The notes beneath the pieces are model-generated. The model saw nothing but the letters and a program-made list of their open reading frames with translations. It made no database searches and was not told the DNA's origin. Positions 1-64,000 of a stretch of DNA of 64,000 nucleotides are shown here, one piece after another. Each line of letters begins with the position of its first letter. The stretch's first letter is position 1. Position numbers and translations under genes: made by a program. This DNA comes from Phallusia mammillata. Lineage: Eukaryota. The stretch spans positions 24,304,001 through 24,368,000 of the forward strand of contig OZ281497.1 in assembly GCA_965637545.1 (NCBI GenBank). The letters are read 5' to 3'.

Positions 1-3000
1 TGGATGAAGTTCAACTTGATTGTTGGCTGGAACCACTTTGCATTCTTTCAAGATTCTGTTGATTTGATATTCGTTGAAGTTTGAAACTCCAATGCTTTTG
101 ACCAAACCTTCGTCCACCAGCTTTTCCATCGCCTTTGAAACAATTAAATGGTCCAATTAAACGTATTCAAAAACTTTGGAGTATTCCCTATTAACCAACA
201 GTTTGTAGGGATTATAAGACCCCCATTGTATATAAGCCTCACCTTGTATGTATCAACATAATCCACATCATTGCAGATATAATTTCCCTCTTCGTCTCTA
301 GGCATCAGGTTTCCATTATTCTAAAAACATTATTGGTCTTATAACTTTATATCTACACATATTGCTTTTGAAGGCCTTGATACTGCACCCTACACCAATC
401 CAGATCTGGCCGCGGGCCAAGTGTTGGAGACCCGTGACTTACATGCAAATTAAAACCGTTGTGCTTTTGTAACTGGTCGTGCTAGAAAACTCACAATAGT
501 TTAAATAAAGTTGGTACAAGTTAAAGACAAGTTTATTATGTATGTTACGCAAAGGTTCTAGTAGAGATTAACAGAACATAAAGTTGCTACGGCTACTTAC
601 CACAAACCCAATCGGACTATGCATCAGGTAAATATCCAAATAGTCGAGTTTCAGATTAGATAAGGACTTCATGAGAGCTGGGCGGACATCCTTCGGTTCG
701 TGATCGGTGCACCAAAGCTGGAAGTTAATACAAATGATCAGCATATGATGTATTGGGCGTCGTTTAAGCAACTCGAACTAATGTGTCATGAGATTACAAT
801 AAGAAGCCATCTCAAACGTGGGCTTAGTCAAAACTTAAGTACGCAATAATACTTCCAAGCAAAAATGTTCTTGTTCAAAAACACACAAACTATATTTCAA
901 CCTTTAGTTATTTTATATCCAAAAGATATATCTTCCGTTTCTTTTTTCCGGTTTTCGGTGGGTTTATACCGGAATATTCCAGTTTTAAACTGGTTTGTGC
1001 CGGTTCCGCCTCCTACCGAACCTCAGAAACGGTTTAAACCGGAATCGGGAACATAGAATTTTGGCCCGATTTTCGAGAAAACCTCAAGACCCTTCCGTTT
1101 TTCCAGATTTCGGTCCTCAAATTTTTTAAGAAAAATCCGGTTTTCGGTGTTTTTTTACCGGAATATTCCAGTTTTAAACTGGTTTGTGCCGGTTTCCGCC
1201 TTCTACCGAACCTCCGAACCGGTTCAAAGCGGAATCGGAAACATAAAATTGTGACCTGATTTTCGAAAAAAACCTAAGGATATGGCCTTTCCGTTTTTCC
1301 GGATTTCGGTCCTGAAAATTTTAAATTGATCTGGTTTGTGCCAGTTTCTGGTTTTACCGAACCTCCGAACCGGTTTAAACCGGAATCGGGAAGATAAAAT
1401 TTCGGCCCGATTTTCGAAAAAAAAACTAAGGCTATAGCAGTGGTTCTTAACCGGGGTTCGATCGAACCCCAGGGGTTCGATGAAGGTATTTTCGAAGTCC
1501 AATACAAATACTGTTTTTTGTCAAACTTTATAGGGTCTATAGTCGCTGAAAACGGCAATTTGTACACTGGAAGGTTAAACTTAGGCAGGGGTGTTTTAAC
1601 CTGCTCTAAAAAGTTTTTGTGGTGCTAAAAAAAGAATTACCAGCCTAATAACCATATGTGTCAGACTTTTTGTACGCCTCTTGTGTGCCAACAATGCGAA
1701 CAAAACAGGTACCACAAGCATCACAATACAGATTATGACATCATAAACACTTAATCTCCTCGGTCCTCGCAGTGCAGTACAATCTATGCACCGAGCTAAA
1801 ATTTAATCTGGACGTTTTGGGCGCTGCCAAGTATTTTAAAACAAAAATAAGCAGGTAAATGTCGGCCGTTGGTGAAATAAGAATCTGCCGATGCGGCCGT
1901 CCCAGCAAAATGGTTGTGCAACCCTGCACTAAAGTTTTATTTTCCTTTTTTGACGTAACAAAGAGCATTGTTCGCGGTGTTCGTAAGCAGAAAAACAACG
2001 AAATTTTGTTGGCAGCAAAAACTTACTACTTCATCTTTTTCATGTTTGTGTACAGATGCTCAAAATACAATGTCTTATTTTGGTATAAAAACTAAAAATT
2101 GCCGGGATTAAAGCAATCATGAAACAAGATGCTTGTATAAGTTATGATGTCAGAATTAAACAAAATGACAAACAGTAACTGTTGCCACTACGTTTGAACA
2201 AAAACTAATTATGACCCACCAAACAAAATGGGTTAAAAACCTAGGATGTAGCTTTAGGGTTCGACCAAAGGCTGAAGAATATTGTTGGGGTTCGGCCGTT
2301 ATAAAAAGGTTAAGAACCACTGGGCTATAGCCTTTCCGTTTTTCCGGATTTCGGTCCTGAAAATTTTAAATTGATCTGGTTTGTGCCAGTTTCTGGTTCT
2401 ACCAAACCTCCGAACCGGTTTAAACCGGAATCGGGAACATAAAATTTGGGCACGATTTTCGAAAAAACCCTAAGGCTATAGACTTTCCGTTTTTTCGGAT
2501 TTCGGTGCCGAAAATGTTGAAGAAAAATCCGGTTTTCGGTGAGTTTTTACCGAAATATTCCAGTTTTAAACTGGTTTGTGCCGGTTTTTGCCTCCTACCA
2601 AACCCCTGAACCGGTTTAAACCGGAATCGGGAGCATAAAATTTTGACCCGATTTTCGAAAAAAAAAACCTAAAGCTATAGCCTTTCCGTTTTTCCGGGTT
2701 TCGGTCCTCAAAGTTTTGAAGAAAAGCCGGTTTTCGGTTGGTTTTACCGGAATATTCCAGTTTTGAACAGGCTTGTGCCAGTTTCTGCCTACTACCGAAC
2801 CTCCGAACCGGTTTAAACCGGAATCGGGAACATAACATCTTGGCTCGATTTTCGAAAAAAACCTAAGGCTATAGCGTTTCCGTTTTTCCGGATTTCAGTC
2901 CTCAAAATTTTAAAAAATAGTCCGGTTTTAGATTTTTTTTACCGGAATATTCCAGTTTTAAACTGTTTTGTGCCGGTTTCTTCCTTCTTCAGAACCTCCG

Positions 3001-4322
3001 AAGCGGTTTAAACCGGAATCGGGAACATAACATTTTGACCCGATTTTTGAAAAAAACCTAAGGCGATAGCCTTTCCGTTTTTCCGGATTTCAGTCCTCAA
3101 AATTTCAAGAAACATCCGGTTTTAGGTAGGTTTTACCGGAATATTCCAGTTTGAAACTGGTTTGTGCCGGTTTCTGCCTACTACCGAACCTCCGAACCGG
3201 TTTAAACCGGAATCGGGAGCATACAATTTTGCTCAGATTTTCGAAAAAACCCTAAGGCTGTATAGCCATTCCGTTTTTCCTAATTTCGGTCCTCAAAATT
3301 GTGAAGAAAAACACGGTTTTAGGTGGGTTTTCACCGGAATATTCCAGTTTTACACTGGTTTGACCCTGTTAATTTCAACCGGATTGTTTCAAATATGGAA
3401 AGAAAGTTTATAATATCACGATTTTTGAAAAGTGTGATGTAGTTGTATTGAACAAAATCATACAATACTCCGATAAGTATGACTCATTATATTACGATTC
3501 CGTACCTCAGGACATTGATTTAACATCTTTGTATTATCTGCTGACTGAAGTCTACAAACCCATACACCCATTATTGACTAAATATTGGTACATATGCCCT
3601 GAAAAGGCTGGGCAGAGCATTAGCTTGGAACTTATAATATGGTAAGCACGATATTTGTACCTTGCTGACGATGAATAAATCTTCTCGTTTGACTTTGTTC
3701 TCTTTGATTTTTGCTTCAATCCCAGCACCAACTTCTTGTTCGTTTAGATAAATGAACGCACAATCGATATGACGATATCCCACATCAATGGCACATTCAA
3801 CTGCGGCTTGTACTTCGCCTGGTTTGGACTGTTAAGAGTTCCAATGTACATATAAGTTATAAAGTGGTCTTAGTTTAAGTGTCAAGATTTAAATGGGAAA
3901 ATAAAACAGTTTTAATTGACTGCAAATCCAATTCTCGAGTATTTTTTGACTGAGTTTGCCTATGTACAAAGCCTTGTTAATATACATGTCAAAAAATAGG
4001 GAATCAAATGTACAATGAAACGAATTTGTACTTTTCAACTCCTTAGACAAACAACATCAGATAACTGCCTTATAATGTACAGTACTTGATGAATTTAATC
4101 AATTCGGTAAAGTAAGCAAACTTGTGTTGTTTGTGTGTCTTACACGTAGGGTTGCTTCGCGCGTTACAGCTTTTTGGAAGTTATTATCTTACAAAACGTA
4201 CTGATGCGAACAAAGTATAAGTTACAGCAAAAAAACTCACAAGTTAAACTTACTTTCCATGTTCCAAGTCCAATAAGAGGCATTGTAGCACCAGTATTCA
4301 GTTTTAATGTGGTTGCCGACAT
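1..4322 (-). CDS. AKR1B-like: Aldo-keto reductase family 1 (AKR1B-like), copy 1; 3' part runs off the left edge
   Basis: Exons 4322-4254 ([23 protein letters not shown]), 3828-3661, 717-601, 320-243 and 132-<1, all GT-AG and in frame. Catalytic tetrad motifs present: HIDCAFIY (D,Y), FIVSK (K), YLMH (H); also SIGVSNFN. Confidence 0.95.
930..3370. repeat. Tandem satellite, ~195-bp unit (about 9 full or partial units), inside AKR copy 1 intron 2
   Basis: Unit starts near 1090, 1286, 2331, 2481, 2681, 2875, 3070 and 3266. Units carry ccggtttaaaccgg, ccggaatattcc, ccagttttaaactgg and ttttcgaaaa motifs. Confidence 0.93.
1438..2322. mobile_element. Non-autonomous hAT (Buster-type) element, 885 bp, inserted into the satellite
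   Basis: 15-bp TIRs cagtggttcttaacc / ggttaagaaccactg; perfect 8-bp TSD ggctatag (1430-1437, 2323-2330). Confidence 0.93.
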
Positions 4323-5404
4323 CTTGATTATAACCTTGGACTTCTGACCAACTTCAATACAGTATTAATTAAAATACTTATGTTTCTGTGCACACTAAAA
4401 TCAGATTTACATTCGTAAAGCAACGAATAATGTTCCCTGTAATTTTCCATTTGTCTGGTCATACACGCTAGCTGCCTGTGTACACTGAGGGTCATTGTGT
4501 GCGCGAACGCATTTTATATGCTCAGCATAGATTTTCATGGGTGTTCAAAAGTTTCGAGCAGTTCTCAATTACACGAGCCTGTTGAGGAAAATTTGAACGC
4601 AATCAACTTCAAGAACCGGTAAGATATCTGTTTAAATTCAGCGCGAAACTCTTTCATAGTCCCACAGCTACATCTACACTAGCTGCATTGTTATCTGTCA
4701 CTTCGAGAAAGCAACTAATCCTTCCCCTACAATTAGGAAACAGAAATTACAGATGTCTTTCAACAGATTTGTTTCGCACATATGCGCCAGTTTCCTCCAT
4801 TTATACCTCATGCTAAAAAGCCGACGTCACCGTGATTAATCATTTTCTTTGACCCATGTAAATATTTGAACAAAATCACCGGTGCAAAACACTTTTGGTC
4901 GTTGTCTAGTATTGACATTTTTGACAATTCATTTCTCACAAGGACACAGTCTCACTCAAGATTACAGTAAGCTATAGTTTGTGCGTGGTATATTCGCAAT
5001 GAAATTCGTTCATATCAAGCGCACGTACGTGGTTCAAGACGATTATGTATGTAAAAGCACATATTGAGTGATTTATGCCAGCTGAAATAGTTTACAAACT
5101 CTATTTCGAATTTATAAATTAATTTTACTGCATACCCAATTGCTTCCACTGCATCAACTATAAGACAACAACAGTTTCGTAAAACTGCTATAAGCGAGCA
5201 GCAAATATGTTTTACCCAACCAAAGCCTAACCGCTGCCCTGACGTATACCAGTTGAATTTTTCCATAAGCCAAAACCGTTAGCAATGGTCAAATGTTTTT
5301 GGTACGTGCTTTTGTTCAATTACTTTTATGTTTTTGTTTTCGCCTTTACCAATGAGAGAATTTCGACTGCGATCTACACTGCGCTTAGTATTTTCTCCCT
5401 TTTT

Positions 5405-5464
5405 AGGTGTTTAGCAACTAAAAACGTAACCCTAAGGTGTTTAGCAACTAAAAACGTAACCCTA
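5405..5464. repeat. Two exact tandem copies of a 30-bp unit
   Basis: aggtgtttagcaactaaaaacgtaacccta x2; a related caactaaaaac motif recurs at 51340-51400. Confidence 0.8.
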
Positions 5465-7581
5465 ACACTGTTAGTCCAAAATTTCCAATTCTAAGAACTG
5501 TAACCTAATTAAAAGCACTTAAATTCCTTACCTTTTATTCGGAACGAGCAGTAATACAATCATATATGACAGATTTGAAAACTGGAAAAACATGCTTAAG
5601 CTCCCGCCTTTTGTACCCACACTGCTTAAACGCCGACGTCAGTGTGACTAAGCTTTTTCAAAGACCCGTGAAAATGTTTGGATAATATTACAGGTGCGAA
5701 AATCAATTGTCACGGTTAGTAAAGATTGTGTGTTCGCGACTAGAACCGTCCCTATTGAGCACACGTGGTTCAGGACGATTGCGTAAGAGTACACATTATT
5801 GAGCTTAAACTTATGTTATTTCTATGAGCTTAAACAGTTGATTTTTATTTGATTTTTTAATTGTTTAACTACCAGGTCATTGCTTATTGCATGGGATTAA
5901 TCGCTTTATGTACGAGCTCATAAGTTGCATTACTTTGCTGTCACCGTTCACACTGTGCTGCAAGCTGGTGTAGAAATCAAGGTACACTTTCTACTAATGT
6001 AATTCAAGTTTATGAACCAAAAGCTTTGCCCAATCGATAATTAAACACCTGTGAGCTCTAAAACATTGTTGGACAAAACTTACTATGGGAGTTTACACCT
6101 AAATTATAAGCAACTAGTTGGACAGATGTTGCCCCATGCACTATTGCATAATTCTCAAGCGAAGTTAGCTCATAATAACGTACTACTAATCTATAGTAAG
6201 ATTCTTTTGTCACTGAATAAACTATGTGTAATCTCGACTGGCTTGGCACCAATTGGTGTGACCGTTTGGACTTTGTACTATTTGCACCTAACACAGAAGA
6301 TTTAATTTTCCGCATACAATCTCGCGATTCATAAACCCAACAAGAAAGAGCGGTAATTTGAAGAATTAGGTATTTGCAGAGTTTTTTTCCTCTTCACTCG
6401 GTATAGTTTTCTGAGTGAATAGTACTTCTTTATACTTTATGTTCTTTATCCCGGATAACAAACCCATATTCCAAGTTTGGCCTAAACTTTAGGTTCGTTA
6501 ATTCAATAACAAAACTTTGATTTCAGAAAAAAATGTGTTTCACCGCTACAATAATTTGGCATATTAAAGTTATCCAAAAAAAATGTGTACATTAAATTCA
6601 AAAGGGAGAAACGAAAAAAAAAACCTTTGTCAAATGGTATCAAGAAAACTTAAGACATTAAAAAATTGTCTAATGTAGGCTATATCAAATCAGATATTTT
6701 TTACGCCCCTTTGAACAATCAACATGTGGTAACAAAGTTTAAAGTGAGTGTATTTCATTTATAAAGTGTGATTACAAATTGGAGCAAAATGGCAAAAAGC
6801 CTGTTAATTGACACAAGCAAAATTTCTGCTACAATATTCCTGCAGACTTAGCTAAACCCGTTTGCAATTGACAGCCTTTAACCTTCGTCGTATTTTGCGA
6901 CTAGGTTTCTGATTTTAAACATATTTAAATTACCCTACGTTTGCAAACCGTTACGATTACTTTTTTTAAAGACAGTCACTGTTCGAATAAGTCTAAAGTC
7001 CTTTTAATCCCGAAAGTACAAGACAAAAAACCCAAAACCCGGTTTAAAAAAGCTGCATCAGACCCAAACGTTAGTGAAAACGCGACAAAAAATGATTTGG
7101 CGTCAGACACGACTTACAACTCTGGGCCAGCCATAAGCGTAGTGTTTACAGCAACGCTTTTAACGATAAGTTTTTCCAGAATATATTTTTCTGCAGCTTC
7201 CTATAACAATGTTGTAAGCGGGTACGAAATTGTTTCCGACCTAAACTCGAGAGCCCGAAATTTGTCTCAAAGATGAAAATCACAAATGTGGCATGTAAAG
7301 TCAGGATCAAAACAAACTAGTGCCTGTTAACCTGATAAAGACCTTGAAGCTCGGAACGCCGGTACCCACAATCCGTTTGCAAGAAGAGATTTCTTAAATT
7401 TGCATTAATATTTACGCTTATGTGGATAACAATATGAACTATATGCATGTTTATTTTCGTTGAATTTTGTCTGAATTTTTGAAAGCACAAAGTTCTTGCC
7501 AGGGATCATTTATTTGCGTAGGTATTCGAAATTGAGGCATGGACAAAAATTACAGTGGTAAAACTGGATCGTCATATTGCT

Positions 7582-10500
7582 TCACTCTTTGTAATCCTTT
7601 TGGAATGGATGGTATTTATGGGTCACCCTGAAAAAAGCATCACGTAAATACAATTTAAAGTCATGCCGAGCGTCTTATGCTGGTGGTTTTTAACCTGAAG
7701 ATAAACTAAGGGGAAATTTGTTATTTTCCAGGGGAAGTTACACTATCATTCATAAGTTTCATGGGGCTATTCTTCCATATAACATCATAATAGAAGTTTT
7801 CAGTTTGTGAGAAGGGGTAAATAAAATTCATGTGTTAATTCTTAGCGGTAACGCTAAAAAGGTCACTGCTACATGCTATAAACCAGCGGTACACAACGTA
7901 ACGTTACTGACGCCAGCGTCACCCATTCCTAATGCACTACACGCCACTACTATGTCAAGTCAATATACACAAAAAAGTCTATCAACACAAAACATAAGTC
8001 TGTTTAACCTGTTGCATATAAATACCCCGCATTCCTTAAAATACTCCTTTCGAACCAATTTTATATGCCAAGTTATTAGTAAACAACTTTTGTCAATCCA
8101 ATATCAGTAGTACACATCGTTTTCAAACGTAAGTAGTGAACCCCTGGTTTTTATTATGACATATATCGGCCAATTCTTATTCCACATATTTATTAAGGTT
8201 GTTTGAAAACTCACCACTGGAGGGCGCACCCACGGAAGTTGTGGTCAAACGTGTTGATCGTTTCCATGTCTTCGTCAGTAAGTTCGAAATCAAACACCTA
8301 AAATAGAACACAAATAGTATACCGATTGCCACTTACAATCATCCTCGCTAAAGTGAGTACAACTCCATCTTTCATGGAGGTTGTAAATTTGATTTTTAGC
8401 GAACTATGTCATAGTCCGCGACAGGTTTATAGAAGACGTCATACTAATTTAAGCCGGGCCTCAAGCATGACCAGAAAGATCTAGCCTGCGGCGGAATTGA
8501 AACCCCGTCAGAGTATTTTCGATAATCGCGCTCTACTAACTGAACTACACTGGCTCAGTGACATAGCTTTTGAAAGGCAAATCACAGGCACCGTTCTCTC
8601 GGCGTTCTCTCTGCAGCAGCACATCCCAGCTAATTCGTAGTTGGGGATCGCCACATTGCCCAGCAATCAGTTATAATAAACATATATTCATAAATGGGAT
8701 CAGTCCTGAAGCGTTCATGATGACCAGCGACCACGGGACATTCATATGCAAATCACTGTACATCACGCCGATTGAAGGCGTCGTACTAAATCAACCGGCT
8801 ACCAAGCATTCCCACATGGCAAGGCGAAGCTTAGAAAAATCCAGCCAGTGGTGGGATTCGAATTTGAGCAACACAGCTCGGTCTTAAGCCCGCCGAATGT
8901 CGAATCACAAGCTTTATTCAGTGTCACACCTTTAATAGGAATGGCGTACTGAGTATGGTCTGCATGAAAGCTGCAGGACTGATGCCAGGACAAAACCTTT
9001 GTTCAGAACTTTCCACCAAAAACAAGAGAGTATATAGGCTGAACGCAACACATAAGGCGGGTATCAATACCGGAAAAAAACATGCCTCGTACCAATTCAG
9101 TTTATTATGACTGAAAGTCGCGATAAATTTGCATCAAAGGTTCGGTATTATATTGAAGGCTCATCCGCAAAATAAATGTATAGCCTAAACCAGTGGTTCC
9201 CAAACTTTTTTCTTTTAAGGCGCACTTTAGAAAAAACAAAAATTATTTGGCGCACTTTGAACATTTGAATAAAAAATATACCTATGGAAATTTTAATAAC
9301 TTTGTTAAAATGGCACAGCAAATTAGCTGACAAAGGCAGTAACTATGAGGTCATAAAGCCGCTATACAGGTCACTCTCATAGTTAAATAGCCTAGTTGAA
9401 CATCTCAGAGACGTGGAGCATGTTGGCCTAGTGGTCTAAGCACCTGGTACTACTACTCTACTCGATTGATTTTAATTTCAATATTTTTTGCGGCACACCT
9501 AATGACATCTCGGCGCATAGTTTAGGAACCACTGGCCTAAACTAACACGTCGTAAGCAACACGTCATAAGTAACTACCTCTACATTACTTATTTCAAGTA
9601 GTTGGGGTCAGCTACACGTTATAACCACGTTCTGTTTACTGTAAATTATTGCGAATATTTACGGGCGCTGTACACAAAATAAAAATTGAGTGGTTGATTG
9701 ACAATATGAAACAAATGGTTTAATATAAGCACGTAACTTAAACCTGTAGTTAAATGTTTAAATTTAAACCTGAAAATTGCTCTCAATCCTGGATGGTGTT
9801 ACGCTCTTAGGGATGACAATCACTCCTCTTTGGATCTGAAATCTGATGAGGACTTGTGCTGCTGTTTTCCCGATTCTCTTGGCAATTGCAAGAAGCTTAG
9901 GATCTTCCAAAAGAACTGGTTCACCCTCCTTTGCCCTAAAGTTAAAAATATATAATAGTTTGAACCAGTGAGGACAGACTAAATTACTTGACTGGCAAAT
10001 CCACTAACACAAGAAATCACAGCAGACAAGTTTGCTAAATACCGATAGGGGTATTCGCAAATATTTGAAATGTAATTTGTGTAAACACGACGTTTTGAGC
10101 TCTAGGGTTTTATTAATAATAACAAATAATCCCATAGAACTAGATGATTGTGTTAAACTTTGTCCTTATAACCCTATCCCAGTCTCACTGTTAATTTACA
10201 TATCTGCGCACTTTAAGCCATCTATGGGTATTTAGCAACTTTTCGACTGTTATTTTTGTGTCAGGAGCTCTAACGACGTGATTGCGGACGAACTTCGGTA
10301 GCTGTAAAATCATATGCACAAGATAGATATGTAATCGTTTTAAGCATACAATCGCTACTTTTCCATCCGTCCCACTTCGCCAAGTTAATCAAAAAAAAAA
10401 GTGTTTGATGAGAAAAACGGATGGAATCCCAATATCGTATTGAGTTAGCGCGATACCTCACAACATGACACCATACCTCACGGCAAACCTACATTCAGCT

Positions 10501-13233
10501 TAATTTCGATAGGTGGCGCAAAGAGCTGAAGATAAGTTTAACAGCTAAAAACGGTTTGAGTTAGAAAATAAGATTTTCAAAATTTTACGGTAGGAATGAT
10601 GATAGCTTTCCTCAACTCAAACAGCCATAAATCGTTTTAAATAAGTGTTAATGCTCTTTGCGCCACCTATCGAAATTTAGCTTAATGTAGGGCTACCATG
10701 CGGTACGGTGTTAGTAGATTTTCCTCAAAAATCAAAGAAATATTTAAGAATTTAAAGGTCAGAATTTAAAGTAATGGGTACCATGGCCTGTCGCTAGATC
10801 CTAAAGGACTGTAGGCAGTGACTGAAATTCCCTTTGACTGACAGAATTCGACCATATTTGTCTGTAGCAAGTAGGGATGCAACTCGATTTGATTGTTAGC
10901 TGGAACCACTTTGCATTCTTTTAAGATTCTGTTGATTTGATATTCATTGAAGTTTGAAACTCCAATGCTTTTCACTAAACCTTCGGCCACCAGCTTTTCC
11001 ATTGCCTTTAGAATAATATTGTAATTAGCTCTAAGCTAAAATGTAAAAACTATTTGGGGAAAATCTACTTACACCATACCACACGGCACCCCCACATTTA
11101 GCTAACATCCGATATGTGGCACAAAAAGCAGTTGCACCCATTGAAAACGACAAAAACTGCTGACGGGTAGGGCTATTTGACTGGGGGAAGGTACTATCAT
11201 TTAAAATACAATAAAACTAACTTTGAAACCTACAATTTTCAAAAATTTACTTCCTAACTCCACTACCACTTTGGCTGCTAAATAAATGCTAGCCCCCCAA
11301 ATCAAATTTTCCATAAATGCGGGTCTAACGTGAAGTATGATGTTTAACTTTCCAGGCGCAAAAGAAAAAAAGCGTTTTGTAAAATGTTAAATAGCTTCAG
11401 GTGGCGAAATACTGAATAGCAGTTCGATAAGAGCAGGCTAGGAACTATTTTTAGTATTTTCGGGAATCATGTTTCAAAAAAAGCTTGGTACTTTCATACC
11501 CCAACGTCAATGACTGAGACGTTAGCATTTTTGCAGAAATATGCTTAAAATTAGCGCTAGTGCTAACAGAAGTAAAAAAGAGCAAATGGAGTTTCCAATT
11601 TACCTTGTATGTATCAACATAATCGACGTCTGAAACAATAAATTGCCCGTTCTCATCTTTTGGGAACATGTTTCCATTGTTCTGCAAAGTAAACACGAAT
11701 CAATTGGCAATGACATTCAGGGCGACAAGGCTAAGCATAATGACACAAGTGTGACACTTCAATACGTCTGATGGCTTAAAAATGCTTTACCTTATCGCCC
11801 TTGACAAAACATGGCGGCCTATTGGCAATATTTACCCCGAACCCTTCCTCTCCTCTTATTTAAGGTCGCCTAATAATAACAGTGTAGCTGCAGAGCCTTA
11901 AACACAGTTGCCATTAATTGTTCCCTATACTGTTTCGTGTTTATAACATCACAACGCCTAGCAACGATTTCCGGTTCGAAATATAATCGTTTTCTGGTGC
12001 AATTGTGCTGCAGTTTCTGTAACCAGAAATGAAACTAACCCAACTTTATGATCACGTACACGTTTCTTTAAAAAGTGCAATTTATGAAAGTAAAAAAAAA
12101 GTGAAAAACTTTTACAGCATGTTTGGAAAGAAAATAGGCTTTGGCCGCCTTTGGACTTGTATAATATTATCACTCACAATGTATCCCATCGGCCAGTGAA
12201 TCAAATACAGGTCAAGATACTCAAGTTTTAGGTTTTCCAGTGATTTCTGGACCGCTACACGTACATCTTTCGGGTCATGGTGAACGTTCCAAAGCTAAAA
12301 CAGAGATACAAAAGGTAACAGCAAATAGTTCAAGACAAAACTTCTGTCGCTATTTTGATGTTGTACCTTAACTTTCCGTAAATCACTGAACCGTATCAAA
12401 GACATACCTTGCTAACAATAAATAGGTCTTCCCGTTTGACTTTGTTTTCCTTGATTTTTGTCGTAATTCCTTCTCCTACTTCGTTTTCGTTTCCATAAGC
12501 TAAGGCACAGTCAACGTGGCGATATCCTACGTCAATCGCACATTCAACAGCTGCTTTCACTTCGCCGGGTTTGGACTGAAAATAACATAATAAATTGCAC
12601 TTTACAAAAAAGTTTATCTTTTAATATATATTTTAATTTAAAGTGTATCTCATAACGAATATCATTATGTTGTTCGTGCGTAAACTTTAAGTTTTCATCA
12701 GTTTATTGAATACGTACCTTACAAAATATGCTACACGTGCTAGTACAGTTTCTACAATAATCAGCAACACAGATAAAAAAGTTTTAAGGTTTAAGCTTTT
12801 ATACCAGTGGTTCCCAACCTTTTTTGTTACATTCCTCCCTTCGCCCATTTTCGAACTATTCATTCCTCCCCATAAGACGAAAAACCAACACAGATTGACA
12901 TAAAACAACATAGCAATTTGAAATAGACCTTATAATTAGGGATGTCTGTTTCAGAATCCTTTACAACCGGTTCCAAATGTGAACCGGGTCCAAATTATAA
13001 TGGACATAATAATGTAAAAACAAAAATGTTCTGTATTTTCCAATGTAAATTTTTTTACAGGTTTTATGAAATTCCTCCCCTGAACTCGTTAAATTCCTCC
13101 CTAGGGGGGAATTCCTCCCCGGTTGGGAACCACTGTTTTATACCGTTAAGCGTTAACTTCCTACCTTCCATGTTCCAAGTCCAAGCATTGGCATTTTTCT
13201 GCCAGAATTTAATGTTAACAATTTGACTGCCAT
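7582..13233 (-). CDS. AKR1B-like: Aldo-keto reductase family 1 (AKR1B-like), copy 2, complete, 316 aa, 8 coding exons
   Basis: Exons 13233-13165, 12575-12408, 12294-12178, 11681-11604, 11005-10782, 9935-9770, 8297-8215, 7627-7582 (951 nt incl. TGA), all GT-AG and phase-consistent. Motifs [48 protein letters not shown]. Confidence 0.96.
8400..8556 (-). mobile_element. Degenerate tRNA-derived SINE fragment
   Basis: Minus strand reads gagccagtgtagttcagttagtagagcgcg (A-box-like) ... ggtttcaattcc (B-box-like), then non-tRNA sequence. No intact cloverleaf. Confidence 0.55.
8690..8930 (-). mobile_element. Degenerate SINE-like dispersed repeat (related copies near 16840-16970, 17715-17850, 40170-40240, 52310-52380)
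   Basis: Shared core aaggcgtc(g/a)tac(t/c)(a/g)aat plus B-box-like ttcgaatccc on the minus strand. Confidence 0.5.
9191..9534. mobile_element. hAT (Buster-type) MITE, 344 bp, in AKR copy 2 intron 6
   Basis: TIRs cagtggttcccaaac / gtttaggaaccactg; perfect TSD gcctaaac (9183-9190, 9535-9542). Confidence 0.9.
10469..10710. mobile_element. MITE with ~55-60-bp TIRs (family also at 11072-11342, 18863-19115, 19460-19729, 23160-23598)
   Basis: caccatacctcacgg...ttcgataggtggcgcaaagagc is mirrored by gctctttgcgccacctatcgaaa...gcggtacggtg. Confidence 0.8.
11072..11342. mobile_element. Degenerate long-TIR MITE in AKR copy 2 intron 4
   Basis: Left end caccataccacacggc, right end cgtgaagtatgatg; same family as 10469-10710. 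Confidence 0.55.
12805..13135. mobile_element. hAT (Buster-type) MITE, 331 bp, in AKR copy 2 intron 1
   Basis: TIRs cagtggttcccaacc / ggttgggaaccactg; perfect TSD ttttatac; absent from the homologous intron of AKR copy 3. Confidence 0.92.
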
Positions 13234-15069
13234 GCCTGTTGAATTAGACTATTGCCAAACTCAAAATGTCGACACACAATCTATTTTAGATTCTGAAACA
13301 CAGCAAACGACATGAGAGTTTGTGGCTTTCTTTTACAGCATTATTTTAATGTAATATAAAAAAACCTGAAAGCAAAACAAATATGTTCTTTAACTCATTT
13401 TTTCGGGCTATTTGTTGACCTAAATATCGGTTTTCAAAACAATGCTTTGAGGCAAATTGTACAGACAGACTTTTGCTATTATGTGATCAGCGATGCGTTG
13501 TGAATTTCAGGTACCATTTGTAAAAAACAACAGAAGAAAACCTAGAACAAAAACGTAAATAAATTTAACCAAGACTCTTGTAACTAAATAAACTTTTACC
13601 ACTGCCAATAAAATAAAATAAATAATCTTTGATTATGTTGGGTAATACTGATAAAAATATAACATATGCATAATCTGTGCAATGCAACTTAGTTTTTCAA
13701 ATTGCTCCCTTCAATGATATTGCCGTTTGCACTCGAATCTTTTACTCTACTGGTTAGTCACAACAATTGACTGAAAAATATGCTCTAGGCCTTTTTTAAC
13801 AGCACGCATGTGGCCTACTAAGCACGCATAGTCAATTTGGAAACTCAGGAAGTGGTCAAATGGACAGTCCAACGATTTCTACACATATCTGGTACTTAAG
13901 GCCACTTGACTAGGCTATCTGAACATTACCTAGAAGTCTGCATGTTGCTTTGCTGACGGCGAAATTGATTGCTGCAGTTTCGTGAACAACGGCGCCGACG
14001 GTTTTGTTTAACGATTAATGTTTGTCATGTAAACTCTCTCATCCGTTCATGTGTACTTTGGTCGCAAAGCTAAATCCCATTTTACACTAGCTGTATGTTG
14101 AAGTTATGTGGGCCTTTTTCACTGTACCGTTTCCAGTAAGCCTTTACCGTAGTTTGTGTAAAGAATACGAAAGTAAAGTAAGACATTCTAATTATAGATT
14201 CCTAAAATATCGTGTTTGCTGTATGCTCGTGTTTAGACAAAAAAAACACCAATTTGGCAAAATTCGACATACATTCATACAGCTTTTCATGTTAATTGTG
14301 GCCATAATTCTGCTATAGACTGGACTCCAGTCCAGTCTGTGGAGCATTTATTCGCACACGAATGATGTGTATGGCCAGTGCGTACATTTCTCTTTCATTT
14401 CGTTAAGGCTATTATTGGTAGCGTCATCAGCCTATATCTTTTAAAGTGTTTGTTTAAAAGATTTTTTTTTACTACTATAGCTCAACATTTTTTTTGGTAA
14501 AAATATGCACACTTTTTGTATGAACTGCGAAAATGGAGCGTATTCACGTTTCCATACGTAGGTTGATCCAACCGGATAAAAGTATTTGGTGTGGATTTCG
14601 AAAAAAATTAGAAATAGCATTTAGAAACTTACAAATTTGCAAGCAATTTAAATTGGACATGTGATGTGTTATCACGTATCACCTGGTAATGTGGCAAATT
14701 TAACAGTTTGGTTTCGGGACGATGATGGCTCTCTAATGCAACTTTGTGCAACTAAAAGGTTGTGTAATTATGATGGGCTATTTAAAATTGATTATAATTA
14801 TTTGCTCACTAATTTTAGCATTGTGATATTCATAGAGTAGAATGATTAATCACTGGCAATGGTTACAGATTTCAAGCAAAATACACACGAGCTTGATCGT
14901 ATCTTTAATAACTTTCTAAAAACCCATACGTTGTGGCGAAATTACTTTTACTAAAGCGTACGTTAGGTTGATCGGGTTGACTTTATTACTACAGAAGTGT
15001 CTTTCGCTGTAGATGTTTTACGCTCTTAAGTCCTTGGCTATCTGAGCTACTGTTTGTCTGAGCTTAGTC

Positions 15070-15431
15070 CAGGGTCGTGCAACATATGGTCGCGAGCTAA
15101 AACACGGCCCACGACAGCTATTTGTGTTGCCTGCGCTGACTGCATCGAGTAGTCCATTGTATTATACTCTCCACGTTAATCGTAGGAAGTTGTTTATTTG
15201 GCATTTTTGACATTTTATTACAAGTTAAAGTTAAGAGAAATCTCTCTGGTTTAAAATGTTTCCCTCATGGACCCTTGGAAACAACCCAGGGACCCTTGAG
15301 CGAACTGCAGGTTGGAAATCACTGCAATAAATGTTTTTTTTTTTTTTTTTATCAAAATGTATTAAATTGGACCTCAGCATCGTTATACATGTAAATTGTG
15401 GCCCATTGTGATAAACAGTTGCACGTACCTG
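15070..15431. mobile_element. hAT MITE, 362 bp, older copy
   Basis: TIRs cagggtcgtgcaac / gttgcacgtacctg; TSD gcttagtc versus gcttaggc (1 mismatch). Confidence 0.75.
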
Positions 15432-16184
15432 GCTTAGGCAGATAAAATGGACGGCGTTTAACGTTAGACTTAGTTTATTGAGTATGAGTCAGGAGGTAAT
15501 AAGAGTGAGAAAGATAGTATGTGATATCGTTACAACACATGTGAACATATACAGCGAGAAAGGTGACGATGACGTAACTGTACAAATGGTAAAATGTGTT
15601 ATTTAGCAAGAAATGACAATTTAGGTCGAGTACTAAAATGCTGACGATGACGAAACAAATCGTACAATCACGTGACAAAGTCACTCGTATGATATTTGCG
15701 CATATTTGTACTGCAATACACGATACACAACACGTGCAAACGTTGGGTCTAAGTCATCAGTGCGTAAAATTCCAAATACAGTATTTTGTATAGATTAAGC
15801 TAAAAACGGTTTACAATTGGCAGCATTCAACCGTCGTATTTTATGATTATGTTTTGGATTTCTTACATGTTTAAATTACCATACGTTTGCAAACTGTTAA
15901 ATGATTGCTTTAGTAAAAGACAGTCACTGTTTCAACACGGATAAAGTCCTTTTGTGGCTGCCCTAGATTTGATGGTGGGCATGAAATTGGGGCGACAACA
16001 GCTTTAAATCCATTTTTCAAAGTACAAATCCGGATCAGTCCGGTAATGAAAATATGGCTGAAATGATACACACCCAAAAGTTCTTCATGAATATAATTTA
16101 CTGCTGCTTAATTACAATGTTGTAAGCAAGAAAATTGCGGCATGGATAAAAATTGCAGTGGTAAAACTGCATCGTCATATTGCT

Positions 16185-19100
16185 TTACTCTTTATAATTC
16201 TTTTGGAATGGGTGGTATTTATGGATTTCCCTGAAAAAAAGAAACATTACACGAATACTACGTGCAAACCATTACTTTAAAGTTTAAAGTCATGTCGACC
16301 CCCTATAATAGTTGTTTTTAACCTGTGGGTAGTTTTGATATATGGGTAAGTTACCTACAAGTTATCCTACAAAAAAGTCTATCAACTCTAAGCAGAAGTA
16401 TATTAGACCAGTTGCATATAAATATCATGCGTGCCAATTTTTTTCACAACAGTTTTCGAACTCAAGCATTTAGTTATTAACTTGACAACTCACTGTCGCC
16501 AGTACATATCACCACTAAACGTATACGTGGTGGCAAGTTGTGCAACCCTGGTTCAAAGTAATGACATGTATCGGCTATTTCTTGTTTAATTTATTTTAAA
16601 AAGTTGGTTGCAAACTTACCACTGGAGGGCGAACATACGAAAGTTTTGATCAAACAAGTTGATGGTGTTCATGTCTTCGTCAGTAAGTTCGAAATCAAAT
16701 ACCTAAAATAGAACACAAGTAATTGCATATCGATTGTCACTTGTAGTCATCCTTGTTAAAGGGAGTGTGATTCCAACTTAATCTAGGTTGTAAATTTGAC
16801 TTTTACAACACAAGTCACAGCACGCCAGGACTATAGAAGGCTTCATATTAAATCACGTCGGTCTCTTAAGCATTCCCTCATGGCAAAGCACAGGATAAAG
16901 AAACTATCTCATGGTGGGTTTCAAACCCGCAACAGCAGCGTATTAGGCAAGCTCAGCAGTGAACCTGTCTAAGACGAATCACAAGCATCGTTGTCTGCCT
17001 CGTATGGTGCACATGTCAGCTTAAAGCAGGGTTGGGGAACCTACTTTGCGTCGCGGGCCGCATGAATTGCACAACATTTTCAGGCGGGCCACATACTTTT
17101 TTATTTTCAAAATCCATGTAAAATACCCGAAGCACACAAGTGGTTTTATGTTTCATCGCTTCACATTTGATTTTTTTTCTTTGCTGTTACATGTTTGCAA
17201 CTAACAAGGCATACAGGTTTATCACTTATTTCGACTAAAAAGTATTAGTTTGTCCATTCTTTCTGGAATACCCTAGCTCCATTATACCGATCTGTCTTTT
17301 TTTCCAAGGATATATTTTTAATAACACAATAAGGATCCACGCTAATAGCTCTCAAGCCGTTTTAAAACTAACACCACATGGCGAATGATTTGTCACTGCA
17401 AGGAGAGGCAATCGAGTGACTGTTATACGTCACAAATATAGCAAGTGTGGCAATTTTTAGTAGTTTGGCGTCATATTGTGGAATGGGAAGATTACTACTA
17501 ATATCGAAGTCATTTCAAGGAAATATTTGTACATCAACATTTATTGTTTTTTTATGCTATGTTGTGTACTGTACTTTAACTAGATTGTGACGGGGGCCGC
17601 ATTAAAAAGACAAGCGGGCCAAATGTGGCCCGCGGGCCGCAGGTTCCCCACCCCTGGCTTAAAGGTAGGGAAACGCCAGGTCGACCAGTAATCAGTCAAG
17701 ATAAACATAAATTTATGACTGGGATCGGCCCTGAAGCGTTCATGCAGACCAACGATCACGGCATATCCATATATAAATCAAGTACGCCAGACTTATTAAG
17801 GCGTCGTACCGAATTAACCCGTCACAAAGCACTCCCATATGGGAAACATCTATCCTGAGGTGGGATGCGACGCAGGCTTGTCGGTATTTTCTACTAAAAC
17901 AATAAAGTATACAAGCTGGATACAGTACACATACTGTTCTCAGTATCAGCAAAAAAACTTGCCTCGTATAGATTCAGGGGCATCAGGCGTTAAATTTGCA
18001 CCACAGGTTTCGTTTTTTTTTTTTTAAGTTTCATCCGCAAACTAAACGTCTGACTTAAATCGTTCTTGACAGGTCACAAGCAACTAAATCTACATGACAA
18101 AGGGAAAACACTTTTTCAAAAATAAACCTGAAAATTGCTCTCAATCCTGGATGGTGTTACGCTCTTAGGGATGACAATCACTCCTCTCTGGATCTGAAAT
18201 CTGATGAGGACTTGTGCTGCTGTTTTCCCGATTCTCTTTGCAATTGCAAGAAGCTTAGGATCTTCCAAAAGAACTGGTTCACCCTCCGTTGCCCTACAGT
18301 TTAAAATATTAGTTTGAACACGAGAGAGACTAAAATTACTTAATGTAAAAATCTTCTAACACAAGAATTCACAGCAGACAATTTCTACCGATAGGGGGCG
18401 CAATGAGCATTCGCAAATATTTGAAATGTAATTGGTGTAAAAATGCATACGGTTTGGGCTAAAATCTTGTGACAAAAATAACAATGAAATTCACCAAATG
18501 AACAAGTTTTGTATCTTAAATTTAGTACCTCTTCGTGTTAAATTTAGAAGTAGGAAACCTAGTCTCACGGTTAATTTAAATAACTTCGCTCTTTACGCGA
18601 TCTATCGGTAATTAGCAAACTTTTCTACTATTAATTCTTGTGTTAGTAGCTGTATGGACTTTTGTAGGTGTTAAATCGCATACAGAGCGACAAGTGTATA
18701 TGTGAACGTTCCAGGCATATAATTGCTTTTTACCTGTCCCGCATTTCGTCAAGTTAATCATAACTTCAGTGTTTACGTGATGAGCGAAACATATGGAATT
18801 ACACCGTCCCAATATCGTATGCAGCTAGTGCCATGTATATTTGAAAGCGGTAGAGTTACTAACACAATACCTCACGGCAGACCGACATGTAGCTAAATGT
18901 TGATAGGTGGCGCAAAGGGCTGAATTATTTATTTAACAGTCACGAGAGGTATATGGTTAGGAAGCAAGTTTTTTAAAATTTTAGGTTGGGAACTAAGTTT
19001 TCAAGATTGTTTGTTGTATTTTGAATGAAAACAGCTTACCTCAACTCAAACAGACATAAATCGTATTAAAAGAGTGGTGATTTTGCTAAATGTAGGGCTG

Positions 19101-21523
19101 CCATGAGGAACGATGAAGTTAGAAAATTTACTAAAATATTTAAAAGTCGTATTTTGATATAATGGGTACCATGGCCTTTCGTTAGATCCAAGAGGACTGT
19201 AGGCAGTGACAGAAATTCCCTTTGACTGACAGAATTCGACCATATTTGTCTGTAGCAAATAGGGATGCAACTCGACTTGGTGATTGGCAGGAACGACTTT
19301 GCATTCTTTTAAGATTCTTCCGAGTTGAAATTCGTTGAAGTTTGAAACTCCAATGCTTTTCACTAAACCTTCGTCCACCAGCTTTTCCAATGCCTTTAGA
19401 ATAATATTGTAATTAGCTCCAAGCTAAAATGGTAAAACTATGTAGGGCAAACCAATTTACATCATACCTCACAGGAGCCCCACACTAGGCTTAAATCTAT
19501 GTGGGGGGGAAAGCCAATAAAGGTAACGGTTGGGGCTGTTTGGGTTGGGGTAAGGTATATTATGATAAAAAAAAACAAAAAAAAATACAATTTTGAAACT
19601 TTCTAACCCACAAGTTTCACTATTTTTCTAATTCTATCTCCATTTAGCTGTTAACTAGATAATTCAGCTATTTGCCCCACCTATCAAAATTTTTTTAAAA
19701 AAAATTACGGTTTGTCATGAGGTACAGTGTTAGTAGCTTCACCATGTGGTCGCAAAAATTAGGCAAAAGACCGTTTTGTTCTGCATAAAATGTGGATGTT
19801 TGTAGTTTAAATTGGCTTTTATTGTTTGGCATAGCATATAAATAGAGAGAAATGGCTAATAAAACTATACGTTGAATATGTTTAGGCAAAAAGTAAACAG
19901 CAGTTAGAAAAGGTGGAGGTTGGGAACCATTTTTAGTACGTTTTTGGTTAGGAATTAAGTTTCAAACTTAAAAAAAAAATTTAAAATGGTTTAAAAAAAT
20001 TATTACAAAACTCTACCCCGACGTAAATACCCATAACCGTTTGCATTTTTACATGAAAGTTATTTTAAATTGGCGCAAGTGTTTTCAGTATTTAGCACAT
20101 TTTCGGCACACGTAAAATTATGGTTAGTGTATTTTCCGATAAAACAAACAACGAAAACCGGCAACACTGAGGTTTTAGTCCGAATTGTAGAATAAGTAAA
20201 TGGAGTTTATCCCCTAGTTACCTTGTATGTGTCAACATAATCTACGTCTGAAGCTATATGTTGCCCGTTCTCATCCTTTGGGAACATGCTTCCATTGTTC
20301 TGCAAAGCAAATAAAGAATACAAAATAAGCAAAGTAAATTAACAAGAAACAAATCAATTTGCAATGGCATTTGGGGCGATAAAGCAAAGCACAATGACAC
20401 ACGTGTCTAAAGGCTGGAAAAAGGCATTATCTTATGGCCCTTGACAAAGTATGGCGCCTTACGGGCCTCCGTCTAATTGATGTCAATACATACTTGCCAT
20501 TACCGCCTCCTCCACTGTTTCGTGTACATACCGTCACAACGCTTCGCAACGATTTATAATCCTTTATCTATTGCTATTGTGCTGCTACTTTTTTAATCAC
20601 CATGCGAAAAAAACCAACTTAACTTTATAATAAAATGTTTTTCGGTTTTCTTTGAAAGAGTGCACTCATTGCTTAAATTTTAGTGGAAGTTTATGTGAAG
20701 AACATTTAAATCATGTTTGGGAAGAAAATAGGTTTTGTCCGAGTGTGGACTTGTATAATATTATCACTCACAATGTATCCCGTCGGCCAGTGAATCAAAT
20801 ACAGGTCGAGATACTCAAGTTTTAGGTTTTCCAGTGATTTCTGGACACCTACACGTACATCCTTAGGGTCGTGGTGAACATTCCAAAGCTAAAACGCAGA
20901 TACGAATGTCAACTGCAAACTGTTTTAGACAAAACCACCATGCTTTTGATTTAACTACTTCTACCGCTATTTTGATGTTGTACCTTAACTTTCCGTAAAC
21001 CACTGAACAGTATCGGAGACATACCTTGCTAACAATAAATAGATCTTCCCGTTTGACTTTGTTTTCCTTGATTTTTGTTGCAATGCCTTCTCCGACCTCG
21101 TTTTCGTTTCCATACGCTAAAGCACAGTCAATGTGGCGATATCCTACGTCAATCGCACATTCAACAGCTGCTTTCACTTCCCCAGGTTTAGACTAAAAAT
21201 TATTATCAAATTGCACATTACAAAATCGTTTAAATTTTAATATATGTTTTAATTCAAAGTGTATCTCATAACGAATATCAGTATGTTGTTCGTGTGTAAT
21301 TTTTTTTACTAGTTTATTGAACACGTACCTTATGAAATATGCTACACATGCTAGCAGAGTTTCTACAGAAAACAGCAACACAGATGAAAAGGTTGAATTT
21401 AATTTGGTTTAATTTAAGCCTTTGTAGTTATACCGTTAAGCGTTAAATTCCTACCTGCCATGTTCCAAGTCCGAGCATTGGCATTTTTGTGCCACAATTT
21501 AACGTTAACAATGTAACTGACAT
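16185..21523 (-). CDS. AKR1B-like: Aldo-keto reductase family 1 (AKR1B-like), copy 3, complete, 316 aa, 8 coding exons
   Basis: Exons 21523-21455, 21192-21025, 20888-20772, 20299-20222, 19393-19170, 18293-18128, 16702-16620, 16230-16185 (951 nt incl. TAA). Same exon sizes as copy 2; catalytic tetrad intact. Confidence 0.96.
17027..17656. mobile_element. hAT (Buster-type) MITE, 630 bp, in AKR copy 3 intron 6
   Basis: TIRs cagggttggggaacct / aggttccccacccctg; perfect TSD gcttaaag; subterminal gcgggccgc motifs. Confidence 0.92.
18863..19115. mobile_element. Degenerate long-TIR MITE in AKR copy 3 intron 5 (position homologous to 10469-10710)
   Basis: cacaatacctcacggcag...gataggtggcgcaaag at left; tgtagggctgccatgaggaacgatg at right. 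Confidence 0.6.
19460..19729. mobile_element. Degenerate long-TIR MITE in AKR copy 3 intron 4
   Basis: Ends catcatacctcacagg / catgaggtacagtg, both flanked by tta (possible 3-bp TSD). Confidence 0.6.
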
Positions 21524-21804
21524 GCCTGTTGAACTATTGAACCAATATATTTCAGATTCTGAAACACAGCGAGCAACATGAGACTTTGTAGCTTTCTTTT
21601 ACAGTATTCCAGGTAATGTCGACTGGATTCGGACAGTATTTGTCTAAAAATCGGACATTTTACGACAAAAACAAAAACAAAAGCGTATTATTACAAGCAA
21701 GGAACCAAAATCGACGTGCCAATTGCCATCTTTCGCGTTTACGTTACCTCCACTTAATTTTAGACCTGGCACCAGCCAAATTTCAGTGTTAGTAACTCTA
21801 CCTT

Positions 21805-22448
21805 CCGGTTTACACCAAGCGCGTGCGAAGCGAGGAACGCGAAATTTCTTTCTCTATTTAAGCCCATTTCGCGCCTCTCTCTCGTTTGCACGCTTCGCGT
21901 CTGGGTTGCTCCGTGAGCAACAGAAACGGCGCTTGGCGTGAGAATATTGCCCAGAATATGTAGGAATGATCAGTCTTGGTCATTTATGTCGGATATACTT
22001 TGTTGTCATATGGAGGTTTAGGCGCTGCAACTTTATTACACAATGTCAATTGATTGAAGAAATATATCACGATAAAAGTGCTGAACAGTCTGTCATATCG
22101 CGCTGTCATATCAAAAAGCACATAATCAATATACCATTTTCAAATGGTGATAGAATAGTTTAGAAGCAATTTTCGTATTATCAATTGCAAAACCACATCT
22201 TTAATGGTCATGGGCTTTGTATTGTGTACTATTGTTCAATTAACCCTTCACATGCAACAACTCAACACAATTCTATGCAATTATTTGCAAGTCTTAGCAG
22301 ATATTGGGCGTGCACCACTGCCGGATGAGCGGACGAAACAGCTGTGTTCGCAACGTTTGCGCCTGGTGTGTGCAAACCTCGATTTTCGCGTCATTCGCAT
22401 GAGGAAAAAAAGAGCCGATCGCGTTCGCGCTTGGTGTAAATCGGGCCC
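21805..22448. mobile_element. Degenerate MITE with GC-rich inverted ends (PIF/Harbinger-like, tentative), just upstream of AKR copy 3
   Basis: ccggtttacaccaagcgcg at 21805 is the near-reverse complement of cgcgcttggtgtaaatcgg at ~22426-22444. Terminal bases and TSD are not clean. Confidence 0.55.
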
Positions 22449-23159
22449 TACACGGATGGGTCACAGTTCAACGCACTTGCTAAAATGATGCTGATTTACA
22501 AGTTTTTCTGATGTTACAATAAAAGTTTTAATTAATTGCTCGTTTGTGCTCAGTTTCGTCAAACTACCAGTGGAAGACCAATTAGTACAAAACCATTTAG
22601 TTGCTTTTTTTCGTTAAGATTGGCTAAGTTGTACCCAAAAGTACAAACACAATTATTTATGTCGTCTCTAACAGCCCAATCAAGAACATAATTTGCAATT
22701 CATGTAGCTGCAGTGCATTTAGTCATGATCCACCAATTGTTCTTTTCTCTTTTTTACGCCCCATGGCGTCTTAACGTTGCGCAGTTATTTCCGGCTTGGT
22801 GATTTTTCAGTGCAGTTGTGTCGCAATGTGTGTTTTTTCACCAAACGAAATAAACTACCCAAATCAACTGTTTTTGCGCTTCATGCCAGCTTAAATTGCG
22901 CAGCTCTTTCCGGCCTGGTGATTGTTTTAGTGTAAGTTGCCATGTGTTCTTTCACCAGAGCCACTATATTGACGTGCCTGGTCAGTGGTCACTATCGCCT
23001 TTTTCTTTTTAGTTCGTCGTTTCTTCCTTTCTCTTTGAAGCGCCGTTCTTTTTCGACCCCTCTGCCGGTTCACGCTTTAGTTGTGTTACATAAAGAGGTG
23101 GTTCTGAATGAAAAGGTAGAGCTACTAATACAAGAACTCACAAACAAAAAAGGCACTAA

Positions 23160-23598
23160 CACTATAACCCACGTCAGTCGCACATTTATCTAATTTTGAA
23201 TAGGTGACGCAAAGAGCACAAATCTTGAAAACGATACATCTTATAATATTTCTGCATTTAAGGCTATTAGGGTGGGGGTTAGGTATTATCAGGGTTTTTT
23301 AAGGTTTGGGTGACCGCTAAGTAGTTTTAAATAGCCGCAAGTGTTTCATTTAAATACCAAAAATAGCCATATTTGCTTAAATAGCCATTTTGGGAAACCG
23401 CTGGAGAAATTTTACCTTAAAATACACTGGGTATTATCATTAAAAATTCATTAAAATTAACCCCAATACTTCTTAATGTACAATTTTCAAAAACTTACTT
23501 CCTAATCACACCCCTCTTTAACAGCCAAATAAATAATTCAGCTCCTGCGTAACCTATCGAAAGTTAGCAAAATGTGTGGCTGACGTGAGTTATGATGT
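23160..23598. mobile_element. Long-TIR MITE (~57-bp TIRs), 439 bp
   Basis: cactataacccacgtcagtcgcacattt...ataggtgacgcaaagagc is mirrored by gctcctgcgtaacctatcg...aatgtgtggctgacgtgagttatgatg. Confidence 0.8.
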
Positions 23599-24924
23599 AC
23601 GCAGCGTCATAGAAGTCACGTGTTTTTCTACAGACTTTGGGTGTAAGTACCGCTCTATACAATGTAGCCTGCAAGACGTTGCGAATTTTGATTCGATGTA
23701 AGATTGGTACTACAAGAAAAGTTTAATATTGTTTATTTGCGAGTTACATTGACTATGAAGTATATGTGATCAAACCACCACACAAATAATAATGATGATT
23801 GAATTGTAAGAAGACGTTTGCTAAGGGTCGATAAGTGATCAAAAGCATACTGATTTTGATACAACGATGACCTTGTTTCAACTACAATCCCAATTTGATA
23901 AACTCGTACTAACGTAGCTTTGTTTTACAAACCTTACTATTGAGATAAAATGTCGGGATAAAAGTATTTGGTGTGGTTAACCCGGAAACCTTTATAAATC
24001 GCGTTTAGAAACTGGTCACAAATATGCGAGCAATTTATATTGGGCAGTGATGTGTTATTACGTATCATCTGGTAATGTGGCAAATTTAACAGTTTTGTTT
24101 CGAGACAATTGTCGCTTTCTAATGTCACTTTGTGCAACTAAAATGTTATGTAATTATGATAGGCTGTTTAAATTTGATTATAATTATTTGTTCATTAATT
24201 TGAGCATTGTGATATTCATAGAATGTAATACCACTTACTGGCAATCGATACAACACAAAACAGATGTTAATTGTTGTCACCTTTCGATTAACTTCAGTCA
24301 AGCGAGTGCGCCCAGGTATTTGTTTACAAAAGCGGTTGGCTTTCTCCGCAAGGCTTAGGAAGTTGAGTTTCAACCCTGCCCGACCAGAAAAGGACGAACG
24401 ACGTAAATACCAAATGACGATGATCATGTTAATGCTATAACACAACAACACGAGTTATTTTGCGTACGCTTTTATCTGAGCAGTAAGTGAAGCTGCTGTT
24501 TAAGAAATTTGTAAGATTTTTTTATGGTGTTGGTGTTTGTTGCTAATTTCTTGTGCCAATTTAGCGTGAAAAAGTCATGGTTTTGTTTCTTATAGGCATC
24601 TGAGCAAAACATTTGATTTGAGCAGAAATGTATTTCAAAGTCTCCTTGGTTTTGTTTGGAATAGCCTGGTTTTGGAGTTGTTATACAGGTACGTAATAAA
24701 AACTAAATACATGCTAAACATTTGTTTTTTAAGAATGATTAATCTAACGCTTCAATTTGTATTTTTAATAATTTAAACGAAATTTTGTTGATAAATTTCT
24801 TCTCCTCTTGTAAACTTTTATGTTTGACATATTCATTTTAATATTGATTTATTTTACTTCTAAGCTTTCATAAGCGAAAGAGATACAACTATTTGTATTC
24901 CTTGATAGTGTGTTTACACTTTAG

Positions 24925-27900
24925 TGACAACGATCACGAAATTTCCAAACAAGCATTTCAATCAGCGTGTTTAATTTCAGATGCACAATTCACTCAATGC
25001 AAAAAGGCCTACGAATGTGTGAAAAGAGAGTACAAAGTGGGCCTCTTGTTTAATAATATTTCAAACTGTTTTTCTCTCCCCCTTCTTGTGTTTTACGGCA
25101 GTTATTATAACTTCTCAACAAGTAAGTATATTCATGACATTATAAAACCTTAACGTATTAGAATGTACATTGCGTACACGAAAGCATGTCAGAAAATCCT
25201 AAAAAAGAAGAAAAAAGCATTTTTTATCCAGTTCTTGTGTTGTTTAGTGATCTTTTTTGTCCAACTGGTTTAAATTACATAAAGAATAATCGTTATTAGT
25301 TCAAGAAAATTTTGTTAACATTTCGAACACAAGTACTACAGGTATAGCAAAATCGCTGCGAACAAATGTAGAATATGACACAGAGCAGCGGAATACAAGG
25401 ATTGATAACTGAACGACTTTACAAAATTGCAAAAAAACTAATTATGCAACGGGTTGGTAGAAACGTTTGTTTGCTATAGTTGCCTTTAACAAATAACCTT
25501 AGCGTTGAAAGAGTAAAAAACATTGCACCTTAAAAAAGTTATTAAAGACACAACCTTGGTATTACATAGGTGCCCCTGTTTAGGCTTTTAGAATTTGCGT
25601 TGCTCGTCTGCTTCCTGTGACGTTTAACACGATTTTACGCTGCATAGAAAGTTTTAAATACAAGAAGTATGTTGTCAGATAGTTTGGTACGCGCAGTTTC
25701 GTACGATGGTTTTATTTTGTTGTAAGTTGTATACCATTCCTGCCTAAATGCCGCGAAACAGTTAATTTAAATAATCTATATCCATACTAACTTTCTTGAC
25801 TTCAGGCATTAGTTTGTTAGTTTTTAGTTTCTTATGTAGAAAGAAACTTACTTGGCCCATTTTTTTACCACTAGTTTAGTTTACTTTGTCATGTCTACCG
25901 TATTTATGTCTAGATATGCCGCCAATAGTCAAGTATTATTACTTGCAAAACATCAGCTCAACTTACAGTGAAGCAGACAAGTTGTGTTGTAAGACTGGTG
26001 GTCGTTTGGCGAGAATCGATACAAAGGAGGAATTCGGAATTTTTAAGTGCATCTTGTCATCATATACAAACACAACACCCGGCATTTTGCCTTACATAGG
26101 TAAAGTATTACTGATTATGCCCTCCATCTAAATTCTGTAATTTTAGGTAATTTATACCCAGAAAAATCCAAGGTTGTCTTATATACATGTCGTATAACAA
26201 AAATAAACAATTAACCTGAGTCAAACTGCTCTTTCCATTTTTATTCGTTTTGCCTTTGTATGCAGAATTGAAACAAAGTTGTTTGCAGACAAAGGCGGGT
26301 GTAAGCGTTAACATGACAAGCCCTTCATCCAAAAATTTAGCTATTTCTTAGCAAATCTACACATAATGTTTACAAATAAGATTTCTTGCCAACATTTAGT
26401 TGAAATCAGAGTTTAGTGCAACATATCTTGACCAACTTTATGAAATGACAAGTGGTTAATTTCAATAAGTGATAAATCTATTTTTTAACTTTATCTTTAA
26501 CACAAACAATTCGCTTGCGCTGAAGTCTCAACTGGGAAGTCCTATGTGACTTTAGGACTTCCCACCATTAAATGTGCAACTTTTGCTATGTCAGGCGTCA
26601 GAAAATACGGAAGTACCTATCGTTGGTCGGATGGCACACCAGCAGCTGCACAAGTTTTGTCTGTGTTTAATCAAAGCCCAGCCGCTCCACCGTGCATAAC
26701 GCTGTCAACCAATGGATCTTTATACAACGTAAACTGCAATCTTACGCTTCCACACTTCTGTTATAGAAACGGTGAGTGGAATTTTTAGTGTCAAAAAACG
26801 CAAAGTTTTGACGTAATATGACAACACGTTATATTGACGTCATATCTTAAACCCACTTGACCTTTTATTGTTTACGTTTTAGTACGGATAGGTGACGCAC
26901 ACAATGACGTCACTAAGGCATCACACTATTTTTTCATCACTGAACGTAAACTTGAGGCTAACGAACTGACAAACGCAAAATGCATAAATTTAGTACATGA
27001 CATTTATTCAAAAATACATTTGCGTATGTTAATCGATGACGTAGTTATGGCGTGTGTAAAGATCACCACACCAACTAATTACTAAGCCAAGCGTTGACTA
27101 CCATTTATCAAAAAAGTCTTGTCAGGGGTTTATTACTGTTTACGTTTTATCCAAAATAGACCAAGCAACAACAATATAGGTTTACATGCATGAAAACAAC
27201 ATGCTTTAACTCTTTTTTATTTTGTGACAGTTACAAAAAACTCGATCGATAGGGCAGTATGTCAAGTTCCAACCAACGGCACACAATCTCCTAACAACAC
27301 TACTCTGGCAAATTCTGCAATCATCCAGGAAATATGCAATGTTTCAGCGTCCTTATGTTCGTCTGCAAGCCAATCTAAAGAGGTCAAAATATTGCTCATA
27401 ACTAAAAACCAAACTACAACACAAATAATTGCACAGTCTGGCAGTTCGAGGGTATATTCAGTCGGCAATCAAGGCAACAATACGGCTACGGTATTATTTA
27501 CAACAGTTAAGGTGCCAAACCTTGTTCCATTCTCTCATACAATCATCAGAGTGGAAAACAAGACACGGCCAAGCACACAATTGTTAGTAGGTCTGCCTCT
27601 TCAGTCTTTGATCACAATCAATGTAAAAACGTCAGTACCTGTGAACTACTCCATCAAGGTGGACAGCAGAACATGTAATTTGACTGGGACGGCTTTGGAC
27701 GCCAGAACAGTGGGTGTAAAAGTGAGGATAACTAATGCAAAGATGCTGTGCGTTTATCTTGACCCCAACACAAAACAGTAAGTTTGTCTTTGCGTTGTTG
27801 CAAAAACCGTTGTTCTAGTAGCTGCGAATATTTTTTGTGGCTAATGTACAAAGATATCATATACATAACGTTTCGTTCTAGTTTGTTCCAAATCCCTTTT

Positions 27901-29983
27901 CAGATATTTTGAACGTAAACCAAAAATATAGTTTACTAAAAACGAATGTTAAGGAAATGTATTGTGCTAGACATCGTCTTCAGTATTGCGGCAAGCAAAT
28001 GACCATAAAGCCCTTAAATTGTTATGTAGTTTTTGTATTAAGAAATCGTCAGATTTGAAACACTTTGGTTTGTGGTTTTCCATCGTTTGGTGTTTATAAA
28101 CACTGTAAATATCAAAAGAATAGAGATTAGTTTCCATTTTTATATATCTTAGCTGCTTTTTTGTACAAGCTGTAGTCAATTACCAAGTTTCTATGTTTCT
28201 TGTAAAGGTTTTCCACATACGGGATGACGTCAATAAATCCTACGTCAAAGAACTACGTATGTTTGTCAAATCACAGTACAATATTCGCTGCAATGTTACT
28301 CATCGATACAGTTATTGTTCCTCCAGAAATAGAGGTCAGTTTTTACACTTTTTTTCAACGAATCCTTGGCCGTTTATTAATGGAAAAAAAGCTATGTGCA
28401 TGTTATAACTCTGTCAGTACTTTTAGAGTTAGACTATTGAGTGATCAGTAACTTTAGCTTTTTTAAAATATCCGTTTTGTTTATTACAGATTTTATCATA
28501 TGTCATGACCTTAATCAGTCTTGTTTCACTTGTACTGGCGTTCGCCATACTGATGCTGGTACGCAAAAGACTGCGATCGACACGGACCGTTGTGCAAATA
28601 AGCCTTTGTGTAGCCTTATTTGGTCTTCACTTTTTCATTCTAATCAGCGAGATTGCTTTGAACTCCAAATCAGCGTGTGAAGCTGTAGCTGTTATTATTC
28701 ACTACTTTCTACTGTGTTCAGGTATTTGCTTATGGACATTTATTTTGAACCCAAAGGGCTTAGGTTGTAGGCAAAAACCATAAAATTGTGTTCAAAAATC
28801 TTCCAAAATTGGAATCCACCGTCGTCATATAACCCTAAAACATAATATGAAAGTTGCACTTGCAAAGGATGGTAATAGTTTTGCAGGACATTTAGAAGTC
28901 TTTTTTTATTAATCAATAAGTAGTCATAATGAAAAGACCTATGGCTGTCTGCGATCCTGTATCCAATATTGTTTTAGATTTGTGTCCACGGTTTCAAATA
29001 ATATGCATCAATGAAACAACAGTGGTAAATCTCTTTTTTAGCGACTTGGATGTTATTGGAAGGTGTCACTTTGTCAAGAAAAACGTTTATCGATTCTATG
29101 AACTCGGCAAACCCACGTAAGGAACGAAACATCAAACTTGCAGTGGGATGGATCTTACCTGCATTCGTAGTAACCATATTCGCCTTGATCGGGTTTCTCA
29201 CTGGGACTTACATGGATTCCAACCCAGCTCTGTTAGATGGACTCTCAGATGTCAATCCCTACTCGCAATGTTGGATCAAGAAAAACTCGTGGCTGCTCGT
29301 AGCAGGGGTGGTTTTTAGCCTCGCTGTGGTCCTGTTCGCCAACTTGATGATCACGATACGAGTTGGAATGTTCGTTTACGAGATGAGCAGGAAAGCTGAG
29401 GATTTCAAACCGACGGCAGATCGACGGGGTGCCGATTCAAATGCAGTGCAGGCAAAGCTGGTTCACGCAAAAGCGAGCCTCAGAGCTATTTTAATGCTTT
29501 TGCCTGTTCTTGGGATTCCTTGGGTGTTTTTGCTCATACAAGGTAAGGAGAAAACGCCCGCCATTATATTGAGGCTGGTTCTTTCAAAAAATGTCTCAGT
29601 GTCTGGATAGGTGGTTTTTCAAGCGAGAAAGGCAAATATGCCAAAAATTCAGCCTGAAAGTTGATCAAAATGCCATAAAACCACTTTCAAATTTGCAATG
29701 TGCTTTGATTTTTTTTTTGTGTCATAGACATACATGTTTGTAACAAAGTTTCGCAATGAATTGTTTGAATTTTGTAAGGTCGCAAAAATAACGATGTAAT
29801 ATGACATTTTAAATGTTTACAGTGAACGATCCAGTTCTGATGTTTATTAACGTGGTACTGAACGGACTTCAGGGATTCTTTATCTTTGTCATCTACTGTG
29901 TCCTGAGCAACGAAGTCAGAAAAAGTCTGAAAGATTACTGGAAAAGAAGCACAGTCTCAGAATCATTTTCTTCGAGATGGTAA
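24925..29983 (+). CDS. Adhesion GPCR: C-type lectin domain + GAIN/GPS + secretin-like 7TM; 5' end unresolved
   Basis: Phase-consistent exons 25914-26099 and 26595-26771 (CTL: YSEADKLCCKTGGRLARI...RWSDG...CITL...NC..PHFC), 27231-27777, 28208-28334 (CVYL...NHSTIFAAM), 28490-28721, 29042-29542, 29823-29983 (TAA). 7TM motifs HYFLLCSATWMLLEG, QCWI, LLPVLGIPW, NGLQGFFIFVIYC. Exon 24925-25121 fits by phase but is tentative; no convincing signal-peptide exon found. Confidence 0.9.
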
Positions 29984-31475
29984 AATGCTACACTCGTTCC
30001 TCGAGTTATTTCATGCAATACTGCCGTACGAGGACTTCGATGACGTCATGCAATGGTTGTGAATGCGTCATGGACCGTTTGCTTATGTTTTTCAGGATAG
30101 CCAGATATTTTTGTTGTGTCGCAGCATGGCATGTTGCTGGTTTTAAATATTATATTTTTTTTAGATAGTTCGTGAGGTAAAGACTCACATGTTACGATTA
30201 ACACATTAAGGTACTGGAATAATTTAAATACGTAACAAGTTGAGTTTTATGCAACACACCTTGATGGTGTTTAAATACACAAAAATAGGTTAAACTCATT
30301 TTGAAATAGCAATTGATAGTGTTATGTTTTTCTTTTTTATCATGGTTATTTTACTGTGACTCTTTTGTACCTTTACTTCTAAATTAGAGTTAAGCGATAT
30401 GTTATTGTAAAAAATATTTTTTGTTAACAAATTTTCAATATTTATTTTGCCACTAATGTAGCCTTAATAGTTTAGGCAAGTGAAAAAATACAGTTGCAAT
30501 TGTGCAGGACTTAAAAACGCTGAAAATATTGTCCAAAACCTTTTCCCTCTCTATATTTAACCAATTTAAGCCATTTTTAACACAAAACGAACGTAACTGT
30601 CAAGATATCTGGTGGAACTAATTGGAACTCAAAAAAGGAGAAGCAATTAGGAGAAATGTTCATTTTGACATAAAATTAACCGCGCAACACAAAGTTAGCG
30701 TTTGTAACGATAGGTTTGTGCCTACAATTATAATACAAAAGATTTCACAGGCTTCCGGCATCGTGCATTAAATACTATACGTCACTCTATTGACGCAATC
30801 GTCAGGGTAACGGTTTTAACTATATATGCGACCTTCTAAAACGTATAGAAGAATTACCGGTGGTTGCTCGGTAGCGTGTTCATAAAAGCGTAAAATTACA
30901 GCTTCCATGGATAGGGCAAGGATGAAATTAGAAATAAGTGGGGTGCGTTACCAACAACATCAACGGCACCACAAAAAAGCAATGACGACACAAGGGAAAT
31001 TTCTAATGCTGAACATAATTGGGGTTTACGGATCAATGCTTTGACTTTCCGCCGAGAATCTTCAAGAAAATATTTTTTTAGAAGTTCTTAGGTTGGGTTA
31101 CAACTATGGGGTTCGATGGTTTGAGTTCAGTTGTGTTAGCGCACGGCTACGGTGGATTTGTAGACAAGAGTTTCTGAGTTGTTTGAAAACTTTATTTTAA
31201 TATACATCATAACATTTCGATGCAAGCTGTTGATACTGTTTGCGTAAAATATATGATTTGTTCAATAACTGTTTGGATCCTTTAGATTTCAAATAGGTTT
31301 ATTTCGATTTATATTTTTGGGTGATTTAGTTTTAGATGAAGTTTATAATCAAACGTCAAACGTAAAAACATTTTATTTTTATTGCCAAGGATTAGCCCAA
31401 ACTTGTTTGTGAATCGAACAATTATAGTGAAAAATTATTTCACCAAGCGACTTTTAGAAAAACAAACACAACAAT

Positions 31476-34366
31476 ATGAAGCTGATTCACTTTTCTGTTT
31501 TCGTCTGCTTGTTTGTCACACTTCAGTCACTTGATGTGAAGGGTAAGTACATGTGTATTTTATTTACTGTTTTTTTACTCCCTATTCAATGTTTAGTATT
31601 TAATTGTTGTCTACCATGTTTCTAAATTTCCAAATTTTCCTATTTTTTTACCGATTATGCACTTTGGCTCATACTTATTCGATTCTCGAAAAAAATAAAA
31701 ATGGTTTATAAACACAAAACCTTATTGGAATTTATTTATATATTTAAACCTTTATCACTTTATCACATAAATAATTGTGTAGAACAGAGGTGTCCAACTC
31801 GAACACACCGCCGTGCCAATTTTGGTTTCAAAATATACTCGCGTGCCAGCCTTTGGTACTTTTTCCAAACCATGTTTTAAACGTCTTAACGGCACGGGCA
31901 CAATCCGAATATTTGGCCAATATGTAGAACCCTACTAAACGGTTAGAAAAAAATGGGGCACTGGAGTACTTTGTGTGCGTCAAAAACTTATCTTTGTTCA
32001 AGTTACGTCGGTTTAAAATGTTTTTCCAACTAAACACAAATGCGTTTGTAATTACGTAATTAATTGAACAGACATCGGTTGAAACGCAACAATTACAATT
32101 GTTTCGAAATAAACCGGCATTTTATTGCGACATAAACATGGCACGTTCACTAACGTTTTAGTATTATGTGGCGCAATAACTTTCTGAAATAAAAATAATT
32201 ATAATTTTTTAGTTAATACATTTCATGGGCCAACATTAAACAATGCAAGGGGTTTATAGCCGCTTTTAGGTATCGGCGTTATTGATCAAAAGTCGCACCC
32301 CTGGCATTTTTTGAAGCTCTACGCTTATGGCAAGGAGGCTTTAAATTTTGTCAAAAACGAACAATTTAATTAGTGGGTTGTGTAACTTTACCACTGGTAA
32401 TCTTTACAGAGGTTAGAATAAAGACCAAGAAGAATCAATAGAAACAAATTTAATTGAGTGACAAATGTTTACTATCTGAATGTGCAAAAGCTCGCGTGCC
32501 ATTTTTAAATGCTCTGCGTGCCACTTTTGGCACGCGTGCCACGTGTTGGACACCCCTGGTGTAGAATATAGTTCAAATTTCGTATTTTTTTGCCAAGTTT
32601 TGTTACCGCAGTATTGCATGTAAGCTTAGGGGGGTTATTTCCAGTTATGTAAACTTGTTTATCATAATTGCTGACGTGTTTTATCAGGTTCAGAGGCGGC
32701 CCCCGAAAAGCTGTTGGACAAGGTAATGAATGGGTATGACCCAACATTGGGTGATAAAGTGAACGGGGAAATGAAAGCAGAAGCGCCGAAGCCTGTCAAA
32801 GTTTCATTCCCTGGTTTCGGACCCGGTTCCTTTTCAGGATCAGGTGGTGGTGAACCGGATGAAAAAGGTGAGTTCGGAGTCTTTTTTGTTACGTTACTGA
32901 ATAGCGATACCGAGTACAGTAATATAAATGGTAGCAGATGAGCACGTAGGAGGTATAAACTAAATTTGCAAAAAGGAACTACTTTTTAGAATTCATGTTA
33001 TTTTATTTTTGTCATAAAAACCTCACCGCCCAAATAACCCTAAACGTTAGCGTCACCTACCGGTATTTAACTGTGTCTGGTGAAAGTTCTGATGTATAGT
33101 AGCGCTACCTCTACCAGCACTACCACCGGCACCAGACTTAAGCATAGCCAAAAAAAAGTCCCTGCAACGTATTGCTTTATAGAAACAAAGTAGTTGCAGC
33201 GCGTTCAATATCTATCCACCAATCGAGCCATCGACTTTTTGCGCTTCATAACGTATCAACGTTGCGCAATCATTTCTGGCTTGCTGACCTTAATTACCTC
33301 AATTTTGATGCTACGATTTTATACACCGAAGCAAATAAACTTTACTTAACTCACTTAATTCTTTAACACTCAAACCTAATAGTTTGATATTTTTAGTATA
33401 GATGCGTTTATTCGTTTTCTTTGCCAACCAACTCAACTTATTTTAAATTTAAGCACAAACGGCTATCGATTTAGAATAAATTTAGTTTTACTAATAGAAG
33501 CAGATTTGAACTAAATCAGAACGGTTTACAAATGGCCTATAGGCTTGTATTTTCAAGTCGAAGTTATTTATCACTACAGCAATATTCGCTTAGTCCAGTG
33601 GTTCCCAAACTTTTTCATATTTTTTTCAAAACGGTCCCTTTGCCATTATTTCGAGGGCTCGCGGTCCTTAAGCCTAAATGTGTATGTCATAAAAACGAAA
33701 GTTGATTGCAGGATTTTAGCTAGTTAGCTAGTTATAGTATAAAATTGCGCATAACAATTATCCAAAGACAGCATGCGAAATCACAACAGGACAAAAACAT
33801 TACGATTGTGCGCGAACAATTGCATTTTTGATAGTTGTCATTCAATAAAGGCCATCGTTTAGCAATGGAGACAGTCGATTCTCAAGTCTACTTTGATTTA
33901 AACTTATTTAGTGGCACAAACTGACGCCAAATAAGGTTATAGAATGACTTCAACCGCTTCGCGGTCCCCCCAAAATTGCCTCACGGACCCCTAAAGGACC
34001 GCGGACCCCAGTTTGGGAACCGCTGGCTTAGTCTATGCCTAATTAACGTTGTCAAAAACTCTGGCCGTTTCAAATGGTGCTGGTTTACCGGTTCTCGCCT
34101 GTTCGTTGTCTTGCACCGTTGACCGTTTAACTGGGCATTTCAGTAAATTTAACAAATTTCTTTCTTTTACAGATTGCTCTTGCACTCAAGAATACAAAAA
34201 GTTGATGGGAAAATGGCGTGAGTCGTTCTATGAGTACCAGCACGCTTTCTACCTGTGGAAAACTGGACAGCCCTACTCTCCCAAAGAGCCAGATTACTAT
34301 GGAAGTGGAGGGGAGGGCTCCGGCTACAGTTACAAGGAGAAACCTAAATACGATGGATATCCCTAA
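31476..34366 (+). CDS. Secreted 146-aa protein of unknown family, with Gly/Ser-rich linker and Tyr/Lys-rich C-terminus
   Basis: Exons 31476-31542 (signal peptide MKLIHFSVFVCLFVTLQSLDVK), 32688-32867 and 34173-34366, all phase 1 with strong GT-AG sites. 441-nt ORF; aataaa at ~34422. Confidence 0.85.
31785..32558. mobile_element. hAT (Buster-type) MITE, 774 bp
   Basis: TIRs cagaggtgtccaac / gttggacacccctg; perfect TSD gtgtagaa. Confidence 0.9.
33596..34025. mobile_element. hAT (Buster-type) MITE, 430 bp
   Basis: TIRs cagtggttcccaaac / gtttgggaaccgctg; perfect TSD gcttagtc. Confidence 0.92.
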
Positions 34367-35235
34367 TTTCATTGACAAAAACCCGGAAAACATGTAGCCA
34401 AACTAGTTTTTTTGCACATTGAATAAAACTTCTTATATAGTGTCGAAATTTTATTTATTAAGGTGTAAAATAAATCGGGTGTGTAAAATGAAATTAGATA
34501 GTTGTAGAGTTAAATAAATTACCTCGAAAACGACTTTGTGTTAAGTTTTATTGTTTGAAGAGTTCTTATAATTGACAGTAAATCTATAATCGCATTACAC
34601 ATAACATTTTGTAACTGTTAAGCAGATCATACTCTGGCACTTTGGTTATCTATTCAAGGCACTTTTTATGTTGTATCTTGTACGGCCTGTTCTGTTAAGT
34701 TCCATGTAGCCCGAGCACTGCTTGTGTTAGCATAGACTGTGTTGTGTTCTAATATAAAATTTCAATACTTGATCATCCCGGCGATAAACAAATTTTAGTT
34801 TAAGGGTAGATTTTGGAAAAATACTTGACAATTACTCCCTAATGCGTTTGCCGCATTTATTACCTGAATATTTCAAAGCACTTATCTGTTGCTGTGGCAA
34901 GACTTATTGTGCTGTTTATGATGGTACTGGCTGTATCAATGCTTGACAAATAAACGGCTTGTGCCTTATCTATCAATTTATAAAAAATAGTTACAAAAAG
35001 AGATACGTTTGTATATAGCGTTTTAATTTGCTTTGTGTCTAAGCATGATATTTGCTTTCAAGTAATGTTTTTAAGTCGGAAAACAAAAAACGCACATTAT
35101 CATAAATATTGTCATGTTTCTTAAAATTTATCAGTTATCACACATTAAGCTAAAAGATATAACTTTTGAAAACGTTTGGGCAAATTGGGTAACTTCACCA
35201 CAGTAGCAGTAGAGCAAAGTCACCAGCAGGCAAGT

Positions 35236-35663
35236 CAGAGTTGCAAGTCGGGCCGGGCTTTTCGGGCCGGGTTCGGGTTCGGGCCGGGTTCGGGCCGGGT
35301 TCGGGCTTAGGTATTTGTGAGAAAACGGGCTTAAAACGGACCTGACTTTACGTTCCGTGTCCGCCATTTTTTTAAATAAAATCACTCAGCTAAGTAACAA
35401 GTCTCTGGCTTTGACCTAATGCCCACCCTACTCTAAAAAATATTGTTTACGCCATTGTCTACTATTGTTCATTGTGTTTGTTGTCTTTCTCTTTTTTCTT
35501 TCTCATCCTTTGTTGCGAGGCTTTCATGGATAGGCCTGTTAATCAAAATTTCTCGCCTAAACGGGCTTCTCAAAAACGTTTCGGGTTCGGGCCGGGCTTC
35601 GGGCTTATACTTTCGGGTTCGGGCCGGGTTCGGGCTCAGATTTTGGGCCCGCTTGCAACTCTG
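35236..35663. mobile_element. hAT MITE (Ac-type, tentative), 428 bp, with GC-rich subterminal hexamer repeats
   Basis: TIRs cagagttgcaag / cttgcaactctg; perfect 8-bp TSD aggcaagt (no central TA); (cgggtt/cgggcc)n at both ends. Confidence 0.9.
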
Positions 35664-35918
35664 AGGCAAGTCGTATATTTGCAAACCCACAGCGGCCTAA
35701 CGGCAGGCTTTTACAACGTACCTTTAATCGAAAGTCAACACGACGCCAATTGTCTGCTACACTACTTCCAAACCAGACCTGCCATAACACGCAACCTGTA
35801 CACAGTGACTTTCAAAAGACTTTGCTGCTGTACGTCTTTTAGCAACGCTTTTGTATTTTACAAGAGAAGTTTATGAAAATGGTCGTAAAATTATTTAAAA
35901 AAATTTACATTGTAAATG

Positions 35919-36172
35919 CAGGGCTCTTAACCCTGAGTACACGTGTCTCTGTACCTCTATATTACTAAGCACCAAAGCAGGCAATACGATATAGGATGTT
36001 AAAACAAATGTTCTTCCATTACAATTTAGTACATTTTTATCAAACATCAAACATCTGAAAATGCTTATAAAAGGTTGTCAATTTTACTTCAGAATTTCAT
36101 GTTTTGTACTTTCAAGGATTTATCTCGGTCAGATTAAAAGTTACGACGGAAAAAAATGGTTAAGAACCACTG
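35919..36172. mobile_element. Degenerate hAT MITE
   Basis: Right TIR ggttaagaaccactg is intact, left cagggctcttaacc is degenerate, TSD not recoverable. Confidence 0.5.
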
Positions 36173-36455
36173 GTTTAAGGCAGGTGAACAGAAAACATGT
36201 CCATAAAAGTTGACCCAATTAGGAAGCGCGAAGCATAATTGCACAGTGCGGATTTATGTATGGAAGGGGGGAACATATTGATTCCTTAACTCGTCCTCTA
36301 GTTAATCAGTAACCTAGAGGTGATAGCGGTAGAGAAAAAGGATCGTTAGGAGAGCAAAGCTTTGTGGCTTGTCAGTGCTGTACAGCAGATACTTAACAGC
36401 CTGTCGTTGTGTTACATGCAGTTGCGGTTTTTAATCATATTTTCTGACCTTCAAA

Positions 36456-39400
36456 ATGCGTGCATTGGTAGCAGTCGACGGAAGTAATACTGCAGAAACA
36501 GCACTGGACTGTAAGTGTTAAATGTTTTTTTAATATAACTTATTTGTTAATGTACGAACTGTTGTGTAATAAATAAATTTCATAAGGTGACTTTTTTACA
36601 ATTAGCTAAATAAAACCACGGTTTTAATGTTTATGTTAAAGTGTGTTAGTTAAAAATATTGGCTACAAGTTTTCCTTAAGTTCCAGTTAACGTCAAGTTA
36701 ATCGCCTAAGCCCGATACAAAAAATGCATTTTCTGTGAAGGCCTGATAAGCAATTTACTGAGAACGCTGTGCTAACGCCTTTAGTAAGCCTGATCACCAC
36801 ATAAAGGAGTAAGTGTTGTAGGAGTGCATAAGTCTCATAATAGGTTTTTCTGAAAACCAAGTCAAATGCGTTTCTGGGTGTTGTGAGCTGTGGAAAGATT
36901 TGCGATCATTGTGCAAACATTGCAAAAACCACTGCGTCTCGCATGAGTAAATGAGCAAACATGCTTTATATGAATGGGCGTTCAAAATTTACTCTGATAA
37001 GTAGTTTCAATTAAAAAAAAATTCAAATCTGAACACATTAATTCCACCTAGTTAAAACAAAAAAGCGAATTGGTTTCTCATTTTAATGGTGTAAAACAAA
37101 TTTCAAGCAAATGTGATACAACCCAAATAGAAGATCATATCTTTAGCTGCTGTATGAGACATATAAAACGAGAACAGACCAACTGCAACTTGCCAAAGTT
37201 AGCCGAGGGTAATAATGAGTTGATTTTAATGTTTAAAAGTAATACAATTTGGTATCCATTATACCATACTTGTGTGCTCTAATGATTTTGAGCATATTAT
37301 ACACGTACTGTTTCACACAGGGTACTTGGAATGCTTGCACAAGCCCGAAAACGAACTGATCATTGCCCATGCAGGGGAACCCCCTTCCATACCGACTTTT
37401 AAACTCTTCGGTAAGTAACATTAGACTTTGTTGGCAGGTTTATGTGCCTAAATGTTGCATAAATTCCAAATGTTTAGCACCAAATATGAGCCAATAGGAA
37501 TTAAACCAAATTAAAGTATCAAACGGCAAGGGAATTAAATTTAGTTGAAGTCGAATTGCCTCATATTTCAGTGCCTAGCATTTCCACTTTGAAGTGGTTG
37601 TCCCGTGTATACGGGCTCTACCATGCAACGCCCTTTAACGTTATTGTCTGGCAACGAACGTAATTGCCTTCCTTGCTACTGCTGAGGTAAGTTCTCGAGT
37701 CAAGAAACTTAACCTTTACAAATCTGCCAGAATTGACCATTTGTTATATTTTACAATAGTTCGTGCTTTAATAACAAACGAACTAAAGATATATGTTGAA
37801 TTGTGAGATATACACTTTGTTTTCTGAACAGAAAATAGGTATTAGTTTAATTGTTACTGATGTAAAGTTACTATGCTTTATTGAAAAAAGGACAATCCCA
37901 AACCTAATGTAATTTTTCAATTACTTTCCATTGAACTGTGTTATGGGCTCTAAACTACAGTTAAGCAAAACTATTAACTTCAAATTGCAAGAAATTTACG
38001 TTTAGGCACGGTTACGTGGTGATTTCCATTTATAAAGCAAAACATAAGTATTCAACCTTTGGTGCACCTTAAACATGATAAAATATTTGCACTCAGCTGA
38101 GGGTGCAGCATTTCCAAGTGATGAGATTACCAAGATAATGGCGGAACAAAACAAGAAAATGGACAAAGTAAAGAATAAGTTTGCACTCAAGTGCGACCAA
38201 AAAAAGGCAAGCACTTACACTAAAAAAAGTTTACGATTATGTACTCCAGCAAGTAAAGTTTTTTTTTCCCAAAAAGGTTAACAAACAATTGTCATGGACC
38301 TAAACAGTAGCTTGATAAAAAAACAAAACTATCAGAGAGGTTTTAAAATTCTCCAAAATTGACAAAAGCCAATGTTGAGACGTCTTTAATACAATGTATT
38401 CAACACATACATGTATAATGCCAGTTTTTGACCCGATAGAAAAGGGTGCAACCACACTAGACCATTTTTTTAAAAACGTCAAAGACATATCCGCATTATG
38501 AATTTTTTGTATCCGTTCAATCGATTCTCATTAATATAAACGAGAACAGGGAATTGGTATTGAATCAAGCGTGGCAGTCATTCGGGATCAATGCCGGTCG
38601 CCTCTAATTATTACTCGCGTCATAGCACAGGCATTGTTACGTCACACCAAGGGAGTTGTTGCTTTGGAACCTTTCAGTTGTCTGGCATTGTATGTTCGTT
38701 TAATAATTCATTGCCTACAACATCTAAAATCGCTGATGAAACCCACAGAATATTAATTAGGTATCGGGGCTTAGTTCAAACGAGACGAAGAGCGCCGGCT
38801 TTATTCGGTGGCCAAAACAAACTTTATATCTTTTTCAAATGTATGCCAATCTTATCATGGATTTTTCAGCGCATATTAAGAAGAAAAAGTACAACGTTAC
38901 ATTGGAGTGGTCAAAAAAGTTTATTATAGATATAGATAAATATAGATTTAGAAACTATGTTTTTTTCACTTTTTGTAACATAATCGTTTATGTTCTGCGG
39001 TTCGTCGACCTTAACGGGGTCCATGGGGTTATTACAGGGCTTCACCCATGCTAGATATTAATTTAGCATTCCAGGTCTTTGAATTTTTTTCAGAAACACT
39101 GCACTTGCAAAGTATTTCCCCTTTTCTTTCTTATCCAAGCCTATTTTATTAAACTTTTGCACAACTAAAATCGTCTGTGGTAAATGTAAAGGGAATTAAT
39201 AAATTCAAAAAGGGGAACTGCAGCGACAAAAAACTGAAAAACAGCTTTAGCAAAACGAAATGGCCGGTTTTGCTTTATTTGCAAAGACTGTAAGATTACC
39301 CTAATACTTAAAGCCTAATATTTACCTAATATGTTGCACAGCAAAGTTCACTAAAATCAATCGACATGATTAATTTAAAAAGGAAACCCGTTGCCAGCAC

Positions 39401-39715
39401 TAAAACGCTGAAAAACGCATTAAGCTGAATGAGATGAGGTTAAAGACTGTAAGATTAACCTAATACGCTTTCGGTTGGTTGTAATATATTTACGTTTGTT
39501 GTTTTGAATTTTAGTTAAAATACAAGCTGGTGTTTATGATGTACGACGGGGAACCAGGCGAGAGCATCATACGAACCGCTGAAGCAGAAAAGTGTGACGC
39601 CATAGTGATGGGATCACGTGGTTTAGGAGCTATACGGCGCACCATCTTAGGATCTGTCAGCGATTACGTATTGCACCACTCCAAAATGCCAGTCTTGATT
39701 TGCCCAAAGAAATAA
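36456..39715 (+). CDS. Universal stress protein (UspA-like), 151 aa, 4 coding exons
   Basis: Exons 36456-36510 ([10 protein letters not shown]), 37321-37410, 38097-38206 (GC donor) and 39515-39715. C-terminal motif [33 protein letters not shown]. Confidence 0.92.
38850..39250. repeat. Dispersed repeat copy in USP intron 3; a diverged copy lies at ~51190-51400
   Basis: Collinear motifs gga(t/c)ttttcag, aaaagtacaacgtt(a/g)ca(t/c)tggagtg, atgtttttcacttt and aaaaacagcttta occur in both places. Confidence 0.7.
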
Positions 39716-41292
39716 AAAAAACGGCTGTGTCGAATTAGAGTAACTTCAGTTAACGACTGTCTCGTGTTATTTGTCCGAAAATGAACGTAAAATTTCGCAT
39801 GGTATTAATTTATCTTGTATTTGTCGGATTTAATGTTTTTTGATGTCGACTAGTGTACTATAGTTGCGAAAATTCGGTAAAACAACAAAATTTAATGCAA
39901 AAAGTGTTCACTATTTTGGAACACAATTTTATTTATCTCACCCATTACATTTTGGTTTTGTGTTTAACCTGTTCCAGTTTTTCATACATCATAATAAATG
40001 TAACATGAGTTTGGCAAATGATTTTTCTCGTTTTTTAGCAAATACGGCCGATTCTCCGAACAACGTGAACACTCAAAACCTGATACAATTACTGTGGTTT
40101 AAGGTGTGTAGGCCCTGACAGACATGCAAATACGCATAGTAACATCTAAGAAGAATATACATTCCTTACTAGGACCGGCCCTAAAAGTACACCAAGCCTT
40201 ATAAAGGCGTCATACCGAATCCAGCCAGTCTCAGGCCAGATATTCCTAGTGCGTGCCTTATGGAATGTTAGAAGGGGGGTGCTGGTTTCATTTAGTATAC
40301 TGCATTGAATAGGTCAGGTTTACTATGATTTATATAGCAGTGTGCCTTGATCGCTGGTATGCAAGGGCGTTCCATGGTTGATCTCACTAGGCCTGCCGTA
40401 CCATGGTGCATATTATTAGTATATAATTTTTTCAATTTAAGATTTACGCACGTAGCATAATTTGTTTTATGGAATGTGGATAGTTTTTCAAATTTGTATT
40501 ATGTATACTGTACTGGTTTGACGTAAAGTAATTGGCATACATAAAAGAATTTTGACATCTTTTTAATGAAAACAATTCAAGCACAAAATTCAGGAATGCA
40601 TTGAAGTACATCAACACAACAATAAGACACCAGTCGGCAATCATAACATAAGTCACAATGAAACGTCAAAAGTTTAATAATAATGAAAAAACAATCGTCA
40701 TCAAAACAATATACCGTCCCTTTGACGCCAGCTGACAAAACAACGACATAATCAATCAAAATCTTTAACAGATGGTGGAATTCCATGTAAGTATACCAGA
40801 ACAATTAAATGCCAAAATTATTCAGAAATTCAAAACAATAGACATATATTTCCAATTAGTTGAATTTACTGATACAGAATAACCACAAACCAATAACGTT
40901 TCAACACAAATGGCGGAATTCTATGCAGTTGACTTTACCAAAACAATTTAATGACAATATCAATCGAAACATAAACTAAACTTTAAGAATAATTCGAGGC
41001 ACTTAATTAAATTCAAGTCATACAGGTTGTCAGAAAATCCTGTTGTATGTTATGAATGTATTTGATGGCATTTGACAAATGCAGTTATTTAAACAGACCT
41101 GTACAAACCAGTAGGGAGCATCTGAGATATGGAGATTGCAGATTGATGAATCATTAGCAATGCCAAAAGAACGTATTTGTAGGAAAATTATTTTGGTGAA
41201 CTGGTAGTTGCGTTGAATAAAACTTTAAGAACAAAACTATTTTGCAAGTTCAATTAAAAATATTTTTATCACAGCTAACCATAACTAAGCAA

Positions 41293-42380
41293 ATGATGAA
41301 CTATTTTTTTCTTGCCATTTTTGTGGCTTCTTTTGTTGGCAAAGGTGAGGCTTGCTTCAGTCATTGTAATATTAATCTGCAATACTATAAAATATAAGTT
41401 TTCTGTGGCTGAATGTGTGTGGGATTAAAATATACATGGTATTCGTGCTTACTTGGACAGAGCAAACCAATCTTATTGTTGTTGCAGGGTTTGGAATCCA
41501 ATGTTTTTATTGCGATTATATTCCGAATGTGGCACACACTGCAGACTGTAAAGGACCAAATATCACAGATGATAATATAAAAGACTGTCCAGACGACACG
41601 ACTTGCAGTGTCCACAGAATAGGGTTTATGGGTGAATATATCTTATGGTTTTTGAGGCATAGTACCTAAAAATGCTCCAAATCGGCTAAATTAGGTTCCG
41701 GTCGAATCAACCGAGTCATTGTGACATCAGGTAAACAGTGGTAATACCCACCAGGATAGTTGTGTTTCATTACCTTTTTGTTCTGTGGGGTTTAAGGTTG
41801 CCTAGGCCAGCCTGCCTATAAATTATTTACTTATTGCCAGGAAAAAAAGGATTACGTTTGAAAAATTACTTAGTATTTTTTTGTTAAAACTCAAAGTAAA
41901 ACCTAGTACCATTCAAAGATCAAGTATTTTCTTGCTTTTCTGGAGTTTGCCGATAAAAAATTTAAGTAAAGATCTATACACCAAGTAGCTGCAACAGTAA
42001 CCGCCTTAAAGATATTCACATGACAAAAACCACGTCAACAGCAGTAGAAAAATAAATGCTTTTAACCTTTTAGAACAACTGAGATACCATCGTAATTGTA
42101 GTTCTGAAGGCGTTGGAGTTTTGGTACAAAGTTGCACAACAGGTGAGCATTAGTTTTGTTAACAACTTTTAATAACTGACAAGTTTTGTTCAACATTGTT
42201 TTAAACATTGGTATTTCTCTCTTAATTGTCTTATAGTTAGCACAACTTAATACATTGTCAGTGGACAAGTCCAGAGTGGTTGGGTAAAAGGGAAATTTTG
42301 CTTGAATGTAAACTGCTACCCTTACTTACGATGTTGTATATTTTTGTACTGTAGACCTCTGCAATACTGACAACAAATAG
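41293..42380 (+). CDS. Secreted Ly6/uPAR (three-finger) protein A1, 96 aa, 8 Cys, no GPI signal
   Basis: Exons 41293-41344, 41488-41631, 42074-42142, 42355-42380, all phase 1: MMNYFFLAIFVASFVGKGFGIQCFYCDYIPNVAHTADCKGPNITDDNIKDCPDDTTCSVHRIGFMEQLRYHRNCSSEGVGVLVQSCTTDLCNTDNK. C-x2-C start and CxxDLCN end are LU hallmarks. Confidence 0.9.
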
Positions 42381-42679
42381 ATGGGAATCAACAAAGGAAA
42401 ATTATATGGACCGTTGTGCACAATGAGTCCACCACAATAAACTGTTTTTCCCAGTGCTTTTGTATTATTGCTGATTTAACAGTCTCCAAGATAGATTACT
42501 TTTAAACAAACTAACAAAAACTGATTTTAATCGGTGAAAACAGGAAAAAAACAACGTTTTTTTAGTGACCCATGTTATATCTAACTAATCTTGTAGGTTA
42601 TTGCACCACCGACAATAAACTTAGTACAAGTAGCATAACTCAAAAAGCTACGGTCATATTCATTATCTTATACGACGTG

Positions 42680-43850
42680 GAGTTGAGTTGAGTTGAGTTT
42701 ATTTCGCTTGGCAAAAGAACACATAGCGACACAATCGCAGTAAAACAATCACCAAGGCGGAAATAGCTGCGAAGCGCGAAACAGTCAAGGAAACAATTGA
42801 TGGATCATGGCAAAACGCGGTGCAGCTACACCTTATTGCACAGCGTTATGTGACCAAGGCCCAGTTTGGCGCACAGTAAGTAAACACGACGAAGGACGAA
42901 ACGTTGGTTAAACCAGTCGAGGTACTTCTAACAAAACTAATCCCCGATAGATACATACTTGGAAGTAGATACATATCACGCTGCTTCAAGCTAAAAGTAA
43001 CTCATACAGGAGGAGATCAACTAAAAAACGAGCATGACTTTTCGTATTTCCTTTCATCTAATTTTCTAAGACAAGATGGGAAAATTTTCAGGGAAAATTT
43101 CACTTTCAGGGAAAATTAAATATTGTTAAACTGTAACCAAAATTGTGTCTTTGAAGCACTAATCATCTAATTTGTCAATTATCGACAGTTAAAGTTCTGA
43201 AAAAGTGCTCATTAGTCCCAGCACCCCACTTTTATTTCAGGTCTATCAAAAAGATTAGCCTAGTACCGCCTTGGTTTAAATGCGCTTAAACCCAGCACTT
43301 AAAGAGTTGTCAAAACGCCAGTAGCTCAACTTAATAGAACAATTAAACAGAACAATCCATAATTCGAAACAGAAGAACGATATCCATAAATGTTTAGCAA
43401 AACAATTTAAGGACACAATCACTCAGAGTTTCAACCAATCAGTAAAATGCGACAGAGTCAACTTAACAATTGATCGACAAAATTCAAATTCAATGAAACA
43501 CTAGCCAAAAATGTGTTTGCGTAAACAGTTTGAAGACATCAGAACAATAAAACGAAACAACCAATTTCCACAAAAAAGACAGAATTCAGGACAATTAGGC
43601 GACAAAATTATTTGAAATGCGAAACAGAATTAGGCAGGCTTCCAGACATGTAATTGAATTAAAAAGAATTCTTTGTGATCACATTGTGAAGTAAACAATT
43701 GCTTTAGCCTACTATGACATAGCAATAGAAAAATGGGGGTATTAAAGCAGGCCAATACATAACACTAATGTGCATTTCAGCTGGATAAGGCGCATTAAAA
43801 CAGTATAATAAAGAAAATTAAAATCGCCAGATTCATTAAAAAATTCTTTA
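42680..43850 (-). mobile_element. Possible decayed LINE 3' remnant (also ~57370-58500)
   Basis: Minus strand ends in aataaa followed by (ctcaa)n, resembling a non-LTR retrotransposon tail. No open RT frame recovered. Confidence 0.3.
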
Positions 43851-43909
43851 TTTTATTGTAAATATTGTTGTGTACTGTATAAATAACTTTCCTCTGTAGT
43901 ATACTGCAA

Positions 43910-44231
43910 CAGAGTTGTAAGCTGGACCGGGCTTTTCGGGATTGGGTTTCTTAAAAAAACGGGTTTGATTCGGGCCTGACTTTACACTCTGTGTTAGTAT
44001 TTATTTAAATACATTTGACTAGCTTGGTAGCTAGTTGCTGGACCTGATCTAATGCCAACCAAAGGTATATTGTGTCGGTTGTCTTGGTTATTTCTGAGGC
44101 TATATAATAAATACGCTTATAAATCAATCAAACTCTCGGGCCCAAACGTGCTTCCCAAAAACGATTTGGGTTCGGGCCGGGTTTCGAGCTTATACTTTTG
44201 GACTCCAGTTTTAGGCCCGTTTACAAACATG
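43910..44231. mobile_element. Degenerate hAT MITE of the 35236-35663 family
   Basis: cagagttgtaag left end; TSD tactgcaa / tattgcaa. Present at the same site in duplication copy 2, so it predates the duplication. Confidence 0.75.
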
Positions 44232-45837
44232 TATTGCAATAAAGTCTTTTGTGCACCTCACCTGATAAATTTATACTTATTCACTTTACAAAATTACACA
44301 AATTTAATTGTTGTTGCAGATTGCTGTGTTGTAGGTGTGGTTGTGCGTAAACCAGAAGCGTCTGTGGCGCCTATAATCCAATGCATATAAGGTGAGCCGT
44401 TGGTTTCTACAACTAACTTTCAATTACTGAGCAACTCTTTAACCACTACAGAAACTTTACGAAATTTAGAAGATCTTAATTATTGATTGATTCTATACGT
44501 TGCGATATACAGTTTATACAAATTGATACATTACAATAACAAGATAAAATGGATAATAGATGAGGTTTTAATTTGGTACAAAGGGTAATTTTGACAAGCC
44601 GTTTAGGTGAATATGACTAGCCTTTTTTTGCCTGATTTGGTTTTTATTGATTTTGAAACTTAATTTTCCTATTGTATTGCAGGCCTGTGCGATATCGGCA
44701 AGCAAGGGACAGAATATTCAAAACATCATCAAGATATTCTATGGAGTAGGGCTGAATAATTGATTCTTAAATACAATAAACAGACTTTCCAAAGCTCATG
44801 TGTTTTGCTCATTGTTTAGACTTTGAAAGCAGCTTACTTACAACAATTAAAAACAATAAAGATATTAAATGTACTTGAGATTTTTAATTACGAAATTACG
44901 GTTTGGGATGCAAATGGCAACAACGTCATTTTTTGCGAAGGACATCTTGTCTATGCCAAGTGAAGTAGGTAACACATACCACCTTGGAGTACGTTCAATG
45001 CAAGTTAGCACGATGCATAACGCATTTAGGCGTTGCCCGCCAACGAGGATAAATATATAACAAACAAACTTCCACCTTTTGGGATGAGAAAATTTGGGTA
45101 ACAAAAAGTTAGCTAGAAAGCCAGGGTATATATCGTTTTGAAATGTGTTTGACCACAATACAATAAAAGCGTTTAGAAAAAAGCACGAAATTGTACAACA
45201 CAAAAACTGTTCTAAAAAGAAGGTGAGGATTTTCACATTGTTTCTAAAACTTGTTCCAGTTTTTTCACCAATTTGAAGTGTTTCTATGGAACAACTGTAT
45301 TTAAGTATCAACGTTCATAGTGTTCTGTGTCGTTAATATTTATGTGCTTAGCTCAACCGAATCCCACTCTTATAGCACAATATGAAAACATAAACATCCA
45401 CTGTCCGAGTTTTATTTTGAAAACCTAGTCCTAGATAAATTGTCGGAATCTGTAGCAGTTTTCTTTATCACAACAATCCAACATAACAATAGATAGGAAT
45501 TCAAAACAAAAACAATTCTTTATAATTTCTGGGCATTTTTTCGCCACAGCAGTCCGGGTTAAACCTTTGTTGCATAGTTATATGGCCGGCAACAAATAAG
45601 ACCATATGCACAACAGCAGAACCATTCGAGATAGGTATAGGCGTGGAAAAGCCACGTTCGTTAATAGTGCTGTGTCTGACTTGATTTTATTAATTAGTTT
45701 TTGATGATTTAGGGTTTCAGCAAAAACTGTACTTATAGATAAAGATGTTCAATAAAAACGTTTTAGCGTATCAAATCTACATATATTCCCTTTCATAGCA
45801 GAAGATATTTGTAACAAACTTTACAAATAGCCAAACC

Positions 45838-47536
45838 ATGAATTTCCTCCTAGTTACAATGGTTGTAGCTGCTCTTTTTGGAAAAGGTAAATCTGACTTT
45901 TAAACGATTTGTGAAAATGGTTTAAAGCTTTAAGGTGTAGGCTACAAACGTATGTATAAACTGAGTTATTTGTATTTTTTCCACTGTATTGTTGTAATAC
46001 CAATTCTCAGTTGTGATTGGGCTTTAAATTGGGCCGAACCTGCATGGCTAGAATCAAAAGTGCGAGTCAACAACTCTCCCGGTGCTCATTGTTTGTCATA
46101 GTTAAGCCCTTAATGGCTTGAAATTTTAAAGTAATTTCGACTCGACATCAAGTCGTTTTTTTTCAAACTCAAGCTCGATGCGGAACCCAAAATATCGGCC
46201 CAACATACAACTATACTTCTGTTGTGTTAGATATACTGTTGTAATATTGTTGTACTTTTCTTGACCCGGGAGCTTATAAAACAATTAGGTAAGTTATGCA
46301 GTTGTATTGTTGCAGGATTTGCTATAGATTGTTACGTTTGTGAGTACACTCCGGCTCTACAACCACAGTCGACTTGCAGAGGCCCGAACGTGAGCGACAT
46401 CCACCGACAAACCTGTTCAGCAGATGTTGCGTCATGCAGCGTCCATGAAAACACTTTCCTCGGTAACTACGATATACGTTTGAAATAAAGTGCACAGAAT
46501 TGATCATAAAATTTATAAGAAATAGAATGGTCCAAATGTATGTAAAAAGCAACATACTTTACTGTTCAGACGTTTCGGCAAATGCTTATGTCATCATCAA
46601 TAATATATACCAGTGCAAAGCATAAGTCTGTTTATCTAATACTAGTTTTTTTAAAATTCGTATATTTTGTTCACCCGAACTCTAATCCAAACGTTTTCTT
46701 AAGCAGAAAATTAGAGCATTCCCAAACTTGCCTCATAAGAGTACCACGAGCAAAAACTAAGGCAAAAAGTGGTGACAAAATTTTAACATCAATTTATTGT
46801 AGGGTATCTCTAAACAACACGCTCCAGTATTTGTGGACACACCTTGTTTTATCTCCGTTCATTGCGAGACACCAAATTCGGTTGTATTGCGCATTCAACA
46901 GAACTACGCTAGTGTTGGCGCGTGGCGCTTAAAGATGTGCAACATTATTTTACCACCAGATTTATAGAGCTCGTCTGGCAAATGTATTTTTATTCCTATA
47001 TGCAGGTCGCCTTCATCAGGGATAATAACACTGATTGCGCGTAATGCCTAATATGTTATGCCTGGCAGCAACATCAACAGCTTACATATTATTTTTACCA
47101 GGATGGCTTTAATCTAAATGTTTCTAGAACATCCGAGAATTGTGCGTTGCTGTGGTGCTGGTCACGCAAATACGCGAATACAACACTGCACAGCAAGTAA
47201 GCGGTCCATTTGTTACTTTTATCAATTAAACAGTCATTTGCAAAACTTTACTAAGATAGAAGTACATTGCTGATTTAGTGCTTTGTTCAGTTACAAACGC
47301 TTTTGTATTATTATTATATTACAAAAGTCCTTATTTGGTAGTTATTTTTTTTTAGATTTAAATATTCGTGATAAAACTACAGAGAATATTCTTTAAAAAC
47401 TTAAACAAGCTAAAGCAATTTTGGGCCAAACTGTAAAATTTCTTTAAAAATTAAAAAAAAACTCGATTGTAAACTTGAGCAAAACATGCTTGTATTCTGT
47501 TTGTATATTACAGATCTATGCAATACTGCGAATTAA
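45838..47536 (+). CDS. Secreted Ly6/uPAR (three-finger) protein B1, 95 aa, 9 Cys
   Basis: Exons 45838-45886, 46316-46462, 47128-47196, 47514-47536: MNFLLVTMVVAALFGKGFAIDCYVCEYTPALQPQSTCRGPNVSDIHRQTCSADVASCSVHENTFLEHPRIVRCCGAGHANTRIQHCTANLCNTAN. Confidence 0.9.
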
Positions 47537-47705
47537 ATGTTCAAATCCCATGCAAGTAACGGAAAGGCAACCACAGACTGAATGGATTCATGTTGCAGAA
47601 CCTACTTCAACGCAATAAACGGATTTTTCCAGCACTGTTGTGTTTTTGTTAATTATATGAGACTAAAGTACAGCAAAGTTTCACATTGTACAATTAGCCT
47701 ATAGC

Positions 47706-48290
47706 TAGGGGTCGCCAACCCGCGGCTCCGGAGCGACTTTTTGATCCCTCCGATGCGGCTGAGTTTATGAAACCTGAAACTACCAAATGTTTACAACAAT
47801 TGATTTTGAATTCTGTGACAATTATGCCGGTCGCAAAAGTCAGAAATAAAAATGTTGCGCAACTGTACCTTACTGTGCCCGCTTCTAGTAGTTAGGTACA
47901 ACCGCTTCTATGCCAAGAATCGTGAAGTCTGAACGAGGCTAACTGCCATCGTGCAGCTTAACGCACAATCTGGGCTACAGTTTGTTTTAAATTGCAGTGT
48001 GTGTGCATGGGAAACAATGTTGTTCGATAACAGTTTTGTAACAATTTTAAACAAAAAAATAAAATACAGCGTGTGAAGAAAACGAAACATTTATTGCTAC
48101 ATGGGGAGATTCAATAGCTTTCACTGCTGACGAAACAGGTTTACCAATGTGCCTAATATGTAATAACAAATTAGCTTTCGGATTCCGTGTGACAAAATAG
48201 AGATTTTAAAGTGGCATTTTATTTAAAATTTAAATCGGTTTTGCGGCTCCCAGTGTTTTTTACAGTGCAAAACTGGACCGAAAGGTTTAG
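47706..48290. mobile_element. Truncated hAT MITE (also ~62811-63390)
   Basis: Left end taggggtcgccaacccgcggctccggagc, with tgcggctc again near the right end; right TIR lost. Confidence 0.55.
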
Positions 48291-48957
48291 GGTGCCCAAG
48301 TATAACTGCCCAAATAAGATGCCTATATATGTACTATTTTAGTCTGGATCATGAGCAATTGTTTTTATTTTCATTTAATAAGCAATTTTCTGCAAAAACA
48401 CACCTACACAACAGTTTTTACCAACACTTAGATCCTTTCTTGCAAAACAGGAATAAAGGCAACAATCACAAATGCACTAGCCAAGTTCATACTGATATCC
48501 TGGATTTATTGTCAGATGCATTACCATTATTGGTGGGCCTATTATCACAGATGGTGCATTAACAAGATAAAAAACAACCTGAAAGTTGTTTCAGTTTGAA
48601 ATGTGCAGCATATTACAGGCTATCTGTCAGAAATGATTACAAAATATACACAGTGCCAGTAGACAGTATACACAAAAAACATTTATTGTGATTCCAATTC
48701 CTTTATAGTGTATTCGTTGTAGAAAATGGCTTCATTGCAATCTTGTAGTGTGATGGAGCTTGGGGGTTTGTATTCGGTACATCATAACTAAACTTAGGCA
48801 TTGGTGAAAAAAATTCTTCTGCTTAGTATTGCTCAATTTGTTACAGCTAAACACCTTTAATTTTTTTACCTTGCCCAATTTATTGTTTTGTTGCCAAAAT
48901 TTGACGTCACAAAAAAAGCTGGAAAAGGTGTTTGCTTATTTGATATTCTTCCTTCAA

Positions 48958-50781
48958 GAATTTAAATGCTGGAATATAAATTACAGTGGGACTTATAATT
49001 TCGGAGGAAAATCGTTTTTGTGTGTCTAAGGTGGGCTGGTGAGTCTAAATTTGAATGATCACGTCTGTTAATCTTACTTCGGTAATTTTGTTTCGATTCA
49101 GGTAATACAGCGATGTGCCACAGGGCAAGAACATTTTCAGAAAACATGGACAGAGTGCAAACAGGCATTTGGATCTACGTCCAATGAATTTTTGCTCGGT
49201 AGGTTATTTGAAAGACTCGCGACACGCACAACAACAACAGCAACAGGAACAACGCGAACAACAGTTTGCAGGGTCTGAGTTCTTCCATATTTGAGGGTCT
49301 GTTTGTATTTGATTTAATTTACTGTGACGATAAGATAATTCCCCTTTGAATAACACTTGTGATAGGCTGGTGCAATCCCAACTGCGCCAGGAACGCAGGA
49401 ACGGCAGCTAGGCTCCAGAACAGTGGTCGGATTTAGCAGGTTCGCGCCGGTTCTATAGTATTGTCTCACTAAATTTTATGAGATCAGCGAACCAGTTAGC
49501 ATTATTGGTTACTGTCAATGGACTTTTTTGTAACAGAACCGGCTAAACAATATGACTTTTGTGATAGAACCGACTGACAAAAAAAATGAATCCCACTATT
49601 GCTCCGAAGCACTTCTGTATGCGACAGGGCATAGAAAAGGAAAATTGGAAACTACGACAGGAGCTTACAAAGCCACAGCAGGCTATAATTTTAGCCTATA
49701 CATTGTCGCATAGAGATATGCTTAGGAGATTTTCCTGACTGTGGTGTGTTAAGTTTTGGGTTTTCCGGTCTGTATGAACGTGTTGCAACACACATTAAGC
49801 AGTAGTGCTATTTTTGCAGCAATTTTCGGATTGGTCCGGAGACCGACAATTCGCGTTTGAACATATCGGGATATGTGACGTCATCCACTGCTCCCGATGC
49901 GATGTTTTATACAAACATGGTTGTTTTAGATCCGAATGGACGTCACAACGGAATGAAATTTAGCACTTACGACAAAGACAACGATATCGGGTGAGTTTCA
50001 AGCCTTGTTTGATTGCTGCAACCTGATGTTGTAATTCAGTTCAGATGAATATTTTGGCAAAGTAAGCATGTTTAAAGTTTTAATGCAAGGGAGGCGCCAT
50101 ATCGACAATAGAGAGACAAATTTTTAGCGGAGACTTTTATGTTTCAAGTAGGCTTTTTCCGGTTGATTCTGCAATAAAGCATCGTGCTTCTTTGGCACTC
50201 TTTAGTCACCGGTGATCACTAAGTGCGAGGCCCCTATAAGAGCCTTTCTGTCGTAAAATTAAGGTTGTGAGTAAGACGTTTGTGTTAAATAACCTGACCG
50301 ATTTGGATCAAAAGTACATAAAATGATTTTCAATTCAAACATTTTCCGTGATCAGCATCACACGGTGGTAGTCATAATTTAGTTACCTAATCTTTTAAAT
50401 CCTTATTACTTGTAGGCTATTTAGAGAACGCGTTTTTTCGTTATGCTACCGTTCCAAATTCATTAACATGTCTAGAAGTAAACCGACCACTTATTGATGA
50501 AAAGTTATCCTCATTAAATTTACATTGGCAGTTGGGGTATCGGTGTCACGATGGCCTTTTAAGGGTTGTCTTCCGGATCTGTGACAGTACCTTTGATCGT
50601 CACACTTTTCTAGTATCTAAGTTTTGCTCCCCGCTATATTTTTGAGAGGAACATACACTCTCGTCACCTTCTAATAAACTTACTGATTTGTAACCATGTC
50701 AATGTTTTTACCTAACAGAGGGGCCAATTGTACCAGTAGGGGGGTGGTGGCTGGTGGTACGGTCAGTGCGACTGGGCAAAC
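48958..50781 (+). pseudogene. Fibrinogen-related domain (FReD) pseudogene
   Basis: Exon 49102-49198 VIQRCATGQEHFQKTWTECKQAFGSTSNEFLL(G). Exon 49820-49990 NFRIGPETDNSRLNISGY...TAPDAM...HNGMKFSTYDKDNDI. Exon from 50719 GANCTSRG/GGGWWYGQCDWAN, with a 1-nt frameshift in a G run (50739-50744). A possible upstream exon ~48958-49038 (SGTY..LCV*GGL) carries a stop. Confidence 0.85.
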
Positions 50782-51660
50782 AGGCGGCACTGTTCAAACA
50801 AAAAGGCGTTCAAGGATGTGTTTTTTTTTGCAAGTCCGCTGTGACTAAAGATTTGCTTGCTATATCTGGTGTTGTTTTTTGTTTCGATCAACAATATATT
50901 CTGGGATAACTTTGCACAAATACAGCAAATGTCACATTTCATTGAAAAGTCATCGCACACCAAAGTAGCGATTTTTGCCAATTTCGTGTGTTCAAAGTAT
51001 GACGTTTCGAGTGACTATGTTTTAACATACTTAATGGATAACAGATTACCTTTCAGGCTACCATCGTCGTCTTTTAGGCCTCTATATCATCAATACCATG
51101 TGACAAGATGTTTGTATTACAGATGTGGCGTGTTGTAAGTAGGATGTGTAAATGGTTTGGGTTGTGCTGAGTATCTAAAATGTATTTAAATCTTGCGTTG
51201 GACTTTTCAGTGCTTATTACGTTAGAAAAAGTACAACGTTGCACTGGAGTGAAAAAAAAGTTTCGTATAATTTTAGGATTCATGTTTTTCACTTTCTGTG
51301 AACAATAGTTTATGTTTTGAGGTTCGCATACCTCAATGGGGGTGTTGCAACTAAAAACAGATTTAGCCAAAAAGGGGGTGTTGCAACTAAAAACAGCTTT
51401 AACCTAATGAAATGGTCGGTTTTGTTTTATTTGCAAAGACTGTAAGATTACCCTAATACTTAAAGCCTAATATTTACCTAATATGTTGCACAGCAAAGTT
51501 CACTAAAATCAATCGACATGATTAATTTAAAAAGGAAACCCAGCACTAAAACGCTGAATAACGCATTAAGCCGAATGAGATGAGGTTAAAGTCTGTAAGA
51601 TTAACCTAATACGCTTTCGGTTGGTTGTATTATATTTACGTTTGTTGTTTTGAATTTTAG

Positions 51661-51855
51661 TTAAAATACAAGCTGGTGTTTATGATGTACGACGGAGAAC
51701 CGGGCGAGAGCATCATACGAACCGCTGAAGCAGAAAAGTGTGACGCCATAGTGATGGGAGGTTTAGGAGCTATACGGCGCACCATCTTAGGATCTGTCAG
51801 CGATTACGTATTGCACCACTCCAAAATCCCAGTCTTGATTTGCCCAAAGAAATAA
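51661..51855 (+). pseudogene. Orphan duplicate of USP exon 4 with in-frame 6-nt deletion
   Basis: No exons 1-3 upstream; MGSRGLG becomes MGGLG (tcacgt lost at 51759/51760). Confidence 0.85.
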
Positions 51856-53498
51856 AAAAAAAACTTTACTGTATCGAATTAGAGGAACTTCAATTAACGA
51901 CTGTCTCGTGTTATTTGTCCGAAAATTAAACGCAAAATTTCCTGGTAATAATTTTCCTTGTATTTGTTGGATTAAATAGTTTTCGATATTGATTATTTTG
52001 TTGTAGTTGTTCAAAATAAAAAACGACAAAACTGATACATAAAATGTGCACTATTTTGGAACACAATTTTATTTATCTTACCCATTACATTTTGGTTTTG
52101 TGTTTCTCCTGTTCAAGTTTTTCATACATCATAATAAATGTAACATGAGTTTGGCAAATGATTTTTCTCGTTTTTTAGCAAATACGACCGATTCCTCGAA
52201 CAAAGGGAACACTCAAAACCTGATACAATTACTGTGGTTTCAAGCTGTGTAGGCTCCGACAGATATGCAAATATGCATAGTAACATCTAAGATGAATATA
52301 CATTCTTTACTAGGATCGGCCCTAAAACTACACCAAGCCTTATGAAGGCGTCATACCGAATCCAGCCAGTCTCAGGCCAGATGTTTCTAGTGCGTACCTT
52401 ATGGAATGTGGGAGGGGGTGCTGGTTTGATTTAGTATAATGCATTTAATAGGTCCGGTTTACTATGGTTTACTATGCAGTATGGCTTGATCGCTGGTATG
52501 CAAGGGCGTTTCATGGTTGATCTCACTAGGCCTGTCGTACCATGGTGCATATTATTAGTATATAATTTTGTCAATTTAAGATTTACGCACGTAGCATAAT
52601 TTGTTTTATGGAATGTGGATAGTTTTTAAAATTTGTGTTATGTATACTGTACTGGTTTGACGTAAGGTAATTGGCATGTATAAAAAAATTTGACATCTTT
52701 TTTTAAAACAAACAGACAATTCAAGCACAAAATTCAGGAATGCATTGAAGTACATCAACACAACAATAAGACACCAGTCGGCAATCATAACATAAGTCAC
52801 AATGAAACGTCACAATCATGAAGTTTAATAATAATGAAAAAACAATCGTCATTTCAAAACAATATAGCGTCTCTTTGACGCCAGCTGACAAAACAACGTC
52901 ATAATCAATCAAAACCTTTAACAAATGGTGGAATTCCATGTATTAAAGTATACCAGAACAATTAAATGCCAAAATTATCCAGAAATTCAAAACAATAGAC
53001 ATATATTTCCAATTAGTTAAATTTACTGATACAGAATAACCACAAACCAATAACGTTTCAACACAAATGGCGGAATTCTATGCAGTTGACTTTACCAAAA
53101 CAATTTAATGACAATATCAATCGAAACATAAACTAAACTTTAAAAAGAATTCGAGGCACTTAATTGAATTCAAGTCAAATAGGTATCAGAACATCCTGTT
53201 GTATGTTATGGATGCATTTGATGGCATTTGACAAATGCAGTTATTTAAGCAGACCTGTACAAACCAGTAGGGAGCATTTGAGATATGGAGATTGCAGATG
53301 GATGGATCATTAGCAATGCCAAAGGAACCTATTTGTAGCAAAATTATTTTGGTGAACTGGTAGTTGCGTTGATCAAAAGTTTAAAAACAAAACTAGTTTG
53401 CAAGTTTAAAGCAAAACTATCGCATTTTTTAATACCAATGCCACCGTATTTAGATTAAAAATGTTTTTGTCACAGCAAACTATATATCTAAGCAAATA

Positions 53499-56400
53499 AT
53501 GAATTATTTTTTTCTTGCCATTTTTGTAGCTTCTTTTGTTGGCAAAGGTGAGGCTAGCTTGATTCGTCATTGTCCACTACTGTAAAATATAACTTTTCTA
53601 AGGCTACATGTGTGAGGGACTAAAACGCACCTGGTAGTCTGCTTGTGTGGACAACAAGTAAAGCCAATCATATTGTTGTTGCAGGGCTTGGGATCCATTG
53701 TTACTCTTGCGTGTATGTTCCGAATATGGCACCTTATGCGGGTTGCAGAGGACCGAATATCAACGCTGAGTACATAGAAGACTGCCCAGAAGATACCTTT
53801 TGCAGTGTCCGCAAAAGACACTTTACTGGTGACTTGTTTTGTAGTTATCGTGTCATATTTGTGGTCTTTGCCTTATTTTTTTCCCGGTAGGCGGGCAACA
53901 CCTGAATGCGTTATGTTCACAATGAGTCCGCCACCCAGCTGCACGCTTCTATTGCAAGTCTGTTAAATCAATTTTTAATTTTTTTTTCATTATTTCAATT
54001 TATGGGGATGGTGACCTCCATTTGTTTTAACTTATCAGGACACCAGTGTGTTGATAGCAATGCTGCTTAAGTTTCTTACGTAAAAAACACGAGTCGCCGG
54101 GAGAGGATTAGAACCTATACCACTGGTGTGTTTCCACAGTCGATTTGGCAACATTTGGTCAAAACTAATAATTAATCGCTCAATGCTTTGCTAAAAGCAT
54201 GTTGTTTGTTGCTTTCTGCAGTTTTAATTATAACACGAAACGTTTAGCAAAACGTTTACCTTGATCACATAAAAAACTTGTCATGCAATTTTGTGATAAA
54301 CATCGCTGCGTCCAAAGTGGAAATGTGGTGTTAAGTGACATACAAGTTTTAAAGAAAATTTCGTTGTTTCACTACCTGTATGTTTGTAACATTCTAGAGC
54401 AGGGGTTTTCAACCTTTTTTTGCTCATGGCCCACTAAATTAGTAAAAAATGGCGTTGGCCCATTAACGTTTAATGAAAAACACCTAATGAAAAACTTCAT
54501 CAACGAAAAACACCAAGTTTCAACAACACAATGAAAAACTTCAACGAAAAGCGCCAAGTTTCAACAACACAATGAAAAACTTCAATGAAAAACTTCATCA
54601 ACGAAAAACACCAAGTTTCAACAACACAATAAATTAATCAGCTGAACATTCACACAAATTTAATGAGAAGGTTGTTGCTGTAGTTTGTCCACAAGACTTT
54701 GTATTCTGGGTGCAGTCGATGAGAGAGCGCACCGTATGTCAGCTGCAACATCAAGTCTGTTGCGCGGCTTGGATTTTATGTTCAATAGGGATGAAAATGC
54801 TGACTCACACAACCACGTGGTGGTGAAAGGCAGTAGTTTCATAAGACAATTTTTGCTGATTTGTGAATATGATGAGGACACTTGGATCCAGAATTCAGTG
54901 ACAGGCACATCTTCAAATAGGTCACGACAGCCTGAGTCATTTCTAAGGTCAATTAGTTCATCTTGTAACTCGTCATCCACTTGCTCAATATCAACACGAA
55001 ATGGATTCCTCACAAGTGTGAAAGCATCTCTGCTAAGCTCTGGAAAGTAGGATTTGAATTCAGTTTGTAGAGTACCAAGGTGGTCTGCCACTTCATCCCT
55101 AATCTCATCATCCACATCAGATATACATGCGAAACTGTGAAACATGTCAAAGTTACCATTTGTCACTTTACGTCTCCAATTGCCCAGCTTTTCAACAAAT
55201 GCCCTTGTAAAGTCCACAAACTGAATGATATCTTTTCCTTTTCCTTGCATTTTTAAATTCAGCTGGTTCAAAGCTTCAAAAATATCCACCAAATATGCCA
55301 AGCAAGAAAGGAACTTTACATTTTCAAAATGTACTGCAAGTTCAGGTTTTGCTGTTCCCAGAAAGACCTTTATCTCATCATGGAGCTCAAACACTCTGGC
55401 TACAAGGTTACCTCTTGACAGCCATCGTACTTTGGTGTAGTAGAGAAGTTGCTTATGTTCAGAATTTAGGCCTTCACACAACTTCCGGAACAATCGAGTA
55501 TTTAATGCGCTGTTTTTGATATAATTGACGCTTTTAACGACCACATCAAAAGCGCATTTAAGACCGTCAGGTAAGGTTTTTGAAGCTAATGCTGCGCGAT
55601 GAATAAAGCAGTGAGTGGTCACAAGATTAGGTGCTTTGTTCTTTACGAGCGTCTGGAATCCACTCTTGGCACCTAACATGGCTGGTGCGCCATCAGTGCA
55701 CACACCACACAAACTTGCCCAACTTATGTTCTCTTTATCAAAAAAATCCTCGACCTTAGCCATTACATCTTTTGCCTTTGTGGTGGTTTCCAATTCACTG
55801 CAAAAGAGCAGCTCTTCTTTCACATTTTTCTCTGTTACATAGCGAACAAAGGCCATTAGTTGAGCTGCTGAAGAAACATCTGTTGATTCATCCAGTTGCA
55901 GAGCAAACAAACCAAACAATGACTTATCTTTAACTTCGGTGACCACTTGCTCTTTTATATCATTCGCCATAAAATCAATTCTTCTCTGAACTGTGTTGTC
56001 CGACAAAGGAATTGACTTTATCTTTCTTTCACTTTCTTCACCCAATACATTTCGAACCATAGCCAGAGCACTTGGCTTTACAAGAGTCTCATCAATATTA
56101 TGAGCCTTTTTCTGTTTAGCAATAAGTAGGCTCACTTCAAAAGATGCCTCTGTCAGTTTCTTATCTGTACGTGCAAACGATCCAGTCTTGTCAAGTCGTT
56201 GACGCTTCAAACCGTTTTCCAGTCTTTTAAAGTATTCAATATCTTTTCCCTTAAGGCCAGGATGATTCTTTTCCAAATGATTTTGTAATTTGGATGGTCG
56301 CAGTGATTCATTACTCAAAACACGATAGCAAATGACACATTGACCCTTTTCCTCACCTCGATCACTGAATGAAGTAAACCCATACTTTATAAAATCTTGA

Positions 56401-57076
56401 TTGAATTTTCTTTTTGCCATGCTAAATTATTAAAATCTTTATGCTATTAAACGTTAAATTGAATCATGTCTAAAATCAAAATTGAATTTATTTAACGCTT
56501 GTACAGTATTTCAAATTCACTGCCCAGTGCCCACTCAACCAAAGTGTACCAGCATCAACGCAAGACAGCAACTTCCATAAACAGTTAAGCATTGTTAGCA
56601 GAAATTATGTCGTCACAAACGTAACGTTCTGTGTTGAATGTTCATAATGACATGATTTCTGATATCGCTGTATGCCAAGCTCTGTGGCCCACTGAAAACA
56701 GCGTCATGGCCCACTACTGGGCCATGGCCCATAGGTTGAAAACCTCTGTTCTAGAGGAACCGAGATACTATCGCAGGTGTGGTCTTGGAGGCAGTGGAGT
56801 TTTGGTACAGAATTGCACAACATGTGAGCATTCGTTTTAGTAATAACTTTACATAACTGACAGAATTGTTCAACATTGTTATAAACATTGGTATCTCAAT
56901 TGTCAATTGTCTTCTCTCAATTGTCTTATAGTTTGCACAAATTAATACATTTTATTGTGAGTGGACAAGTCCAGAGTGTTGTGTAAAAGTAAATTTGTCT
57001 TGGATATAAACTGCTACCCTTTTATGATGTTGTATATTTTTGTACTGTAGATCTCTGCAATAAAAAGAACGCATAG
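53499..57076 (+). CDS. Secreted Ly6/uPAR protein A2, 95 aa; a hAT transposon sits on its exon-3 acceptor
   Basis: Exons 53499-53547, 53685-53828, 56755-56823, 57051-57076: MNYFFLAIFVASFVGKGLGIHCYSCVYVPNMAPYAGCRGPNINAEYIEDCPEDTFCSVRKRHFTEEPRYYRRCGLGGSGVLVQNCTTYLCNKKNA. The ORF is intact if the element is spliced out. Confidence 0.82.
54487..54629. repeat. ~45-bp minisatellite (3 units) in the hAT subterminal region
   Basis: atgaaaaacttcatcaacgaaaaacaccaagtttcaacaacaca repeated with small indels. Confidence 0.8.
54660..56420 (-). CDS. hAT transposase (ZBED5/ZBED8/SCAND3-like), 586 aa, uninterrupted
   Basis: BED finger CVIC...HLEKNH; catalytic LDESTD, TDGAPAM and LCESAFS; HCFIH (CxxH) and VRWLSRG motifs; C-terminal dimerisation region. 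Confidence 0.96.
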   Translation of the reverse strand: MAKRKFNQDFIKYGFTSFSDRGEEKGQCVICYRVLSNESLRPSKLQNHLEKNHPGLKGKDIEYFKRLENGLKRQRLDKTGSFARTDKKLTEASFEVSLLIAKQKKAHNIDETLVKPSALAMVRNVLGEESERKIKSIPLSDNTVQRRIDFMANDIKEQVVTEVKDKSLFGLFALQLDESTDVSSAAQLMAFVRYVTEKNVKEELLFCSELETTTKAKDVMAKVEDFFDKENISWASLCGVCTDGAPAMLGAKSGFQTLVKNKAPNLVTTHCFIHRAALASKTLPDGLKCAFDVVVKSVNYIKNSALNTRLFRKLCEGLNSEHKQLLYYTKVRWLSRGNLVARVFELHDEIKVFLGTAKPELAVHFENVKFLSCLAYLVDIFEALNQLNLKMQGKGKDIIQFVDFTRAFVEKLGNWRRKVTNGNFDMFHSFACISDVDDEIRDEVADHLGTLQTEFKSYFPELSRDAFTLVRNPFRVDIEQVDDELQDELIDLRNDSGCRDLFEDVPVTEFWIQVSSSYSQISKNCLMKLLPFTTTWLCESAFSSLLNIKSKPRNRLDVAADIRCALSSTAPRIQSLVDKLQQQPSH

Positions 57077-58559
57077 ATGGGAATCAACCAAGATTGTGTG
57101 GACAATTGTGCACAAATAAGTCCACCACAATAAACTGATTGCCCAGTGCTTTTGTATTTTTGTTTATTTCATAGTCCATAAGACAGATTACTTGTAAACA
57201 AACTAACAAAAGTCGTTTTTGATTAGTAAAAACAGCAAACAACAACGTTCTTTTAGTGACACTGGTTATATGTAACTAATCTTGTAGGTTATTGCACCAC
57301 CGAAAATAAACTTAGTGCAAGCAGCATAATTTAAAAAGCTACGTTCATATGCATTATCTTAAACGACGTTGAGTTGAGATTATTTCGATTGGCAAAAGAA
57401 CACATAGCGACACAATCGCAGTAAAACAATCACCAAGACGGAAATAGCTGCGGAGCGCGAAACAGTCAAGGAAACAATTGATGGATCATGGCAAAACGCG
57501 ATGCAGCTACACCTTATTGCACAGCGTTATGTGACCAAGGCCTAGTTTGGCGCACAGTAAGTAAACACGACGAATGACGAAACGTTGGTTAAACCAGTCG
57601 AGGTACTTCTAACAAAACTAATAGCCCATAGTTACATACAGATCACTCTGCTTAAAGCTAAACGTAACTCATACAGGAGCAGATCAACTAAAAAAACGAG
57701 CATGACTTTTCGTATTTCCTTTCATCTAATTTTCTAAGACAAAATGACACTTTCAGGGAAAATTAAATATTGTTAAACTGTAACTAAAATTGTGTCTTTG
57801 AAGCACTAATCATCTAATTTGTCAATTATCGACAGTTAAAGTTCTGAAAAAGTGCTTATTAGTTCCAGCACCCCACTTTTATTTCAGGTCTATCAAAAAG
57901 ATTAGCCTAGTACCGCCTTGGTTTAAATGCGATTGAACCCAGCACTTAAAGAGTTGTCAAAACGCCAGTAGCTCAACTTAATAGAACAATTCAACAAAAC
58001 AATCCGTAATTCGAAACAGAAGAAGGATATCCATAAATGTTTAGCAAAACAATTTAAGGACACAATCAATCAGAGTTTTAACCAATCAGTTAAATGCGAC
58101 AGAGTCAACTTAACAATTGATCGACAACTTCAAATTCAATAAAACACTAGCCAAAATGTTATGTGTTTGCGTAAACAGTTTGAAGACATCAGAACAATAA
58201 AACGAAACAACCAATTTCCACAAAAAAGACAGAATTCAGGACAATTAGGCGACAATATTATTTAAAATGCAAAACAGAATTAGGCAGGCTTCCAGACATG
58301 TAATTGAATTAAAAAGAATTCTTTGTCATCACATTGTGAAGTAAACAATTGCTTTAGCCTACTATGACATATCAATAGAAAAATGGGGGTATTAAAGCAG
58401 GCCAATACATAACACTAATGTGCATTTCAGCTGGATAAGGCGCATTAAAACAGTATAATAAAGAAAATTAAAATCGCCAGATTCATCAAAAAATTCTTTA
58501 TTTTATTGTAAATATTGTTGTGTACTGTATAAATAACTTTCCTCTGTAGTATACTGCAA

Positions 58560-58886
58560 CAGAGTTGTAAGTTGGACCGGGCTTTTTGGGATTGGGTTTC
58601 TTAAAAAAACAGGTTTGATTCGGGCCTGACTTTACATTCTGTGTTAGTATTTATTTAAATACATTTGACTAGCTTGGTAGCTAGTTGCTGGACCTGATCT
58701 AATGCCAAACAGCTCTAAAACGCCTTGTTTAAGACCAAAGGTCTATTGTTGCGGTTGTCTTGGTTATTTCTGAGGCTATATAATGAACACGCTTATATAT
58801 CAATCAAACTCTCAGGCCCAAACGGTCTTCCCAAAAACGATTTGGGTTCGGGCCTGGTTTTAGTTTTAGGCCCGTTTACAGCTCTG
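58560..58886. mobile_element. hAT MITE of the 35236-35663 family (duplicate of 43910-44231)
   Basis: cagagttgtaa / ttacagctctg ends; perfect TSD tactgcaa. Confidence 0.8.
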
Positions 58887-59977
58887 TACTGCAATAAAGT
58901 TTTTGTGCACCTGGTAAATTTATACTTGTTCAGTTTACAAAATTACACAAATTTTATTGTTATTGCATATTGTTGTAAGTGTGGTTTTGCGTAAACCTGA
59001 AGCGTCTGTGGCGCCTATAATCCAATGCATATAAGGTGAGCCGTTGGTTTCTACAACTAACTTTCAATTACTGAGCAACTCTTTAACCACTACAGAAACT
59101 TTACGAAATTTAGAAGATCTTAATTATTGATTGATTCTATACGTTGCGATATACAGTTTATACAAATTGATACATTGCAATAACAGGATAAAAGGGATAA
59201 TTGATGATGTCTTAATTGGTTGCAAAGGGTATTTAGGTGAATATGACTGGCCTTTCTTTTTGCCTGATTTGGTTTTTATTGATTTTGAAACTTGATTTTC
59301 CTATTGTATTGCAGGCCTGTGCGATATCGGCAAGAAAGGGACAGAACATCCAAAAATTCGGCTGCATAATTGAGTCTTAAATACAATAAACAGACTTTCC
59401 AAAGCTCATGTGTTTTGTTCATTGTTTAGACTTTAAAAGCAGTTTACTTACAACAATCAAAACCTATTTTTAATTACGAAATTACGGTTTGGGATGCAAA
59501 TGGCAACAACGTTCTTTTTGCAAAGGACATTTTGTCTATACCAAGTGAAGTAGGTAACACATACCACCTGGAAGTACGTTAAATGCAAGTTAGCACGATG
59601 AAGGACTCATTGCGGGCATAACGCATTTAGGCGTTGCCCGCCACCGAGGACAAATATGTAACAAACAAACTTCCACCTTTTGGGATGAGACAACTTGGGT
59701 AACAAAAAGTTAGCTAGAAAGCCAGGGTATACATCGTTTTAAAATGTGTATGACCACAATACAATAAAAGCGTTTAGACAAAGCACGAAACTGTACAACA
59801 CAAAAACGGTTCTAAAAAGAAGGTGAGGACTTTCACTTTTTTTCTAAAACTTTTTCCAGTTTTTTCACAATTTGAAGTGTTTCTATGGAACAACTATAGT
59901 ATCTAAGTATCAACGTTCATAGTGTTCTGTGTCGTTAATATTTATGTGCTTAGCTCAACCGAATCCCACTCTTATAG

Positions 59978-64000: not shown

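Follow-up and report, generated by a model that had tools for sequence, protein, structure and literature searches.

A strongly diverged pair of Ly6/Quiver-related genes inside a young tandem duplication of Phallusia mammillata, and its possible origin by unequal crossover

The window, a 64,000-nucleotide stretch of the Phallusia mammillata genome, contains units 1 and 2 of a tandem array with a repeat length of 12 kb (duplication start 39232/51385). A third unit lies just outside the 64-kb window and lacks its own A gene owing to a 4.4-kb deletion, the junction of which is present in four of four runs. A scan of 36000–64000 against Rfam gave no matches. The main features are as follows.

39232–51384, forward strand: unit 1, delimited by self-comparison, with the last exon of a universal stress protein (USP) gene, A1, B1 and a fibrinogen-domain fragment
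39515–39715, forward strand: last exon of the USP gene, which recurs in units 2 and 3 with none of the exons that precede it
39688–40656, forward strand: patchwork zone in which unit 2 alternates between unit-3 and unit-1 states, from site patterns
40651–45044, no strand: gene-A-bearing stretch absent from unit 3 (junction near G000:C4:24374219-24374230)
41161–42676, forward strand: divergence island in unit-1 coordinates, from the identity profile of unit 1 against unit 2
41293–42381, forward strand: gene A1 (exons 41293/41296–41344, 41488–41631, 42074–42142 and 42355–42381)
45838–47536, forward strand: gene B1, with the four-exon layout of A and a ninth Cys
48800–51170, forward strand: broken fibrinogen-domain gene fragment between units, 71–84% like a cluster on contig C2
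51385–64000, extending to G000:C4:24372821, forward strand: unit 2, a mosaic with a USP last-exon fragment, A2 and B2; unit-3-like left of ∼52750 and, except for A2, unit-1-like right of it
53499–57077, forward strand: gene A2 (exons 53499–53547, 53685–53828, 56755–56823 and 57051–57077)
60905–62620, forward strand: gene B2, a young copy of B1 with seven nonsynonymous and three synonymous changes

A1 and A2 are reciprocal best matches genome-wide and cluster together with 98% support among ten cluster genes. A preliminary description of this DNA had counted by hand 41 differences in the 144 nt of exon 2 and 36 in the 79 residues of the mature proteins (46%, counted from residue 17), and both counts were reproduced; all eight cysteines are retained, as it had stated, with identical spacing. 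The remaining exons differ at 2/49 (exon 1, both silent), 16/69 (exon 3) and 7/28 (exon 4) positions. Both reading frames are intact and there is no coding indel. The signal peptides, which are predicted and were judged by eye, had been called identical; this is correct only from 41296 onwards, because a second in-frame ATG of A1 at 41293 is absent from A2. The introns of A1 are GT–AG and in phase 1. The mature part of A1 is acidic (pI 4.76), while that of A2 is basic (pI 8.17). It is conceivable, although we would not bet on it, that two such oppositely charged proteins would each have an extracellular partner of their own, with defence or recognition as the most likely setting.

Judged by sequence, A1 and A2 are small, predicted secreted Ly6/Quiver-related proteins that are LU-derived but not canonical LU members. 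An LU domain comprises 60–90 residues after a signal exon and has phase-1 introns (excerpt of PMC6600238). The A domain, with 78 residues after the signal exon, falls within this range and all of its introns are in phase 1, but it is encoded in four exons (49, 144, 69 and 27 nt) rather than the three usual for LU genes. The N-terminal Cys-x2-Cys and the unglycosylated Asn after the last Cys are present, as LU requires. There are eight cysteines and not the ten of LU (bonds 1–5, 2–3, 4–6, 7–8 and 9–10); compared with 15 domains of relatives, Cys 7 and 8 are absent. The C-terminus carries a single Cys-x4-Cys-Asn, whereas ascidian relatives have Cys-x3-Cys-x4-Cys-Asn, and the LU motif Cys-Cys-x4-Cys-Asn (excerpt of PMC4839075) is not found in A. 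The chains stop 2–4 residues past the last Cys-Asn and have no anchor tail. At least nine complete genes in the cluster code for a single Ly6-type domain that lacks the 7–8 cysteine pair.

When single exons were scanned, exon 2 of A1, A2 and B1 matched neither Quiver (PF17064) nor UPAR_LY6 (PF00021), while four of 14 exon-2 pieces matched QVR (best E 0.0034, likewise from single exons only). Three of 14 relatives lie above the QVR cut-off, and 11 of 14 match QVR or UPAR_LY6 at E ≤ 0.1. A profile built from 15 domains of relatives scores A1 with 30.0 bits and A2 with 28.2 bits, values reached by none of 200 Cys-fixed shuffles of each, in a comparison that is partly circular (these relatives had been found using exon 2 of A). 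Exon 2 of A1 returned nothing in word-indexed protein searches, a PDB profile search gave no solved-structure match and an AlphaFold model of relative P0005 has a mean pLDDT of 41. The best scores of an Atlas search (0.83–0.76, all below 0.9) include some Quiver/Ly6/toxin-like clusters and serve as a lead only. In a metagenome scan three of 163 candidate stretches passed, all from unrelated loci and none with the cysteine frame or the other exons.

The ascidian Quiver/Ly6 proteins (Clavelina lepadiformis and P. mammillata; P0001–P0013) share with A the spacing of Cys 1–6, an Arg-x-Cys, the terminal Cys-x4-Cys-Asn and the exon 2/3 boundary, but their domains have ten cysteines (in 13 of 15; the other two have nine and 11), and most of the proteins carry a hydrophobic tail. 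By alignment, the cysteine pair missing from A is also lost in uPAR domain I, C4.4A, Haldisin and TGF-beta receptor 2 (excerpt of PMC6600238). The secreted Ly6 proteins (SLURP) and the snake three-finger toxins (excerpts of PMC4839075 and PMC6600238) are, like A, small, anchor-less and clustered, with a fixed cysteine frame and variable loops, whereas the eight-Cys short-chain toxins lose the 2–3 bond and keep 7–8, the reverse of A (excerpt of PMC6600238). No above-cut-off match shows or implies toxin activity for A. If A-type domains fold, they would be an exception to the stated rule that the 7–8 disulfide is indispensable in single LU domains. A literature search, with few subscription journals within reach, found no paper on such ascidian genes, and chordates are represented by lancelet alone in a 2026 invertebrate survey (excerpt of PMC13719153).

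The two units are otherwise much alike. To the right of A they differ at 317 of 8185 positions (3.9%). The preliminary count of 4/147 differences between exon 2 of B1 and B2 was confirmed; their other exons differ at 3/49 (exon 1), 3/69 (exon 3) and 0/24 (exon 4). The second USP copy consists of the last exon only; the three substitutions reported in this exon (exon 4) are present, but a 6 bp in-frame deletion in copy 2 had gone unmentioned. The even background is what one recent event would give, and the longest identical run right of A and away from the unit junction is 178 against ∼146 expected, although a mild over-dispersion (variance 10.3, mean 5.8) counts against the explanation preferred below.

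Against this background the divergence is concentrated on A, as the preliminary description had proposed: in sliding windows of 150 columns the maximum is 46 mismatches inside A and 16 outside, compared with 23 in 2000 shuffles. The profile reaches 11% in the proximal upstream region, 18% in intron 1, 28.5% in exon 2 and ∼30% in the residual intron 2, followed by 23% in exon 3, 10% in intron 3 and 14% in the 3' flank, and falls abruptly to 3% at ∼42680. Intron 1 is clearly more diverged, as had been noted (23/131 to 26/134 by two alignments). Intron 2 had been said not to align; the failure is real, but it is mostly due to insertions, and once these are removed a faint match appears (∼30% mismatch, z 3.2 global and 4.7 local; 2.4 for the 3' part alone). 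The insertions include the following.

41725–41878, no strand: old dispersed repeat in intron 2 of A1 only, longest matches 73–81% alike
53867–54118, no strand: a different old dispersed repeat in intron 2 of A2 only, other copies 73–77% alike
54400–56748, reverse strand: intact, young hAT element of 2349 bp in the exon-3 splice acceptor of A2, from terminal inverted repeats

That silent and non-coding sites of A had diverged too was likewise borne out. At codons for identical residues A1 and A2 differ silently in 10 of 42 cases and B1 and B2 in one of 73 (p 0.0002), and the A introns and 3' flank differ at 100 of 762 positions against the 3.9% background (p 9e-23). Because silent and intron sites have diverged as well, the A1/A2 split predates the 12-kb duplication. 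An origin of A1 and A2 with the young duplication, one copy then changing very fast, agrees with flanks at background level on both sides and is nevertheless very improbable: besides these counts, each intron 2 carries its own old repeat, and both lineages have changed (the outgroup state is retained at 14 and nine sites). The silent-site divergence rules it out unless there is a local mutation hotspot.

A1 and A2 are real paralogs. In same-organism runs A1 is nearly unchanged in four of four (three runs with 0–1 differences over 1425 bp, the fourth with eight over 2133 bp) and A2 in three of three; exons 1–2 of A2 show no difference in three runs, at the level of contigs, which hide rare variants. 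This recurrence speaks against the suggestion that two haplotypes were assembled in tandem, and the near-invariance gives no sign of the many present-day alleles that had been considered. We find such an assembly artefact scarcely credible. The depth of unit 2 in run X2 is 5.4–6.3 against 9.2 for unit 1, partly likewise in X1 (contig depth is too noisy as a copy-number measure), and among the contigs listed none spans the entire array; on the other hand, both genes occur in every same-organism run compared, the units differ by 3.9% compared with 0–0.4% between samples at the A1 region, unit 2 combines sequence of the unit-1 and unit-3 types and there is no N in 162 kb. Many variant letters in the sample contigs are the paralog's letter, so units are collapsed in the contigs wherever their sequences agree, and ongoing conversion would be invisible there. 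Run X8, which carries another organism label, gave scattered short pieces at depth 2–5 and is uninformative.

Gene B provides a clock for the A pair. In the old pair B1/B3, silent differences occur in nine of 67 identical-residue codons, indistinguishable from A1/A2 (Fisher p 0.20), and introns differ by 15–30% compared with 10–19% and ∼30% in A. At silent and intron sites the island is thus as old as B1/B3. Since the silent divergence cannot be told from that of this old pair, A2 is most likely the old A gene of unit 3. By Nei–Gojobori counting A1/A2 exceed B1/B3 (17.5/47.5 against 10.5/52 synonymous, p 0.048), so the island core may predate unit 3.

Unit 2 bears what we read as the mark of unequal crossover. 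Over 39650–40270 it differs from unit 3 by 2–2.5%, with unit 1 8.5–12% away, while over gene B, in ten of 11 windows, it differs from unit 1 by 1.5–8.5%, with unit 3 at 12–33%. In the patchwork zone unit 2 has the unit-3 state to 40431, unit 1 in 40460–40523, unit 3 in 40527–40569 and unit 1 from 40606. These four switches in 40431–40606, together with shared unit 1/unit 2 patches in the USP exon, show exchange left of A.

We propose, with moderate confidence, that A2 is the A gene of the older unit 3, moved into unit 2 by unequal crossover, and that the difference between the mature domains was likely selected. An old duplication would have given USP-A1-B1 and usp-A3-B3, after which rapid change at exposed residues would have driven A1 and A3 apart. 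Unit 2, with an A3-derived gene and a copy of B1, would then have come from an unequal crossover immediately to the right of A (∼42680); later unit 1/unit 2 exchanges would have overwritten parts of the sequence to the left of A, among them the 550 bp upstream, while always sparing exons 2–3, and unit 3 would have lost its redundant A. The most likely reason why 46% of the mature residues differ amid repeats that differ by only 4% is that a recent unequal crossover brought an old sister gene into a new duplicate. The first option of the preliminary description, old paralogs with flanks replaced via recombination, fits best, the missing piece being unit 3 with A deleted. It had named two findings that would speak against its reading: divergence is not uniform along the duplication, and a third A paralog is found nowhere in the whole assembly. 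The supposed donor A3 is gone, and A2 most likely descends from it. Living paralogs were rejected as donors of the A2 exons: what is left of intron 2 once the insertions are removed finds no match in B1, B3, C, D or E1 (z ≤ 1.7), and apart from A1 no exon-2 match exceeds 47%.

On its left side the island tails off gradually without a step, which counts against a crossover from unit 3, and among the 554 bases that align upstream of A there are 21 differences (3.8%), the background level. Descent from unit 3 consequently calls for an additional exchange at roughly the time of the crossover, whereas none is needed if A1 and A2 go back to ancient alleles held in balance at a single locus, both fixed by an unequal crossover near 40450–40600 between haplotypes (a heterogeneous duplication). 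There a single crossover suffices, and a peak that rises gradually towards its centre in exons 2 to 3, the symmetric change and the reversed charge fit. We still consider it rather unlikely: the alleles would have to persist as long as the B1/B3 paralogs, the right edge is an abrupt step, a donor of suitable age is at hand in the deleted A of unit 3 and no third allele is seen in the samples compared (contigs hide rare variants). Nor were both versions seen as alleles at a single-copy locus in the contigs of four samples, which show presence and not absence. Its fuller form is somewhat less probable still: recognition or defence alleles ∼25–30% apart silently and opposite in charge, locked as permanent heterozygotes by one unequal crossover, in a cluster whose stand-alone secreted Ly6-type fold would work without the 7–8 disulfide.

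Returning to descent from unit 3, the exceptional feature of A1/A2 is the amount of amino-acid change: pN is 0.25 against 0.07 in B1/B3 (p 1.4e-6), and second codon positions differ at 23/78 against 3/78 (p 2e-5). Selection is likely to have kept the mature domains unlike, although a dN/dS of 0.6, not above 1, falls short of proof of positive selection. The same history without selection for difference, with loose constraint outside the cysteine frame and with divergence and intron transposons blocking exchange, is unlikely in our view. It accords with this dN/dS, with a pN not above pS (p 0.10), with four-fold sites (5/17) changing at the amino-acid rate and with the transposon and footprint that A2 tolerates within a splice site. 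It sits poorly with the strong constraint on B1/B3 in the same array (dN 0.07, dS 0.24), with a pN roughly double the divergence seen in introns 1 and 3 (p 0.001; these introns are possibly part-homogenised) and with an unchanged signal peptide and no coding indels. In simulations of 27% neutral change, the frame and exactly eight Cys survive in four of 20000 trials.

The evolutionary pattern is known, while the protein variant is unusual and undescribed. As in human red/green opsin exon 5 and RHD/RHCE (excerpt of PMC3924837), A has its divergence concentrated locally over coding exons, between little-diverged flanks, and bears signs that the copies exchanged sequence; its peak spans the whole gene with introns, however, and its flanks have the look of one recent crossover plus patches and not of steady conversion. 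The heterogeneous duplication of mosquito ace-1 (excerpt of PMC6121789) likewise places two dissimilar versions next to each other within repeats that are otherwise alike, but at A no single-copy alleles are seen and the versions are 46% apart in mature residues. The locus brings together an old pair that serves as a clock (B1/B3), a recent one (B1/B2), the patchwork left by recombination and a likely donor that has been deleted, and it points to gene A as the member of the cluster under pressure to differ.

The hAT element in A2 contains an open reading frame of 586 amino acids (56420–54660) and is flanked by an 8 bp target duplication (54392–54399 and 56749–56756). Terminal inverted repeats and an 8 bp duplication with central TA occur in five of five copies examined, and the target-site consensus of Buster-like hAT elements is nnnTAnnn (excerpt of PMC3499496). 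The predicted transposase gives matches to a BED finger (E 0.049) and a hAT dimerisation region (E 0.0058) in the correct order, both below Pfam cut-offs; a plasmid search with it gave no match. Across three samples the exon-3 acceptor of A2 has the element present, absent or reduced to a footprint. Two of these three states would disturb splicing, so A2 may be decaying now.

Units 1 (39232–51384) and 2 (from 51385) of the tandem array were compared over 9796 aligned columns. They differ by 3.9% to the right of gene A (317 of 8185) and by 3.8% in 554 columns upstream of it. The densest 150-column window, in contrast, holds 46 mismatches, against a maximum of 23 among 2000 shuffles. This bears out the local divergence island of the preliminary description, whose hand counts were all reproduced on recount.

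A1/A2 mismatch by part
Proximal upstream: 11%
Intron 1: 18%
Exon 2: 28.5%
Exon 3: 23%
Intron 3: 10%
3′ flank: 14%

The right border of the island is abrupt (12% to 3% near 42680) and the left border is gradual. Since silent and intron sites have diverged as well, A1 and A2 separated earlier than their flanks. The island is old DNA within a young duplicate, a pattern of a known kind (PMC3924837); PMC6121789 also describes unlike versions in similar duplicates. Intron 2 (442 bp in A1, 2926 bp in A2), previously described as not aligning, contains insertions: a 2349 bp hAT DNA transposon lies in A2, and each copy has its own, different old repeat. The sequence left over aligns faintly, with about 30% mismatch.

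The context was read from 20 kb before to 78 kb after the window and revealed three units, with the array extending past the window. The window corresponds to G000:C4:24304001–24368000, G000 being an assembly of 240 Mb (for positions above 64000, adding 24304000 gives the coordinate on contig C4).

Units and cluster beyond the window
68822 to about 73100: unit 3, carrying the universal stress protein (USP) exon as well as a third B gene, B3
G000:C4:24391494–24409000 (L023–L025): beyond unit 3, six further eight-cysteine cluster members, C, D, E1–E3 and F

Unit 3 lacks segment 40651–45044, which holds A. The last exon of D was not found, E1–E3 are near-identical with repeats that likewise diverge patchily, and F, judged by eye, is broken by a frameshift and loss of the start codon. 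A1 and A2 are reciprocally best (52%; runners-up 46% and 47%) in genome searches giving 29 and 44 matches, and they cluster at 98% support (unrooted; ten genes aligned, without F and the genes of contig C1). A third nearby A, which could make A1 and A2 non-corresponding cluster members, was not found: a DNA search of the genome with A1 returned only A2 and intron repeats.

In 39650–40270 unit 2 differs by 2–2.5% from unit 3 and by 9.5–12% from unit 1, while across B it differs by 1.5–8.5% from unit 1 and is distant from unit 3. Site by site, it switches allegiance four times within 40431–40606, and its USP exon has further patches in common with unit 1. We infer that units 3 and 1 underwent an unequal crossover and that smaller exchanges came later. 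The presence of B3 in unit 3 dates the old duplication: B1 and B3 diverge by 15–30% in their introns, with a dS of 0.24, and 9 of their 67 identical-residue codons differ silently. The A1/A2 introns diverge by 10–19% and about 30%, and 10 of 42 such codons differ silently (p = 0.20 versus B1/B3, p = 0.0002 versus B1/B2); a Nei–Gojobori count makes A somewhat older than B1/B3 (p = 0.048). On the simplest reading of these sequences, A2 would be the former A gene of unit 3, the final unit-3 patch remaining in unit 2, and unit 3 would then have lost its own A copy. An old paralog with selection for difference has an even chance of being correct, and one without such selection is unlikely; this origin costs one additional exchange across the 550 bp preceding A. 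If, instead, a crossover at 40450–40600 captured old balanced alleles, that exchange would be unnecessary, but the alleles must be as old as B1/B3, and we consider this origin rather unlikely.

The A1–B1 stretch occurs in 8 of 24 listed sequencing runs, five of which contain more than half of it. Five runs were compared: four samples of this organism from three studies, one study perhaps the source of the assembly, and X8, which bears another organism label and was uninformative. A1 lies within one contig in 4/4 runs, with one, one and no differences in 1425 bp (X1, X4 and X5) and eight in 2133 bp (X2), and the unit-3 deletion junction is likewise found in 4/4. A2 exons 1–2 show no differences in X1, X2 and X4 (3/3 runs of this organism), and X5 covers the 3′ half of A2. 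Unit 2 is shallower in X2, a weak hint of copy-number variation. The runs argue against an assembly artefact, including the two haplotypes assembled in tandem considered earlier, and no allele series at A1/A2 was seen in the four samples from three studies, in contigs that lose rare variants. Of the two origins proposed in the preliminary description, an old paralog is most likely and captured alleles are possible.

What is exceptional at A1/A2 is the amino-acid change. pN is 0.25, versus 0.07 for B1/B3 (p = 1.4 × 10−6), changes at codon positions 1/2/3 number 16/23/25 versus 8/3/12, and change is found in both A lineages. Mature A1 and A2 have net charges of −5 and +2 and pI values of 4.8 and 8.2, respectively, while the signal peptide, frame and eight cysteines are conserved; random change of the same size retained frame and cysteines in 4 of 20000 trials. 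These features are consistent with diversifying selection acting on a fixed frame. However, dN/dS in the mature region is below 1 (dN 0.30, dS 0.51, Nei–Gojobori), so that loose constraint is a live rival.

A profile built on 14 exon-2 pieces was searched against 1.84 billion proteins and yielded 14 relatives; three exceed the cut-off for Quiver, a Ly6-type domain, and of ten looked up by organism seven are from Clavelina and one from Phallusia. A protein that its source assigns to Phallusia mammillata agrees with two G000 exons at 52 of 52 residues (following four residues not encoded in the exon) and at 25 of 27, and the animal is therefore likely this ascidian or a very near relative. Against 15 domains of relatives, the cluster genes keep cysteines 1–6, 9 and 10 and lack 7 and 8; their proteins have a shorter third loop, stop directly after Cys-Asn and lack an anchor tail. 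A differs in this from the ten-cysteine LU domains and is classed as LU-derived, the family being an unusual variant; according to a review (PMC6600238), the 7–8 bond is indispensable in single LU domains and very rarely lost. A would act like a secreted Ly6-type binding protein and, by analogy and from the pattern of change, may have a role in defence or recognition. Literature searches found no ascidian papers on such genes. Large arrays of related Ly6/Quiver-type exons lie on C1 near 2.6–3.05 Mb, 17.5 Mb and 35.5–35.7 Mb, some recurring every 1.4 kb, perhaps in multi-domain genes. B1 has a ninth, unpaired cysteine (47148), which is serine in B2 and B3.

The hAT in A2 (54400–56748) has terminal inverted repeats and an intact 586-residue frame. 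It has 43 genome matches, including seven further copies 99–100% alike, and an 8 bp target duplication with central TA accompanies all five copies examined. The target comprises the exon-3 acceptor and two exon bases, so the A2 acceptor is duplicated. The earlier gene model relies on the downstream acceptor; the upstream, original one is predicted to read into the hAT and stop with six cysteines. Three acceptor states occur. The assembly and X4 contain the hAT, X2 has one clean site (skip 2357), and X1 has five additional bases there (skip 2352). The X1 state is likely an excision footprint, as reported for hAT elements (PMC3499496), and its first AG is predicted to shift the frame. Given these states, A2 may be losing function in some animals. 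Near-identical intact copies (here and at L044–L047) and a polymorphic site suggest that the family is likely to be currently active, which makes it a candidate for a native transposon tool in ascidians.

Other features in the window
3658–21400, minus strand: older aldo-keto reductase tandem array, up to three copies, 72–90% alike
26000–29960: C-type lectin (weak match) and secretin-family 7TM gene, likely an adhesion-type receptor
31477–34367: three-exon gene, delineated by eye, for a small protein with a hydrophobic start and Gly/Tyr-rich end; no Pfam match in the last exon

A frameshifted fibrinogen-domain fragment (48800–51170) was copied, introns included, from a contig C2 cluster and was duplicated along with the unit. 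Unit 2 carries a 2.7 kb insertion (G000:C4:24368422–24371109, L021) with two 521 bp repeats 98.7% alike and no long ORF. Two 1194 bp stretches (G000:C4:24413912–24415105 and 24423393–24424586) are identical at every base. Strand-biased AACAAT clusters, perhaps regulatory, sit upstream of A and in the A–B interval (40500–41000, 43000–43700 and the unit-2 copies), with seven on the plus and none on the minus strand in 40500–40999; region 40560–41200, which has no long ORF or Rfam match, is confined to this array.
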